IMG/VR virus record: IMGVR_UViG_3300035438_000341
Span: 1 to 64,000 of that record
DNA: 64,000 nt
From: a virus
Reading direction: 5' to 3' (one strand)
The notes beneath the pieces were generated by a model that was given only the letters and a program-made list of their open reading frames with translations, was not told where the DNA came from and ran no database searches. How positions within the stretch are numbered: position 1 is the first letter of the stretch; each line of letters opens with the position of its first letter. Below, piece by piece: positions 1 to 64,000 of this stretch. A program made the translations under genes and the position numbers.

Positions 1-160
1 CTAACAAGAATGTTAAATTGCGTCTCTCGTGTAACAATATATCAACTTGTTCTTCAATGATATGAATATTCGTATCATCGTGTGCATCTCTAAGACCATC
101 TAAGAAACATATCTCATTTGTGATGTCTTGTAATCTCTGTTCAATTTGTTCTGTTCTCAT
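1..160 (-). CDS. Small hypothetical protein (partial, runs off left edge)
   Basis: Manual translation MRTEQIEQRLQDITNEICFLDGLRDAHDD...; its ATG overlaps the TGA of the upstream ORF; not in ORF track. Confidence 0.6.
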   Translation of the reverse strand, partial: MRTEQIEQRLQDITNEICFLDGLRDAHDDTNIHIIEEQVDILLHERRNLTFLL

Positions 161-288
161 AATGCTTTATCTATTATTACTTCTATTAATACTAATCCTG
201 AAAATAATAGAGCTAATAGTATTATTAGCCCTAATACAGCTTCTCTATGTTTCCACATGTAAGCTAATTGTTGTTTAATGTTTTTCAT
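157..288 (-). CDS. 43-aa single-TM membrane protein
   Basis: Manual translation MKNIKQQLAYMWKHREAVLGLIILLALLFSGLVLIEVIIDKAL; tightly packed with neighbours. Confidence 0.6.
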   Translation of the reverse strand: MKNIKQQLAYMWKHREAVLGLIILLALLFSGLVLIEVIIDKAL

Positions 289-289
289 G

Positions 290-433
290 TTATCGTCTAC
301 TATTATGTGTCCAACTGCTTGATTTGTGGAAACAATGGTTACTACTACAACTAGTCATGCTGAATGCAATAACAAATACTGTTATTGTAATAGCATATAT
401 TATCAATAATGTAATGTGAGGACGTCTCTTCAT
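290..433 (-). CDS. 47-aa putative small lipoprotein
   Basis: Manual translation MKRRPHITLLIIYAITITVFVIAFSMTSCSSNHCFHKSSSWTHNSRR: basic N-terminus, hydrophobic core, lipobox-like MTSC. Confidence 0.55.
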   Translation of the reverse strand: MKRRPHITLLIIYAITITVFVIAFSMTSCSSNHCFHKSSSWTHNSRR

Positions 434-435
434 GA

Positions 436-642
436 TTAAAAACTATTAAGATGTTTATCATAATCACATGCTATTATAACAGCTGGTATCCAACCAAATA
501 TTAACATAAGCATTAATGTTCCACCATGTGTGTAACATTCACGTAAGGATAACTCTGAGAGCATCCAACCAATAAGACTCATAGAAGTCCATGTTGTAAG
601 TAAGCATGCTATTACAGCAAGCATAATTTTTGTTGATTTCAT
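436..642 (-). CDS. Small membrane protein (2 TM)
   Basis: 68 aa with two hydrophobic segments; abuts the next ORF. Confidence 0.7.
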   Translation of the reverse strand: MKSTKIMLAVIACLLTTWTSMSLIGWMLSELSLRECYTHGGTLMLMLIFGWIPAVIIACDYDKHLNSF

Positions 643-761
643 ATTGTTTGTTATTAAGGGAGTTAAATCATTTGTAGTTATTCATTAAAGGAAAACGACC
701 AAATCTTCTGATTTTGAAGGTGTATATGTACTACATCCTACTGTTCTAGGACTGTAAATGA

Positions 762-986
762 TTATAATGTAATGTCAATGTGTATTTGTGACAGAAGAGC
801 ATAGACAGCAATATATAATATCATTGATAACAATGCTAATGTGCAAGCCCAACATATATACATTGCTCTATAATATGTTCTTTCATGATCAGTTGATATA
901 TAATAATACCAACCAACACACATAAGAATGTAAGGAATGATGTAACGCATCAATAGCTCACTAATGTCAATTGTAATTGTGTTCAT
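762..986 (-). CDS. Small membrane protein (2 TM)
   Basis: 74 aa with two hydrophobic helices. Confidence 0.55.
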   Translation of the reverse strand: MNTITIDISELLMRYIIPYILMCVGWYYYISTDHERTYYRAMYICWACTLALLSMILYIAVYALLSQIHIDITL

Positions 987-1167
987 GTCTGTGTAATGTT
1001 AAATATAACTAACAAATAACAATGTATTTGTAAATTATATGTTGTGTTATTATATAAATCAACTATAGCATACTTCTAATGCTCTTCTAATATTGCACCA
1101 TACTACTGGTAGTTGATTATTCATACATTCTTAGGAGTTTATATATACTCAGGATATGTATGTGTAT

Positions 1168-1191
1168 TATAAAGGGCCCGTAGAAGAGCCC
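1168..1191 (-). terminator. Putative intrinsic terminator (minus strand)
   Basis: Minus strand reads GGGCTC-TTCTAC-GGGCCC-TTTAT just after the stop of 1200..1490. Confidence 0.45.
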
Positions 1192-1199
1192 ATTATTAT

Positions 1200-1490
1200 T
1201 TACCATGGTAATTCATAATCACTATATAGTTCAAAGTTACCATTATCATCAAAGTCAATTTTAATATCTTTTCTGTGACCACTATATTCTCCACATTTAC
1301 TATATAGATACAAGATTCTCTCTTCATCTGTAAAAGGTCTAACAAATTTAGAATATTCCAATAGAGCATAAAGAATACATTCATCAGAGAACACTTCAAA
1401 TCCTTTACCTATTCTTAATGGTGCAATATATCCTCCAATGAATGAAGATAACTTTTCTTCTAGTATGCAAATATCTTTATATGTCTTCAT
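1200..1490 (-). CDS. Hypothetical protein
   Basis: 96-aa ORF with an A/T-rich leader and globular composition. Confidence 0.7.
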   Translation of the reverse strand: MKTYKDICILEEKLSSFIGGYIAPLRIGKGFEVFSDECILYALLEYSKFVRPFTDEERILYLYSKCGEYSGHRKDIKIDFDDNGNFELYSDYELPW

Positions 1491-1744
1491 AATGCTATAT
1501 ATATTATTTATGTTAAACGTTATTTCTGCTTAGTTAGTAAGCTCTATTATACTATGAAGGTCTACACCTCGATATATTTACACACATCAACACATATAAA
1601 ATGTTACATTATTCTCAACATTATAAACATTTCATTGAAAGAAAGTTATTATGCCCCTCGTAGAAAGTTTTATTTACTGAGAATAATGTAATATCCACTA
1701 TTTATGTCTGATGATAGATATAAATATATAAAGAAACAATTGGG

Positions 1745-2074
1745 TTAGTACCCAATTGCATCTTCAAATGTTGCTACAGTTTGTGGAGCTTCTTTCAAGT
1801 TTAAGCTTGCCACTTTAATAGTAATGGTTTCACCTCTTTCTCTTTGGATGATCCAACGCCCTTCTTCATTAAGTACAACGTTTAAGAACAGTAAACTGTC
1901 TTTAGTTCTTTTACCTGCTCTTAGTTCTTCAGTAACAGCAACTGAACAGAATGCTTCTCGTTGTTCACCTTTTTCATTTCTAAGAGTAACCATAATTCTT
2001 TTTGTACCTGCAAGGTTAGTTGTTAAGAAATCTAACTCACCTTTTGCTCCTGTGTAATCTAAAACTTTTTCCAT
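1745..2074 (-). CDS. Hypothetical protein, first gene of the leftward (probably early) block
   Basis: 109-aa ORF with A-rich initiation region, adjacent to the divergent junction. Confidence 0.8.
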   Translation of the reverse strand: MEKVLDYTGAKGELDFLTTNLAGTKRIMVTLRNEKGEQREAFCSVAVTEELRAGKRTKDSLLFLNVVLNEEGRWIIQRERGETITIKVASLNLKEAPQTVATFEDAIGY

Positions 2075-2102
2075 TTTCTGTTTTTTTAAATGTTTATATT
2101 AA

Positions 2103-2126
2103 GAAGAGGGGAGTATCCCCAACTTC
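2103..2126. promoter_or_regulatory. GC-rich hairpin with GTA triloop at the strand-switch junction
   Basis: GAAG-A-GGGGA-GTA-TCCCC-AA-CTTC inverted repeat. Confidence 0.45.
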
Positions 2127-2216
2127 CAAAAAATAGGTGGGGTGGCTGGTTGGAATGGGTCTCTTCCCCCACATACACGATGGGGTGTAAAATTTTGAAA
2201 AAAAATTTGAAAAAAG

Positions 2217-2250
2217 TTTTGGTTGGTATATGAAATATGTTTTACCTTTG
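2217..2250 (+). promoter_or_regulatory. Bacteroidota sigma70-type promoter candidate
   Basis: TTTG/TTGG upstream and -7 element TACCTTTG (consensus TAnnTTTG). Confidence 0.45.
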
Positions 2251-2387
2251 GGGCGGTGGTTGGGCTTGGTCTTAATATAATGAGTCTTTTATGTAGTCAT
2301 TTGTACAGCTTATACAAATATTTAGTCATAATATAGCTATGATATAAAAATATTTATTCATTATGTTCATTGTTAGTTTTATTTATA

Positions 2388-2395
2388 TATCTTTG
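2388..2395 (+). promoter_or_regulatory. Bacteroidota -7 promoter element
   Basis: TATCTTTG ending ~24 nt upstream of ATG 2419. Confidence 0.5.
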
Positions 2396-2418
2396 TCAAT
2401 AGAATATGAAACTAAATT

Positions 2419-2769
2419 ATGGAACCAACAGTAACATTACAAAGACTAAGGAAAGTTGTACCAACTGATATACAACTAGCTGAGAAGTATTATTCTATTC
2501 TATCAGCTGTAAACTCTCTCAATCTCACACAGAGAGAAATCCAACTCATAGCTTTTACATCTATTAAAGGAAACATTACATATGCTAATGTAAGAGAGGA
2601 ATTCTGCAAACTACACAATACAACAAGTCCTACAATCAATAACATTATATCAAAGCTAAAGAAGGTGGGTATATTTATTAAGGAAGGTGGGAAGGTTAAG
2701 ATTAATCCAATGATTGTTATTGATTTCAAGAAGGATGTTACATTAGGAATAACACTTGTACATGAATAA
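2419..2769 (+). CDS. Winged-HTH-like DNA-binding protein
   Basis: LTQREIQL...TTSPTINNIISKLKKVGIFIK resembles a wHTH pattern. Confidence 0.6.
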   Translation: MEPTVTLQRLRKVVPTDIQLAEKYYSILSAVNSLNLTQREIQLIAFTSIKGNITYANVREEFCKLHNTTSPTINNIISKLKKVGIFIKEGGKVKINPMIVIDFKKDVTLGITLVHE

Positions 2770-3106
2770 GCCAAATACAATGTCTGTCAAGGAATTTATC
2801 ATCAAGAGAATGTCTATTAGTTTAGTAGTCTCTGAGAAGGTGATTGATAATGTTATTCAACATCAGTTTGATTCTGCCAATGATGCTCTTAACACAAATG
2901 ATACAGTGGAGATATCAGGGTTTGGTAAGTTCTTCTTCAACACGAAGAAAGCCAATACACATTACAATAAGCTTCTAGCAATGAAGCAAGCATATGAGAA
3001 TACATTAGCAGACACATCTATTACAGAGAAGAAAAGACATTCAACAGAACAGAGAATGATTACAGTGTTGAGTGATATTAAGATGCTAAAACCAAAAATC
3101 AAATGA
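2762..3106 (+). CDS. HU/IHF-like DNA-binding protein
   Basis: VEISGFGKF motif typical of HU/IHF; start moved to ATG 2762, which overlaps the end of the previous gene. Confidence 0.7.
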   Translation: MNKPNTMSVKEFIIKRMSISLVVSEKVIDNVIQHQFDSANDALNTNDTVEISGFGKFFFNTKKANTHYNKLLAMKQAYENTLADTSITEKKRHSTEQRMITVLSDIKMLKPKIK

Positions 3107-3381
3107 GCCTAGGACAAATATACGAGGGCTGGAAGAATCATCTTCTCCCTGAAGAAAGAAAGAAAGCTTACATAGATGATATTAGTCTTGAAAGACTAGC
3201 CATATGTAATGAATGTGAAGAACATTCTTCCAATAAGAAAGATTATAAATCAATTAGGCCAGATGCACATTGCGCAAATTGTGGGTGTACATTGGCAGCA
3301 AAGACTAAATGTTTAACATGTGAATGTCCATTAAAGAAATGGCTAGCCACAGAAATACCAATAGATAATGAAACTACGTAA
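3103..3381 (+). CDS. Cys-rich Zn-finger-like protein
   Basis: CNEC, CANCGC, CECP and terminal KW motifs. Confidence 0.7.
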   Translation: MSLGQIYEGWKNHLLPEERKKAYIDDISLERLAICNECEEHSSNKKDYKSIRPDAHCANCGCTLAAKTKCLTCECPLKKWLATEIPIDNETT

Positions 3382-3679
3382 GATTCCTTTAGAGCCTCTT
3401 CTACAAATCCTAACAGATCTATTTGATAGTGGAGCTGATTTCATTGATATATCAGGAGAGAACAATGCAGATGGTGATGAGTTAAGAGACATCATCAAAA
3501 TCACTATTAAGCCTGAATATATGATGGACAAAGATGATATGATTGAAGAGATAGAGATGGATTATTCAGGAGATTATGATGATGATGATAATGAAGACAT
3601 TGCTAACACTACACATACACAGATTCGTATAGAGGATAAGAGAGGTCTTTCGGATGAAGATATAGATAATCTAATCTAA
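3368..3679 (+). CDS. Highly acidic hypothetical protein
   Basis: 103 aa, D/E-rich; overlaps previous ORF. Confidence 0.75.
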   Translation: MKLRKIPLEPLLQILTDLFDSGADFIDISGENNADGDELRDIIKITIKPEYMMDKDDMIEEIEMDYSGDYDDDDNEDIANTTHTQIRIEDKRGLSDEDIDNLI

Positions 3680-3684
3680 CGCAT

Positions 3685-3975
3685 ATGTCAAAACCAACCT
3701 ATTACAAACAGATTATTCATACATTGGAGAGTTTATATAAAGCTCATCCAACGTATAACATGGGAAGACACATTTCCACAGCATTAGATAATGATTATCC
3801 AGATATATGGGGAGTGTCAGATAAAGAACTTCTTACATCATTAAAGAAATATGAGGCAAGCTTAGAAATGGATGTTAGTCATCCAGATGAAGAAGACCTT
3901 GATAAGATAATAAAAGATGGCATGAATTTGGGACGTATATTCTCAAATGATGCTGAGGAGGAAGAGGAATACTAA
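3685..3975 (+). CDS. Hypothetical protein
   Basis: 96-aa ORF in a tight operon. Confidence 0.75.
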   Translation: MSKPTYYKQIIHTLESLYKAHPTYNMGRHISTALDNDYPDIWGVSDKELLTSLKKYEASLEMDVSHPDEEDLDKIIKDGMNLGRIFSNDAEEEEEY

Positions 3976-3985
3976 AACACACAAC

Positions 3986-4318
3986 ATGGCAGTAAAGAAA
4001 ACTACATACATTAATACGGAACTTGATTGGGCTGAAGAACAATTATCCAGCTGGAAACAATATGTTGATCTCAATCCATTACATACATTGGAAGATAGAA
4101 TCAAGTGGAAAGAAACCAAAGCTGGTGGAGCAATGCCTATGGTGATTGCAAGCATTGAAGCTCAGGGTAAGTTTGTACAAGAGACAATGAAGAACTATTT
4201 AGCTCTCTTAGAACAAGTTGAAAAACTTAGAGAAAAAGAAGAAGCTAAAGTGGTACCTGTAAGAGGTGGTGTTGAGCTTGGATCTATGGCAGAGGATTTC
4301 TTAAAAGGTAGGAAATAA
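3986..4318 (+). CDS. Putative terminase small subunit
   Basis: Helical 110-aa protein translationally coupled (TAATG) to TerL; the call is positional. Start moved to 3986. Confidence 0.5.
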   Translation: MAVKKTTYINTELDWAEEQLSSWKQYVDLNPLHTLEDRIKWKETKAGGAMPMVIASIEAQGKFVQETMKNYLALLEQVEKLREKEEAKVVPVRGGVELGSMAEDFLKGRK

Positions 4319-6342
4319 TGGATGCCTTACAAAGTATTGATTACAAAGACTGGTTTATCAACCAGAAGAGAGTTCCACAAAAAGACTCGGAAGAGTATAA
4401 GGAATTCTATGCTTTTCATAAACAATTGTGCATGGATGGTTGTACAATGGGAGGAGTATATATCAATCCTTTTTTATATTGGCATTTAAACTTCTGGAAC
4501 ACAGAGGTGGATATAATAGATGAGAGAGGACGTATATCACAGAAATATGCCAATCCTTATCTACGTGATAATGAATGGGTTATTACAACAGAAATAGATA
4601 GAGCACAAATAGAAAAGAAAGGCCTAGTAATTTTAGGCATTAGACGTTTGGCTAAGTCAGTAATTGAGAGCAGTTATATAGGCTGGGGAGCTACATTTGA
4701 TGAGAACTCCCAAAACATTATAGCAGGATTGAATGCTCCCGATATAAAGCTTATCACAGATAAGATTGACAAAGGATTAAACTTTCTACCAGAAGCATGG
4801 AGATGGCAGAGGGTGGAAGACAATTGGAAAAACCAAGTTACTTTAGGGATCAAGACAAAAGCAGGAGAGAGAATCCCCTTTTCTCAGATCCTTATTCGTA
4901 ACTTAGATGGTGGTAACAATGAAGAGGCTATTGCAGGTACTAAACCTAGAAAATTAATTATTGATGAGATTGGTAAAGGAAGTTTCCTTAGAGGACTGCA
5001 AGCAGCAACACCAGGTTTTACTACACCATATGGGTGGGGATGTAGCCCTATCCTTACAGGTACTGGAGGAGATATGCAGAACTTTATGGATGCTAAGTCT
5101 CTTATGTTCGATGTAGAGAATTTCAACTTCCTTACATACAATAATGCTAAAGATGATCAGAGAGTACATGGGCTATTCATTTCCCATAAGTACAGAATGG
5201 AAGCTAAAGAGGAGTCTACATTAGGAGCCTTCTTAGAACAACCAGCAGATTCTGAGTTACACAACGTAAAGATGTTAGTCTCTAATGAAGAGAAAGCAGA
5301 TGAGATTACAAATGGTAACCTTGAAAGATTAAAGAAAGCTGGTGATAGACTAGCATATTTGAAAGAGAAGATGTATTACCCACAGGAAGTGGATGATATA
5401 TTCTTGAATGAAGATACAAACATATTTGATATAGAAGCTACTAAACGTCAGAAAGCCAGACTATTAGCACAAGAAAGAACAGGAACACCTGTTGTTTTAT
5501 ATGATGATGGACAGGGAGTGAAACATGAGTTTACAGACAAGCTACCTATATCAAACTTCCCTCTTAAGAATAGTGATAACAAAGAAGCTCCTGTAGTGAT
5601 ATACGAGTTTCCAATAGAGAGTCCTCCTTATGGATTATATGTAGCAGGGATTGACCCTTATAGACAAGGAAAGTCTGCCTACTCAAGTTCATTAGGATCT
5701 GTGTATATATACAAACGTATGCATAGCATTTCTGGAGAGAAGTATCAAGACATGTTTGTTGCTAGCTATTGTGCTAGACCAGAGAAGAAAGAAACATGGG
5801 AAGAGCAAGCTCGCTATCTGATTAAGTATTACAATGCTAGAGCTCTATGTGAGAATGATGAAATCAGTTTCATTGACTACATGATAGCCAAAGGAGATGC
5901 TCATTACTTAGAGAGACAACCAGATTGGTTAAAAGAAATAGTCCCAAATACTACCGTAAGACGTGACTATGGGATACATAGATCTTCTGAGAAAATTAGA
6001 GACTTCTTACATGGATGTCTTAAGAAATACTCAGAAGAAGTTATACATACAGAGAAGGATGAAGATGGAAACATCAAGTCTGAAACAAAGGGTATGTCTA
6101 AGATATTTGACCCTGTCCTATTGGAAGAGATGATACAATATAATGAGACAGGCAACTTTGATAGAATCATTGCAGCAGAACTAGCTATAGCTCTGGCAAT
6201 GAAACTAGATCCCATAATGGGAAAAATAGGGGGAGAACAAGATGTAAGAATGCAATCAATGTTCACAAAGAACAAAAAGAAGACGCTGTTTACAGAAAGC
6301 AGATCAATGTTTAACACACCAAAAAATAAATTGTTTAGATAA
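4318..6342 (+). CDS. terL: Terminase large subunit
   Basis: Walker A-like GIRRLAKS, Walker B LIIDEIG, TGTGG coupling motif, RNase H-like VAGIDPY and C-terminal NFDRI; precedes portal. Confidence 0.93.
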   Translation: MDALQSIDYKDWFINQKRVPQKDSEEYKEFYAFHKQLCMDGCTMGGVYINPFLYWHLNFWNTEVDIIDERGRISQKYANPYLRDNEWVITTEIDRAQIEKKGLVILGIRRLAKSVIESSYIGWGATFDENSQNIIAGLNAPDIKLITDKIDKGLNFLPEAWRWQRVEDNWKNQVTLGIKTKAGERIPFSQILIRNLDGGNNEEAIAGTKPRKLIIDEIGKGSFLRGLQAATPGFTTPYGWGCSPILTGTGGDMQNFMDAKSLMFDVENFNFLTYNNAKDDQRVHGLFISHKYRMEAKEESTLGAFLEQPADSELHNVKMLVSNEEKADEITNGNLERLKKAGDRLAYLKEKMYYPQEVDDIFLNEDTNIFDIEATKRQKARLLAQERTGTPVVLYDDGQGVKHEFTDKLPISNFPLKNSDNKEAPVVIYEFPIESPPYGLYVAGIDPYRQGKSAYSSSLGSVYIYKRMHSISGEKYQDMFVASYCARPEKKETWEEQARYLIKYYNARALCENDEISFIDYMIAKGDAHYLERQPDWLKEIVPNTTVRRDYGIHRSSEKIRDFLHGCLKKYSEEVIHTEKDEDGNIKSETKGMSKIFDPVLLEEMIQYNETGNFDRIIAAELAIALAMKLDPIMGKIGGEQDVRMQSMFTKNKKKTLFTESRSMFNTPKNKLFR

Positions 6343-6343
6343 C

Positions 6344-8929
6344 ATGGCAATAATTAGATACACAAAAGACGCTACCATACGGTATGCCTACTTAAACATC
6401 TTTCCTGATCAATTCAAGACAGAGAAGGAAAAGGAAGATGAGAGCTGGATTAAGAACACCATGGATTATTTTTCCAATAAAGCTTATGCTGAATACATAA
6501 AGAATAGAGATACGTTTGTAAAGAACTATGATCTTATGAAAGGAATCCTTCGTATGGAAGATTTCTATCAGGAACCAGAGGTGAGAAGTTTTACAGATGT
6601 GCTTACAGCAGATCTTGATCTTCCAGCTTATGTGAAACATTATTCTATTATTACAACACCTATTAATGAGTTAGTAGGAGAAATATCTAAGAGACCTGAT
6701 ACATTTAGAGTGAAGGCATTTGATGATGATAGTAAAGCAGAAGAACTTCAGTTCAAGACAGATACATTACAACAATATGTAATTAGTCAAGTTAAGCAGC
6801 AATTAACTGCAAAAGCTGCAATGAATGGAGAAGAAATATCAGAAGAAGATCTTCAACAAATGACAATGGAACAAGTTAAAGATGAGCTTGATAGCTATAC
6901 ATCTATAGCTGAGAAATGGGCTAACCATGTTCTTACATGTCAGAAAGCTGAATTCAATCTTAAAGAAAAGAGTGAGGATGCGTTCAGAGATATGCTTATT
7001 ACAGCTAGAGAATTCTATCATATATATGAAGATAACTCGAAGCTAGGATTTAACATAGAGGTAGCTAACCCAAAGAACACTTGGTTCCTATCTACACCAG
7101 ATAGAAAATATATATCAGATCCAACAGGTAGAGCACAAGGTGCTTATGCTGCTGGTACTGTGACAGTTATGGAACTATCTGAAATCATTGAATCTGTTCC
7201 TGATTTAACTAAAGAAGAGATAGATCACTTAAGAAGTTCACTACAAGATTATGGACTTATCAATGTACGTGAATCAAATCTTGGTAATCCTAATGCTCCA
7301 GAAGGTATTGACTCTGTAAACTATGATACATTTGACCCTCTTGTTCTACAAACAAGAATGATGATAGAGAGTGAGATGAAAGAGAATAATGATGGACTTA
7401 AAGATTTCCTAGGCCTTACTAATAACGTAAGTTCATTTGGTTATAAGTATGTTGTTGTAAGAAGCTATTGGGTATCTAAAAAGAAAATAGGTAAATTGAT
7501 TTATACAGATGAATTGGGTAATGAGCAATCTACACTTGTTGATGAATCATATAAATCAGGGATGCATCCTGCACAGCAATCATTAGAATGGGGATGGATT
7601 AACCAATGGTACCAAGGAACTAAAATTGGTCCAGACATCTACCATATCAAACCATTCAAACTACTAAGCTATTGTCCTATTATAGGTACAACACACGAGA
7701 TAAAGAATACAGAGGCTAAATCACTTGTTGATCTTATGAAGCCTTTCCAAGTTATATATAATGTATGTATGAATCAACTTTACAAACTTCTTGAGAAAGA
7801 AATGGGTAAAGTTCAGTTAATGTCACTAAGACACATTCCTATTCCTAAAGATGGAGATGCACAAGATGCTCTTGATATCTGGGAAATGGAAGCACGTAAT
7901 AGAGGAGTGGTGTTTATTGATGATAGTCCAGAGAACATGAAGAGCCCTAGCTCATTCAATCAATTTACAGCTCTTGACCTTACACGTACACAGGAAATAC
8001 AATCTAGATATAATCTTGCTATGCAGATTAAACAAGAGTGTTGGGAACTTGTAGGTATGTCTAAACAACGTATGGGATCTGTTTCTGCCTCTGAAAGTGC
8101 TACAGGTACAAATACTGCGATGCAGCAGAGCTATTCTCAAACAGAGCCCTTATTTGTGGCTCACGAGTATGTGCTTGGACAGCTGTATCAAAGTATTGTA
8201 GATGCTGCTTTATATGTAGAGAGTGCTAAGCCACAATCTACTCTATCATATATTACATCTGAAGGAGAATCAGCATTTGTACAAGTGAATGGATCAGATC
8301 TTAAGTTAAGAGATTTGAAAGTGTTCCTTACTAACAGACCAGAAGATACACAGATGTTTAATGAACTTAGACAATTGTCTCAAGCTATTATACAAAACGG
8401 TGGCACACTTTATGATGTTGTTGAACTATACAGTTCTAAATCACAAAGAGATCTTAAGAAAACATTCAAAGATCTTAGAGATAGACAAGTTGCTCAACAA
8501 GAACAAGCTAACCAATTGCAACAACAACAATTGCAACAACAACAAGAACAATCTCAAGCTCAATTGGCACAAGCTGCTCAATTGGCACAAGAGCAACGAG
8601 CTCATGATGATTACCAAAGAGAACTTGATAGACTATCTAAAGAAAAGATTGCTATCATTCAAGCTACAGGATTTGGTAATGTTGAGAGTGAAGATACTAA
8701 TGCTAATGCTATCCCTGATGTATTAGAAATGAGTAAACTTACACAGGCTGAAAACAAAGCTAACAAAGACTATGGGTTAAAGATGGCTGATATTCAATCT
8801 AAGAATAAACAAGCTAACGATAAAATGTCTGTAGAGAAAGAAAAAATTGCAGTGGCTAGAGAGAATATGGCAAACGATCTTGCTGTTGCAAAAGAGAATG
8901 CTAAGGGTAGGAATAACAAAAAAGGTTAA
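6344..8929 (+). CDS. Portal protein (crAss-like, long Q-rich C-terminal coiled coil)
   Basis: 861 aa directly after TerL; ELVGMSKQRMG...ATG...QS segment of P22/crAss-type portals. Confidence 0.88.
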   Translation: MAIIRYTKDATIRYAYLNIFPDQFKTEKEKEDESWIKNTMDYFSNKAYAEYIKNRDTFVKNYDLMKGILRMEDFYQEPEVRSFTDVLTADLDLPAYVKHYSIITTPINELVGEISKRPDTFRVKAFDDDSKAEELQFKTDTLQQYVISQVKQQLTAKAAMNGEEISEEDLQQMTMEQVKDELDSYTSIAEKWANHVLTCQKAEFNLKEKSEDAFRDMLITAREFYHIYEDNSKLGFNIEVANPKNTWFLSTPDRKYISDPTGRAQGAYAAGTVTVMELSEIIESVPDLTKEEIDHLRSSLQDYGLINVRESNLGNPNAPEGIDSVNYDTFDPLVLQTRMMIESEMKENNDGLKDFLGLTNNVSSFGYKYVVVRSYWVSKKKIGKLIYTDELGNEQSTLVDESYKSGMHPAQQSLEWGWINQWYQGTKIGPDIYHIKPFKLLSYCPIIGTTHEIKNTEAKSLVDLMKPFQVIYNVCMNQLYKLLEKEMGKVQLMSLRHIPIPKDGDAQDALDIWEMEARNRGVVFIDDSPENMKSPSSFNQFTALDLTRTQEIQSRYNLAMQIKQECWELVGMSKQRMGSVSASESATGTNTAMQQSYSQTEPLFVAHEYVLGQLYQSIVDAALYVESAKPQSTLSYITSEGESAFVQVNGSDLKLRDLKVFLTNRPEDTQMFNELRQLSQAIIQNGGTLYDVVELYSSKSQRDLKKTFKDLRDRQVAQQEQANQLQQQQLQQQQEQSQAQLAQAAQLAQEQRAHDDYQRELDRLSKEKIAIIQATGFGNVESEDTNANAIPDVLEMSKLTQAENKANKDYGLKMADIQSKNKQANDKMSVEKEKIAVARENMANDLAVAKENAKGRNNKKG

Positions 8930-8935
8930 AAAACT

Positions 8936-8953
8936 TCTCCTCTTCGGGGGAGA
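8936..8953 (+). terminator. C(UUCG)G hairpin after portal (terminator or RNA-stabilising stem)
   Basis: TCTCCTC-TTCG-GGGGAGA; a U-tract is present only on the minus strand. Confidence 0.55.
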
Positions 8954-8966
8954 TAAAAATATTAAT

Positions 8967-9039
8967 GCTATATTATCAACAATATTGAATCACATTGACT
9001 GATAATGCTTTGATATTCAAAACTCTTATTATACATTTA
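8967..9039 (+). promoter_or_regulatory. Late promoter candidate with upstream GCTATATTAT box
   Basis: GCTATATTAT 8967-8976; TTTG 9009-9012; 19-nt spacer; TACATTTA 9032-9039. Confidence 0.55.
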
Positions 9040-9072
9040 CACTAAATAAACCAAACACAAATACAACTACAT

Positions 9073-10335
9073 ATGGCTGACAATTTAGAAACTATGGGAA
9101 ACTTTAGTATCCAAGATACTATGGAAATGGGAATGGGTAACCAAGAACTATTAAATGACTTGTTTTCTCCTGAAACAGCATCCTCTAATCCAGAAGATGT
9201 AACTCCTATTATCAATGAGGCTGATGCACCTGCTGCACCTGCTAAACCAGAAGTTCCAAAAGGTAAGGACATTGTTCCTCCAAAGAGCGTTGATGGTAAA
9301 ACAGATGAAGAGAAACTAGAAGGTCAATCAATGATCTCTGATTTCTTAAGTGATAACCCTGATGATGAAGAGGAAGAAGCTCCAGTATCAAAAGTTGCAA
9401 AATCTGCAACAGTTGATAATGATGATGAATCTGATGAAGAACCAGAAACAACTCAGTTCACAGCTCTTGCTAATGACCTATACAAACTAGGAGTGTTTAC
9501 ATCTGAAGATGATGATACACAAGAACCAGTAACTACAGCAGAAGAGTTTCTAGAAAGATTCAATGCTGAGAAGAAAAAAGGTGCTAGTGAAATAGTACAA
9601 AACTTCATAGGACAATTTGGAGAAGATTATCAAGAAGCGTTTGATGCCATATTTGTAAAAGGAGTTAATCCAAAAGATTACTTCAATACATATAATAATG
9701 TTGTTGGATTTGCTGAGATGGATCTTTCAGATGAGGATAACCAAGTTAGAATAATGAAACAAGCTCTAACTAATCAAGGGTTTGAACCAGAAGATGTAGA
9801 GACAGAAGTTGAAAGACTTAAAAACTATGGTGACTTAGAAAGCGTTGCAGCTAAACATCACAAGGTGCTAGTTAAAAAAGAAGCATCTAAGTTACAAGAA
9901 TTAGAAGCTAAATCTGAAGCTGAGTTACAACAAAAAGCTCAAGTCAGAAATCAATATATAAGCAATGTGCAATCCATCTTAAATGATAAGGTGAAAGCAA
10001 AAGAGTTTGATGGTATCCCTATCAATCCAAAATTAGCAACAGAACTACAAGACTTCTTATTAGTAGATAAGTGGAAAACTCCTTCAGGAGAAACCCTTAC
10101 AGACTTTGATCGTGCTATTCTTGATATGAAAAGACCTGAAAACCACGCAATGAAAGTAAAGGTGGGACTCATCCTAAAGATGTTAGAGAAAGATCCAACA
10201 TTATCAGCTATACAAAGAACAGGCGTTACGAAAAAATCTAACGAACTGTTTGGAGAAGTTGCAAGACAAGTTACCAAAGCTAAGAGCACTGGTACAGGAA
10301 CAAGTAGTTCAAATACAAAATCGTGGTTTTCATAA
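9073..10335 (+). CDS. Scaffold-like acidic protein
   Basis: Acidic disordered N-terminus with helical C-terminus; lies between portal and MCP as in the crAss-like capsid module. Confidence 0.65.
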   Translation: MADNLETMGNFSIQDTMEMGMGNQELLNDLFSPETASSNPEDVTPIINEADAPAAPAKPEVPKGKDIVPPKSVDGKTDEEKLEGQSMISDFLSDNPDDEEEEAPVSKVAKSATVDNDDESDEEPETTQFTALANDLYKLGVFTSEDDDTQEPVTTAEEFLERFNAEKKKGASEIVQNFIGQFGEDYQEAFDAIFVKGVNPKDYFNTYNNVVGFAEMDLSDEDNQVRIMKQALTNQGFEPEDVETEVERLKNYGDLESVAAKHHKVLVKKEASKLQELEAKSEAELQQKAQVRNQYISNVQSILNDKVKAKEFDGIPINPKLATELQDFLLVDKWKTPSGETLTDFDRAILDMKRPENHAMKVKVGLILKMLEKDPTLSAIQRTGVTKKSNELFGEVARQVTKAKSTGTGTSSSNTKSWFS

Positions 10336-10364
10336 CAAATTAATAATTAATAAATTTAAATAAA

Positions 10365-11927
10365 ATGGCAGTTCAAACAATCCCTGGGTTAACTGGTTTT
10401 ACTTATGCTCGTGTAGCGTCTATGGACAAACGTGCAGTAGGTAAACTTACAGACTCGAATCACTTGGAAAGTTTTCACTCTACTGAGCCTGCGGACTATG
10501 ACAAAAAAATCATCAGTCTTTATACCCAAAGCTCATTGTATAGTAATGACTTTCTTGACATGATCAACAAAAGCACACCTTATTACATAGATAATAATAG
10601 TGATGCATGGAAATGGCAAGTATCAGTTCCTTACAAATTCCCAAAAATTATTGACATTCCTGCTTCTACGCAAGATTTAATCGAAACTGGTAAAACAGGT
10701 ATTGATGGTCAAGAATTCCAATTAGTATTAGATACTAATGAGTTCTCTAAAAACGCTATCGTTTCTGTAGGTACTCGTCAGTATGGTCCACGTTTCTACG
10801 TGATCAAAGATCCTATGCCTTGGAATGCAGGATATTTGTATTCATTTACATTGGTTACTGACAACCCTACGGTTGATTTCGTTAATCCTTTGTTCTTACA
10901 ATATGGTATCGAACTTGAATTAGTTGATGCTGCTATTGGAGAATTTGACCAAGACTTATTAGGTCTTCCAAGATTAGGTGAGCAAATCACAATGTTCGAA
11001 TCTTTAGGTTCTGCATATGGATATGAGCACAAAATCACAGAATGGGCTGATGATAAAATGATGGTTGATGCTTCTGGTAAAGCTCTTGACATTTTGGTAT
11101 ATGCTCCACAAAGACGTAACCAATTACCTTTAACTCGTAATGATGTTAAATGGGAACCGTTCATTGAGTTCTGGATGCGTAAATCTATGTTGGAATTGAA
11201 AGTTAAACGTATGATCTGGGCTAAACCAGGTACAGTTAAGACTAACGGTTCTAAACAAGAAGTTAAACGTACATCTGCTGGTGTTTACCACAGAATGAGA
11301 AACAATGGTAACTTAGTACAATATAACAGAGGTGAATTCTCTGCTAACTTGATTCGTTCAGTATTTGGTGATCTTTTCTACAGAAGAGTGGATGTTAAAG
11401 ACAGACGAGTTAAAATGTACACTAACGAAGCTGGATTCGATGTATTCCAACAAGCTTTGAAAACTGATGCATTAAATTCAGGTCTTACATTTATGGCAGA
11501 TTCTGGAAACAGATATATGCAAGGTGAAGGACAACACATTACTTACAACTTTGCATTTGATGCAATGGTTACACGTGAGACTGGTCGTGTTGAACTTATT
11601 CACTTGAAAGAATTAGATTTACCACAAACTAACCTAGAGTTTGGACAAAACAAAAAGAGCACTCCAGTATTTATGGTGTTTGATGTTTCTCCAATGGGTG
11701 ATGGATCTATGGTAAATAACATTAGAGAAGTACGTATGAAAGGTGCTCCTTCTATGACTTGGGGTTATATTGATGGAACTCGTCATCACTTAGGATTTGC
11801 AAAATCTCAAGGTATGAGCTCTGCTAACAAATTCCCAGGATATGAAATTTGGATGAAAGACAGATGTGATGTATTCATCGAAGATTTGTCTAGAACTGTG
11901 TTGATCGAGGAAATCCCACAATTCTAA
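10365..11927 (+). CDS. Major capsid protein
   Basis: 520 aa; position after portal and scaffold; strongly biased, high-expression codon usage (TTC, ATC, CGT, AAC). Confidence 0.88.
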   Translation: MAVQTIPGLTGFTYARVASMDKRAVGKLTDSNHLESFHSTEPADYDKKIISLYTQSSLYSNDFLDMINKSTPYYIDNNSDAWKWQVSVPYKFPKIIDIPASTQDLIETGKTGIDGQEFQLVLDTNEFSKNAIVSVGTRQYGPRFYVIKDPMPWNAGYLYSFTLVTDNPTVDFVNPLFLQYGIELELVDAAIGEFDQDLLGLPRLGEQITMFESLGSAYGYEHKITEWADDKMMVDASGKALDILVYAPQRRNQLPLTRNDVKWEPFIEFWMRKSMLELKVKRMIWAKPGTVKTNGSKQEVKRTSAGVYHRMRNNGNLVQYNRGEFSANLIRSVFGDLFYRRVDVKDRRVKMYTNEAGFDVFQQALKTDALNSGLTFMADSGNRYMQGEGQHITYNFAFDAMVTRETGRVELIHLKELDLPQTNLEFGQNKKSTPVFMVFDVSPMGDGSMVNNIREVRMKGAPSMTWGYIDGTRHHLGFAKSQGMSSANKFPGYEIWMKDRCDVFIEDLSRTVLIEEIPQF

Positions 11928-11983
11928 TAATAACAGTAGGCGTACAGCTTCCCATTATAGAACAGCTTATGTCTCTTTTTTCC

Positions 11984-12087
11984 GAGAAGAATCCCCTCAC
12001 CTCCTCTCCCTCCTAGAGGGGAAGCTTCTCAAACAGAGTGATGGATTGTGGTGTCCACAGTCGCATTCCATTCAATTGGGACACTCT
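11984..12087 (+). ncRNA. Structured intergenic RNA (two stem-loops) between MCP and tRNA
   Basis: GAGAAG..TCCCCTC/GAGGGGA..CTTCTC (11984-12030); AGAGTG/CACTCT enclosing GATTGTGG/CCACAGTC (12035-12087). Confidence 0.4.
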
Positions 12088-12091
12088 ACAA

Positions 12092-12162
12092 GGCGGTTTA
12101 GTGTAATAGGTAGCATATCGGGCTCATAACCCAATGGCCAGGTTCGAGCCCTGAATCCGCAA
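12092..12162 (+). tRNA. tRNA-Met(CAT), initiator-like, with stem mismatches
   Basis: GGCGGTT acceptor arm, D-arm with GG, GGG-CTCATAA-CCC anticodon arm, T-loop TTCGAGC; CCA not encoded. Confidence 0.75.
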
Positions 12163-12194
12163 CTAATAAACCAAATAAATTAAATTAACTACAT

Positions 12195-13163
12195 ATGGGT
12201 AAGACAGGCAAAATCTCTACGATCAAACGTGAGTATAACAGTTCGCAATTGCAAACAATGGACAGTGGGCTAGCACAAAAAGGAATGACAAGAATCCCTG
12301 GAACAGGAGTATTCAAATATCCTTACAAAGAATTAGATGGTAAGTACAGAACAGGATTAGATCCTACTGCTTCATACATTAGACGAATTCAGGATCCACT
12401 TGAAAAAGAACTGGAAATTGAAAGAGTTACTAAGCTTAAAGAGAAACTTGAATATGAATTAGGTGATATTGATTTAGGACCTCGTTCACAATTCTGGAAC
12501 TATGGACTTTCAACTTCTACAGATGACCAGACTCACGTACAATCTGTTAAATTAATGGATGGTGATAACTATTTTGATTTAGGAGTTCCTTTTCAAGAAA
12601 TAGCTTTTTCATGGTTGAGAGTACATCCAACGATTGCATCAAGTCACCAAGCTTGGGAAAGAGGTGAATATCCAGCAGAGACACAGTTCTATGTTGTAGA
12701 TGATGAGATTGAGAATGCAGTTATATACAAGAAAAAACAATTGATCAACAAAGCAATTGTATTGTTTGATTCACTAACTCCTGATAAGAAGAAAAAAGTT
12801 GCAAGACTTTTAGGTCTTCCAGTGACAGAAGAAACAAAAGAAGAGGTTGTGTACAACTTAGTAGATAACGTATTAAAACAAACAGAATTTAAGAATGGTA
12901 AGTATTCAGGATTAAATCCAGTTGAAGTGTTTAATAGATTTGCTACAATGAAAGATGACTTACTCCATATTAAAGATTTAGTTAAACAAGCAACAGCACA
13001 TTCAGTATATAGAATCAAACCTAATGGTAAGATATATGAAGGTGAATATGAGATAGCTAAAGATGAAGATGACTTAGTTAGATTCTTAGCTGATGATGAT
13101 AACCAAGATGAGTTGTTGATATTAGAAGGTAAATTAAAAACTAAAAAACTAGCTGCTGTTTAA
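12195..13163 (+). CDS. Conserved crAss-like capsid-module protein (function unknown)
   Basis: 322 aa; first protein gene after MCP in the crAss-like gene order. Confidence 0.7.
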   Translation: MGKTGKISTIKREYNSSQLQTMDSGLAQKGMTRIPGTGVFKYPYKELDGKYRTGLDPTASYIRRIQDPLEKELEIERVTKLKEKLEYELGDIDLGPRSQFWNYGLSTSTDDQTHVQSVKLMDGDNYFDLGVPFQEIAFSWLRVHPTIASSHQAWERGEYPAETQFYVVDDEIENAVIYKKKQLINKAIVLFDSLTPDKKKKVARLLGLPVTEETKEEVVYNLVDNVLKQTEFKNGKYSGLNPVEVFNRFATMKDDLLHIKDLVKQATAHSVYRIKPNGKIYEGEYEIAKDEDDLVRFLADDDNQDELLILEGKLKTKKLAAV

Positions 13164-13175
13164 GGAGCTAGTTTT
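13146..13175 (+). terminator. Possible intrinsic terminator overlapping the stop codon
   Basis: AAAACTAGCT...AGCTAGTTTT inverted repeat. Confidence 0.4.
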
Positions 13176-13191
13176 AAAAATATAAAAGCAT

Positions 13192-13923
13192 ATGATCCCA
13201 GTAGATAGTTTATTATATAAAGTAGATCAAAGACTAAATAAACTATCAACTAATGAGCACCAACAGATTCAATTAGAAGACAAGATCTTAGCTTTGAATG
13301 AGGCTCAGATTAAGTTGATAAAACAAAAGGTTGATGGTATAAGTGTTACTAGTGGATTAGGGCAAGATTCATTTAAAAAACGTTACGAAGATTTACAAAG
13401 TCTTGTAATGGATTACAGTCATCAACCCTTAACATTAACATTAAAGGATTCAAATATAAATCAATGGGTTGCTAATGTTCATCAGCTTTCACCAAAATAT
13501 ATGTTTTATGTAGATAGTTATCTACTAGCAGATAAAGGAAGATGTGAGAATAGAAAAATCTGGATAAATAGAGATCTTGCTAAACATGGTGATCTTCAAT
13601 TTATATTAAATAATAATCATTACAAACCTTCATTTGAATATCAAGAAACATTTAACATTCTTGCCTCTGATGAAATAAGTGTATTTACAGATGGAACATT
13701 TACACCAGTCACTGTAAACATAATGTACATGCGTTATCCTAATTACATAAACAAAACAGGATATATAATGTTAGATGGTAATCCATCTATCAATACAGAT
13801 TGTGAACTTGAATTATATTTAGAAGATGAACTTCTAGATCTTACAGTTCAGAATCTAGCAATGTATACAGAGAATCAATCTGCTGTTCAAAATGCAGCAT
13901 ATAGGATTCAAACAAACGAATAA
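13192..13923 (+). CDS. Putative head-tail ring (adaptor) protein
   Basis: 243 aa; ALNEAQ...YMRYP...ELLDLTV pattern of P22 gp4-like/crAss ring proteins; position. Confidence 0.6.
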   Translation: MIPVDSLLYKVDQRLNKLSTNEHQQIQLEDKILALNEAQIKLIKQKVDGISVTSGLGQDSFKKRYEDLQSLVMDYSHQPLTLTLKDSNINQWVANVHQLSPKYMFYVDSYLLADKGRCENRKIWINRDLAKHGDLQFILNNNHYKPSFEYQETFNILASDEISVFTDGTFTPVTVNIMYMRYPNYINKTGYIMLDGNPSINTDCELELYLEDELLDLTVQNLAMYTENQSAVQNAAYRIQTNE

Positions 13924-13947
13924 ACTATTAATTTAAATAAATAAACA

Positions 13948-15099
13948 ATGGCTGATTTTTCATTAACCACATTATTTGTGGTTCCAGTAGGGCAAGAACT
14001 TGTCCCTAGCTCTGGCTCAACTCAAGACCTTGACCCAGGTATTGTAGGTATTTTTAAAAGCAATTACGCAGTGGCTACTGCTCTTAACATTGCTACAAAC
14101 AATCCTTACTTCTACGTTGCACAAGGTAGAGAAAACACTTATCTTCAAGCATCTAAAAGATCTGATAAGATTTCTTCTACAGGAGCAAACGTAACTGAAT
14201 GGTACAAAGTAACAGGATGTCCAACTGCGGCAAACCAAATTACTGATGTAACTAACTTTACTGCACAATGTGGTGATGTAATCACACTTACACTTCGTGC
14301 TGACAGTTCTTATCTTAGAACTCTTTATTTCAACGGATTTACACGTTCAGTAACTATTCAAGCACCTTGTTGTGATTGTGGTGATGATCCATGTACTGAT
14401 GTTGATGCAAATGGATTGATTAATCAATTGATTGCAAAATTAACTGCACAAGCTCCTGGTATCAATCCTGACAACATTAGCTTGAACAAATTCTACACAT
14501 TTGAAAATGTAGGTGGAACTATTCTACGTATTACAGGAAAACCTTTAACAGTATATGGACAACCATGTGATGTTGCTGCGTTCCCTTTTGAATATGACAG
14601 AATGACTTTCAGAACTTTTGTATATGCTGGTCCAGCTACCACTGCTGACTTTATTGTTGCTGATTCTTGTAACATTGTTGCTGATGCTGTTATCACTCAA
14701 CGTTCTTCTTATGCTTCAGGACAAGCTGCAGAATTTATCCAATTGGAGAAAAACTTCTATAGCTACCAAGCAGGTTACTTGAAACACCTTTATAGAATGA
14801 ATGGTTACAATGAGAACTTTGAGTCTTATGTTTCTGCTGGTAAAACTTACAATAGCTACTATATCAAATTCAATGAATATGATAAGTCTGCTTACCAATG
14901 GGGTGATTATATCATGGAAGATTCTACAGTAATCATTGCTATCCCTCAAGGTGGTTCTGATCTTACTCAAGACTTTGAGGATATCTTAGTAGCTGCTTTA
15001 GGACCTGTTACAGATGATAATGATTGTGTAATCACAACCACTACTACATCAACTGCTGCGCCTTCAACAACAACCACTTCATCTACTAACATTCCTTAA
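13948..15099 (+). CDS. Abundant virion structural protein (auxiliary capsid-like) with Thr-rich tail
   Basis: 383 aa, beta-rich, high-expression codon usage, followed by a strong terminator. Confidence 0.6.
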   Translation: MADFSLTTLFVVPVGQELVPSSGSTQDLDPGIVGIFKSNYAVATALNIATNNPYFYVAQGRENTYLQASKRSDKISSTGANVTEWYKVTGCPTAANQITDVTNFTAQCGDVITLTLRADSSYLRTLYFNGFTRSVTIQAPCCDCGDDPCTDVDANGLINQLIAKLTAQAPGINPDNISLNKFYTFENVGGTILRITGKPLTVYGQPCDVAAFPFEYDRMTFRTFVYAGPATTADFIVADSCNIVADAVITQRSSYASGQAAEFIQLEKNFYSYQAGYLKHLYRMNGYNENFESYVSAGKTYNSYYIKFNEYDKSAYQWGDYIMEDSTVIIAIPQGGSDLTQDFEDILVAALGPVTDDNDCVITTTTTSTAAPSTTTTSSTNIP

Positions 15100-15131
15100 G
15101 GATAAGTAGAGAATAATAAATTCCTAGTATC

Positions 15132-15170
15132 AAGGGGAGATGAGTTTAAAAACGCTCTCTCCCCTTTTTA
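15132..15170 (+). terminator. Intrinsic terminator
   Basis: AAGGGGAGA-TGAG...CTC-TCTCCCCTT-TTTA. Confidence 0.8.
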
Positions 15171-15191
15171 TTAACCTTCAAACACAAACTC

Positions 15192-15755
15192 ATGGCAGAT
15201 TTAAAATTAGATATACTTGTAATACCTACATATAATGTATTTTCACTTGGAGTGATGGATGCGTCAACCTATTCAACAGATCCACCAGATGTTGAAAGTC
15301 CATCTATAAAAATAACTGTTCCTGGATTTAATCCTGTAACACTACCTTTTGATGTAAATTCATTTAATTTATACACCACTGCAAATCTTGGGATTACTGA
15401 AGTGGGTAGCGAACAACCTCTACCTGATGGAATATATAGATTACTATACACTGTAGCACCTGCATATTTAAATTATGTAGAAAGAACAATAATGCGTACA
15501 GAGAAAATACAAGAGAAGTTTGACAGAGCTTTTCTTCAATTAGATTTAATGGAATGTGATAGAGCAATTAAAACACAATCTACCGTTACATTAAATGCAA
15601 TCAACTTCTTTATACAAGGATCAATTGCTGCAGGTAATAACTGTGCAGAGTATGAAGCAAATAGATTGTATAATCAAGCAGATAATATGTTAAATACTTT
15701 TTTAAAATCTAACTGTGGTTGTTCAGGTAACAACTACCAAATTAATTTCAACTAA
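15192..15755 (+). CDS. Virion structural protein (tail hub/fibre-associated, tentative)
   Basis: 187 aa; LPDGIY motif and C-terminal CGC; structural context. Confidence 0.55.
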   Translation: MADLKLDILVIPTYNVFSLGVMDASTYSTDPPDVESPSIKITVPGFNPVTLPFDVNSFNLYTTANLGITEVGSEQPLPDGIYRLLYTVAPAYLNYVERTIMRTEKIQEKFDRAFLQLDLMECDRAIKTQSTVTLNAINFFIQGSIAAGNNCAEYEANRLYNQADNMLNTFLKSNCGCSGNNYQINFN

Positions 15756-15757
15756 TT

Positions 15758-16306
15758 ATGGCAAGTGGTATATATAAAATAACTAATGCTATAAACGGTA
15801 AATTTTATATTGGTAGTACAACTCGTTTATCTGCAAGAAAAGCAGAACATAAATATAGAACTAAAAATAGAAAAGGTAATTCAGCTATAAGAAGTGCTAT
15901 ATTAAAATATGGAGAAGATAATTTCATATTTACAGTTTTAGAAACTTTTGAATTTGGTGGATGGGCTACTAGAGAATACAAAGATGAAATTCTTTCTTCT
16001 AGAGAGCAATATTATATTGATACATTATCTCCTAAATATAATATTAGAAAAATAGATGTTACTAGATGTACAGGAGTATGTTCTGATAAACAAAGAGTTC
16101 ACCTTAAAAAAATAGCACAGTTACCTAGAAATACCTCTTCTTATAAAAAGCCAATTATTCAGATTGATAAAAATGGTAGTTTTATAAAAGAATATAGATG
16201 TGCTCAAGATGCAGAAAGTGAATTAAAATTAAATACTGGTTCTGTATCAAGAGTTCTTTCTAAAGAGTATTCACATACAAAAAATCATTACTTTAAATTT
16301 AAATAA
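15758..16306 (+). mobile_element. Free-standing GIY-YIG homing endonuclease with NUMOD1-like C-terminus
   Basis: GIYKITN...FYIGST..R...H...REQYYID...YN; C-terminal KPIIQ.D..G.FIKEY. Confidence 0.9.
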
Positions 16307-16312
16307 AATAAT

Positions 16313-16405
16313 ATGAGAGCACAATGTAATTCATGTGGAGCAAAGGTAGGATGTGGATGTCAATTAACAAATGGACTATGTGCTACATGCGCAGCTAAAA
16401 AATAA
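16313..16405 (+). CDS. 30-aa Cys-rich micro-protein
   Basis: Manual translation MRAQCNSCGAKVGCGCQLTNGLCATCAAKK; fills the intergenic gap; absent from ORF track. Confidence 0.7.
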   Translation: MRAQCNSCGAKVGCGCQLTNGLCATCAAKK

Positions 16406-16410
16406 TAAAT

Positions 16411-16767
16411 ATGTTAACACCTAGATTAACTAATTGTCCTGAGTGTGCAAACATTCCTGATTTATTAAAAAAGATAGATTGTAAGTTAGCAGAATATGCT
16501 AATGGTCTATACAACAATGTTGTATTTATGTTGAATCAAGTTGTTCCTGCTGGAGCAATGATTCAACTTTTGGCGTATAAAAGAATCCTTACATACAAAC
16601 AATGCAACCCTGATTATCTAAGTGATTGCTGTATGGACAAGATTGTAAGTAAGGTGATAAGATTAACATTAAACTGTAAAAGTACTTGTATATATGTTGC
16701 ACCTACAACAACAACAACGACAACAGTGAACTGTGCATTTACAGGCAGTGGTATTATAATTGTATAA
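16411..16767 (+). CDS. Cys-rich virion protein with Thr tract
   Basis: 118 aa; CPEC motif; PTTTTTTTV near C-terminus. Confidence 0.7.
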   Translation: MLTPRLTNCPECANIPDLLKKIDCKLAEYANGLYNNVVFMLNQVVPAGAMIQLLAYKRILTYKQCNPDYLSDCCMDKIVSKVIRLTLNCKSTCIYVAPTTTTTTTVNCAFTGSGIIIV

Positions 16768-16778
16768 AATCAAACAAA

Positions 16779-17684
16779 ATGACATTATCAATAATATTAA
16801 CAGTAGCTGATATAGACACAGGCCCATTTAATTTATATTCAAATGCAAATGGCTATGAACCAGCATTTGCAGAATTAATAGAAAAAAGTGTTTTATTAGA
16901 AGGATATACATCTACAGTTGTTCCTGATGGTACAACAAACATTAAAGTGCAATCTGTTAATGAGTTATGTACTAATTTTATACTACTAACAGTGGATGTT
17001 ACAACTAGCACAACAACTAGTACTTCTACTAGTACATCAACGTCTACTAGTACTTCTACTAGTAGTACAACCACTACAACTACAACTGTAGCAATACCTA
17101 GCATACTTATTTGTGATCAAAATTGGACAATTGAAAATCTTGATGTAGCCACTTACAATGATGGCACACCCATTCCTCAAGTGACCGATCCAGCACAATG
17201 GTCAGCATTAACTACAGGAGCTTGGTGTCACTATAACAATGACCCAGCCAATGATGCTATTTATGGCAAAATATACAACTGGTATGCAGTAGCGGGCATA
17301 CATGACACAGACCCCAACACTCCAAACAAAACCCTTGCCCCAGTGGGCTACCATATTCCAACCGATGCAGAGTGGACTACTGTGAAAAACTGTTTAGGTG
17401 GATTTAGCGTTGCAGGGGGTAAAATGAAATCAACAGGCACATCCCTTTGGCTCACTCCTAATGTTGGCGCTACCAACAGCAGTGGATTTACAGGTCTTCC
17501 AGGTGGGTATCGTCTCAGCAATGGTTCATTCGCCTACATTAATTACTACGGTTACTGGTGGACTTCGTCAGAGTACAATACTATATACGCATGGGGTCAC
17601 CTTCTGTATTACAGCGATGCTACCGCAGGCAGAAGCACCAGCGCTAAACTAAACGGTTTCTCTGTTAGATTAATAAAAGATTAA
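16779..17684 (+). CDS. Modular fibre/decoration protein: shared N-module + Thr/Ser stalk + Fib_succ_major (FISUMP)-like domain
   Basis: GPFNLYS module; QNW..ENL, YG.IYNWYAV, APVGYHIPT.AEW, GFTGLPGGYR, WWTSS, GFSVRLIKD. Start moved to 16779. Confidence 0.8.
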   Translation: MTLSIILTVADIDTGPFNLYSNANGYEPAFAELIEKSVLLEGYTSTVVPDGTTNIKVQSVNELCTNFILLTVDVTTSTTTSTSTSTSTSTSTSTSSTTTTTTTVAIPSILICDQNWTIENLDVATYNDGTPIPQVTDPAQWSALTTGAWCHYNNDPANDAIYGKIYNWYAVAGIHDTDPNTPNKTLAPVGYHIPTDAEWTTVKNCLGGFSVAGGKMKSTGTSLWLTPNVGATNSSGFTGLPGGYRLSNGSFAYINYYGYWWTSSEYNTIYAWGHLLYYSDATAGRSTSAKLNGFSVRLIKD

Positions 17685-17698
17685 TAAAATAAAACCAA

Positions 17699-18775
17699 AT
17701 GATAGTATTCTTACAATTAACAACAGCAGGAGTAGATTCAGGTCCATTTGATCTTTATTCTAATTTAGATACATACTCTGAACCTTTTGAAGAAAATGTA
17801 TCTAGAGATTTATTAATAGCAGGCTATTCAACAGATGTTCCTGATTATGCAACTGTAGTTAGAATTACATCTAAAGAAAATTGTATTAGTTCTGTTGATA
17901 TAACATTACGTGATGTTGAATGTGACTTAGCTGGATATGTAGAATTACCATGTAATGTTGATATAGTTTCTACAGTGACAACAGATCCTGATAACATACC
18001 AGGAGATAATGGAACAGCAACAATAGTATTTGAAGGAGGAACTGCACCATTTATATACACATTAAATTCTGTAGAACAAGGAGCTGCAGTGTCTCCATTA
18101 GTTATAAATGGACTATCGGCATCAACATCTTACACTGTTGAAATAATAGATTCATATCTATGTAATGATAGTGCAACATTTACATTAGGAGAAAGTACGT
18201 TCTATTTTGATGCAGATTATATAATGCTAACATATGAGTTTACAGATGGGCTAGATCTTGATACAAAAACTAGAATGGCTATTCCTGATATAGGACAAGA
18301 TGTTCCAGCAGATTATTTAGGATTCTTACAAACAATAGGAACTAGTGTTCTACAATGGCCACCATTACCTGCCACACCTATATTAACTTTTGGGGGTGAT
18401 AATCAAGGAACTGGATTTGAATCTGTTTTAATAGATATTAAACAATTTAAAATAGATTATCCATTAGAAACTAGTTTCACTATAGACGCTAGATGTTTAT
18501 GGTATAGACCTGACGATATAGGAGTGAACCCTGTAAATGTAGCTGCTACATTATGGAAAGGTGGAACTCCTGTGCAAGATGGATGTTATGAAGGACAATA
18601 TTATTGCTGGACAAATCCAACAGCAAATAATTCATCTAATATAGATTCTGTTGGTATTGTAATTACAAGCACTAATCGTATTTGTGGTCAAAGAGCTGCA
18701 ACATTAATATATAACTTAGTAACAAAGATAGGTGTATTAAATAATAATGATACAGCAACACCTACTGTATGTTAA
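17699..18775 (+). CDS. Modular fibre/decoration protein: shared N-module + SprB-like repeat + unknown beta domain
   Basis: GPFDLYS module; NGTATI..EGGTAPFIY...INGLSA..YTVEI.D..C. Confidence 0.7.
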   Translation: MIVFLQLTTAGVDSGPFDLYSNLDTYSEPFEENVSRDLLIAGYSTDVPDYATVVRITSKENCISSVDITLRDVECDLAGYVELPCNVDIVSTVTTDPDNIPGDNGTATIVFEGGTAPFIYTLNSVEQGAAVSPLVINGLSASTSYTVEIIDSYLCNDSATFTLGESTFYFDADYIMLTYEFTDGLDLDTKTRMAIPDIGQDVPADYLGFLQTIGTSVLQWPPLPATPILTFGGDNQGTGFESVLIDIKQFKIDYPLETSFTIDARCLWYRPDDIGVNPVNVAATLWKGGTPVQDGCYEGQYYCWTNPTANNSSNIDSVGIVITSTNRICGQRAATLIYNLVTKIGVLNNNDTATPTVC

Positions 18776-18818
18776 AGATATAAACTAATAATTAAAATTT
18801 AATAAAACAAATATAAAT

Positions 18819-19970
18819 ATGTCTTGTACAAATTGCTTTAATGGATGCACAGAAACTATTTCAGATCAGTGTGTCGTATATACAGGAACTGATGTTCCTT
18901 CATTAGGAATTCATACTAATGATTCTTTATTAGTAGTTGAACAATCTTTAATTACATTTCTCATCTCTGCATTAAATGGTTCTGGAACAACAATAGATCT
19001 TAGTGGTATAGATGTATGTGCGCTAGTGCAGAACTATCTTCCTTCAGAAGGAGAAATAGTATTAACAGATGTATTAGAAGCTCTTATACTAGCTTCATGT
19101 GATATACAAGCACAACTTGATGTTGTAGTCTCTGATATTAGTGATTTAAATAGTCCTTATACAATACCAGTAGATCCTGTAACTGGACCTTGTTTAACAG
19201 GAGTTACAAGTTCTTCTGATACACATGATATTGTACAAGCTATAATAGCAAAAGTTTGTACTACTAATTCTTCTGTAGATACAATAGTAGATCAATTACC
19301 ACTATTTGTAACAAAATCTGAATTTTGTACATTACTTGCACAATGTACTAGTAACACTCCAACAACAGTATTGGCTAGTGATAAGATGCTTCCTTTTGCT
19401 GTTGTTCCTTATTATGGTCCTACTAATGGATACCCCACTGTAAATGATACATTTGATGATACAGGAGCAGGTACAGGATATTGGGCTAGAGTGTTTATGT
19501 GTAATGGACAAAATGGTACACCAGATTTAAGAGGAAGAGTTCCTGTAGGAGCTACGGATACACCAAGTACTAATGGTTTTCCAGCACAAACAAATCCTGG
19601 AGTTGATGGTAATCCTGTTTACACTTACAACACTACACCAGGAACTAATAGAATAAGATTAGAATTACCACAAATTCCTGTACATAATCATGTTGGTTCT
19701 TCTGTAAATTCAACAGTTAATGATCCTAAACATAGTCATGCTCCTAATTCTACTGGAGATTTTGCTATATACTCTGGTAATGAAGGAGAGAATGGTTCTG
19801 GATCTAGTGGAAATGAAGTAGAGAGAGATATACATCCCGCAAGAACAACTTCAGAATTTACAGGAATAACTGTCAATACTACATTAACAATAGCTAATGC
19901 AGGACAGAGTGACTTCCATCCAAATGTTCAACCAGGATTTGCACTTTATTATATTCAATATAGACCATAA
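18819..19970 (+). CDS. Tail fibre with collar-like domain
   Basis: W...FMCNGQNGTPDLRGRVPVG collar motif; IPVHNH, HSH and HPNVQP...LYYI as in short-fibre tips. Confidence 0.75.
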   Translation: MSCTNCFNGCTETISDQCVVYTGTDVPSLGIHTNDSLLVVEQSLITFLISALNGSGTTIDLSGIDVCALVQNYLPSEGEIVLTDVLEALILASCDIQAQLDVVVSDISDLNSPYTIPVDPVTGPCLTGVTSSSDTHDIVQAIIAKVCTTNSSVDTIVDQLPLFVTKSEFCTLLAQCTSNTPTTVLASDKMLPFAVVPYYGPTNGYPTVNDTFDDTGAGTGYWARVFMCNGQNGTPDLRGRVPVGATDTPSTNGFPAQTNPGVDGNPVYTYNTTPGTNRIRLELPQIPVHNHVGSSVNSTVNDPKHSHAPNSTGDFAIYSGNEGENGSGSSGNEVERDIHPARTTSEFTGITVNTTLTIANAGQSDFHPNVQPGFALYYIQYRP

Positions 19971-19972
19971 AT

Positions 19973-20995
19973 ATGTCATCTTACCCACCTACTCCACAAA
20001 GAAAAGCTTGCAACTGTAGCGATCCTTGTATCTCTACAGATGATGTTTACTATGCTGGTCCCAATCTTCCTAGCTCAGGAATTAATACTTATAATGTATT
20101 AACAGAAGTTATAGAAAAGCTAGATGCTATCTATGCTGTTCCTACATTACAAAGAGTAACAGAAATGGGTAATCTTACCACTCTACCAATCATTGCAGAT
20201 TCATTTGTAAAGATTGGTGGAGATGGTGATAATATTCTATTGGATGATGGTACAGTGTTACCTATAGGAGATTTACCAAGTAATACACAAACATTAGCCG
20301 AAACTCTTGTATTAGGTAATAATACAGGAGGTACAGATATATATTTGAATGATGCAGACTCACTATACTTAGAAAATGGTTCTTATATAAAAAAGGGAAG
20401 GTATGATTTTGGAGCTGCTGGTGGTGTTTCAAGAATTTGCTCTGTAGGTTATGAAGATATGTGGCAAGCTGGTTTCAGACACGTTTTTGATGCTAACGGA
20501 TTTATAAGAAATTCAACTAATTGTTTTAATCTTATACCTGATATTGACTCTGATGTTACACGAAGATATAAGATAGGCAGTATTTGGACTTTAGATGATT
20601 TAACTAATTATATTTGCACAGATGCGACAGAGGGTGCTGCTGTGTGGGAATTATACAAAGAAATACCTATAGCACCATATAAAGTATATACTGCTTTATT
20701 AAAAAGAACTGGTACTATTGTAAATCCTCCTATAGTTCTAGAAAACACATTAGGAGAACTCACATTTAATTATACTCTTCCAGGAGTATATACTATAGGT
20801 TCAGCAGGGTTATTTACTTTAGATAAAACTGTTGTTTTTATTACAAACCAACCAAGTGGAGCATTTGGAGTTGTTCTAAACGCATCAAGATTAGCCTCAA
20901 ATAATATCCAAATAGTTCAATCTACTAGTAATGGTGGTACAAGTGATAATAATTGGAGTCTTCCAGTATCTATAGAAATAAGAGTATATAATTAA
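19973..20995 (+). CDS. Fibre-like virion protein
   Basis: N-terminus paralogous to 18819 and 62994; TLQRVTEMGN and FVKIGG...ILLDDG motifs; C-terminal PYKVYTALL...IEIRVYN domain. Confidence 0.7.
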   Translation: MSSYPPTPQRKACNCSDPCISTDDVYYAGPNLPSSGINTYNVLTEVIEKLDAIYAVPTLQRVTEMGNLTTLPIIADSFVKIGGDGDNILLDDGTVLPIGDLPSNTQTLAETLVLGNNTGGTDIYLNDADSLYLENGSYIKKGRYDFGAAGGVSRICSVGYEDMWQAGFRHVFDANGFIRNSTNCFNLIPDIDSDVTRRYKIGSIWTLDDLTNYICTDATEGAAVWELYKEIPIAPYKVYTALLKRTGTIVNPPIVLENTLGELTFNYTLPGVYTIGSAGLFTLDKTVVFITNQPSGAFGVVLNASRLASNNIQIVQSTSNGGTSDNNWSLPVSIEIRVYN

Positions 20996-20998
20996 ATA

Positions 20999-21061
20999 GC
21001 TATATTATAAACTTTAATTAATTGCAACCCACTGTAAACTAATTTATAATAGTTAACTTTG
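20999..21061 (+). promoter_or_regulatory. Late promoter candidate with GCTATATTAT box
   Basis: GCTATATTAT 20999-21008; TAACTTTG 21054-21061. Confidence 0.55.
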
Positions 21062-21103
21062 TATACAATAAGAATATATATTTTATTACTTAAAATTTAA
21101 AAA

Positions 21104-21193
21104 ATGAAAGCAAGTTCACAACAAATAGGTCAAAGTCAGAAAGTTAAAGTGCTAGCAAACTTTGACGCAACAAAAGGAAGATTCGGATTATAA
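21104..21193 (+). CDS. 29-aa small ORF
   Basis: MKASSQQIGQSQKVKVLANFDATKGRFGL; A-rich initiation region directly after the promoter candidate. Confidence 0.5.
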   Translation: MKASSQQIGQSQKVKVLANFDATKGRFGL

Positions 21194-21211
21194 TAATATA
21201 AACCAAATAAA

Positions 21212-22090
21212 ATGACAATATTAATAGACTTATCAGTAGCAGGAGTAAACACAGGACCATTCAATCTGTATTCAGATGCAGATGGATATACATCAGCATT
21301 TGCTACAAATATCACAAGACAACAATTATTAGATGGTTATCCAGCTGTTGTTGATGCAGGTACAACAAATATCAAACTTCAATCACTTAGTGATATATGT
21401 CCAAATGATACAATACTTCCTGTAAGTACAACTACATCAACATCTACTAGTACCACTACTACCACCACTACATTGAATTGTTTATTTATTGCAAATGCTG
21501 AAGAATTGAATTGTTCATTTATTGTAAATGCTCAAGAAGTAACAACAACATCAACTTCTACATCAACCAGCACATCATCAACAACTACAACAACCACTAC
21601 TGCAGATCCTTGTACTGGTTATACAATAGGTCAATCAGCATTAGGAGGAAAAATTGCTTATATTTTACAGCCTGGAGATATAGGATATGTGGAAGGTGTT
21701 TGTAAAGGACTTGTTGCAATGACTACTTATCTAAATTTTGCTGAATGGGGATGCCAAGGACAAGATATTTTTCAAGCAGAAGGATTTGCAGTAGGAACAG
21801 GATTGTCAAATAGCATAGCCATAGATACTTATTGTTTAAGTCTAACAGCAGCAAGTTATTGTTTAGATATAGTTGAAGGTGGATATAGTGACTGGTATTT
21901 ACCAAGTGCTGGTGAATTATACAAGTTATATATAAACAGAGTTGCAATTGGAGGTTTTACTGCTGAAAGGTATTGGAGTTCTACTCAACAACAAAGTATT
22001 TATGCAACAGCTATTAATTTTAGCAATGGAGTGTCTACTGGAGAATTGAAGGCTCAAGCCTTTAGATATCGTCCTATAAGAACTTTTTAA
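21212..22090 (+). CDS. Modular fibre/decoration protein: shared N-module + two Thr stalks + DUF1566/Lcl-like domain
   Basis: GPFNLYS module; GYSDWYLPSAGEL, YWSST, RPIRTF. Confidence 0.78.
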   Translation: MTILIDLSVAGVNTGPFNLYSDADGYTSAFATNITRQQLLDGYPAVVDAGTTNIKLQSLSDICPNDTILPVSTTTSTSTSTTTTTTTLNCLFIANAEELNCSFIVNAQEVTTTSTSTSTSTSSTTTTTTTADPCTGYTIGQSALGGKIAYILQPGDIGYVEGVCKGLVAMTTYLNFAEWGCQGQDIFQAEGFAVGTGLSNSIAIDTYCLSLTAASYCLDIVEGGYSDWYLPSAGELYKLYINRVAIGGFTAERYWSSTQQQSIYATAINFSNGVSTGELKAQAFRYRPIRTF

Positions 22091-22112
22091 TAATAATAAA
22101 ATAAATATAATC

Positions 22113-22994
22113 ATGACAGTATTAATAACATTATCAGGAGTAGGAAGTAGTGCAGGTCCATTATTTGATTTATATGCAAGTCCTGATGGAATAAATTTTA
22201 CGGTTTTTTTATCAGGTGTAAATAAAACAGTACTAGAAGCAGGATATACAGCAACTGTTCCTGATGGTACAACAGATATTAAAGTAACTTCTGTAGGTCA
22301 ATGTACTAATTCCTATGTTGCAACAATTGGTGTAATACCAACTACCACTACTACCACTACTACAGCAAATCTTTATTTATGTGCATTAAATGATGTTACA
22401 ATAGGTTCTCAAATATGGACTGCATGTAACTTAAATGTAGAGACATATAGAGATGGTACGGAAATACCACAATTTACAGGCACTAATGAAGACTGGGCAG
22501 CTTTAACAACTGGAGCTTGGTGTTATTATAGAAATAACATTGAATATGATGGTTATGTCTATGGTAAATTATACAATTGGTATGCTGTTGTAGGAATATG
22601 GAATGAAGCATCTCTGATAGATCCATTGCTAAGAAAAAACATAGCTCCTGCTAATTACCACATGCCTTCAAGTACTGAATGGACAACATTAACTAATTTT
22701 TTAGGAGGAAATCCAGGTGGAGATTTAAAAGAAACAGGTTTAAATCATTGGTGGTATCCTAACAGTGATGCAAATAACTCGTTTGGATTTACAGCACTTC
22801 CAGGAGGGCTTCGTGACCCGCTTGCTGGGTTTGCCAATAAAGGTAACTTTGGCCAATGGTGGACTTCTTCAGATGATAATAGTTTTGGCCAAGACTATGG
22901 TATATATAGAATTATGACTTACAACGACAGTGATATTACTCTAAGTTCCAACTATAAAACAAATGGTATGTCAGTTAGATTAATAAAAGATTAA
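22113..22994 (+). CDS. Modular fibre/decoration protein: shared N-module + Thr stalk + FISUMP-like domain
   Basis: VTIGSQIW...NL, YGKLYNWYAV, GFTALPGGLR, WWTSS, GMSVRLIKD; paralog of 16779. Confidence 0.8.
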   Translation: MTVLITLSGVGSSAGPLFDLYASPDGINFTVFLSGVNKTVLEAGYTATVPDGTTDIKVTSVGQCTNSYVATIGVIPTTTTTTTTANLYLCALNDVTIGSQIWTACNLNVETYRDGTEIPQFTGTNEDWAALTTGAWCYYRNNIEYDGYVYGKLYNWYAVVGIWNEASLIDPLLRKNIAPANYHMPSSTEWTTLTNFLGGNPGGDLKETGLNHWWYPNSDANNSFGFTALPGGLRDPLAGFANKGNFGQWWTSSDDNSFGQDYGIYRIMTYNDSDITLSSNYKTNGMSVRLIKD

Positions 22995-23022
22995 CAAAAT
23001 AAAAAATATATAATATATAATA

Positions 23023-25371
23023 ATGACAATACTATTAACACTAGAAATAGAAGGAGGTAACCTAGGACCTTTTAATTTATATTCAAACACAAATGGATAC
23101 ACAATTCCATTTGCTACAAATATAACAAAAGATGCATTAGAAGCAGGGTATACATCTACAGCTGTTCCTCCTAATACAACAACTGTACAAGTTAAATCTG
23201 TAGGGAATTGTAGTAATTCAATTGATATAGTTTTACAAAACATCATTGTTCCATGTAATGGAACTAGTGATTCTGGAGGATTTGGTTTAAAAGATGTAAG
23301 TGTTGATTTAGATCCAGCAGGTGGAGTTATTACATTTCTTTTTGATCCACAAGGAGCAGCTGATAAAATGGAATTCTATCATGGAGTTCCACAAGATGAT
23401 GGAATTAATAAAGTGGCTACTACATCTCAATCAGCTCCAGGAGAATTTGGTGGTAACTATGGTCCATTTGATAATGTATATGGAACACCTCCAGCACCTA
23501 TTATATTTCCTAATAATCCAACTACAGATGTAGATCAATTCATAGGAACATTTAAGGATCCAGTACCTACAAGACAATCACAATACAGTAGTGATACAGG
23601 ATGTACTATTCCAAGTATGACCATTGGAGAAATTACATACGATCAAGTAGTATGGTGGAGATATGATGCAGCAGATTATTTAGCAAATCCAGTAGTTACT
23701 ATTAGAATTACAGGATCAGGTGATAATACATTATGGAATTTAGTTAGAATATGTAATGTATGTGCAACTACCACTACAACATCATCATCAAGTACTAGTA
23801 CAAGTACTAGCACATCAACTAGCACTAGTACATCAACGTCTACTAGTACTAGCACATCAACTAGTAGCAGCACTACCACTACAACCACTACAGTTGGCAT
23901 TACCAATTATATGACAGGAGTGGTTATTAATGATTCTGAAGATAGTGGAAAAACTTTCTATGGTCCATCATATAATTTTACTGGCAATACGGTAGCTGGT
24001 GATTGGAATTATCAAAACGGGGTAATGACTATAGAACAACCTTCTAAATTTGAAACATTTGATTTATTACCTGGAAGCCCTTCATCTCCATCGGATAATG
24101 ATATAATGATGATGCACCAGTATATTCAGAGTTATTTACCCAATGACATCTTATTTGATCCTACACTTGGTAATAAAATGTGGTATCTAATTTCATCAGT
24201 ACAATATGCATCCGAACAACTTGTAACTATACTTGATGATGCAACTTTGATTCCAGATCTACAGTTAATAGCAGGAAGTCCTTCTAAATGGGAAGGTACT
24301 TTTCTTTTCGATATTAATCTTACACAATCAAATTATGTGTATTTAATATGGGATTATAGAAAGACTATTACTACCACTACAACCACTACAGCAATTTGTA
24401 ATTCTTGGTACTATAACGTAACTCTTTATAATTGTGACTGTATTGAACAAAGTAATTCATTAGAATTTAATGGTGCAGAATTAAATATTGGAAGTTTTTA
24501 TTATTCTTCTAGTTTGAATGGTAAAATTCTTGTAAATAGTATTTATTCTCCTTGTGATAATGCTGGAGAAACTATATGGGTACAACCATCATCAGAATCA
24601 AGTACTTGTGAGGCAGTAATTTGTCCTACAACAACAACAACAACCACAGCTATACCAACAACAACTACCACTACAACAGCGTGTGTAAATAGACCAGTAG
24701 GTTTAACCAATGGTTATGTAATAAGTGCTTGTAACAATCAATATTTTACATCATGGAATTTCACTGCTTCTGCTGCAGAAGCTTGTGATGCATTTAGTTA
24801 TTTCCGTTCAAATCCTATAACAACAGGTTCAGGATATAGTTATTCATCTATGCAATATGATACACTAGCAATAGGACAAAAAATATATTTAGGAAATAAT
24901 GGAACTAATTGTAGTGTAGTACAAAATGGAAATTACTGGTTTCAACCAGATACCACTGATACGACTTCTTATTTTAAAAATATAAATACAATAGATATTG
25001 TCACAATAGTAAATGGGGTAATTACAAATATTAATCCTTGTAATTATGTAGAACCTCCTCTTCAATTTAGAGTTAGAGGTACAGACAATAAAATAAATAG
25101 TCTTACACCAAATTTCTACAATATTGAAACTGGAAACTTACCTGCTATAGAAGGAGAGGTTGTTTTAGGTTCAATAACTGCAGGAGGAACTTCTTTAACT
25201 ATTGGATATGATTCTCCTAATTATGAACCACAAATTATGATTGTAAAAAATAATATAGTAGTAGAAAATTCTGCAGGAATACCTCAAGGAATAAATCAAT
25301 CTTTTACTTATAACATTTCTTGGTTAAGTACTGATATAATTAAAATATGGTTGCAACAATCTGGTACATAA
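23023..25371 (+). CDS. Large modular fibre/decoration protein with multiple Thr/Ser stalks
   Basis: GPFNLYS module followed by several Cys-containing beta domains separated by Thr/Ser tracts. Confidence 0.75.
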   Translation: MTILLTLEIEGGNLGPFNLYSNTNGYTIPFATNITKDALEAGYTSTAVPPNTTTVQVKSVGNCSNSIDIVLQNIIVPCNGTSDSGGFGLKDVSVDLDPAGGVITFLFDPQGAADKMEFYHGVPQDDGINKVATTSQSAPGEFGGNYGPFDNVYGTPPAPIIFPNNPTTDVDQFIGTFKDPVPTRQSQYSSDTGCTIPSMTIGEITYDQVVWWRYDAADYLANPVVTIRITGSGDNTLWNLVRICNVCATTTTTSSSSTSTSTSTSTSTSTSTSTSTSTSTSSSTTTTTTTVGITNYMTGVVINDSEDSGKTFYGPSYNFTGNTVAGDWNYQNGVMTIEQPSKFETFDLLPGSPSSPSDNDIMMMHQYIQSYLPNDILFDPTLGNKMWYLISSVQYASEQLVTILDDATLIPDLQLIAGSPSKWEGTFLFDINLTQSNYVYLIWDYRKTITTTTTTTAICNSWYYNVTLYNCDCIEQSNSLEFNGAELNIGSFYYSSSLNGKILVNSIYSPCDNAGETIWVQPSSESSTCEAVICPTTTTTTTAIPTTTTTTTACVNRPVGLTNGYVISACNNQYFTSWNFTASAAEACDAFSYFRSNPITTGSGYSYSSMQYDTLAIGQKIYLGNNGTNCSVVQNGNYWFQPDTTDTTSYFKNINTIDIVTIVNGVITNINPCNYVEPPLQFRVRGTDNKINSLTPNFYNIETGNLPAIEGEVVLGSITAGGTSLTIGYDSPNYEPQIMIVKNNIVVENSAGIPQGINQSFTYNISWLSTDIIKIWLQQSGT

Positions 25372-25410
25372 TTTAAAAAAAATCTGAGTTTGTTGGTTTT
25401 CTTAGATTTT

Positions 25411-25443
25411 CTCCTCAAGATATTCTTGGGGAGTTTTTGTTTT
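25411..25443 (+). terminator. Intrinsic terminator (preceded by a second hairpin at 25380-25410)
   Basis: CTCCTCAAGA-TAT-TCTTGGGGAG-TTTTTGTTTT. Confidence 0.85.
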
Positions 25444-25455
25444 ATAACTATTTTG

Positions 25456-25519
25456 ATTATAAAGAATAACCTATTTAGTTAAATTTATTTGGATAGTATG
25501 AAAACTATTTTTATCTTTA
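25456..25519 (+). promoter_or_regulatory. Promoter candidate with ATTATAAAGAATWACC box
   Basis: Box 25456-25471; 16 nt; TTTG 25488-25491; 20 nt; TATCTTTA 25512-25519. Confidence 0.6.
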
Positions 25520-25547
25520 CCCTAATTTTAAGTAAACTAAACTAAAT

Positions 25548-26771
25548 ATGACTGAGAATCAAGATTTATTATTCAAGTTAGAAGAGTTGTTGAAGCAAAA
25601 GAAAAGTAAAAAGTTCTATGCAGAGAGATTAGGAATAAGTGAAAATGAAGTGAATGAACTTCTTAAAGAACTTAGAGAAAAAGATGATTTACCAATTGAA
25701 CTATCTCCTAGTTATAAAGAAGAGTTACGTAAGGTGAATGTTGAGAAGGGTACAATAGAAAGCACTATCACTAGTGACTTTGATCCAAAAGATGATATTG
25801 AACTAGCAGCATTACACAAAATAAATTTAGATAAATACATCATTACCAACTACTGGTCTAAGATGTTACCAAGTGGGAAGTTTACTTCTTCTGTCTTTAG
25901 TAAAAAGAAACAACCACAAGATTACTCCCCTGAAGACTTTGCTAAGTTTTTAGAAAACTACAAACCAAACAATATAGCTGTTGTTAAACCAGAACATCAT
26001 CTTACTAAAGAACATGTAGATGTAGAGATATCTATTTCTGATTTCCATTTAGCTAAGAAGCATGTAGATGGAGATAATGATCCTGCAAGCAGAGCATTGA
26101 GATATTTTAATGTAGCACAATCTTTGATACTGAAGGTGAGAGCTAATTACAATATAGACACTGTTATCCTTCCTATATCGAATGATTTCTTTCACACTGA
26201 TAACTATCAACATCAAACTACAAATGGTACTCCACAGGACACTATAATAGATTATGCAGATGAATATGAGTTAGGCTTTGCAGTTCTTGTAGATACAATC
26301 AATATGTTGAGACAGAATGCAAATGATGTAAAAGTGATACTTGTACAGGGTAATCATGACAGGACTAAATCATTCTACTTAGCACACGCACTAGATGTGT
26401 ATTTCACAGACTACTTTGATGTAGAGTTTGATAGATCACACAGTACAATAAAAGGACTTACAGTTGGTAATACATTCATAGGATGGCACCATGGTAATTG
26501 TAAACTAGATGATCTTCCATTATTGTTTGCTACACATACTAAATTTAGTCATCAATTTGGAGATGCTAATTACAGAGAGATACATACAGGTGATAAACAT
26601 CACTACATGGCAAAAGAACTCAAAGGAGTTAGAATACAACAAATGCCTAGCTTATCAGGAACAGATAGATGGCACCTAGATAATAACTTCGTACACTCAG
26701 TACGAGCAGCTCTTGCTCTAGTTTATGATAGAAAGCTAGGAAAGATAGCAGAGTTCGAATGTCGCATATAA
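25548..26771 (+). CDS. Calcineurin-like metallophosphoesterase with N-terminal HTH
   Basis: SDFH, NDFFH, GNHD, HHG and GDKHH metal-binding motifs; YAERLGISENEV HTH. Confidence 0.85.
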   Translation: MTENQDLLFKLEELLKQKKSKKFYAERLGISENEVNELLKELREKDDLPIELSPSYKEELRKVNVEKGTIESTITSDFDPKDDIELAALHKINLDKYIITNYWSKMLPSGKFTSSVFSKKKQPQDYSPEDFAKFLENYKPNNIAVVKPEHHLTKEHVDVEISISDFHLAKKHVDGDNDPASRALRYFNVAQSLILKVRANYNIDTVILPISNDFFHTDNYQHQTTNGTPQDTIIDYADEYELGFAVLVDTINMLRQNANDVKVILVQGNHDRTKSFYLAHALDVYFTDYFDVEFDRSHSTIKGLTVGNTFIGWHHGNCKLDDLPLLFATHTKFSHQFGDANYREIHTGDKHHYMAKELKGVRIQQMPSLSGTDRWHLDNNFVHSVRAALALVYDRKLGKIAEFECRI

Positions 26772-26773
26772 CT

Positions 26774-27346
26774 ATGGCAAGTAATCAAATAACATTAGAA
26801 AGAAGTATAGAGATAAATTCTCTAGACTATTTATATCAATGTACTAAATGTAAGGAAATTAAACCTAATAGTGAATATTCTACTAGTCCAAATAAAAGAG
26901 TAGTAAATAGTTTAGGAAGAGCTTTTGTATCTGAATGTAAAGCTTGCAGGAGAGAATATAACTCTTCTAGAGCAGTTTTAGATAGAAAAAAAGAACTAGC
27001 ACCTATTCAAAGAAATAAACATAGACTTAGTTCAATTTTTTGGTCATCTAAACAAAATGCTAAAAAAAGAAACTTAGAACATAATATAGATCTAGAATAT
27101 ATTAAAGAGTTGTTTAAAATACAAGAAGGATTATGTTACTATACTGGTAAAGAAATGTTTATTGATACAAGAGAAAAAGAAAATAATGAAGATTCTGTAT
27201 CTTTAGATAGATTTGATTCTTCTAAAGGATATATAAAAGGAAATATTGTATTATGTAGATGGGTAGTTAATAGAATGAAAAATGATATTAACTTTAAAGA
27301 TTTTTTACAAATTGTTTCTGAAATAAATAAAAAACATAACTTATAA
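26774..27346 (+). mobile_element. Free-standing HNH-type endonuclease with Zn-ribbon
   Basis: CTKC/CKAC; GLCYYTG...SLDRFDSSKGY.KGNIVLC..VVNRMKN. Confidence 0.8.
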
Positions 27347-28074
27347 TGGCAACACTTAGAAAACTTGTTAGTGATACTCGTGCTATGCACAAAATATTAT
27401 CGACTGATTCTTTAACAACAGATAGAGCAATTGCATCTGAGATAAGAAACAACTCTTTATTATTAATTAAGAGAGAAACAAATCTTAGAAAGCTGTGGGC
27501 TACAGATACATTGTTTACAACAATTCCTTGTTTGGAAATGATTGAAGTTCCTATATCTGAATGTTGTGACTATGTGGATCCTTGTTCTGTTGCAAGAACT
27601 AGATTTAAACTCCCACGCATATCTGAAGGAAACTATCAGTATGTTATACAGGGAGTTTATTCTATTAATGCAATGAGTGGAAATGGAAGAAAGCTAAAAG
27701 AAATAACTATCAATAGATATATAAACTTACTTAAACTTCCTGTAATTAAAAAAGAAGAATACTTCTGGATATCTAATGGATATTTATATGTAAGTAATCC
27801 ACTTCTTAAAGCAATTAGATTTGTAGCTTTATTTGAGGAAGATGTAATTAATGATATTATGTATCCAGAATGTGGATGTGGAGCTCCTGAATATACAGTG
27901 GAGCAATTATGTCAAAATCCTTTAGATAAAGAGTTTGCTCTTCCTGGATACTTAGAACAACAAGTCTTAGAGTTAACATCTAAGAAACTTCTACAAACAT
28001 ATTTTACAATCAAGACAGACATAAGTCAAGAAGGAATAGATGGACAAGCTCCAAATTCAAAACCAACTAATTAA
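27346..28074 (+). CDS. Putative tail ring protein
   Basis: 242 aa; position in crAss-like tail module; coupled by TAATG. Confidence 0.6.
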   Translation: MATLRKLVSDTRAMHKILSTDSLTTDRAIASEIRNNSLLLIKRETNLRKLWATDTLFTTIPCLEMIEVPISECCDYVDPCSVARTRFKLPRISEGNYQYVIQGVYSINAMSGNGRKLKEITINRYINLLKLPVIKKEEYFWISNGYLYVSNPLLKAIRFVALFEEDVINDIMYPECGCGAPEYTVEQLCQNPLDKEFALPGYLEQQVLELTSKKLLQTYFTIKTDISQEGIDGQAPNSKPTN

Positions 28075-28553
28075 TGAGTAGAGTTAAAGTAGACTGGAGA
28101 TCTTCTAGTAAAGATAATTATAATTTATTTTGTAAGAATCATCCATCTATTAAACTTACATATGATGAATGGAGAAACATTATATATACATATAATGAAC
28201 TATTCAAAGAATACATATTAGAAACTGGAGAGAAAGCAAAACTACCTTATGGCTTTGGAGAGTTCTCTATCAATAAGAAGAAGAGAAGGAAGATGAAACA
28301 AGCTGATGGAAAAGAGTTTGTTAATTTACCGATCGACTGGCAGAAAACTAAAGAGAAAGGAAAGGTTATATACAATTTTAACTATCACACAGAAGGATAC
28401 TTTTTTGGTTGGATGTGGTTTAAACCTACAGCACGTTTCAAAAACTCTGACCTTTGGTATTTCAAACCTTCTAGACTCACATCAAGACTACTATCACATT
28501 ACTTAAAGACCAACGACAAGTACCAACATATTTACCAAGAATGGAAAAAATAA
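28074..28553 (+). CDS. IHF/HU-like protein of the crAss tail module
   Basis: AKLPYGFGEFSINK and IDWQKT; basic; precedes ring and stabilisation genes. Confidence 0.7.
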   Translation: MSRVKVDWRSSSKDNYNLFCKNHPSIKLTYDEWRNIIYTYNELFKEYILETGEKAKLPYGFGEFSINKKKRRKMKQADGKEFVNLPIDWQKTKEKGKVIYNFNYHTEGYFFGWMWFKPTARFKNSDLWYFKPSRLTSRLLSHYLKTNDKYQHIYQEWKK

Positions 28554-28559
28554 TGAACT

Positions 28560-29519
28560 ATGTCATACTATTATAAATATGCTTTTGTAAGCCCAGAACC
28601 TGTTTACTCAACTGTTAAAGAAGAGCTTAAAAGCTATTTCGATACTGGTGCAGTGGATGATCTTTTATTTCCTACCTATTTAGATAAAGCTCTAAAGAAG
28701 TTAGGAAGAACAACTTATGTAATTACTGATGAGATTCTTTTTGTAGAAGACTTTCAAGCTAGGCTTCCTGATAACTTTTATGCTGTTAGAGAAGCATGGA
28801 TGACTACAGAAGTGGCTAACTATCCATATCAATCAGCTAACTCATTCTATTCACAAGCAGCTTCTGAAACAACAATACAAGTAAGTCCTGTAACTTCTGG
28901 TGGTGCTGCTTGTACAAACCTTGAATGCACAACAGGATGTCCTGCGTGTATGCCTGTATTAATACAAGCTGTTTACAAGACAAATAATAGTGTAGCTAGA
29001 GGATTTACTCACAACTATCTACTTAAGCCTGGAAACATATCTGCAAGAAAGAACTGTGGTGTTGATTATACAAACAACTGGGACTTTCAAGCACAACCTA
29101 TTCCTGTAAACAATTTCACTCCTGGATCAGCTAGTATTGATAGCTTTGATATTAGAGACAATAAGTTTGTAACTAATTTTAGAAATGGTGTTGTACATTT
29201 AATATTCTATGCTACAGAGTATGATGAGATAGGAAATCAATTGATTCCTGACAACTATCGTATCAGAGAATATGTAGAAGCATTCCTTAAGTTTAAAGTG
29301 TTTGAAACTCTTACAAATCAAACTGTTGATGAAACATTCAATCAGTTACAACAGAAGTTGCTTTATCACAAACAAGCTTATGAAGAATCTTTCATCATGG
29401 CAAGTATAGAAGTTAAGAAACAAACTGGCTGGGAGAAACAACGAAGAATCAAAAATGACTTAAATAGATTTAATATGTACGAACTTCCTACTAGTAGATA
29501 TGGTAGAAGACGTAACTAA
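28560..29519 (+). CDS. Tail tubular/ring protein
   Basis: 319 aa; ARLPDNF, TNFRNG...Y, LIPD motifs; directly before the muzzle gene. Confidence 0.65.
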   Translation: MSYYYKYAFVSPEPVYSTVKEELKSYFDTGAVDDLLFPTYLDKALKKLGRTTYVITDEILFVEDFQARLPDNFYAVREAWMTTEVANYPYQSANSFYSQAASETTIQVSPVTSGGAACTNLECTTGCPACMPVLIQAVYKTNNSVARGFTHNYLLKPGNISARKNCGVDYTNNWDFQAQPIPVNNFTPGSASIDSFDIRDNKFVTNFRNGVVHLIFYATEYDEIGNQLIPDNYRIREYVEAFLKFKVFETLTNQTVDETFNQLQQKLLYHKQAYEESFIMASIEVKKQTGWEKQRRIKNDLNRFNMYELPTSRYGRRRN

Positions 29520-29532
29520 TTAAAATATCATT

Positions 29533-32500
29533 ATGGCAGACGAATTAGATAAAATTAAAAAAATAATTAACGGAGATCAAGACAACATCAAACTAGAGAT
29601 TAACTATGGTATGATGGGTTTGAATATGGATCAAACTTTGAATCAAATCAAAGATGGTACATTAACATATGCGTTAAACGCTGCTTTAGAAAACTTTGAC
29701 TCTAGTTCTGTTAATTATCAAAATGAACAAGGTAATGAGTTCTGTTTACAATTTCCAGAAGGATATTCATTAATAGGTACGTATTTTATTAATGAAAAAA
29801 ATAAACACATATTCTTTCTTACCAATCCTACTACAGGAGATAGTGAGATAGGATATATGGATAACAATGATTGTATCTATCATACATTAGTTAATGCATC
29901 ATGTCTTAATTTTAATATTGATAATCCTATACATAAAGTTGTACATAAGATATCAAACTGTAAAACCGAAATATATTGGACAGATGGTCTTAACTCAAGA
30001 AGATATTTAGATATTGAAAACATTCCTTGGAAATTAGAACCTGGGTCAGATCTTTGTGATCCTGTTCCTGATGTTGGTAATTTAGATTGTAACCAACTTA
30101 AAATACAACCTAATTTTAATATTCCTGAGCTTAATATAACTAATGTGTATAATGGTGGTGACATAACTGCTGGTACATATCAGTTTGCAGTGCAGTATTC
30201 TGATGCATCTGGTAATCCATATACATCATATTATTCTATTACCAATCCTACACCAATTGCTGATACACAATTAACCACTGCTATATTTGATTATAAAGTG
30301 GGTAAGTCTATTGAAGTGACTGTTACTAATTTAGATACATCTGGATTATACTTATATTATAATATAGCTGTAATCAAAACAATAAATAACATTACCACTC
30401 CTGAATTGGTTGGTACATATTCAATTGAGAGTGATGTTGATGTAATAACATACACTGGACAGAATCAAACATTAATCAAATTATCTATATCAGATATATT
30501 TGAGAAGTATCCATATTATGATATAGCACAAGATGTAACAGCTGTACAAGATGTTCTTGTATGGGATAATCTTACATCTATAGATAGAATCAATTATCAA
30601 GCTATAGCATCTCAAATTCAGTTACAGTGGGAAACATATAGAATACCTTCTACAGAAAACTATGCAGATGAATTAAATGCTACAAACTTACGTGGGTATC
30701 TACGTGATGAAGTGTATGCATTTGAAATTGTATTCTTATTAAAGAATGGAAAACAAACAGATGGTTTTCATATTCCAGGAAGAACATCTATCCCTAGTGA
30801 TTTAGTTCCTGTACCAACAACTAATGCAGATTTTATTGGAGAACCAGATCCTGAAACAAACACTAGTCCTTATTGGAAGATATATAATACAGCTTATGTT
30901 ATTGATAATGCTAGTAGTGATCCTATTGGCAATGCTACATCATATAAATATGGTGAATTTGCATATTGGGAATCAACAGAAGAATATCCATGTAATACAG
31001 ATGTGTGGGGAGACTTAGCTGGTCAAAACATAAGACATCATAAATTTCCAGATGTATTAGTTAGTCCTATATTTGAAAATCCTTCACATGTATTAAATAA
31101 TAGTTTTGTACCAGAAATGCAAAGTGATGCTATTTTTCCACTAGGTGTAAAGGTGGATACATTACAAATAGAATCATTAATAGACAATTCTACTATAACA
31201 CGAGAGCAAAAAGATAATATTACTGGATTCAAAATAGTAAGAGGTAATAGAAGTACAAACAGATCTATTGTTGCTAAGGGAATGCTTAGAAACGTAGGAA
31301 CATATCAAAGAGAAGAACAAACTCTGTATTACCCAAACTATCCATATAATGATCTTAATGAAGATCCTTTTTTAAATGATAAAACTAATGCATATGATTC
31401 ATTAGGACAAAGTAGAGTTTGGTTACTTGAATGTAGAACAACAGGTGTATATGAATATACAGATTCAGTTACAGGTAAACTATCAAGTTGTAATCAAATG
31501 GTTGCTGGACAAAATTATGAATTCTGTTCTCTAACTAGACCAAAATACTTAAGTGGTAACGCATGTATAGGTCCTGCAAATTATGATTTTGTAATATTTG
31601 ATTGTGGTCAAAGTGACCAACGAGCATTTTTAAGAGCATCATGTGAAAGAACTTGTAACAATGATCCTTTAGTAACTTTACTGTTCGGAATAGTAACTCC
31701 ATATTGTGGAGCTGGTTGTACTTTATGTTATAAACCTTGTGGTATTGTTGTTAAATATTTAACTCCTGGTACATTTCCTTATTATGAAAATGAAGATGGT
31801 AATACTTGGAGTGCTCAAAATGCATGTACTGTTGCACCTGTATATCCTGGTACATTAGCTCTTGGACAAATTCCTCCTTTTACAGAAAGTAATAATTCTT
31901 GTGTTATTTGGAGTAGAAGATCTCCTCTAAATGATACATGTGGATTAGCTAAACCATTACCAGCTATTACAAGTGAAGCTTCTAGATATAGACAAGTATT
32001 TAATTCTCCTGACACATCTTTCTCACAACCTTTCTTAGGAGATGTTCTTAAGTTAGAAAGTGTAATGTATGGTGGAGGAAGAGCACACTTTGTACCTGTT
32101 AAAGGAAATGCTAAGTATAGACTTCTATCTAAACAAGCTCAACAAGATGCATTAGATGCTTCATTTCTTATTGCAGGTGGTGCAAATGGAGATGTAACAG
32201 CTATATTCACAGCATATCAAGCATACCTAACAATATATGTTAATGGTATAACAAGAAAGAATTATGCACAGTCATTTAATTCTATAGCCAGTTATGACTA
32301 CTATGGAGATATACCAAATAACACTACATCAAATGGTGTAGTAGGTATTAAGCAAAGACAACTTGATTTAAAATCATATTTAATTCCTGGTGTATTAAAT
32401 GTAGGCGATGATAAAAATATTAATAACTACCAAAGAGAATCTTCTATATATACAAAAACAGTAGATAATTATAGTCCTCTTCCATTCCCTAATAAAACTC

Positions 32501-34911
32501 CTAGTCTTCTTGATTCTAGCGGTGCATCATTAATATCAGAATATTCAAGATTTATTATTGGAGGAATAGGTGGATGTGATGTACCTGCTCCAGGTCAGAA
32601 AGCAAACTATTGTACTACTCCAGAAAAAGAAAGAGACATAAAAGTTGTATCATATTATGCATCATTAAAAAATATATTTACTAACCAATGGGGACAAATA
32701 TATTCTTATGAAACAATAGATACAGGATTTCAAAGAATGTTCAATGGTATTTCTAATCCTAATGATGTAGCATTTGGAGGAGATACATTCATAAATAAAT
32801 TTGCATACAAAACAAAACTTCCATTCTTTTTAGATAATAGAGTTAATGCTCCTGATGATTCAGATATATTCTATGATGAGATTGGTAATGTAGCCTATCC
32901 AAAATATTGGCATTCTGCTAGATCTATTTTGTACACTTATCAAAATATGACTAATATTATATCAATTAAAGCACATAGTTTTGATTGCTATAGCGATCCT
33001 GCATTAACAGAAAAAGATCCTGTAGGAGCTACTGCTACATTTAGAACATTCTATGATGGTTCATTTTATTTATTTGCATATGGTGTTCCTAGCTTTTATT
33101 GTGAATCAAATTATAATGTAGATGTTCGTCAAGCATTCAATGATAGAGAAGGAAACTTTTGGCCACATGTATCAACAGGTATTCCTGATGATTGGGTACA
33201 AGAAGAGTTCACATCAATTGCTTACGATAACTCATACTATTATAATGTAACATTCTCTAAACAGAACAAGGAAAACTATTTCTCACATTTACCAGCTGAT
33301 TGGACATCTGATTTATGTTTTACATATTATCCATTTAGAACAGTGTATTCAGATACTCAAGTTAACAATGCTGATGTAAGAGTTAACAATTGGTTAGTGT
33401 ACAAACCATTATCATTATATGATTTTCCTCAGAACTATGGTAATCTTATATCACTAGATGGTATTCAGAATAGAGCTATACTAGCTAGATTTGAAAATAA
33501 ATCATTGTTGTATAATAATCTTCTTACAATGAATACCAGTTATCCACAAGCTGCGTATTTAGGTAATCCTAGTATGTTTGCTAACCCTCCTATTGATTTT
33601 GCAGAAACAGATCTTGGATACGTAGGAAGTCAAAACAAAATGTTATTAAAGATTCCTCAAGGACAGATAACAGTTGATGCTAAGAGAGGACAGATATTCT
33701 TAATTCAAGGAACTAAAGTTGAAGAGATGTCTGCATTTGGTTCTGGAATGAATAGATTCTTTACAGACCATTTAGCATTTGAAATACTTAGATACTTTCC
33801 AAAGGTAGATACAGATAATCATTTTAATGGTATAGGTTTACATGGTCTGTATGATAGTAAATTTGAGAGAGTGATAATAACTAAGTTAGATTACATTCCA
33901 TTAAGTTCAGATATCAAATATGACCCTATAACAAAAGATTTCTATATACAAACATTAATAGGTGATGACATTTATGGTAGAACAATTATAAGTTTAAAAG
34001 ATTCAGAATATTTCTGTAATAAGTCTTGGACACTTTCATTTAATGTAAATACTAAAAGCTGGATTTCTTTTCATAGTTATATTCCTAATTGGTATATAGC
34101 AGAAAACAATTTCTTCTATTCTGGTATCAATGGATGTTGTGAGGAGTTTGATTTTGTTGCAGGACAAATAGTTGATACACCAAGTACAACTACTACAACT
34201 ACTATATTTGTACCTACAACCAGTACTACCACTACCGCTGTAACTGCAATTTGTGCAGTTGAAGGAGTTGTAAGAGCAATTGATTGTACATTAGAAGGAG
34301 TAGGAATTATTACTACACCTCCTATTCCTCCACCATGTCAAAGACCTTCTGATTACTCAACAGAATTTACATTTATAAAAGGATATACATTAGGAACGGA
34401 TCCAGAAGTTGTATTTACTGCTAGTCAAATAGAGGCATGTGCTGCTGTCCCTTCTATTGAATATATACTTAGTCCTCTCAATACAGATGGAAGCACACTA
34501 GATACATTTGATGGATATACAAACACTATATTAGATACTTTAGAAGTTGGAAATATAGTTTATTATGGACCTGGTACAGATTGTACACTTGTTCCTGATG
34601 GTTGGTATTTTGCATATTCGCCACTTCCATTAGACAATGTTTATCAAATTTCAGCAGGTGTGGTTGTTACTAAAACAACTTGTAATCCTACCACCACCAC
34701 TACCACAACAGCAATACCTTGTTACTCATTTACAGTGACTAAAACAACAGTGGGTATTGTGACAGTGAATTACATTGATTGTTCAGGGAATCCAGCAACT
34801 AGAGATGTTGGGCTTGCTGAAGGAGGATTTTCAACACAAACATTCTGTGCACGTAGTGTAACTACACCTACACCTACTGGAGTATCATTAACTAATAACG
34901 GACTTTGTTAA
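29533..34911 (+). CDS. Tail stabilisation/muzzle protein with Cys-rich insertion and Thr-stalked C-terminal appendage
   Basis: GLNMD, YWTDG, GYLRDEVYAF.I, FAYWESTEEYP, IRHHKFPD, FGGDTFI, SWISFHSY motifs of crAss-like stabilisation proteins. Confidence 0.8.
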   Translation: MADELDKIKKIINGDQDNIKLEINYGMMGLNMDQTLNQIKDGTLTYALNAALENFDSSSVNYQNEQGNEFCLQFPEGYSLIGTYFINEKNKHIFFLTNPTTGDSEIGYMDNNDCIYHTLVNASCLNFNIDNPIHKVVHKISNCKTEIYWTDGLNSRRYLDIENIPWKLEPGSDLCDPVPDVGNLDCNQLKIQPNFNIPELNITNVYNGGDITAGTYQFAVQYSDASGNPYTSYYSITNPTPIADTQLTTAIFDYKVGKSIEVTVTNLDTSGLYLYYNIAVIKTINNITTPELVGTYSIESDVDVITYTGQNQTLIKLSISDIFEKYPYYDIAQDVTAVQDVLVWDNLTSIDRINYQAIASQIQLQWETYRIPSTENYADELNATNLRGYLRDEVYAFEIVFLLKNGKQTDGFHIPGRTSIPSDLVPVPTTNADFIGEPDPETNTSPYWKIYNTAYVIDNASSDPIGNATSYKYGEFAYWESTEEYPCNTDVWGDLAGQNIRHHKFPDVLVSPIFENPSHVLNNSFVPEMQSDAIFPLGVKVDTLQIESLIDNSTITREQKDNITGFKIVRGNRSTNRSIVAKGMLRNVGTYQREEQTLYYPNYPYNDLNEDPFLNDKTNAYDSLGQSRVWLLECRTTGVYEYTDSVTGKLSSCNQMVAGQNYEFCSLTRPKYLSGNACIGPANYDFVIFDCGQSDQRAFLRASCERTCNNDPLVTLLFGIVTPYCGAGCTLCYKPCGIVVKYLTPGTFPYYENEDGNTWSAQNACTVAPVYPGTLALGQIPPFTESNNSCVIWSRRSPLNDTCGLAKPLPAITSEASRYRQVFNSPDTSFSQPFLGDVLKLESVMYGGGRAHFVPVKGNAKYRLLSKQAQQDALDASFLIAGGANGDVTAIFTAYQAYLTIYVNGITRKNYAQSFNSIASYDYYGDIPNNTTSNGVVGIKQRQLDLKSYLIPGVLNVGDDKNINNYQRESSIYTKTVDNYSPLPFPNKTPSLLDSSGASLISEYSRFIIGGIGGCDVPAPGQKANYCTTPEKERDIKVVSYYASLKNIFTNQWGQIYSYETIDTGFQRMFNGISNPNDVAFGGDTFINKFAYKTKLPFFLDNRVNAPDDSDIFYDEIGNVAYPKYWHSARSILYTYQNMTNIISIKAHSFDCYSDPALTEKDPVGATATFRTFYDGSFYLFAYGVPSFYCESNYNVDVRQAFNDREGNFWPHVSTGIPDDWVQEEFTSIAYDNSYYYNVTFSKQNKENYFSHLPADWTSDLCFTYYPFRTVYSDTQVNNADVRVNNWLVYKPLSLYDFPQNYGNLISLDGIQNRAILARFENKSLLYNNLLTMNTSYPQAAYLGNPSMFANPPIDFAETDLGYVGSQNKMLLKIPQGQITVDAKRGQIFLIQGTKVEEMSAFGSGMNRFFTDHLAFEILRYFPKVDTDNHFNGIGLHGLYDSKFERVIITKLDYIPLSSDIKYDPITKDFYIQTLIGDDIYGRTIISLKDSEYFCNKSWTLSFNVNTKSWISFHSYIPNWYIAENNFFYSGINGCCEEFDFVAGQIVDTPSTTTTTTIFVPTTSTTTTAVTAICAVEGVVRAIDCTLEGVGIITTPPIPPPCQRPSDYSTEFTFIKGYTLGTDPEVVFTASQIEACAAVPSIEYILSPLNTDGSTLDTFDGYTNTILDTLEVGNIVYYGPGTDCTLVPDGWYFAYSPLPLDNVYQISAGVVVTKTTCNPTTTTTTTAIPCYSFTVTKTTVGIVTVNYIDCSGNPATRDVGLAEGGFSTQTFCARSVTTPTPTGVSLTNNGLC

Positions 34912-34920
34912 TAAATTAAT

Positions 34921-35787
34921 ATGTCAAAACTAATAACAATAAGGTTAACACAAGTGTCACCATCTTCTGGACCATTCTCAATCTTTGATCAGCTTGGGAA
35001 TGTGATAGCAGAAGGTGTACCTAGAGAAATACTCATTGGTGGGGTGAACTATACTGTAAATGATAATGTGACATCAGTTAAATTAAAATCTACAGGTAGT
35101 TGTAAGATTGAAAAAACAAATGAATTAAATGATATAACTGAACAAGAATACATTAGTATTAAAGTAAACATAACTATAACAGGATGTATATGGAGACATT
35201 TAACTAATATACAATTATACAATTCTTATTATGGTGCTACATATCCATACATAATTGAATACCCATTTGCTTATAAGAATCAAGATGAAATTTTACAGAA
35301 TGTAAAAGACTATACAAAGGCATATGAATATGTATCTATATCAGATGGTGTGTTTAATGATAACACAAGAATAGAGACAAACAATAAATGGTTTACACAT
35401 GCTATTCTATATAATGGACAACAGAGTTCTGGTGTTCTTAAACTAGTTGCTAAACCTCTTAATGATATGCGTGCATACATGCAATATCCAATATTAAATG
35501 CAGATAGTAAAACAATCACTTACACTAAGAGTGATAACTTCTATCAGTATAATACATTCTGGGCTCTTCAGAAAAGTTCTCAAGTTCCATTGTTTAATAC
35601 AGGTTGTGAAAGCTTATCTATTGATAAGGTGATTAACCAAGCTAATATGGACTATGGATCTAGAAGTTTCAAGAAAGCTACACTAAGAGCAAAAGAACTT
35701 AAAATACGACATATACTTCAAGACAATTGTACAACGCACCTAGTGAGTCAATTCATAATTGCTCCTGCACAAATCTCATACAAGTAA
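34921..35787 (+). CDS. Shared N-module fused to probable C-terminal part of the muzzle protein
   Basis: SGPFSIFD N-module variant, then IWRH...YNSYYG..YPYIIE...ILYN.QQSSG. Confidence 0.6.
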   Translation: MSKLITIRLTQVSPSSGPFSIFDQLGNVIAEGVPREILIGGVNYTVNDNVTSVKLKSTGSCKIEKTNELNDITEQEYISIKVNITITGCIWRHLTNIQLYNSYYGATYPYIIEYPFAYKNQDEILQNVKDYTKAYEYVSISDGVFNDNTRIETNNKWFTHAILYNGQQSSGVLKLVAKPLNDMRAYMQYPILNADSKTITYTKSDNFYQYNTFWALQKSSQVPLFNTGCESLSIDKVINQANMDYGSRSFKKATLRAKELKIRHILQDNCTTHLVSQFIIAPAQISYK

Positions 35788-38009
35788 TGACTAAAGGATG
35801 GTTAGATAATTATAATGATTCAACAACTTCTGCTCCTGAAGGATTTATTGGTGAAGGAATATTCAATGGTCCTAAGTTTGATAATCCTGCATGGGGAGGA
35901 CAGTTTCAAATGGGAGGAAATCTTCCTGGTGCTGTAGGTAATATGTATGCTAGAACAGGATCTCCTAGTAAAGGACCACGTAGAAACCAAACTGATGTAA
36001 CAGATGCTTCTGCACAGAATGGTAAAGAAATGCAATACTATCAACAAGGACTAGATTGGAAACCTAAAACTATTAGTAAGAATGGTGCATGGTTAGATAA
36101 CTATGATGTAGCACAAGAAGGAATAAATCTTCCTTCAGTTAGAGATCTTATTACTGATACCATGAATAGAAAGATTCAAGAACGTAAAGGTAAAGGTAAA
36201 GAAACTAAGGTTACACAAAAAGACAATGCAAAAACTGTTACACCTAAGATAGGTAAAGTAGCTACAGCTAAAGAAAAAGAGCAAAGAGCTATAGAAGAAA
36301 ATAAACAAGCACAAGAAGCTTCAGAATTACAAGCACGCAAAGATTGGGTACAAGGAAGTATGGAAGAAGCTTACAAGTCTCCATTAATGTCTCCAGGATA
36401 TTTTACTCCTGAAGGAATGGCTATTGGTGCTATGCAAGGAGCAGTTAAAATGGGTCCTGATTTATATGAGGGCAATTATAAAGGAGCTGCAGTAGATGCA
36501 CTTATGATGTTACCATTAGCCCCTAATGCTGTTAGAGCAGCTACTCCATTAATACAAAAAGCAGGAAGAGCATTAGGAACAGAAGAAGGTTTATTATCTA
36601 ATGCATATAAATTAAATCCTTGGGCATATAAATCTAATCCTGAAGCATTTTATAGAAAAATTGGTAATGAAGGTTTAGATGATGCATTAGAAAGTGGTTT
36701 AATACGTGCAAAACAACAACCAACACAATCGCCTTCTGGTAAAGGGGTCATTGATATTTCAGAAAACTTTCAACATAAAGATCCTTATTTTGCTAAAGGG
36801 AAACCTTTAGAAAATTATAAAGGTAAATACATGGTTGAGGTTGAAGATATTCCTATGGAAGAAAGAGCTGGATATCCGAACACATCTTATATTCCAAAAA
36901 ATATTTTAGAAACTTCTAATCCTAATTTAAAAATATATGAAAAAGATTGGTTACAAGGATATAAAGAAGTTCCTAAACCTACATCAAATTTTAATTCAGA
37001 AATAAATTGGGGTAAATGGAATAAAGAAATTCCTGATAATCCTCAATTGATGAAAGAGTATAATGCAATAGAACAAACTTCTAAAGCTAATGGTAGTTGG
37101 ATGAAGAATCCTGATGGTTCTTCTTTTCAAGGAACTCCTGAACAATTTGTACAACAGAATAGTGAGAACTTTAAAAAAGCTTTTGGTAATACTAAAGTGA
37201 GAGATGCTAAAGGTAATGTACAAATAACTAATCATAGTACTTGGGATAAATTTGATGAATTTGATTTAAATAAATTTGGTCAAACAGATGATGGGTTTTA
37301 TGGTAAAGGAGCATATTTTCATCCAAATACAAATAGTCCTAAGTTATATGGAGACATTGACATGAATAGTTATGTTAATATAGAAAACCCAATGCCACAT
37401 GAAACTCGTTCTTTTTTTGGAAGAGAGGGTAAAGGAGCATACTGGGATTCAGCAAAGAATGAACAAGTTATAATAGATGACTTAGGTTCTTTGTGGAAAG
37501 GTAAGTATGATGGATACATAACACCTCATGGAGAGTACCCATTAAATGATTTTAATTCTACAGAATATATAACAAATATTCCTAGTAATATTAAATCAGC
37601 AACAGGTAATAATGGAATGTTTGATATGACTAATCCTAATATATATAAAGCTGTAGTTCCAGGAGCAATTGGATTAGGAGCATTGCAACAAAAGAAAGAT
37701 GGAGGAGTGATTAAAGATGATAGAGGGCAATGGGATCATCCAGGAGAGATAACAGAAATAGGAAGTAATGAAATAACAATGGAAGGAGTTCCTTATGATG
37801 TCCTTGGTGTATCAGATACAGGAGATACAAAACTAATGAAACCAGGAAAGAATTATAAGTTCAAGGGTAAGAAGGTTACAGAATATCCTATGGCTAAGAA
37901 TGGTGTGAACCAACAAGATCAAAAAACTTTGCAACAATTAGATCAATTGACTAACTTTACAAATTATAATAAACCACAACCAGGAGGCTGGTTAGAAGCT
38001 TACAAATGA
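35787..38009 (+). CDS. Putative virion cargo polyprotein with ADP-ribosyltransferase-like domain(s)
   Basis: Repeated GWLDNY and x[QK]xG(G) motifs; NHST..FD.F...GFYGKGAYF..Y..IENP..YDG..EY..NIKSATGNNG. Start moved to 35787 (TAATG coupling). Confidence 0.65.
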   Translation: MTKGWLDNYNDSTTSAPEGFIGEGIFNGPKFDNPAWGGQFQMGGNLPGAVGNMYARTGSPSKGPRRNQTDVTDASAQNGKEMQYYQQGLDWKPKTISKNGAWLDNYDVAQEGINLPSVRDLITDTMNRKIQERKGKGKETKVTQKDNAKTVTPKIGKVATAKEKEQRAIEENKQAQEASELQARKDWVQGSMEEAYKSPLMSPGYFTPEGMAIGAMQGAVKMGPDLYEGNYKGAAVDALMMLPLAPNAVRAATPLIQKAGRALGTEEGLLSNAYKLNPWAYKSNPEAFYRKIGNEGLDDALESGLIRAKQQPTQSPSGKGVIDISENFQHKDPYFAKGKPLENYKGKYMVEVEDIPMEERAGYPNTSYIPKNILETSNPNLKIYEKDWLQGYKEVPKPTSNFNSEINWGKWNKEIPDNPQLMKEYNAIEQTSKANGSWMKNPDGSSFQGTPEQFVQQNSENFKKAFGNTKVRDAKGNVQITNHSTWDKFDEFDLNKFGQTDDGFYGKGAYFHPNTNSPKLYGDIDMNSYVNIENPMPHETRSFFGREGKGAYWDSAKNEQVIIDDLGSLWKGKYDGYITPHGEYPLNDFNSTEYITNIPSNIKSATGNNGMFDMTNPNIYKAVVPGAIGLGALQQKKDGGVIKDDRGQWDHPGEITEIGSNEITMEGVPYDVLGVSDTGDTKLMKPGKNYKFKGKKVTEYPMAKNGVNQQDQKTLQQLDQLTNFTNYNKPQPGGWLEAYK

Positions 38010-38629
38010 AAACAGGTATATATACAATAACTAATACTATTACAAACCATATATACGTGGGAGCTGCTTCTGATATTCTAAAAAGATTAAATCAACATTT
38101 ATTAGGATTAAGAAGAAATAATCATGATAACGATTATTTACAAAATTCTTTTAATAAGTACAAGGAAGAAAGTTTTATCTTTGAAACATTAGAAGAATGT
38201 AACAAAAAATACTTGTACTCTCAAGAACATTATTGGTGTAACATGTTAAATACACATAATAAAAGTTTTGGATTTAATTTAAAACCAACACATCCAGATA
38301 ACATATCTTTGTGTAGTGAAGAAACTAGAACAAAAATTAGAATAAAGGCTACTGGTAGAAAATGGTCTGATGAATATAAACAATTGTTTAGAGAAAAACA
38401 ATTAGGAAAAAAACAATCAGAAGAACAAATTACAAAATCTAAAGAAAGCAAATACAAAAAAGTTTATCAATATTCTTTAGAAGGGAAGTTAATTAAAGAG
38501 TGGCCTTCAGCTCAACATATAAAAAAAGAATTAAACATACCAGCAAATAACATATCTAATTGCTGTAATAATAAAAAGTCTTGTAATACTGTAAAAGGTT
38601 TTAAATGGACATATATAAATCAAGGCTAA
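38006..38629 (+). mobile_element. Free-standing GIY-YIG homing endonuclease with NUMOD3/NUMOD1-like repeats
   Basis: GIYTITN...IYVG...KR..QH...LQNSFNKY...E..W...GFN; SEETRTKI repeat; KVYQYSLEGKLIKEW. Confidence 0.9.
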
Positions 38630-38642
38630 ACAAATATAAATC

Positions 38643-41600
38643 ATGAAAGCACAAATTTTAAAAATTGCAGGAGTTAAATCTGAAAAGGAATTCTATAAGA
38701 AATATCCTTCGGAGGAAGCCTTTATGAAAAAACATGGTAAAGAGTTTAAGAAAGCTCAGACTGGTAATAATATAGCTACTAGTAATGCAGGATCATTCAA
38801 CATGTATAATCCTTATGGCGATGCTTTCCAAAGTGTTGATATGGAAGGAATGCAATCTTCTTTTGTTAAACCTATTATAGAAGATACTAGTGATGAAGAA
38901 ATAGCACCAGTTGAAGTTACTCCTAACTTTGGTAAAAAACAACAAAAAGCTAGCGATGCATATGACACACAAGAGTTAATAGGTATGACAGGAGATACAT
39001 CTAATCCTTTGGGAACAGATAAACTATCTTCTTTTGCAAAAGGAATAGATCCTATGAATGCTGTAATGGGAGCTTTCACTGGAATAAAAGGTGCGTTTGA
39101 TGCACATAAAGAAAATAAGAAACTTACAAAAAAAATGGAAACTTGGGCTAAAGTTTCTGATGTACAGAAGAGAGCTGGTATATCAAATGCATTTGCTGAG
39201 AAACCAAAGAACCAATGGTTCAGACCAGATGATCCTAGATTCATACATAGTGCTAATGAACTATCTAATACACAAGGAAGAGGAACAGATGTTATTACAC
39301 AAAATGGTGGAGTGTTCCAAGGTGGTGGTGAAATACAAAATACATTTGCCCCTGGTGCAATATACGATGATCTTGGATATGAACCATTTGATGAAAGTAA
39401 TAATGATGATGCTGCTTATCTTGAGAATTATCAAGGTGGTGGTAAGTTTGGAAATTTCTTTAATCAACTTAATACAGACCTAGGAGGAGGCCAAGGTTTT
39501 ATGGGTAACCTAGGAAAGGAAAGTCCCTTTAATTCTATGCTTGCTGGAAACAGTACATTAGCTAATGCTACTGGTAAGCTAGGTAGTTTATTTGGACCAG
39601 GTGTAGGACTAGTTACAACAATGTTTGGAAGAATGTTGGATAAAGAACCAGGTAAACAAAAGCATGCACAAAATACAATGAATTCAAATAATGCATTCTT
39701 AGCTAGATTAAACACTGCAGGAGATATAACAGGCGGTTTACAAAATATGGGAGTTGGTCAAAATGGAGAAGCTCTTCAACCGTATGAAGATGGTGGATGG
39801 GTCTCTAACGATTGGACTCCACAAGTTATAGCTTCATTTGGTGGTCTTGATGAACAAGAAGTATATGACTATGCACATGAAGGAATGGATACACTAAGAG
39901 CTGGTGGACATATGAGAGATTACACACCTATTAGTAATCGAGGTATGGAAACTTATGCTATGGGTGGACAACTTAAAACTCATTGGGGTGGAGAAGCTGA
40001 AGTAATTTCTCGTAATCCATATATGCCAGGTTCTGGTGAGATGGTTAAACTTAATGGTGCATCACATGACAATGATGGTATTGGTATTAGCTATGGTGGT
40101 CAACAAGGTGGTCCTCAACAAACAGCTAAATATGGTGCTGATACAGATGCTAGTATAGAAGCAGAAGGAAGAGAAACTATAATGGAAATGCAAGATGGTG
40201 GAGAAGTAGATCCTCAAACAGGAGAAGCTCAAACATCAGCAGTTGTATTAGGTAATATAGCACCTAGTGCAGATATAGTTAAAGCTACTGGTGATCAAGT
40301 GTTAATAGATTTATTCAATAAAAATCCTAAGAAAACATTTAAACGTATAGGTGAGGTGATTGCTAAAGATGAGAATAAAGCAGCCTCTTATATGGAGATA
40401 GCTTCTGCTAAAGCAAATAATGCAGATGATACACAATGGGGAGCATTAGAAAATAAAACTGCAGATATAATAAAAAAAGCTGGAGATGCTAAATTTAAAC
40501 TAGCTGCACAACAAAGAATCAAATCAGCAAACTTACAGAGTGCAGTTAATGATACTAAAAAAGATATATCATATATGAAAGGAAAAAATATAAGTGCAGA
40601 AGATTTAGGTAAAGGTAAGATATCACTTGACTATGATCCTATCACTAAAGATGCTGAATTAGAAAGTCCATATGCTAAGCATGGAGCTTATTTAAGAAAA
40701 GCTCAGAACAGTGAGGTCATTAGTCCAGCTGAACAAAAACCATCTATTACAGAAGATCAATACAATGAACTTGTTAAATTATATGAACAAGGTAAGAAAG
40801 ATAAAAAGAGTGCTTCTATAAAAGAGTTCCAACATAAGTATCATCAATTATTTCCTAATGAAGCTATTACAGCAATTCAAAAAACTACTAAAGAAAGAGG
40901 AGTTAATGCTAAAGGGAAGAAGATGGGTCTTACTAAAGAAGAAATTCTTTCTGGAAAAAATACTGGTAGGATATTAGAAAGTAATGAAGATGAATACTTT
41001 GGTCCTAGAACAGAGCAATACATGGCTAAGATTAGTTCTGAATTCAACAAGAAACCTGCAGCTGCAACAGAAGAATTAAAGTTAACCCCTCTTGGTGCAA
41101 AGACAACTCCTACCACTGATAAAAAAGAAATAGATGTAGTTCCATATAAAAGAAATAAGTTTATGGACTATGCTAACATGCTTAGTCAGTTCTTACCAAG
41201 TGCTAAACTTCCAGGAATTGATCCACGTCAGTTTGCAGGAGAATATATGGCTATGTCTCAGAATCAATATGAACCTGTACCATCTCAACATATAAGAATG
41301 CAATTAGATCCTATGACTCGTGTAAGCTATCAAGATATTAGAAATCAAAGCACTGCAGACTTTAGAGATGCATTGAATCAAGGTGCGTTTAATCCAGCTG
41401 CGGCAGCAGGTGTATTTGGTAAAAAAGCTCTAGCAGATCAATCTTCTTACGCTGAGGAGTTCAGAGCTAACCAAGGTCTTGAACAACAGATATATGGCGG
41501 TAATAGAGCTAAGGTTAATCAAGAGATGGCTGCAAACTTACAATTAAATGCTGATCAAATGAACAAACAAAGTCTTGCATTAAGTAAAACAAAAGAGATA

Positions 41601-41990
41601 AATCAAAAAGCCATTGCTTCTATAGCTGATAAGTATTTGCAACATGATGCTCGTGACTTAGAATATAAGGTTAAGAGTAATATGTTCCCTACATTTGCAT
41701 ATAATCAATCAGGTGGAATACGTACACAAGGTCCAGGATTTCAACCAAACATTCCACAAGTTTATGGAGGTAAATCAAACATAAAACAAGTTCCTGTATA
41801 TGATACTGATGGTAAAACTATTCTAAGATATCAAATGCAAGAAGGAGATGGAACTAATATACCTTCTACTGCTACACCTCCTCTTGTTGCACTAACAAAA
41901 AATGGAGGATCTGTTGGTAAAAATAATAGATCATCAGTTGTTAAAAATGCTAAGAACGGTTCTATAGTTAAACTACACAAAAATTTCTAA
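38643..41990 (+). CDS. Virion internal (cargo/ejection) protein
   Basis: 1115 aa, Gly/Gln-rich with many x[QKE]xGG motifs; GASH..GI..EAEG.E segment; immediately upstream of the giant genes. Confidence 0.65.
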   Translation: MKAQILKIAGVKSEKEFYKKYPSEEAFMKKHGKEFKKAQTGNNIATSNAGSFNMYNPYGDAFQSVDMEGMQSSFVKPIIEDTSDEEIAPVEVTPNFGKKQQKASDAYDTQELIGMTGDTSNPLGTDKLSSFAKGIDPMNAVMGAFTGIKGAFDAHKENKKLTKKMETWAKVSDVQKRAGISNAFAEKPKNQWFRPDDPRFIHSANELSNTQGRGTDVITQNGGVFQGGGEIQNTFAPGAIYDDLGYEPFDESNNDDAAYLENYQGGGKFGNFFNQLNTDLGGGQGFMGNLGKESPFNSMLAGNSTLANATGKLGSLFGPGVGLVTTMFGRMLDKEPGKQKHAQNTMNSNNAFLARLNTAGDITGGLQNMGVGQNGEALQPYEDGGWVSNDWTPQVIASFGGLDEQEVYDYAHEGMDTLRAGGHMRDYTPISNRGMETYAMGGQLKTHWGGEAEVISRNPYMPGSGEMVKLNGASHDNDGIGISYGGQQGGPQQTAKYGADTDASIEAEGRETIMEMQDGGEVDPQTGEAQTSAVVLGNIAPSADIVKATGDQVLIDLFNKNPKKTFKRIGEVIAKDENKAASYMEIASAKANNADDTQWGALENKTADIIKKAGDAKFKLAAQQRIKSANLQSAVNDTKKDISYMKGKNISAEDLGKGKISLDYDPITKDAELESPYAKHGAYLRKAQNSEVISPAEQKPSITEDQYNELVKLYEQGKKDKKSASIKEFQHKYHQLFPNEAITAIQKTTKERGVNAKGKKMGLTKEEILSGKNTGRILESNEDEYFGPRTEQYMAKISSEFNKKPAAATEELKLTPLGAKTTPTTDKKEIDVVPYKRNKFMDYANMLSQFLPSAKLPGIDPRQFAGEYMAMSQNQYEPVPSQHIRMQLDPMTRVSYQDIRNQSTADFRDALNQGAFNPAAAAGVFGKKALADQSSYAEEFRANQGLEQQIYGGNRAKVNQEMAANLQLNADQMNKQSLALSKTKEINQKAIASIADKYLQHDARDLEYKVKSNMFPTFAYNQSGGIRTQGPGFQPNIPQVYGGKSNIKQVPVYDTDGKTILRYQMQEGDGTNIPSTATPPLVALTKNGGSVGKNNRSSVVKNAKNGSIVKLHKNF

Positions 41991-41998
41991 CCAATTTA

Positions 41999-42062
41999 AT
42001 TATAAAGAATTACCAGAATTGATTATTAGTTTTGGTAGTTATAATAATTCATATTATATTTG
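41999..42062 (+). promoter_or_regulatory. Promoter candidate with ATTATAAAGAATWACC box
   Basis: Box 41999-42014; 16 nt; TTTG 42031-42034; 20 nt; TATATTTG 42055-42062 (full Bacteroidota consensus). Confidence 0.65.
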
Positions 42063-42069
42063 CTAAATT

Positions 42070-44685
42070 ATGGCTTCATACACAGACATCACCCCCACTT
42101 TCAATCCCTACGTTAAGCAATTGCCTGTTGAGGCAATGGCTGAAGTGGGTATGTACAAACAACAAAAGTATGATGAGGGTATACAGAAAATACAAACTAA
42201 CATTGATAACATTGCTGGACTTGATGTTCTTAGAGATGTAGATAAAGCATATCTACAATCTAAACTCAATCAACTAGGTAATAACCTCAGTACAGTTGCA
42301 GCTGGAGATTTCTCTAATTTCCAATTGGTTAATTCTGTTAATGGAATGACCAATCAAATATCCAAAGACCCTAATGTACTAAATGCAATAGCATCTTCTA
42401 AGACTTATAGAAAAGGATTAGAAGAGATGGCTGCTGCTAATAAAGATGGTAAAGGATCTGCTTCTCACGATTGGTTATTCAAAACTGATGCTAACGATTG
42501 GTTAACTAGTGGAGATTTAAATAAATCATTTACTGGTGGGTATAAGCAATACAGTAATTATAAAAAGAATGGAATAGAAGTTATCAAAGCATTAGTTAAA
42601 AATGAAACTACTAAAGATGTAGCAATTGAGTATGACAAGAATGGTAATGTGATTGTATTAGATGCAATGACACGTACAAAGATTGCAGGAATAACACCTG
42701 AAAGAATACAAGCAGCTTTGATGGTGGGTCTTAGTCCTAATGATTTTCAATCAATGCAAATTGATGGTAGATATAATTATTCAAATTCTACACCTGAACA
42801 ATTTGTTTCTGATATCAATAAATCATATAAGACAGATTATGATAAGATAAAGATGCAAAGAGACATGACAGTTAATGCCATGGATACAACTAGTTCAGCA
42901 TCTACTAAAATGGAATTACAAAAACAAGTTGACTCATTTGACAAAACATTAAAAAATTTATCAGATGAATATGGAAATGTTACTAAAACATTTGCTCAAG
43001 GTGATGTAGAATCCGCTAAGGCAAGACTTCACACTACTAAATGGATTAGTAATTTTTCTAATACATTTGCTAGCCAAGATGTATCTCAAACATATGAGTC
43101 TAGTCCATTTCAACAAGTTAAGCAATATAAGGAAACTAAAGAAATTGAATATAGAAAATGGTTAGCTACATATAATCAAACACAACAGTTTCATCAGGAT
43201 GATATTTATTTTAAAAAGAGAGATGATGCTAGAGCTGAACGTAAAGAAGTAAGAGAAGAAAAGTTAGCAGGTCTTCAAAGTGGATATGGAGGAGTTCCTT
43301 TCTCTGTTGATCAAAAAGAACTTCCTACGGTTACTCTTGATAAAATTAATGATAAAATAAAAAATGATAATAAAGCTATAGCCAATAGTGAAAATGAAAT
43401 AATGGAAGCCTTTGATAAAAAGGGAGATACATTATGGTTAGATCAACAACGAGTGGCATGGCAAAGCGGTAAGTATGTAGATCCTTTATTGAGATCACAT
43501 TTTAATACAACAGAACCTTTGAAAAGAGATGCATTTGCTAATATTGGAATGATTACAGATATAAATAATAAACTAGATAGTAAATTTGGAAAAATAGAAG
43601 ATTATATCCCTGCTGGTTCTAAATCTGTTACAGTTAGTTTTCCTGGTGGAGCATACAAATATTCTCCTAAAGATTTTGTTGAATTTAATAATAAAGTGAA
43701 CAACTATATAATAAGGGGTAGTGGTGATGGTAGATCTACAGGAGGTGGTGGTGCCCCTGGAACACAAAGTTCAGGAGCAATGTATGATAATGCAAGAGCT
43801 AAAAAAGAACTTTCTGATAAAGAATATTATTTATTTCTAGCAAAAACTCAACCCTATTCAAATAATGCTGGATTTAAAACACTTAATCAATATTCAAATG
43901 AATATTTTAAAAATGTAAACTTTCCATATCAAAAAGTTTTAGTAGAAAGAAACAAAGAAACTGCTCAAATGGTTAAAGATAGAGTGGTAGCAATGCAGGG
44001 TAATGAGTATGGTATTCCTTTAGATAATGAAGCACAGAAAACTAGCTTTGGAAATGCTCTTATGAGTTTTGCTAATCTTGCTGATAAACAAGATGGAGGA
44101 TTACCTAACTCTCCAGGTCTTGATACAAAAGCATTAAGAGCTATTGCAGGAGATCTTCAAAATGCAACAATACAAATTGTTGAAGGAACTGCATATGCTC
44201 CTGGAATGTATCAAGTTACAGCAGCAGGAAAAGATGGTACACCTCAAACATTTAGAGTTCCTACAGAAGCATACAGATCTGTATTTGGTAATAGATTTGA
44301 AGCTGATCCACAGATAGCAGCAATTAGACCTTTGCAATCACAACAAATAAGAGCAGGTGGTGGTACAACAGCAATTGATGGTGGAAAAACAAATATAAGT
44401 AATTCTTATATGGGAAAAGCTACAGATTTTGTAAATGTAAGACATTATGGAGTTTCAGGAAACTTAGTTACAAGTCAAGATGGTCTAAACTCAATTAGAC
44501 TTAATATAACAGATCCTAAGACTAACAAAGTGTTAATTCAAGATCTTGCATATCCAGATTTTAATATACCAGCTAATCAAGTAAACAATGCAGTGCTAGG
44601 ATTGACTGATGAAAGAATATTTGAGTTATTAAATAATAGAAAGCCTTCAGCTTCAGAATTAAAAACATTAAGACAAAAACCATAA
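42070..44685 (+). CDS. Ejection/cargo protein (first of three large genes)
   Basis: 871 aa, helical N-terminus (PYV.QLP...KQQKYD); precedes the virion RNAP. Confidence 0.65.
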   Translation: MASYTDITPTFNPYVKQLPVEAMAEVGMYKQQKYDEGIQKIQTNIDNIAGLDVLRDVDKAYLQSKLNQLGNNLSTVAAGDFSNFQLVNSVNGMTNQISKDPNVLNAIASSKTYRKGLEEMAAANKDGKGSASHDWLFKTDANDWLTSGDLNKSFTGGYKQYSNYKKNGIEVIKALVKNETTKDVAIEYDKNGNVIVLDAMTRTKIAGITPERIQAALMVGLSPNDFQSMQIDGRYNYSNSTPEQFVSDINKSYKTDYDKIKMQRDMTVNAMDTTSSASTKMELQKQVDSFDKTLKNLSDEYGNVTKTFAQGDVESAKARLHTTKWISNFSNTFASQDVSQTYESSPFQQVKQYKETKEIEYRKWLATYNQTQQFHQDDIYFKKRDDARAERKEVREEKLAGLQSGYGGVPFSVDQKELPTVTLDKINDKIKNDNKAIANSENEIMEAFDKKGDTLWLDQQRVAWQSGKYVDPLLRSHFNTTEPLKRDAFANIGMITDINNKLDSKFGKIEDYIPAGSKSVTVSFPGGAYKYSPKDFVEFNNKVNNYIIRGSGDGRSTGGGGAPGTQSSGAMYDNARAKKELSDKEYYLFLAKTQPYSNNAGFKTLNQYSNEYFKNVNFPYQKVLVERNKETAQMVKDRVVAMQGNEYGIPLDNEAQKTSFGNALMSFANLADKQDGGLPNSPGLDTKALRAIAGDLQNATIQIVEGTAYAPGMYQVTAAGKDGTPQTFRVPTEAYRSVFGNRFEADPQIAAIRPLQSQQIRAGGGTTAIDGGKTNISNSYMGKATDFVNVRHYGVSGNLVTSQDGLNSIRLNITDPKTNKVLIQDLAYPDFNIPANQVNNAVLGLTDERIFELLNNRKPSASELKTLRQKP

Positions 44686-44687
44686 CA

Positions 44688-47600
44688 ATGGCAGAAAATA
44701 ATCTAGAATCAATTGATAAAGCACAAAATGGTGCAGCAGCAGTAAATCCTGTTCCTACACAATTAAATGTAGAAACACCAATGTTAGATAGACTTGATCT
44801 TGAAAATCAATTTGGTGGATATACAGCTCCTGGTATTCCAGAACCTTTGCCTACATATGCAAGTCCAGATAATGTTTATCCTGATGCAGTACCCTTAACA
44901 AGTAATCTTGGTGGAGGTGGTGATGATGGTTCTTTGGAATCACTTTATTCTTCATTGCGTACACCTACTTCTACTAAACCAGGAGGAAGTATAATGAGAA
45001 CTCTTTCTGAAGTGTCATCTAACAGATATGATAACTTTGTTCCTGGAGATTATAATAACGAAGATGCTTATGCTCAAAATCAATCTTGGACATCTAAAAT
45101 GATCAATGGTGTAGGTAAAGGACTTTTACTTACAGGTACAACATTTCTACAAGGTACTGTAGGTATGGTTAATGGATTGGTTCAATGGGGAAAGGATGGG
45201 AGATTTGCTTCTTTTTATGATAATGATTTTAATAGAAACTTAGATGAAGTAATAAGAAAAGCTGAAGATGTTGCTCCTAATTTTTATACTGATGTAGAAA
45301 AAAATGCTAGTTGGTATTCTCCTGATTATTTTTTAACAGGAAACTTTTTATGGGATGGTGTTGTTAAGAACATGGGATTTGCTGCTGGAGCTTATTTAAC
45401 TGGTGGAGTTTATTCTGCTGGATTAAAAGGACTCGCTGCACTTCCAGGTGCATCTAGACTATTATCTATGGGTAAAGTTGCTGAAGCAGTTGCTAAGTCA
45501 GAAGAGATGTTATTAAAACTTGATAAAGGAACAGAGGCTTATGGAAAAATAAAAGCATTGTCTGATTCCTATTTAAGAACATATAATATTTTAGATAAAG
45601 GACATAGAGCTGTTGTTGCAGGATTGTCTACTAGTGGGGAAGCTGGATTTGAAGCATTTCAAAATCTTAATACTTTTAGAAATCAAAAAATACAAGAGTT
45701 TAAAGATAAAAATAATGGACTAGAACCAAAAGGTGCTGATCTTGATAACATTAATAGATCTGCTGATAGTGTAGGTAATGCTTCTTTCTTAGGGAATGTT
45801 GCTTTACTTAGTGCTACTAACTATATTCAATTTCCTAAAATACTAGGAAGTTCTTATAAAGCAGAAAAGGGAATTATAAATAATGTTACTAGAGGGATTG
45901 GAGATATAACTACAGATGCTGCAGGTAAGTTTGTTGCAAAAACTCCTAAGAATAAAGTATTAAACACTATAAATAAAATAAGACCTTATACTTTTTCTGC
46001 CTCAGAAGGGTTTGAAGAAGGTGCTCAGTTTTCTATAGGTGTTGGTGTAAATGATTATTATAATAAAAAATATAATAATGAACCTACTAGTTGGTTAGAT
46101 GCTTTATCAACAGGAATTACTGAAGGATTTTTATCAGATGAAGGAGCTAAAAATGTTTTAATAGGAGGATTGTCTGGTGCAATAATGATGGGAAAAAGTA
46201 AATTCCAAGAAGGAAGAGAAACATCAAAAAATACAGCAGAAGCAATAACACAATTCAATAACTATCAATTATCTGATTTTACTAAAGAAACAAAAGACTC
46301 TGTAAATAGAGGAACTGTTCTTCAAGAAGAAAGAGAGCAGTTATTAAAAGAAGGAAACATAACAGAAAGTAAAGATAAAGAAACTGATTACATTATTAAT
46401 TATCTCACTCCTAGAATTAAATTTGGAAGATTTGATTTAGTAAAAGCTGAGATAGATGATTACAGAACTCTTGCTAGTACTAATGATGGGTTTAATGAAT
46501 TAGTAAAAGAAGAAAAAGCTCTTCCTACAGATACTAGAGAAGCATTCTTGGATAGACTTAATAAATTTGAACAGACAGCAAATAATGTAAAATCTTTATA
46601 TCAAACTTTAAACTTACGTTATAGTGGCTTAGCAAATGCAGATGGAACTCCTATGTACCCTACTTCTGTAATAGATAAAATGTTATATGCCACTACTAAA
46701 ATTTCAGACTATGAACAAAGAATTCCAGAATTAACAAGTCAGTTAATAGGAAGTGTAGATAATATAGATGAAATTTTACAAGATGTTTCTGAGGGTAAAT
46801 TAGATACGTTTAATACAGCTGTTGCTAATCTTCAAGCAAGTAAACTTATTAATAAAGAAGAACTTATTGAAGCATTAGATGATGCTGCTTTTATGACTGC
46901 TAAAAGAGATGTATTATTAAAGCAATATGATGGTTTAAAAAATAACCCAGAAAAGTATGTAGCAGTTGAACCAACTATAACTGATAGTGAAGGTAATGTA
47001 TTAGATGAAAATGGAAACATTGTTCCTAAAGAAACTGTTATAGTTAAAGTTAAAGATGGTAAAACAGGACAAGTAGTAGATAAGAAAATTGAAATAGGTA
47101 CTGAGTATGTACTTGGTAAAATAGTTAAATACGATAAAGATGGTAATGAAGTTATTCAAGCTCCAACATTAAGTATATTAGCTGATAATGGTGATGGTAC
47201 ATTTAAAATTAAAGATAAGAATGGAATAAGAAATGTTTCTGCGGAAACATTAGAAGGATATCAATTATCTAAACTTTCTGACATTACAAAAGATAAGAAG
47301 AAGAACTATGCATACATTAATAGAAATAACACTTTCTCAAATAAATTAATAAAAGATGCTAATGGTAATCCTGTTATAGGAAGATTAGAATACTCTGCTA
47401 ATAAAGACAGACTTACATTTGTATACAAGAATGAGAAAGGACAAGTTATAAGAAGTGAGGTTTGGAACAATATGTTCAAAGCTCAAGGTACATACAAAGA
47501 GGCTATTATTACACAAGTGGGAGAAGTGACTGCTGAAGCTGCACAAGCTACAGAGGAATTTGTAAATGCTGTAACCACTATATCACAAAAACTGCAAACA

Positions 47601-50600
47601 CGTAACAATATTATACTAGACTTGTATGATAAAAGTGTTAAGCGTCTAGATGAGATAACTAAAAAATTAAACACTAGTAAAGAAAGAACAGCTAAAGCTC
47701 TTGAAGCATTAGAAGATCAACTTGCAAAAGAGAGCCTTACTAAGAAAGGAACTCCTAGAAAGAATCAAACTCCTGCAATGAAGAAGATAATCAATGAACT
47801 ATCTTCTATACAAGCTACATTAAATAAAGAGAATGAACAACTATTAAGTGAGAAAGAAGAATTAGAATCTAACATACCTTTCTTTAAAGACTTCTTAGAT
47901 AATCTTGAGTCTCTTCCTGAATCAGGTAGAGAGATGATTAAGTTATTAAAAGATGATATTAACACTCTTGAGGACTTAATTGATATAACTAATCAAGCTA
48001 TTAAAGATAATAGTAGTCTATTGAAACAAATAGAAGATGCATTTCTAAAAGCTGTTTCTATATTTAATGATTATATCAAAAGACTTCAACAAGAAAATCC
48101 AGGTGTACCATTATTTATAGATGACTTACAAGCTAATCTAGAAAGAGCATTAGGAGATGAAGGTGCACAATACTATATTAATAATAAACAGGGCATCACT
48201 ACTCAAGTATTAGAACTAGAATCTGATATAAATGATTTCTCAGCTGAGTTAAAAATACCTGCATTAAATAAAAAAGCAGAAGAGCTCGTTAAAGATATAG
48301 CAGATTTAAAAGAAGGCTTAGATAAACTTATCAATGAACAAATTGCTAAGAGAGAAATATTAAATGCGTTTGAACAATTTGCAGAAGATGTAAAGAAACA
48401 AGAAGAAGAAGCTGCACAAATGCAACGTAATGTTACATTAGGACAAGAGCTTCTTGGTACATTAACAGGAAGTGTACAAAACTTCTTTGGTACAAAACCA
48501 TATGAGCAAGAAGCTAAAAAAGATAAACTTACTGTTGTAGGAGCTACTAAACCATTCACAGGAGATACTGTTGAAAGACCTCTTCCAGGATATGCTGCAA
48601 GAGTTAATCACTTTGGGACAAGAGTTTCTGATATGGATAATGTAGATGATCTTAGAGGTGTTATTGTAACAGCTAATACAGAAGATCAAATACTTTCTGG
48701 ATTAACAGAAGCGTTTCTTTCTGAAGATATAACAGATGCAAAAAGAAAAGAAGAAGTCAGAAAAGAAGTTATATTCTTAGTTGTAACAGAGAATGGACAA
48801 CTTGTAGATAAGGATGGGAAACTTATTCCTGGAAAATCTGCAGATGAAACACAAGAAGCTTACAACAAAAGACTTTATGACAATGCTATATTCCAAGTGT
48901 TTCCTTCTGCTTCATTAGCTTATACAAAAGGAGATGTTGAAACAGGATCAATGTTTAGAGACACTGTTCCTGAATATGAAAGAGAAAGTCTTAAAGAGCA
49001 ATATAAAGCATGGAGAGATGGACAATTATCAAATACAACATTAGATAAGAAAGGACAAAAGTTTAAAACATCTTTTGGTAATCTAGAGTTTGTTAAATAT
49101 AAAAATGCAGATGGCACAACATCTGTAGATACTTCTGCAAGAACTTCTGCACAAGATGCTGGATTATTAGCTAAAGGTATACTTAATAGAGATGCTGTCA
49201 TCACTGTTGCTACAACTAATGATGATAAGTCTGAAGGAAGTGTTTCTTTCAAGAGTCCTAAAGGTAGAGTGTTCTTACGTATACCAGGGCAAGGACTTGT
49301 TAGACTTTATAATAAAAAGTTTAATAAAACAGAATCAGAAACAATATTTGATGCTATGTTAAACTTAGCTAAAAATGCTTCTGCGAATGGTTCATTATTC
49401 GGTAATGAAAAAGAAGAAGTTAATAAGAATATTTTAAACTGGTTAAAGAGCGTTGTATATTGGGGAATTGCAAAAGATAAAGAAGGAAACAGAAAACCTG
49501 CTGGATATAATAACATTTGGTTTGAAGATGTTATGGAAGATGGTAAACAAGTTAAGAAGTTGTTTATGTCTGGTCTTCAAAAAGAATCTCAAAGATATTT
49601 TGACTTTACACCACAAGGACTTATAAATAGTAAACAAGATATTCTTGGATTGCTAGGACAAATGTATGCTAATACAGATGCTAAAAAAGTAAATATAGAT
49701 ACATACAATGCTCCCTACGATGAGATACTAAGTTTTGATAACCTAGGACTCCCTGTTACAAGAACATGGCCTAATTATCAAACATATTTATTGTCTGCAA
49801 ACATTGTAGATAAAGATGGAAATGTTATAGGTAAAAGAACTGGAAAAGAAATTCCTCTTACAACACAAGTAAGACCTCTTACATCTGCAGAAGATACAAA
49901 TAGAAAGGGTGTGTATTTCACATTGAATAGTTCAGTAGAATACACTGTACCTGCAGCTCCTATAGTTAAACCTGCAGTGGTGGTTACACCAGCACCAGTT
50001 GCTGCTACACCAACTGCTCAAGCTCCTGTAGCTCCCACAGCTTCACCAGTAGTTCCACAACAACAACCTACACCTCCTGGACAATATAATTTAAATGGAG
50101 AAGCAGAAAATAGTAGAATGTTTGGTAATGGTGTAGGAGAAATAAGATTTACATTCAATTCAGCAAAAGCAATTGAGTATATAAAATCTCTTTCTATAGA
50201 TATATTTTCTATTCAAGGATTACTTCCTGCTGAAATATCTACAGCATTTTTTAAGAATGACATCATGAATATAAATTCAGATGATGTAAAAATGAAAATT
50301 GGTCAGATAAAGGAAAACTTAAGAGATACTAACCCTGATGCAACTGATGAAGAACTAACAGGTAAAGCTCTTAATATTGCTGTTAGTATGATATGGAAAG
50401 ATGTTGCTCCACAAGTTGTAGGAGAAATGACTCCTGTTCAACCAGCAATAGCTGATGAAGCTCCAACATCTTTAGTAACAAGAATAAATGACACTATAAC
50501 AAAAATATTTGAGTATGAATCATTATTTGATTTTAGTACAGATCAACCAGGTAAAGTTGTTAAAGGAGAATTTATTCCTGATAATTTAGGATCTCAAATA

Positions 50601-53600
50601 TTTGAAGCACTTAATAAATCCATTAAAGGAGAATTAGTAAAAACAGACAAGGTAGAAGCACAAAAGTTATTTAAAGAATATGCTAAAGAAGTTCATCCAG
50701 ATAAAAATACACAATCTAGTGAACGTCAAACTATAGCAGAAGCATTTTTTAAAGCAATGTCTGTTGCTAAAGAACAAGGTAGAGTAGATATATTAAATGA
50801 GTTAAAAGATAAATTTGATTTAGAAATAGCAGAAGTAACCACTGTAGTAAAAACTCCAATAGAAGAAGAAGAAGTAGTTACTCCTGAAAAAGTAGTTCCT
50901 GCAACTACACTTCCTGAAGGATTTATCAATCTAGATGATATAGAAGATGTAGATGTTGATAGAAGTGAAATGAGAGTTGCACAAGCTATTGACAAACTAG
51001 ATCAATTTAAAGCAGAGAACTGGAAGAAATTAGAAGAAGATTACAATAAAATGCTTCCTAATGTTCCTTTATATAGAGTGAAGAACCTGATCAAAGGTAC
51101 TAATGGTAGACAGCTTTGGGGTATGTTCCATGATGCTGCTGTATATGTATATGAGAACGCAGAAGAGGGAACAGCTTACCATGAGGTGTTTGAAGCTGTA
51201 TGGAAAATGTTTGCTGGACCAGCTCAGAAACAAGCTATTATTAATGAGTTCAAATCAAGAACAGGATCTTTTACTGATAGAGAAACTAGAAAGTCTGTAG
51301 AATATAAAAACGCCACTGCTTATCAAATCAAAGAACAATTAGCTGAAGAGTTTAGAGAAGCAGTTCTTTTTGATAAGTTAGGTAAACCATTAGAATCAAA
51401 AAGTTTAATAAGCAGATTGTTCTCTCAATTGATTGACGCTATTAAAGCTTTCTTTGTAGGACCTAGAGCTCAAATTAATACAAGAGAATTATTCAATAGA
51501 ATTGGTAATGGATACTATGCTCAATTCAATCCATATGAAACACAACTATCATATGCTAAGAAGGGTGTGATAGATATTGAAAATGCTCAAGCTAATCAAA
51601 CTTCAGAAGGAAGATCAACAACAATCCCTGAGATTGAAATGCATGACATTATTCAGCATATGACATTCTTGACATTGACTAAACTTTCATTAAACAATGA
51701 GAGTGTATTTACTGTTAATGATCAAAAAGAATCAGAATTATACCCAGCTCTTAAACTTGGTATATTAAAACTTCTTGCAGGACAAAAGAAATTAAATGAT
51801 ATATTAGTTACTGAAGGTAAGTCAACTTTAGAGAAAGTGACTAGAATGAATAACAATCTTGATACACTATCATATAACATTCAAATGGAATGGGCTGAAA
51901 TTACTGCCAATCATAAAGCACATTTGAAAACGTTTGATGTTCAGTTTGATGAGAATGATGAAGGTATATTAAACAGTGAAGAAAATACTGGTAGAGGAGA
52001 ATTAGAAGCATCTAATAAAATTGATTCATATAGAAAAGCTAATGCTGCTTTGAAACTTGTATTGAGCACTATTCCTGTTACAGAAATGACAGGTGGTAAA
52101 ATAGATTGGCTTCCTTCTTCTATAGGAGGAGTTACACTTATTCCTGCAGATCAGATACACATTGATTTAAAAAGTAAGTTACATAGTTCTATGGATATAG
52201 AAGATATGTTACTAGGTCTTAAAACAATGGCAGAGAATAATCCTAATTACAATGCTTTATTTAGACGCTTAACTGGTAACTCTGCTAATCAAGGATTAGA
52301 TATAACTACTATTCAAGAACATGACTTCCAATTAGCAGCAGCATTATGGAAATCTATCAGTATGCAAAATCCTGATGTTATCACTGTGTTCCTTCAAGAA
52401 GATGGTGATGTAGTTGTAAGTAACTCTACACTTAGTAGTGCAGCTAAGCAAGCTAAAAAAGGGATGATTAATGATATAATATCTACATTAAAAGCAGATC
52501 AATCTAAGTATTTTAGATATGTACCAGCTACAGGTAGATACTATGCTAAAGATAATTTGAAAGCTTTAGAATTTGATGGTAGCGGTCTAAAGCAATATGT
52601 TGATTTTCTTAATTCAATTGGAATAGAATTTAATGAAAGAGACCTAGTAGATTTAAAAGCAGATCAACTTTCTGTATTTAAAAAATCAGTTGGATATATT
52701 AGAGAAGAACTTGCTAAGGTGGGAGATACAAAAATAGTAAAAGATGCAAATAATAATGATGTAGAAGAAGATGGTGGTATACGAAGTATCAGTACTAAAA
52801 CATTAAATATTGATGGTAACTTATTTGAGTTAGCTATTGTAAAAGCTGTTATTGAAAATACAGAGTTTCAGTCTACATATTTTAACATTAATGGAGAGCG
52901 TACACAATCATTCATTGGTACCAATCTTATTAGTGCTTTACACAACACACTATCTAAACTAAAAAATATAGAGGATCTACAAAACGATCCTAGACATAAA
53001 AGATTTGCTTACTTAGCAGCAGGCAATGATGTATTTGTACAAGGAAGTCAAATGTTGAAAAAGATGTTTGATATAGTTGGAACAGATAGTACAGGAAAAC
53101 GTAGAGCTGGTACAGAAGATATTGGAAAACCTGTTATTGTAGATGGTATAGTAGATGAAGAAACTGGTAAGAAAAAAGAAGCTTCTAAAGTTTCATACAG
53201 ACAAAGACTTATACAGGAGTTAAATCTTAACCTATCTGGTATATTCATGAACCTTGTTCCTGGAGATGCTTCATTGGAACATGCTATTAGAATGTACAAT
53301 GCAAAAGATCCGTTTGTTTCAGAAGATCAATTACTCAACAAAGGCTACTTAGATATATTCAAAGACTATTTCATGTCTGAAGTGGAACTAGTTAAAGAAA
53401 ATAGAAATACAGCAAAAGATAATGGAAAAGATCTTCGTTTCTTTAAAGCTATTCTAGGAGATGAGGCACATAAAAAAATTGCTTCTAGAATTAAAAAAGA
53501 CACTGATGCTGAACAATTATATCAAGATAATAAAGAAGCTATAAATTCTGCAGTGGAGGCATTCATTAAACAAGAAACAGAAGATACAGAAGACTTATTA

Positions 53601-56600
53601 AGATCATATGATATTGTAACAACAGAAGATGGACAAGTTAGTGTAGATAAGGTGAGCTTATTTAAAAAAGGAGAAGCAGTTACACAAGCTGGTTTAAATA
53701 CAAAATTAAAAGCATTAAGTATTAACTACATGATAGCTAATATTGAAATGCACAAAATTTTGTATTCAGATCCTTACCAATATAATGATGAGCTTAAACG
53801 TATCAAAAACTTTACATCTCCTGGACAACCATTAGTTCCTAGTTCTCAAAAGATAGATGCTAGACTTAATGAAATTTATAACAAAGGATTTGAACCTGAT
53901 GATATTGGTTATATAGATATGACTCAAGATCATTTTAAATCTGTAACACTTGCGGATGTATTAAGTACTAATAAGAATTTAGGATATGATGTTCCTTATG
54001 AGGAAACAGATGGTGGAGGATTAATTACACTTAAAGCAACTAAAGTATTTAAACTTAGAGCTGGTACATGGACTTCTAATAATGAAAAACAATATAGATT
54101 TGATATAGCGTTTGAAGAATTATTTAAATCAGGTGCTAGTGAAGAAACACTTAAGAAATTCTTAAAAGGTAATCCAGGTATTAAAGATACATACACACCT
54201 GTTAAACCTATTGTTAGAGGTAATAAAGACAATGGTAGAACTTATAATGATATTGTTCTTCACAAATTTGCACTTGCTCCTATATCATTTAGAATTCTTT
54301 ATGAAATGAATCCTGATTCTAATGCAATCAAATTGTATAACAAGATGCAAGCAGAGAATATAGATTATGCTGTGTTTGCTTCTGGTAGTAAAGTGGGAAC
54401 AGAAAAGATATCTCCTTTATATAATGCAAAAGGTGAGTTTGACAATACACCATTTCAAGATGCCAAAGAGAAAAAAGGTAATTTAGCTGACAATGTTAAG
54501 AGAGCAGTAACTAATATACCATTCACTATTGTAGCTGTACAATCAGAAGTTCCTTCTAAAGATGTTCCATCTGTTACACAGGGATCTCAGATTACTAAAC
54601 TTGCTACAATGGATTATTTAGAATCTGGTGTACCTGTAGATTTTATGGCTGGTAAAGAATTTGAAGATAGATTTCTTGCATGGTTAGATCTTGATGATAA
54701 ATCAAGTTATAACAATGGTACAAACATCTATAATGAAATTGTAAACAATCAAAAACTTTTAGAAGCTAGAATCGAAGATGCTGTAGAGTCTTTATACAAA
54801 AAACTTGGTATCAAAGAAACTGTAAATGAAGAAGGAAATAGAGAGTGGAGAATAGAAGACAGAGATAAATTAGTTAAAACTCTAACTGAAGAGATTGGTA
54901 AAAGAGAAATCAATTACAACATTACAGATGCATTTGAAGGATTTGTCAAAGGAGATGTTATATTAGAAGCTACTCCTATATACCAACAAGTTAGAAACAT
55001 TCTTTATTCTATAGCTGATAAAACTATTGTACGTCCTAAAATATCAGGAGGTATGAAGGTGCAAGTTTCTTCTGCATTATTAGAATCTGTAAGAGCAGAA
55101 GGAAAACCTGTATTAGATGATAAAGGTAAGCCAACATTTAATAAAGATGGTAGCCCTAAACTTTCATATGAATCTACTGAGTTAGAGTTCTATAAGAATG
55201 AAGATGGTAAGAGAGTGTGTGAGATAATGATTGGTAGATGGTTTAAATCTAATAAATCAGATGCTGACCTAATGAATTACTTCAATAACACAGATGAAGG
55301 TAAGAAAGAACTTGCAGCTATTACAGGTGTAGCATTTCGTATTCCTACACAGAAACAAAACTCTATTGATGTATTCAAGATAAAACAATTTCTTCCTAAA
55401 GACTTTGGTGATTCAGTGATTATTCCTTCAGCTCTTGTTAAGAAAGCAGGATCGGATTTTGATATTGATAAATTGTCAATCTATCTAAAAAACTTATTTA
55501 CAGAAAATTCTGGAAAACTAAAAAGAATTCCTTTTTATGGCACAGGAGAAAATGCTAAAAAAGAATTTGGAAAATTGTATGATGTTGGATACTTTGATAA
55601 CTACATCTCACAGATGAAAGATTCACTATCTTTAGAAAGTGCTGAAGATAGATTAATGGAAAGTATGTTCCCTGAAGAATATTCTTTACAAAGAGAAAAT
55701 GTTATAGATACTTTATATAAAAAATCTTTAGAGAATGCATATATACAATCTTTAGAAAACCTTATATCTCATCCATTAAACTATGACAACTTAGTTAAAC
55801 CTAATGACGCTAAACCCTTAAGTGATCTATCAGACGCTATTCAAAAAGAAATGGGTTATGGTAAAGCAGATTTTGGTAATGTAGGTAATATGTTGAGTAG
55901 AAGATTTATGTCTAATCTAAGACAATCTTTTGTTGGTGGTAAACAAGCATTAGGTATTGCTGCTCAAGGACAAGTAGGACATGCTCAAAGACAACGTAGT
56001 GTTACATATATAGATGTAGATAGACTAGAAGGAGATTTGGTTGATGAACAAGATAAAATTATTCTTGGAACTAAATCAGATTCTACTATATTTGCTACAG
56101 ATACAAACATTAACTTTCAAGAGTACAACTCTGCAGTGATTAATGGTGTAAAAAGACCAATGCTTTCATGGATTAAAAATAAAGCAGGAGAATACATTTC
56201 AGATATTAATGGGATGTTTATTGATGGATATGTGGATATCTCTAAAGGTGACTGGATTATAAAACTTGGAGCAACTACTAATACAGCTTCTACATGGTTG
56301 TTTTTAATTGATCTTGGTGTGCCTATTGACACTGTAGGATATTTCATGAATCAACCTATCATTAGAGATTATTTACGTTCTATTGAGAACAAAGGATATT
56401 CTTGGTTATACATAGAGGATATGATAGAAGATAAACTTGCAGAATATAGTCCTAGTAAAGAGTTTATTAAATCAGGAACATCTGTAAAAGGAATTCCTGC
56501 AGAAGCAGATTTATTTAAAATGCTTAAATATAATAATGCAGCTCCTAAATCAGACATGACAGATATTCAAAAACTTCAACAACAATATATGTTGAAAGAG

Positions 56601-58115
56601 TTCTTGAAATATGCTAAGATGGCTTCACATATGTTTAATGTATCACAAGCTTCAAACTATGATACAGCTAACATCAATGATCCATATTTAGTATTTAAGA
56701 AAATGATTCAATTAGATAAAGCTAAAAAAACTATCATCTCTTCTGTAGATGATATTATTTCAGGATCATTCATAAAAGAATTAAAAAATAAAATATTTGA
56801 CTATAGAGATGCATTCTCTGAAATATTAATGTCAGATAAAGGAAACGTTAGACAAGTGCTACAAAATGTTTTAGAACCTTATACAGATATGTCTGATAGA
56901 GATTTTGTTAAGCTTTCACAAAAAGCTGTAAATGATCTATTTGATTGGGCTGTACAAACTACATTCAAAGAGGGTGTACCTGTAAACACAAAGGTGGCTA
57001 GAATATTATTAGGAACAGAGACAGAAAAATCTGCAGCTGAACAAATTATTGATTATAGAGATTCAATATTAGGTAATCCTGTAAAAGGAATAGCTCCTAA
57101 GCCAGATCATAAGTTATTCAATAACATCATTCTTAATTCACTATCTATAGATCAAAACGATAAAAATGGTGGTAGAAAAGGTGCTCCTATCAATCTTATA
57201 TTAGATAACAGAGAAAACAAAGTGTCTGATCAAAACTTAACTATATATGGATTCAATGAGTTAAGAGAAACACTGAAAGAAGAAAACAATTTGAAACTAT
57301 ATGGTAAGTTAACAAGACTTGCTTTATTACAATCAGGGTTAACTAATTCTCCTATATCATTCACTAACCTTCTTCCTTATAATGATTTCAAAGGATTGTA
57401 CAATGAAACCTTGTCTATATTAGAAAAACTTCCTAACTTAGCACAGTTTCAAGAATTAAATATTTTTGAAAGAAACAATTGGAACAATAGTGATGTAGTT
57501 ACATACAAAAGAGCTACATTATATTTTGGAGAAGATAAAGATGGTACTAAGTATGTATCTAATCTAGATAGAGATACATTAGTTAAACCATTGAAAAAAG
57601 CAACAAACAATGGTATTATTCCTAAGTTAGTTGGGATTAGTCCTATGTCAGAAGCTGGTAGATCAGATTTCATTGTTTATTCTTACGAGGATGTTATTTC
57701 TTCAGAACAAAGAATTCTTAGAAGAAAAACTGGTAACACACAACATCAACATAAAATGTTAATGCAGAAGGTGTACACAACAGATGCTAATAACAAAAGA
57801 GTTCCTCTTCTTCACATTACGGAAAAGAATGGAAAGGTTTACACTAAGTATGTATACAAAGCAATCAATGCTTGGGGAGATTCATTCAGAGCACAAGAGT
57901 TCTACACAACAAATCAACAATCAGTTCTTGATAATGGATTTGATAAAGTGAACGAAGTGAAAGATGATGTCATTGTAGATATATATAAAGGTGGTGCTAC
58001 TACTACTGCTGTAGAAACTGTAAGTGAAAAACCTGAAAGTGTTACACAAGAAGAATGGGATGCTTCAACTCCTAAAGAAAAGGCAGAAATAATAAGACAA
58101 CAAAAAGAATGTTAA
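44688..58115 (+). CDS. Giant virion-associated RNA polymerase (crAss-like, two-barrel)
   Basis: Catalytic GSDFDIDK (DFDID at 55455-55469) preceded by FRIPTQ and ETDGGG; N-terminal hydrophobic helices and long coiled coils. Confidence 0.9.
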   Translation: MAENNLESIDKAQNGAAAVNPVPTQLNVETPMLDRLDLENQFGGYTAPGIPEPLPTYASPDNVYPDAVPLTSNLGGGGDDGSLESLYSSLRTPTSTKPGGSIMRTLSEVSSNRYDNFVPGDYNNEDAYAQNQSWTSKMINGVGKGLLLTGTTFLQGTVGMVNGLVQWGKDGRFASFYDNDFNRNLDEVIRKAEDVAPNFYTDVEKNASWYSPDYFLTGNFLWDGVVKNMGFAAGAYLTGGVYSAGLKGLAALPGASRLLSMGKVAEAVAKSEEMLLKLDKGTEAYGKIKALSDSYLRTYNILDKGHRAVVAGLSTSGEAGFEAFQNLNTFRNQKIQEFKDKNNGLEPKGADLDNINRSADSVGNASFLGNVALLSATNYIQFPKILGSSYKAEKGIINNVTRGIGDITTDAAGKFVAKTPKNKVLNTINKIRPYTFSASEGFEEGAQFSIGVGVNDYYNKKYNNEPTSWLDALSTGITEGFLSDEGAKNVLIGGLSGAIMMGKSKFQEGRETSKNTAEAITQFNNYQLSDFTKETKDSVNRGTVLQEEREQLLKEGNITESKDKETDYIINYLTPRIKFGRFDLVKAEIDDYRTLASTNDGFNELVKEEKALPTDTREAFLDRLNKFEQTANNVKSLYQTLNLRYSGLANADGTPMYPTSVIDKMLYATTKISDYEQRIPELTSQLIGSVDNIDEILQDVSEGKLDTFNTAVANLQASKLINKEELIEALDDAAFMTAKRDVLLKQYDGLKNNPEKYVAVEPTITDSEGNVLDENGNIVPKETVIVKVKDGKTGQVVDKKIEIGTEYVLGKIVKYDKDGNEVIQAPTLSILADNGDGTFKIKDKNGIRNVSAETLEGYQLSKLSDITKDKKKNYAYINRNNTFSNKLIKDANGNPVIGRLEYSANKDRLTFVYKNEKGQVIRSEVWNNMFKAQGTYKEAIITQVGEVTAEAAQATEEFVNAVTTISQKLQTRNNIILDLYDKSVKRLDEITKKLNTSKERTAKALEALEDQLAKESLTKKGTPRKNQTPAMKKIINELSSIQATLNKENEQLLSEKEELESNIPFFKDFLDNLESLPESGREMIKLLKDDINTLEDLIDITNQAIKDNSSLLKQIEDAFLKAVSIFNDYIKRLQQENPGVPLFIDDLQANLERALGDEGAQYYINNKQGITTQVLELESDINDFSAELKIPALNKKAEELVKDIADLKEGLDKLINEQIAKREILNAFEQFAEDVKKQEEEAAQMQRNVTLGQELLGTLTGSVQNFFGTKPYEQEAKKDKLTVVGATKPFTGDTVERPLPGYAARVNHFGTRVSDMDNVDDLRGVIVTANTEDQILSGLTEAFLSEDITDAKRKEEVRKEVIFLVVTENGQLVDKDGKLIPGKSADETQEAYNKRLYDNAIFQVFPSASLAYTKGDVETGSMFRDTVPEYERESLKEQYKAWRDGQLSNTTLDKKGQKFKTSFGNLEFVKYKNADGTTSVDTSARTSAQDAGLLAKGILNRDAVITVATTNDDKSEGSVSFKSPKGRVFLRIPGQGLVRLYNKKFNKTESETIFDAMLNLAKNASANGSLFGNEKEEVNKNILNWLKSVVYWGIAKDKEGNRKPAGYNNIWFEDVMEDGKQVKKLFMSGLQKESQRYFDFTPQGLINSKQDILGLLGQMYANTDAKKVNIDTYNAPYDEILSFDNLGLPVTRTWPNYQTYLLSANIVDKDGNVIGKRTGKEIPLTTQVRPLTSAEDTNRKGVYFTLNSSVEYTVPAAPIVKPAVVVTPAPVAATPTAQAPVAPTASPVVPQQQPTPPGQYNLNGEAENSRMFGNGVGEIRFTFNSAKAIEYIKSLSIDIFSIQGLLPAEISTAFFKNDIMNINSDDVKMKIGQIKENLRDTNPDATDEELTGKALNIAVSMIWKDVAPQVVGEMTPVQPAIADEAPTSLVTRINDTITKIFEYESLFDFSTDQPGKVVKGEFIPDNLGSQIFEALNKSIKGELVKTDKVEAQKLFKEYAKEVHPDKNTQSSERQTIAEAFFKAMSVAKEQGRVDILNELKDKFDLEIAEVTTVVKTPIEEEEVVTPEKVVPATTLPEGFINLDDIEDVDVDRSEMRVAQAIDKLDQFKAENWKKLEEDYNKMLPNVPLYRVKNLIKGTNGRQLWGMFHDAAVYVYENAEEGTAYHEVFEAVWKMFAGPAQKQAIINEFKSRTGSFTDRETRKSVEYKNATAYQIKEQLAEEFREAVLFDKLGKPLESKSLISRLFSQLIDAIKAFFVGPRAQINTRELFNRIGNGYYAQFNPYETQLSYAKKGVIDIENAQANQTSEGRSTTIPEIEMHDIIQHMTFLTLTKLSLNNESVFTVNDQKESELYPALKLGILKLLAGQKKLNDILVTEGKSTLEKVTRMNNNLDTLSYNIQMEWAEITANHKAHLKTFDVQFDENDEGILNSEENTGRGELEASNKIDSYRKANAALKLVLSTIPVTEMTGGKIDWLPSSIGGVTLIPADQIHIDLKSKLHSSMDIEDMLLGLKTMAENNPNYNALFRRLTGNSANQGLDITTIQEHDFQLAAALWKSISMQNPDVITVFLQEDGDVVVSNSTLSSAAKQAKKGMINDIISTLKADQSKYFRYVPATGRYYAKDNLKALEFDGSGLKQYVDFLNSIGIEFNERDLVDLKADQLSVFKKSVGYIREELAKVGDTKIVKDANNNDVEEDGGIRSISTKTLNIDGNLFELAIVKAVIENTEFQSTYFNINGERTQSFIGTNLISALHNTLSKLKNIEDLQNDPRHKRFAYLAAGNDVFVQGSQMLKKMFDIVGTDSTGKRRAGTEDIGKPVIVDGIVDEETGKKKEASKVSYRQRLIQELNLNLSGIFMNLVPGDASLEHAIRMYNAKDPFVSEDQLLNKGYLDIFKDYFMSEVELVKENRNTAKDNGKDLRFFKAILGDEAHKKIASRIKKDTDAEQLYQDNKEAINSAVEAFIKQETEDTEDLLRSYDIVTTEDGQVSVDKVSLFKKGEAVTQAGLNTKLKALSINYMIANIEMHKILYSDPYQYNDELKRIKNFTSPGQPLVPSSQKIDARLNEIYNKGFEPDDIGYIDMTQDHFKSVTLADVLSTNKNLGYDVPYEETDGGGLITLKATKVFKLRAGTWTSNNEKQYRFDIAFEELFKSGASEETLKKFLKGNPGIKDTYTPVKPIVRGNKDNGRTYNDIVLHKFALAPISFRILYEMNPDSNAIKLYNKMQAENIDYAVFASGSKVGTEKISPLYNAKGEFDNTPFQDAKEKKGNLADNVKRAVTNIPFTIVAVQSEVPSKDVPSVTQGSQITKLATMDYLESGVPVDFMAGKEFEDRFLAWLDLDDKSSYNNGTNIYNEIVNNQKLLEARIEDAVESLYKKLGIKETVNEEGNREWRIEDRDKLVKTLTEEIGKREINYNITDAFEGFVKGDVILEATPIYQQVRNILYSIADKTIVRPKISGGMKVQVSSALLESVRAEGKPVLDDKGKPTFNKDGSPKLSYESTELEFYKNEDGKRVCEIMIGRWFKSNKSDADLMNYFNNTDEGKKELAAITGVAFRIPTQKQNSIDVFKIKQFLPKDFGDSVIIPSALVKKAGSDFDIDKLSIYLKNLFTENSGKLKRIPFYGTGENAKKEFGKLYDVGYFDNYISQMKDSLSLESAEDRLMESMFPEEYSLQRENVIDTLYKKSLENAYIQSLENLISHPLNYDNLVKPNDAKPLSDLSDAIQKEMGYGKADFGNVGNMLSRRFMSNLRQSFVGGKQALGIAAQGQVGHAQRQRSVTYIDVDRLEGDLVDEQDKIILGTKSDSTIFATDTNINFQEYNSAVINGVKRPMLSWIKNKAGEYISDINGMFIDGYVDISKGDWIIKLGATTNTASTWLFLIDLGVPIDTVGYFMNQPIIRDYLRSIENKGYSWLYIEDMIEDKLAEYSPSKEFIKSGTSVKGIPAEADLFKMLKYNNAAPKSDMTDIQKLQQQYMLKEFLKYAKMASHMFNVSQASNYDTANINDPYLVFKKMIQLDKAKKTIISSVDDIISGSFIKELKNKIFDYRDAFSEILMSDKGNVRQVLQNVLEPYTDMSDRDFVKLSQKAVNDLFDWAVQTTFKEGVPVNTKVARILLGTETEKSAAEQIIDYRDSILGNPVKGIAPKPDHKLFNNIILNSLSIDQNDKNGGRKGAPINLILDNRENKVSDQNLTIYGFNELRETLKEENNLKLYGKLTRLALLQSGLTNSPISFTNLLPYNDFKGLYNETLSILEKLPNLAQFQELNIFERNNWNNSDVVTYKRATLYFGEDKDGTKYVSNLDRDTLVKPLKKATNNGIIPKLVGISPMSEAGRSDFIVYSYEDVISSEQRILRRKTGNTQHQHKMLMQKVYTTDANNKRVPLLHITEKNGKVYTKYVYKAINAWGDSFRAQEFYTTNQQSVLDNGFDKVNEVKDDVIVDIYKGGATTTAVETVSEKPESVTQEEWDASTPKEKAEIIRQQKEC

Positions 58116-58116
58116 T

Positions 58117-61100
58117 ATGGCAAGTTGCATAAATAAAAATACTGAAGAATTCAAAGCGTTAGCTGAACAATCTAAGATCAATCCAATAATTCTTGCTGCA
58201 AAGATTTCTTTGTGGCAGGAAGAAAATGGTTTAGACAACTTTCCTGTTGTATCAGATGTAATGTTACAAACAGAAGATATGCCTTCATCTAAAGCTTCAG
58301 AAGAAACTGTAGCTGTGATGAGGAAAGCTGCTGAACAAATGGGTATTGATATTCAAGACTTGCTTGATTATGCTAAAGCTAATCCTAATGTTGATGTTAA
58401 AAATGTAAATGGACTTGCTGATCTTATGAAAGGAGCAGTAGCTGTTGCACAAGGTAAAGAAGATGTAGCATTAATTGAGGAGATAGTTCACATCACAACA
58501 GCTATATTAGAACAAACTGATCCAAAACTTATAACAGAACTTATTAGTAAGATAGATAGATTTAAAATCTATAAGCAAGTATTAGAGGTTTATAGTAAAA
58601 AGAAAGAATATCAGCTTGCTAATGGAAAACCTGACATTAGAAAGATTAAAAAAGAAGCTGTGGATAAACTTATATCTGAGGTGGTAGTTTATCAATCTGA
58701 GGGATCTACAGAGTATCCAGAGCTAATAGAAGAGGAAACTAGAAATTGGGTTCAAGGATTATGGAATATGATTCTTGATAAGCTTAGGGGAATATATAAA
58801 AAATCTAACATTGATATATTCCAAGAAGTGGGTGGTATAGTGAGAGCTGGTGAAGCAGGAACTGTAGCAGATATTAAAACTGGTGGTATATATCTCCAAA
58901 TAGATAGTAGTGTTAAAGCTAAGATAGATAACTTCTACAATAAAGTGAAAGACTATGCTAAAGAAATGGTGTATAATCCAGAAATAAAAGATGCTTCAGG
59001 AAATGTAACTCAAAAAAGAGGGTATACATTTAAAGGGGAAACAGTAGCTACAACTATTACAGAGAAAATAAAAAAGAATAAAAAGTTTCCAGAAAGAACA
59101 CCTGAACAACAAGCTAGTGATGATGCTAAAAAAGATTGGGGAAGTGAAGGACACAGATTCCTAGAAAAATATTTTGTTACAAATCTTATTGATCAAGATG
59201 GATATAGAAAACCTGTATTTGGAAACAGTCGTATAGATTCTACATTAAGTTTAGATTTACAAATAAAGTTAAAAGGTTTTGCAGAAGAACTTATTGCAAG
59301 TTATCCTGTAGGTACAAGATTTCTTATAGAAGAAATGGTTGTTAATACAAAAGAGAAAGGAATGATTGGCTCTAGAGTGGATTTTAAAGCTGTATATCCT
59401 TTTGAAAAGAAGGATGGAACTTTTGATATGAAGATTGATACTCTTGACTGGAAATTTACTACAGTGGATAAAACTAAGTATGAAGATATATCAAGAGATA
59501 AAATAAAAGACTGGGTTCCTCAAATGGGACAGTTTGTTGCTATTGATTATACATATGGAGCTAACCAAACTCAAATAGGTAAATCTCGTATGATTCCTTT
59601 TATAATGAATTATAATTACAGAATAGCAGGAGATAAGAAATCTGGATTAGTTCCAGAATCTATGGAGATAGGTAAACTTGATTCACTTAAAGAAACTAAT
59701 CTTTATTTACTTCCTGTTCCTATCACTACAGAAACTACAGGTAATGAAGCAGTAGATAAATTAATTGTATCATTACAGGCTCAGTGGGATAAATTATATA
59801 GTAAACCTGTAACGTTTGAAGGAAAAGATAAAAGGATTGCTGATTTAGCAGAGCTTAGTAAGGCTATTCGTTTCTTACATTTAAAGCTTGATTTTGAACC
59901 ATTGGTTAATGTTGGTAAAACATTCTTAAATAATGCTGCAGATACGTTAAAAGAGTTCAAGGCTATAAAGTTTGCAGAATTAGATGATGTTGAACTAAGT
60001 AAAAAACTACAAGATCTAATTTCTTATAAAGAAGGAGCACAAAAATATGCAGGTTTAGGAGAAACATTCCTTTCGTACTATCCAAGAAAGAGTTTAAATG
60101 CAGAAAGTCAAAAAATATTAGATGATTTAACTAATATTTCTAGATCTACAGATGCTATGTTGAAGGTGATAGATGATTTACAAAAACAATTTGTTGTAGA
60201 ATTAGCTGTAAGAGAAAAGTTTACAACAGAAGAAACACAATTATCTGTATTAGATGCAGAAGCTAGCATTGTAGGAATGTCAAAAGCTTTCTTAGAATCT
60301 AGTAAACTTTCTTCTATGATAATAAATCTGACTACCAATTTAATAATGGTAGCTAAAAAAGTTGTAGATGGTAAAGTTAGAAAACAAATCAAACAGTTTG
60401 GAGAGTTACTTATTCCTTTAGAGAAAGAAGCAAAAGCAAGAGGAATAAAAGCTTTTGATATGATTGCTACAAAGTCTAAAGATGGAATGTCACTTATCAA
60501 AAAAATTAATCCTGAGTTTTGGGTGAAGGTTAATAAAGCTAAAGAAGATAATAACAAACAATTCTTCTTAGATAATGTAAACTTAGATGAATATAAAGCT
60601 CTTGCTAAAACAGCTATAGAACAAAGAACTATAGATGCTAGCAAAAGACAATACGCATCTGATCCAGAAACTAATGAGAGATACAAACAATATGCTATTG
60701 ATGCTATTAATAATGCATTAGATATAACTAGAGATTCATTTAATGGATACAATGATAAAACATTTGGATATTTATTTAGCAAATCCTTTAAGCAAGATAA
60801 AAACTATTCTAAGGAATATGTAGAAATGTCTAAGAGTAAAGCAGCGTTAGATGTTTGGAATGTCTTCACTAAGCTAAATGAAAGAGCTGAAGCAATGGGT
60901 TATCTTGGAGAATATAAAGATTCATTCTTTCCATTAATGGAAGCTACAATATTAGAGAAGTTCTATCAGACTAGTAATGTAGCAGGACAAACAAAAGATT
61001 TCTTTCAAGATTTTTATAAGATAAAAGTAAATGAGGAGCAACAATTTTCTAAAAATGATCCAGAAACTGGTAAGGTTAAATTAGTTATTCCTAAACTTTT

Positions 61101-62907
61101 TACAAAAACAGACAAATCTATTGAGCAACTATCTACAGATCTTAATAAAGTGGGAAGTATTTGGATTAAATCTATAGAAGAATATGAAAATAAAAAGAAT
61201 TTAGAGAGTAAACTTCTTACATTACATTCTATAGAAGCTGCTAAAGGAAGTCTTATAATGGAGAATGGTAAAGTGGTAATTGAAGCAGGAGTTCCTAAAG
61301 TCAATCTTGATGAGAATAAAAATGCTGATCTATTGAAAGTTATTATAAATGATTATTTATACAACTTAACAGAGAATCAAAGTTCATTAGGTAACATAAC
61401 TATATCTGCAGCAGCATCTAAGTTAGGTAAAACAGAAGAAGATGTAGAAAAGGTTGAAGTGGGTACAAAGAAGGTGATAGCTACAGCAGATACATGGATA
61501 CAATCATTGGCTGTAGGACTTAAACCAGCTATTGCAATAGCTAACTGGTTTGGTAATCAATTTACAGCATTCATACAAGCTGGAGGGTTCTATAATTTTT
61601 GGACTGATTTTGAAAAAAATAATCTAAAAGTTACTACTGGTAAACTAACTACAATAGAGAGAGGACTATTAGATTTGATACATCCTTTAAATGAAGATGT
61701 GTCTGAAGAAGAAAGAAGAAAACTTGCTTGGAAACAAGGATATATAGAATATCTTTCTACATGGTCTTTTACAGACATAATGCAAGTGACAAACTCTTTC
61801 CCTGAAAGAAAACTACAATTTGCTAATGCACTAAGCTTTATTGATAACTCAATTGTGATAGATGGAGAAATTAGAAACATTAGAAAGTATTTAAAAGCTC
61901 AAGATAGAGCTACTAAGTATAATCTATCTACTAGTGAAAGAAAAGCATTAGAAGCTACATTTGAAACCAGGGTGACAGAATTAAAAAATGCTCCTAATGC
62001 ATTAAAGAATATCGCTAAGATAGAAAATGGTGAAATGGTTATACCAGGCGTAAGTGATTTGAACATTGCTAAGTTTAGTCTTACTGTGTCTGAATATGCT
62101 AGAACATTGAATGGTCAGATGAGTCTTACTAACAAAGCTGATTATAGAAGAGACACAATGTTTAGTTCATTTATGATGTTCAAAAACTGGATACCTAAAC
62201 TTGTTACAGCAAGAGGAATGGATATCAAGAGAAATGTTGAACTTGATACATGGGAGTATGGTAGAACAAGAGCATTTTTTAAAACAGTAGCCTTCCTTGG
62301 AAAATCTAATATATCATCTATGATTGATATTATTAATGGTACTGAGAAGGGATTGAAAATATTAGATGAGTTATTAGCAGCTAAGAAAATAGAACATTAT
62401 AAAAAGACTGGACAAGAGTTAGAAATAACACAAGAAGAGTTTTATGATCTAATGAGAGAACAATTAGTTAATCAATCTAAAGAACTTGGTTTATTATTAG
62501 GTTTGCTATTAATTGTATTTGCTGCAGCTGCTGCTGAACCACCAGAAGATGCTACAGATGCTGAAAAGAATGCATATAAGTGGTACAGTAAAGTTATAAA
62601 TAAAATTAGTGATGAGGTTTCTTTCTATTATAATCCAATATCATTTGAGTCTATAACAAAAGGAAGTTTACTTCCATCTGTAGGACTTTTGTCTAAAGCA
62701 TTTAAAATTGTAGATCAGGTATCTACAGAAGGATATGGAATAGCTACAGATAATGAAGAAATGATGGAAAAAGCTCATGGATTAAAATATTTATTAAACA
62801 TAATTCCAGGATTATCTCAAGCACAAAATGAAGCTCTTCCATATCTATATCCTGAACTTGCAAAAGAAATGGGAATCAGAGTTTCCAAAGAAGCTAGAAG
62901 TAGGTAA
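58117..62907 (+). CDS. Large ejection protein with PD-(D/E)xK-like domain and C-terminal TM helix
   Basis: 1596 aa; WGSEGH..LE...E...G.RVD...LDWK...Q; LGLLLGLLLIVFAAAAA. Confidence 0.7.
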   Translation: MASCINKNTEEFKALAEQSKINPIILAAKISLWQEENGLDNFPVVSDVMLQTEDMPSSKASEETVAVMRKAAEQMGIDIQDLLDYAKANPNVDVKNVNGLADLMKGAVAVAQGKEDVALIEEIVHITTAILEQTDPKLITELISKIDRFKIYKQVLEVYSKKKEYQLANGKPDIRKIKKEAVDKLISEVVVYQSEGSTEYPELIEEETRNWVQGLWNMILDKLRGIYKKSNIDIFQEVGGIVRAGEAGTVADIKTGGIYLQIDSSVKAKIDNFYNKVKDYAKEMVYNPEIKDASGNVTQKRGYTFKGETVATTITEKIKKNKKFPERTPEQQASDDAKKDWGSEGHRFLEKYFVTNLIDQDGYRKPVFGNSRIDSTLSLDLQIKLKGFAEELIASYPVGTRFLIEEMVVNTKEKGMIGSRVDFKAVYPFEKKDGTFDMKIDTLDWKFTTVDKTKYEDISRDKIKDWVPQMGQFVAIDYTYGANQTQIGKSRMIPFIMNYNYRIAGDKKSGLVPESMEIGKLDSLKETNLYLLPVPITTETTGNEAVDKLIVSLQAQWDKLYSKPVTFEGKDKRIADLAELSKAIRFLHLKLDFEPLVNVGKTFLNNAADTLKEFKAIKFAELDDVELSKKLQDLISYKEGAQKYAGLGETFLSYYPRKSLNAESQKILDDLTNISRSTDAMLKVIDDLQKQFVVELAVREKFTTEETQLSVLDAEASIVGMSKAFLESSKLSSMIINLTTNLIMVAKKVVDGKVRKQIKQFGELLIPLEKEAKARGIKAFDMIATKSKDGMSLIKKINPEFWVKVNKAKEDNNKQFFLDNVNLDEYKALAKTAIEQRTIDASKRQYASDPETNERYKQYAIDAINNALDITRDSFNGYNDKTFGYLFSKSFKQDKNYSKEYVEMSKSKAALDVWNVFTKLNERAEAMGYLGEYKDSFFPLMEATILEKFYQTSNVAGQTKDFFQDFYKIKVNEEQQFSKNDPETGKVKLVIPKLFTKTDKSIEQLSTDLNKVGSIWIKSIEEYENKKNLESKLLTLHSIEAAKGSLIMENGKVVIEAGVPKVNLDENKNADLLKVIINDYLYNLTENQSSLGNITISAAASKLGKTEEDVEKVEVGTKKVIATADTWIQSLAVGLKPAIAIANWFGNQFTAFIQAGGFYNFWTDFEKNNLKVTTGKLTTIERGLLDLIHPLNEDVSEEERRKLAWKQGYIEYLSTWSFTDIMQVTNSFPERKLQFANALSFIDNSIVIDGEIRNIRKYLKAQDRATKYNLSTSERKALEATFETRVTELKNAPNALKNIAKIENGEMVIPGVSDLNIAKFSLTVSEYARTLNGQMSLTNKADYRRDTMFSSFMMFKNWIPKLVTARGMDIKRNVELDTWEYGRTRAFFKTVAFLGKSNISSMIDIINGTEKGLKILDELLAAKKIEHYKKTGQELEITQEEFYDLMREQLVNQSKELGLLLGLLLIVFAAAAAEPPEDATDAEKNAYKWYSKVINKISDEVSFYYNPISFESITKGSLLPSVGLLSKAFKIVDQVSTEGYGIATDNEEMMEKAHGLKYLLNIIPGLSQAQNEALPYLYPELAKEMGIRVSKEARSR

Positions 62908-62911
62908 TAAC

Positions 62912-62974
62912 GCTATATTATACCTATCTATTTTATATAACACTTTGACGTTAAGTTTATAAACATTATTTTTA
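62912..62974 (+). promoter_or_regulatory. Late promoter candidate with GCTATATTAT box
   Basis: GCTATATTAT 62912-62921; TTTG 62944-62947; 19 nt; TATTTTTA 62967-62974. Confidence 0.55.
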
Positions 62975-62993
62975 CACATTATACAACATACCC

Positions 62994-64000
62994 ATGAATC
63001 AATTTTGTGAAGCTATTCCATGTCCTGTTATACTAAATGCTACCTGCGTATTCTACGAAGGAGCTAATCTAGTATGTTCAGGAATCAATACTAATGACAC
63101 TCTTGAGACCGTCATAGTTAAATTAAATACTAAATTATGTAATGTTAGTGGCACATCTGGAACCAGTGGGACTAGTGGGACTAGCGGTACATCAGGTAGT
63201 AGTGGTGCACAAGGAGATAAATATAGAACAACTAGCAATGATGAACTTACATTAGGGCAAGGAGGACAATTAAATGTTGATACATTATTAGCATATACTC
63301 CTGGACAATCTATCATTATATCACATAATGCATATAACTATCAAGAGTGTATTGTTATTGATTATAATCCTTTAATAGGAATATTAAACTTTGAGTTTCC
63401 TTCACAAGTTTTTGGATCTGGAACATTTACCTATTGGGACATCAATCTAAAAGGTGCTGCTGGTGGTGATGGTTCTTCAGGTAGCTCTGGTACATCTGGA
63501 ACAACTGGTAGCAGTGGAACGTCAGGGACTAGTGGTTTAGCAGGATCAGATGGTTGTCCTGGTACTAGCGGTACTAGTGGTACATCTGGTATTAATGGAA
63601 CTTCAGGTACAAGAGGTACATCAGGTAGTAGTGGCACAAGTGGGAACACTGGTTTAAATGGAAGTAGTGGAACATCTGGTACTTCTGGTACTTCTGGCAC
63701 TACAGGTACTAGTGGAACGAGTGGAACATCAGGAACTAGTGGAACTAGTGGAAGTGGTGGTTCTTCTGGGACTAGTGGAACAACAGGTACTAGTGGTACA
63801 TCAGGAACTTCTGCTACATCAGGTACATCAGGTACAACTGGAACAAGTGGATCTTCAGGTGTATCACCATCACAAACTCTTCAAGAAGTAACTGATTTAG
63901 GAGCTGAAACAACGCATCCTATAATTGCTAATTCATTTATAAAATCTGGAGGTACAGGAACTAATGTTTTATTAGATGATGGTGATATTATAGCGTTATC
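62994..64000 (+). CDS. Collagen-like (Gly-Thr-Ser)n fibre protein, partial
   Basis: Manual translation MNQFCEAIPCPVILNATCVFYEGANL...SGTSGTSG...; open to the window end; shares N-terminal and TLQEVTDLG/FIKSGG motifs with 19973; absent from ORF track. Confidence 0.85.
   Translation, partial: MNQFCEAIPCPVILNATCVFYEGANLVCSGINTNDTLETVIVKLNTKLCNVSGTSGTSGTSGTSGTSGSSGAQGDKYRTTSNDELTLGQGGQLNVDTLLAYTPGQSIIISHNAYNYQECIVIDYNPLIGILNFEFPSQVFGSGTFTYWDINLKGAAGGDGSSGSSGTSGTTGSSGTSGTSGLAGSDGCPGTSGTSGTSGINGTSGTRGTSGSSGTSGNTGLNGSSGTSGTSGTSGTTGTSGTSGTSGTSGTSGSGGSSGTSGTTGTSGTSGTSATSGTSGTTGTSGSSGVSPSQTLQEVTDLGAETTHPIIANSFIKSGGTGTNVLLDDGDIIAL
63454..63860 (+). repeat. Gly-X-Y triplet coding repeat (mostly G-T-S)
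   Basis: Degenerate 9-nt repeats (e.g. GGTACATCA, GGAACTAGT); a shorter block lies at ~63147-63215. Confidence 0.85.

Follow-up and report, generated by a model that had tools for sequence, protein, structure and literature searches.

Short conserved peptides at the module junctions of mosaic cargo proteins in an uncultured crAss-related phage

Phages of the crAss-like type inject several megadaltons of cargo protein. The 64,000-nt stretch of viral DNA analysed here, referred to as the window, comes from an uncultured crAss-related phage and includes its block of cargo (ejection) genes, whose products carry many short glycine-containing peptides. A sequence-only reading of the same DNA had described them as a repeated x-[QKE]-x-G(G) motif and proposed that it acts as a maturation-cleavage or packaging signal, allowing interchangeable effector domains to be loaded and released as separate proteins.

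The block begins after a large tail protein, which is the first entry below; the genes are given in order, with proteins named by the start positions of their genes.

29533..34911, + strand: virion structural protein, 1792 aa, encoded just ahead of the cargo genes (PHROG match, E 1.7e-109), by position only a candidate for the crAss muzzle protein
34921..35787, + strand: conserved 288-aa protein without a Pfam or PHROG match
35787..38009, + strand: mosaic cargo protein, 740 aa, with constant N-terminal end, swapped centre and constant C-terminal end (BLAST architecture of homologues)
38006..38629, + strand: GIY-YIG/NUMOD1 homing endonuclease inserted between two cargo genes (Pfam and PHROG matches)
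38643..41990, + strand: cargo protein, 1115 aa, positional analogue of crAss001 C1/gp45 (527 homologues)
42070..44685, + strand: third cargo-locus protein, 871 aa (gene order)
44688..58115, + strand: giant protein, 4475 aa (phmmer colinearity with crAss001 gp47)

The assignment of this region to a phage ejection locus, already made in the sequence-only reading, is upheld, and the phage is placed as crAss-like, by upstream PHROG matches for terminase, portal, capsid and structural proteins, by a crAss-like terminase and by the giant protein, the first ~2200 aa of which are colinear in three stretches (E 2.3e-32, phmmer) with gp47 of crAss001, an RNAP-associated cargo protein. For the giant protein, Pfam and PHROGs gave only a sub-threshold DnaJ match, and a PDB sequence search was empty. 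In four related loci (L025, L027, L029 and L041) the homing endonuclease is missing and its neighbours adjoin directly. Among 50,697 phage records, megablast and tblastn returned no relatives of the locus, of the 38643 protein or of the small beta module of 35787 described below; the ADP-ribosyltransferase (ART) domain of 35787 alone was matched there, in F116 and a Tunturiibacter phage.

All the peptides named in the sequence-only reading were found in the translations, together with the three G(A/G)WL(D/E)xY boxes of the 35787 protein (aa 4-9, 100-106 and 733-739). Against 2000 composition-preserving shuffles per protein, x[QKE]xG occurs 17 times in 35787, with 16.6 expected (p 0.49), and 25 times in 38643, with 24.3 expected (p 0.48), while the ratio of observed to expected matches is 1.13 over 65 distinct 35787 homologues and 0.88 over 43 distinct 38643 homologues. 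In shuffles and homologues alike, the motif as first defined does not rise above a composition-matched background, an outcome that the sequence-only reading had itself named as speaking against its proposal. The raw density of the motif is indeed higher than in portal, capsid and terminase, as had been remarked for the first two, because the proteins consist of 10% Gly and 22% Q/K/E, but there is no excess over the shuffles. Several of the motif matches are due to chance, with TEIG and MKPG lying within a module at pLDDT >90 and VKMG within a helix. The loose x-[QKE]-x-G(G) motif is a by-product of a Gly- and Gln/Lys-rich composition.

A tighter set of peptides, defined post hoc as A[QK]xG, [QKE]xGG and the GWL box, is enriched, with 8 union matches in 35787 against 2.5 expected (p 0.004) and 12 in 38643 against 4.1 expected (p 0.002). 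This enrichment is confined to these two proteins and one basic protein encoded outside the window. The remaining large proteins are at expectation; in the cargo block, the 42070 protein has one match against 1.6 expected from shuffles, and the 34921 protein has none across 42 homologues. Family-wide counts, which are inflated by shared ancestry, exceed expectation 3.5-fold and 2.4-fold for A[QK]xG, and 2.7-fold and 1.85-fold for [QKE]xGG, in the 35787 and 38643 families, respectively, and most other families show ratios near 1. Conservation of the tight motifs extends over 105 homologues of 38643 and, in the 35787 family, over 50 distinct members. In AF2 models they are mostly located in low-confidence, probably unstructured segments adjoining folded modules, where the low pLDDT stems from shallow, mosaic alignments and structure is perhaps under-called; the whole-chain models of 35787 and 38643 are poor, with mean pLDDT of 53 and 56. 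The earlier statement that the motifs fall between domains is supported for most of the tight motifs; TEIG, MKPG and M-Q-D-G-G lie within modelled modules. A-[QK]-x-G, x-x-G-G and G-G-W-L-[DN]-x-Y are best read as real, conserved peptides that mark the junctions between modules in a cargo protein of the polyvalent type.

The organization of the 35787 protein can be followed through 49 further distinct homologues of 229-2473 aa (BLAST architecture). Its C-terminal part is common to 931 database proteins, of which the 120 listed show 78-100% identity and lengths of 416-1250 aa. The features along the protein are as follows.

35796..35813, + strand: N-terminal G-W-L-D-N-Y box, aa 4-9 (translation, family comparison)
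35904..35918, + strand: F-Q-M-G-G junction, aa 40-44 (breakpoints at aa 39-49; DNA break 35904-35923; pLDDT about 30)
36012..36023, + strand: A-Q-N-G junction, aa 76-79 (breakpoints at aa 76-82)
36075..36104, + strand: S-K-N-G and internal G-A-W-L-D-N-Y box, aa 97-106, at the left boundary of the insert (breakpoint at aa 107; DNA break)
36087..37706, + strand: swapped-in centre of ~540 aa, aa 101-640, a helical region and an ADP-ribosyltransferase domain (homologue comparison)
37203..37622, + strand: ART-PolyVal domain, aa 473-612 (Pfam PF18760, E 1.7e-9, 39 bits, cut-off 31.2)
37692..37706, + strand: K-K-D-G-G junction, aa 636-640, at the right boundary of the insert (aa 633-641, the strongest of the breakpoint clusters)
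37707..37892, + strand: constant small beta module, termed module E, aa 641-702 (AF2 pLDDT 88-96)
37893..37904, + strand: A-K-N-G junction, aa 703-706, end of module E (breakpoint at aa 706)
37983..38003, + strand: C-terminal G-G-W-L-E-A-Y box, aa 733-739, with a single residue between it and the stop codon (translation, family comparison)

The ART-PolyVal domain is the sole Pfam domain in the window protein, the insert being otherwise unannotated, and occurs in 13 of the 50 family members, and different domains fill the same slot across the family: glucosaminidase, SLT, PG_binding_1 and DUF6973 in two members each, and LysM in one. The minimal homologues L029 and L066 are devoid of any swapped-in centre. 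Both the bracketing of an enzyme-like insert by the motifs and the swapping of domains between them, which the sequence-only reading had put forward, are borne out by these homologues, in which ART-PolyVal, SLT, glucosaminidase, LysM or nothing forms the centre; in the 239-aa L029 protein, aa 101-640 are missing, and the gap runs from directly after S-K-N-G to K-K-D-G-G. The A-Q-N-G junction at aa 76-79 is followed by at least six different modules among homologues, and P-M-A-K-N-G likewise by differing sequences.

The two ends of the protein are constant. The first 116 residues are modelled at pLDDT of about 30-49, and module E begins directly after K-K-D-G-G and stops at A-K-N-G in the AF2 model. 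Among homologues, module E may be C-terminal, N-terminal or internal. Foldseek against the PDB assigned it no known fold or family, and the ESM Atlas gave no named relative; a suspected homology between module E and the beta domain of 38643 was dropped when hhalign showed no relation, and the same applied to crAss001 gp45. For 35787 as a whole, the PDB sequence search was empty, and Foldseek of the AF2 model against the PDB gave no match below E 0.1. The GWL box closes 57 ORFs in 80 loci, every one from the 35787 family, and opens 23 family ORFs, while in most others an added zinc ribbon precedes it. Its codons vary synonymously, which indicates that selection acts on the peptide and not on DNA alone, a point that weighs against the junction reading favoured below. 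In the constant ends, synonymous change mostly matches that of neighbouring genes or is somewhat lower, and no special homogenisation at the DNA level is therefore claimed.

The tight peptides coincide with mosaic breakpoints at both the protein and the DNA level. The best-supported similarity breakpoints in 35787, at aa 39-46, 107, 633-641 and 706, all fall on a tight motif, with aa 149 as the only exception. Family-wide, 126 breakpoints lie near [QKE]xGG against 54.7 expected, a statistic that draws on related sequences and on motif definitions refined after the data had been seen. In the nucleotide sequence, the limits of similarity to seven related loci lie no more than 1-3 codons from motif ends, with breaks at 35904-35923, 36078-36086, 36116-36117, 37696-37707 and 38764-38773. 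Similarity to L021, L029 and L041 ends at 36078-36086, at the S-K-N-G junction, and is picked up again in six loci at 37696-37707, at K-K-D-G-G; similarity to seven loci stops at 38764-38773, at the end of the 38643 leader.

For the 38643 protein, Pfam and PHROG gave no family match, the PDB sequence search gave no match, and Foldseek of the AF2 model against the PDB had none below E 0.1. The conserved features of this protein, with a related peptide of the giant protein in the last line, are listed below.

38643..38765, + strand: conserved helical leader, 41 aa, ending in K-K-A-Q-T-G (family conservation, AF2)
39276..39338, + strand: conserved island with Q-N-G-G and G-G-x-E-I-Q, aa 212-232 (pLDDT about 27-36; DNA island 39281-39400)
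39789..39968, + strand: conserved island with D-G-G-W, R-A-G-G-H and Y-A-M-G-G, aa 383-442 (pLDDT <50; DNA island 39786-39957)
39969..40262, + strand: beta domain, aa 443-540, starting directly after Y-A-M-G-G (AF2 strands)
41898..41960, + strand: C-terminal K-N-G-G and A-K-N-G pair, aa 1086-1106 (homologue alignment)
44718-44732, + strand: K-A-Q-N-G of the giant protein, aa 11-15 (translation)

The leader is modelled at pLDDT 77-88, which drops to about 30 behind it, and the beta-domain block mostly at 68-86, with lower values at aa 481-500 and 519-530. In the C-terminal pair, K, N and G of the first peptide are conserved in 89, 91 and 96 of 105 homologues, and K and N of the second in 79 and 104 of 105. 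R-A-G-G-H is invariant or nearly so in the family, with conserved residues on both sides; near-invariant G-G motifs such as this one resemble binding or folded elements, an observation at odds with a plain linker view. The 38643 homologues conserve K-K-A-Q-x-G as the end of the leader; the counterpart of this peptide in the giant protein is not conserved. The KAQNG peptide with which the virion RNAP had been said to open is present, but it is missing from all 20 distinct homologue N-termini examined.

Several explanations of the peptides can be weighed against these data. That they arose by chance from a low-complexity composition rich in Gly, Gln and Lys is very improbable: the loose motif sits exactly at the shuffle expectation and several instances lie within folded modules, but for the tight forms this view is contradicted by their enrichment, by their conservation in hundreds of homologues and by their place on DNA-level mosaic boundaries, and it is valid only for the loose motif. 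In the model originally proposed, which we regard as rather unlikely, the tight peptides are sites of a maturation protease of phage or host origin, which removes N-terminal leaders, such as the 41-aa leader of 38643, and cuts cargo into separate modules, be it ahead of packaging, within the head or once injected. Many unrelated modules do end in the same short peptide, a fact that tolerance of linkers to recombination leaves unexplained and that suggests a function of the peptide itself in recognition by a protease or a partner. Conservation lies N-terminal of the Gly and then collapses directly after it, as similarity across the 38643 family does behind K-K-A-Q-x-G, the motifs lie in low-confidence, probably exposed segments, and a tight peptide occurs near the N-terminus of three proteins (38643, aa 36-41; the 80333 protein, aa 5-10; the giant protein, aa 11-15). 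There is also precedent, since a prohead protease cuts T4 capsid-targeting sequences and ejection proteins of the phiKZ/SPN3US type at short motifs, and processing has been predicted for polyvalent proteins (PMC5512222). Against the model, a search for a protease in the rest of the genome, as the sequence-only reading had suggested, found none in the 96-kb record, which is 83% complete: S78, S77, C48 and C5 searches were all negative, HExxH is absent from the ten largest proteins, no peptidase family embedded in 35787 was matched in Pfam, and among the matches listed (25 of 43 matched Pfam families, 51 other ORFs) no maturation protease appears, the only peptidase there being Peptidase_M15_4. 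Furthermore, in all 57 ORFs with a C-terminal GWL box, G-G precedes the box at the very end of the protein, and in 23 ORFs the box stands at the extreme N-terminus, positions where a cut would free only 3-7 residues; the K-A-Q-N-G site of the giant protein is not conserved, and M-Q-D-G-G lies within the modelled beta domain of 38643. The crAss001 virion study models gp45 as one chain from tail barrel to portal and does not report proteolysis (PMC10172136), and a Crassvirales review likewise mentions neither protease nor proteolysis (PMC10136315). Cleavage is not required to account for the data. The specific proposal that A-[QK]-x-G and x-x-G-G are sites at which an unrecognised phage or host protease trims leaders and cuts crAss-type cargo into effectors is unlikely; if true, it would mean a cargo-polyprotein maturation system in Crassvirales-related phages, for which both of these sources report no protease. 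Two chemical alternatives, autocleavage at Asn-Gly or Asp-Gly and Gln/Lys cross-linking at A-[QK]-x-G, were set aside, as the middle residue is too variable.

Docking is another doubtful, though serious, candidate, in which the peptides fold when they bind a partner such as the 12-fold portal, a tail-barrel ring, the muzzle or the inside of the capsid, hold partly unfolded cargo and set the order of ejection; it would apply especially to the terminal GWL boxes, the 41-aa leader and the R-A-G-G-H/Y-A-M-G-G island. High conservation combined with low AF2 confidence is what would be seen for segments that fold on a partner, the GWL box occurs at both termini, and the constant ends are retained whichever centre is present. 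In the crAss001 virion study, gp45 is seen bound to the tail rings and muzzle through aa 214-245 and a further piece of 14 residues, and to the portal through aa 425-552 (PMC10172136); the same protein is rich in aromatic-x-x-G-G peptides, with 21 GG against 13.1 expected. Nevertheless, comparison with the gp45 segments that have been resolved brought out no homology: BLAST against gp45 and gp46 gave nothing below E 1, and the weak hhalign match, of aa 302-341 of 38643 over 39 columns (E 8e-4, probability 24%), is to the gp45 transmembrane region. Docking alone also leaves the exact position of the peptides at swap points unexplained.

The explanation that we consider somewhat probable is that 35787 and 38643 are cargo proteins made of modules joined by unstructured segments, with the tight peptides marking the junctions at which the centre is exchanged. 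Both proteins would be strings of autonomous modules, and the 35787 family a polyvalent-type mosaic with a constant unstructured N-terminal part and a constant C-terminal beta module and GWL tail, the constant ends presumably serving virion incorporation and ejection. The centre is exchanged among phages, being ART-PolyVal here and elsewhere a peptidoglycan hydrolase or binding domain, another domain or nothing. Breakpoints would lie at linkers because recombination is tolerated there: flexible joints may keep new combinations functional, and the shared coding sequence of the junction peptides may provide short homology for recombination.

The 35787 family offers a clear design of constant ends and swappable centre, hundreds of natural variants and sharp swap points. 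If its ends are recruitment and ejection signals, they define the requirements for loading a protein into a crAss-type virion. Cutting or docking of the junction peptides, if it takes place, would be a previously undescribed step of crAss-type virion assembly. The variable centres, including ADP-ribosyltransferase, cell-wall hydrolases and many other domains, constitute a catalogue of first-strike functions delivered by these phages.

Among known systems, the T4 internal proteins and the phiKZ/SPN3US ejection proteins likewise carry short motifs in packaged and injected proteins and have N-terminal leaders, but they have an identified prohead protease, mass-spectrometric proof of cleavage and motifs ending in Glu, whereas no protease was found in the present 83% complete record. 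The Gly-Gly-X processing of internal virion proteins in adenovirus and ASFV bears a superficial resemblance to x-x-G-G; it differs in that no clan CE protease was found across the record (PF00770 for C5, PF02902 for C48) and in that the P4 preference is not consistently matched. Pre-toxin junction motifs include VENN in CdiA and PxxxxDPxGL in Rhs. Polymorphic toxins (Zhang et al. 2012, PMC3482391) provide a functional analogy only, with a short peptide at the border between constant and variable parts at which cassettes are exchanged, but 35787 has several junctions, an internal variable part and a phage virion protein as carrier. The toxins are paired with an immunity gene, whereas 35787 stands in a block of virion genes. 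The crAss001 proteins C1 (gp45) and C2 (gp46) (Bayfield et al. 2023, PMC10172136) occupy the same place in the genome, flanked by the large tail protein and the gp47-like gene, and are also large, Gly-rich and mostly unmodelled, and have short conserved stretches that may dock to the portal or tail, although no significant sequence similarity to 35787/38643 was found and swapped enzyme cassettes, the GWL box and A-[QK]-N/T-G were not seen there. From the polyvalent proteins (Iyer et al. 2017, PMC5512222), the 35787 protein of the window differs in having one recognised catalytic domain only and in being devoid of an embedded zincin-like or other peptidase, which is common but not universal among them, and the constant end modules, GWL box and junction peptides were not found in a text search of that article. 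It agrees with them in being a multidomain phage protein encoded among virion genes, with the hallmark ART-PolyVal domain and family members that carry differing effector or cell-wall domains, and for polyvalent proteins such mosaicism has been noted and delivery together with the DNA has been predicted (PMC5512222).

The window covers the first 64 kb of a record of 96,046 bp, estimated to be 83% complete. Its plus strand encodes the terminase (closest to those of a Leptolyngbya phage, the Cellulophaga phages phi4:1 and phi17:2, and crAss-like gut phages), the portal and the major capsid protein, followed by a series of structural genes that leads into the genes considered here.

Gene order around the cargo genes
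29533-34911, plus strand: structural protein, 1792 aa, directly preceding the cargo genes
34921-35787, plus strand: gene 34921, 288 aa
35787-38009, plus strand: gene 35787, 740 aa
38006-38629, plus strand: GIY-YIG/NUMOD1 homing endonuclease, between 35787 and 38643
38643-41990, plus strand: gene 38643, 1115 aa
42070-44685, plus strand: gene 42070, 871 aa
44688-58115, plus strand: giant protein, 4475 aa

Judged by gene order, the genes bearing the tight motifs described below sit in the block that encodes cargo proteins C1 and C2 in crAss001, and this synteny warrants the name "ejection locus" used in the sequence-only reading. The assignment is further borne out by the giant protein, in which aa 1 to ~2200, and only these, match gp47, one of the RNA-polymerase-associated cargo proteins of crAss001 (PMC10172136), in three colinear stretches (phmmer E 2.3e-32, five-sequence search); otherwise the protein matched nothing in Pfam, PHROG or the PDB sequences, save for a sub-threshold DnaJ hit (E 0.05, aa 1987-2029). 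Direct similarity of the locus proteins to crAss001 gp45 or gp46 was not found. A Gly-rich hydrophobic segment of 38643 followed by basic residues (aa 302-341, window 39546-39665) gave a weak hhalign match (E 8e-4, probability 24%) to the part of gp45 predicted to span the membrane.

A loose motif, x-[QKE]-x-G(G), had been proposed as a maturation-cleavage or packaging signal of a cargo polyprotein. All the peptides listed for it, and three boxes of the GWL type, were found in the translations; the enrichment over a composition-matched background, on which the proposal had been made to depend beforehand, was not, with 17 occurrences against 16.6 expected in 35787 and 25 against 24.3 in 38643 (2000 composition-preserving shuffles), and observed-to-expected ratios of 1.13 and 0.88 in their homologues (65 and 43 distinct, respectively). 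The raw density above that of portal and capsid arises from the Gly and Q/K/E content of the two proteins (10% and 22% in each), and the K-A-Q-N-G with which the giant protein opens is missing from 20 of 20 distinct homologue N-termini. Three narrower peptides stand out, namely A-[QK]-x-G, x-x-G-G (the first x mostly Q, K or E) and G-G-W-L-[DN]-x-Y, the GWL box; the union of this set, which was chosen post hoc with the data already seen, is at expectation in all large proteins other than the following.

Union of tight motifs, observed and expected counts
35787: observed 8, expected 2.5, p 0.004
38643: observed 12, expected 4.1, p 0.002
Basic protein at 80910, outside the window: observed 6, expected 1.4, p 0.005

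Across related loci, A[QK]xG lies 3.5-fold (35787 family) and 2.4-fold (38643 family) above shuffle expectation and [QKE]xGG 2.7-fold and 1.85-fold, ratios that are inflated by common descent; in most other families they are near 1. Two small, strongly basic proteins of 139 and 279 aa encoded outside the window (genome G000 C1, 80333-80752 and 80910-81749; L082:18333-18749 and 18910-19746) repeat I-K-K-A-Q-x-G, K-N-G-G and I-K-K-A-[AK]-x-G, with one copy at residues 5-10, and have no match in Pfam or PHROG; they could be DNA-associated internal proteins carrying the cargo-protein motif. Like 38643 and 35787, crAss001 gp45 (L081 6988-9516) contains many aromatic-x-x-G-G peptides, its G-G dipeptides numbering 21 against 13.1 expected (p 0.02).

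The swapping of variable modules between motifs was confirmed by homologues with constant ends and a changed centre and by breakpoints at the tight motifs. An IMG/VR scan with 35787 returned 80 loci with relatives, the family proteins ranging from 229 to 2473 aa; the N-terminal ~100 and C-terminal ~105 residues are kept, typically at 80-95% identity in closer relatives, around a wholly different centre. In the window protein, S-K-N-G is followed by a GWL box, about 530 residues with ART-PolyVal, K-K-D-G-G and the constant module E, and a 239-aa protein from a related locus (L029) equals this protein minus aa 101-640, with S-R-D-G joined directly to module E. Among 50 distinct members, Pfam placed ART-PolyVal in the central slot of 13, glucosaminidase, SLT, PG_binding_1 and DUF6973 in 2 each, and LysM in 1, and recognised no domain there in most. 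The C-terminal 111 residues of 35787 matched 931 database proteins (416-1250 aa and 78-100% identity among the 120 matches listed), and module E is also found in other large proteins, where it is N-terminal or internal.

When all members were compared with each other, the best-supported breakpoints in 35787 (aa 39-46, 107, 149, 633-641 and 706) coincided with a tight motif, aa 149 excepted, and over the whole family the merged breakpoints only a few residues away from [QKE]xGG numbered 126 against 54.7 expected. Among the contexts listed, identical module ends with many different continuations occur, for example, at A-S-A-Q-N-G, P-M-A-K-N-G, V-P-Q-A-Q-x-G-G, Q-F-Q-M-G-G and T-I-S-[KR]-[DN]-G, and x-x-G-G almost always stands directly ahead of module E. 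In DNA comparisons of the window with seven related loci, the edges of similarity fall at the same kind of peptide.

DNA similarity boundaries
35904-35923: F-Q-M-G-G
36078-36086: S-K-N-G
36116-36117: A-Q-E-G
37696-37707: K-K-D-G-G
38764-38773: last codon of K-K-A-Q-T-G

A genome-scale mosaic boundary lies at 38765, exactly after codon 41 of 38643, relative to L021, L025, L027 and L029: upstream genes share 64-98% protein identity with these loci, and past it amino-acid identity falls from 85-98% to lower values, about 40% in the 38643 body and 31-39% in 42070. Against L021, nucleotides 37696-38765 are 97.5% identical, versus about 78% upstream, and this stretch looks like a homing co-conversion tract; the GIY-YIG/NUMOD1 endonuclease is missing in L025, L027, L029 and L041, where the flanking cargo genes abut. 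A second GIY-YIG-type homing endonuclease (15758-16306; PHROG homing endonuclease, E 5e-18) lies within the structural genes.

All 57 ORFs ending in a GWL box in the 80 loci belong to the 35787 family; 732 ORFs were examined, and outside these no terminal box was seen. The box also starts 23 family ORFs, and in most others it directly follows an extra N-terminal zinc ribbon. This four-Cys ribbon of about 37 aa (for example L029:9881-10000), N-terminal of the first GWL box, is present in most homologues and missing from 35787 itself, as it is from about a third of the relatives. The codons of the box differ synonymously (GGT/GGA/GGC, TTA/TTG/CTA, TAT/TAC), and selection therefore acts on the peptide, not only on DNA. 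In crAss001 gp45, the domain bound to the portal has one G-G-W-L at its start.

Sites of 38643 conserved over 105 homologues
aa 36-41: K-K-A-Q-x-G, conserved
aa 220-222: Q-N-G, conserved
aa 263-267: Y-Q-x-G-G, conserved
aa 383-386: [DE]-G-G-[YW], conserved
aa 419-423: R-A-G-G-H, invariant or nearly so
aa 438-442: Y-A-M-G-G, conserved
aa 1086-1089: K-N-G-G, conserved
aa 1103-1106: A-K-N-[SG], conserved

Taken whole, the AlphaFold models of 35787 and 38643 are of poor quality (mean pLDDT 53 and 56), but they are informative locally. Residues 1-116 of 35787, with F-Q-M-G-G, A-Q-N-G, S-K-N-G and two GWL boxes, fall below pLDDT 50, and module E (aa 641-702) is a small beta module (pLDDT 88-96) that starts directly past K-K-D-G-G and extends to A-K-N-G. 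The first 40 residues of 38643 form a helical leader (pLDDT 77-88) that terminates at K-K-A-Q-T-G ahead of about 110 low-confidence residues, and a beta domain (aa 443-540) begins directly after Y-A-M-G-G; M-Q-D-G-G lies within this domain and the remaining G-G sites in low-confidence stretches. The suggestion that motifs fall between domains holds for most tight motifs, which occupy low-confidence segments, but not for M-Q-D-G-G or for some loose matches: T-E-I-G, M-K-P-G and V-K-M-G lie inside confidently modelled folds and are best regarded as chance matches.

The system of short junction peptides in the cargo protein, with effector modules swapped between them, is real, and to that extent the original inference stands, although its claim of statistical enrichment does not. 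On balance, the tight peptides may well be junctions or linkers that join the modules of a mosaic cargo protein of the polyvalent type. That they are sites for a phage or host protease seems unlikely: the same terminal peptide on unrelated modules and the sharp end of conservation past Gly would suit cleavage or another form of recognition, but GWL boxes at extreme protein ends are hard to square with a pure cleavage role. A phage-encoded protease, sought elsewhere in the record, itself incomplete (83%), was not found by searches with S78 (HK97-type), S77 (T4-type), C5 (adenain) and C48 (Ulp); HExxH is present in none of the ten largest proteins, and Pfam gave only an M15 cell-wall peptidase for 51 further ORFs, among 25 of 43 matched families listed. 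Neither protease nor proteolysis is mentioned in the crAss001 structure paper (PMC10172136) or the Crassvirales review (PMC10136315). In these sources C1 is a single chain, unfolded in part, that runs from tail barrel to portal and docks by short segments on the rings, the muzzle and the portal; a docking role for the tight peptides is a similarly doubtful proposition, and both it and cleavage are compatible with the junction reading.

A literature search found no paper on the tight peptides, the GWL box or the constant-ends 35787 family. Two known concepts come closest. One is that of polyvalent proteins (Iyer et al., PMC5512222), for which processing by embedded peptidases was predicted, whereas such peptidases are absent from the cargo proteins here; the other is that of junction motifs in polymorphic toxins (PMC3482391).
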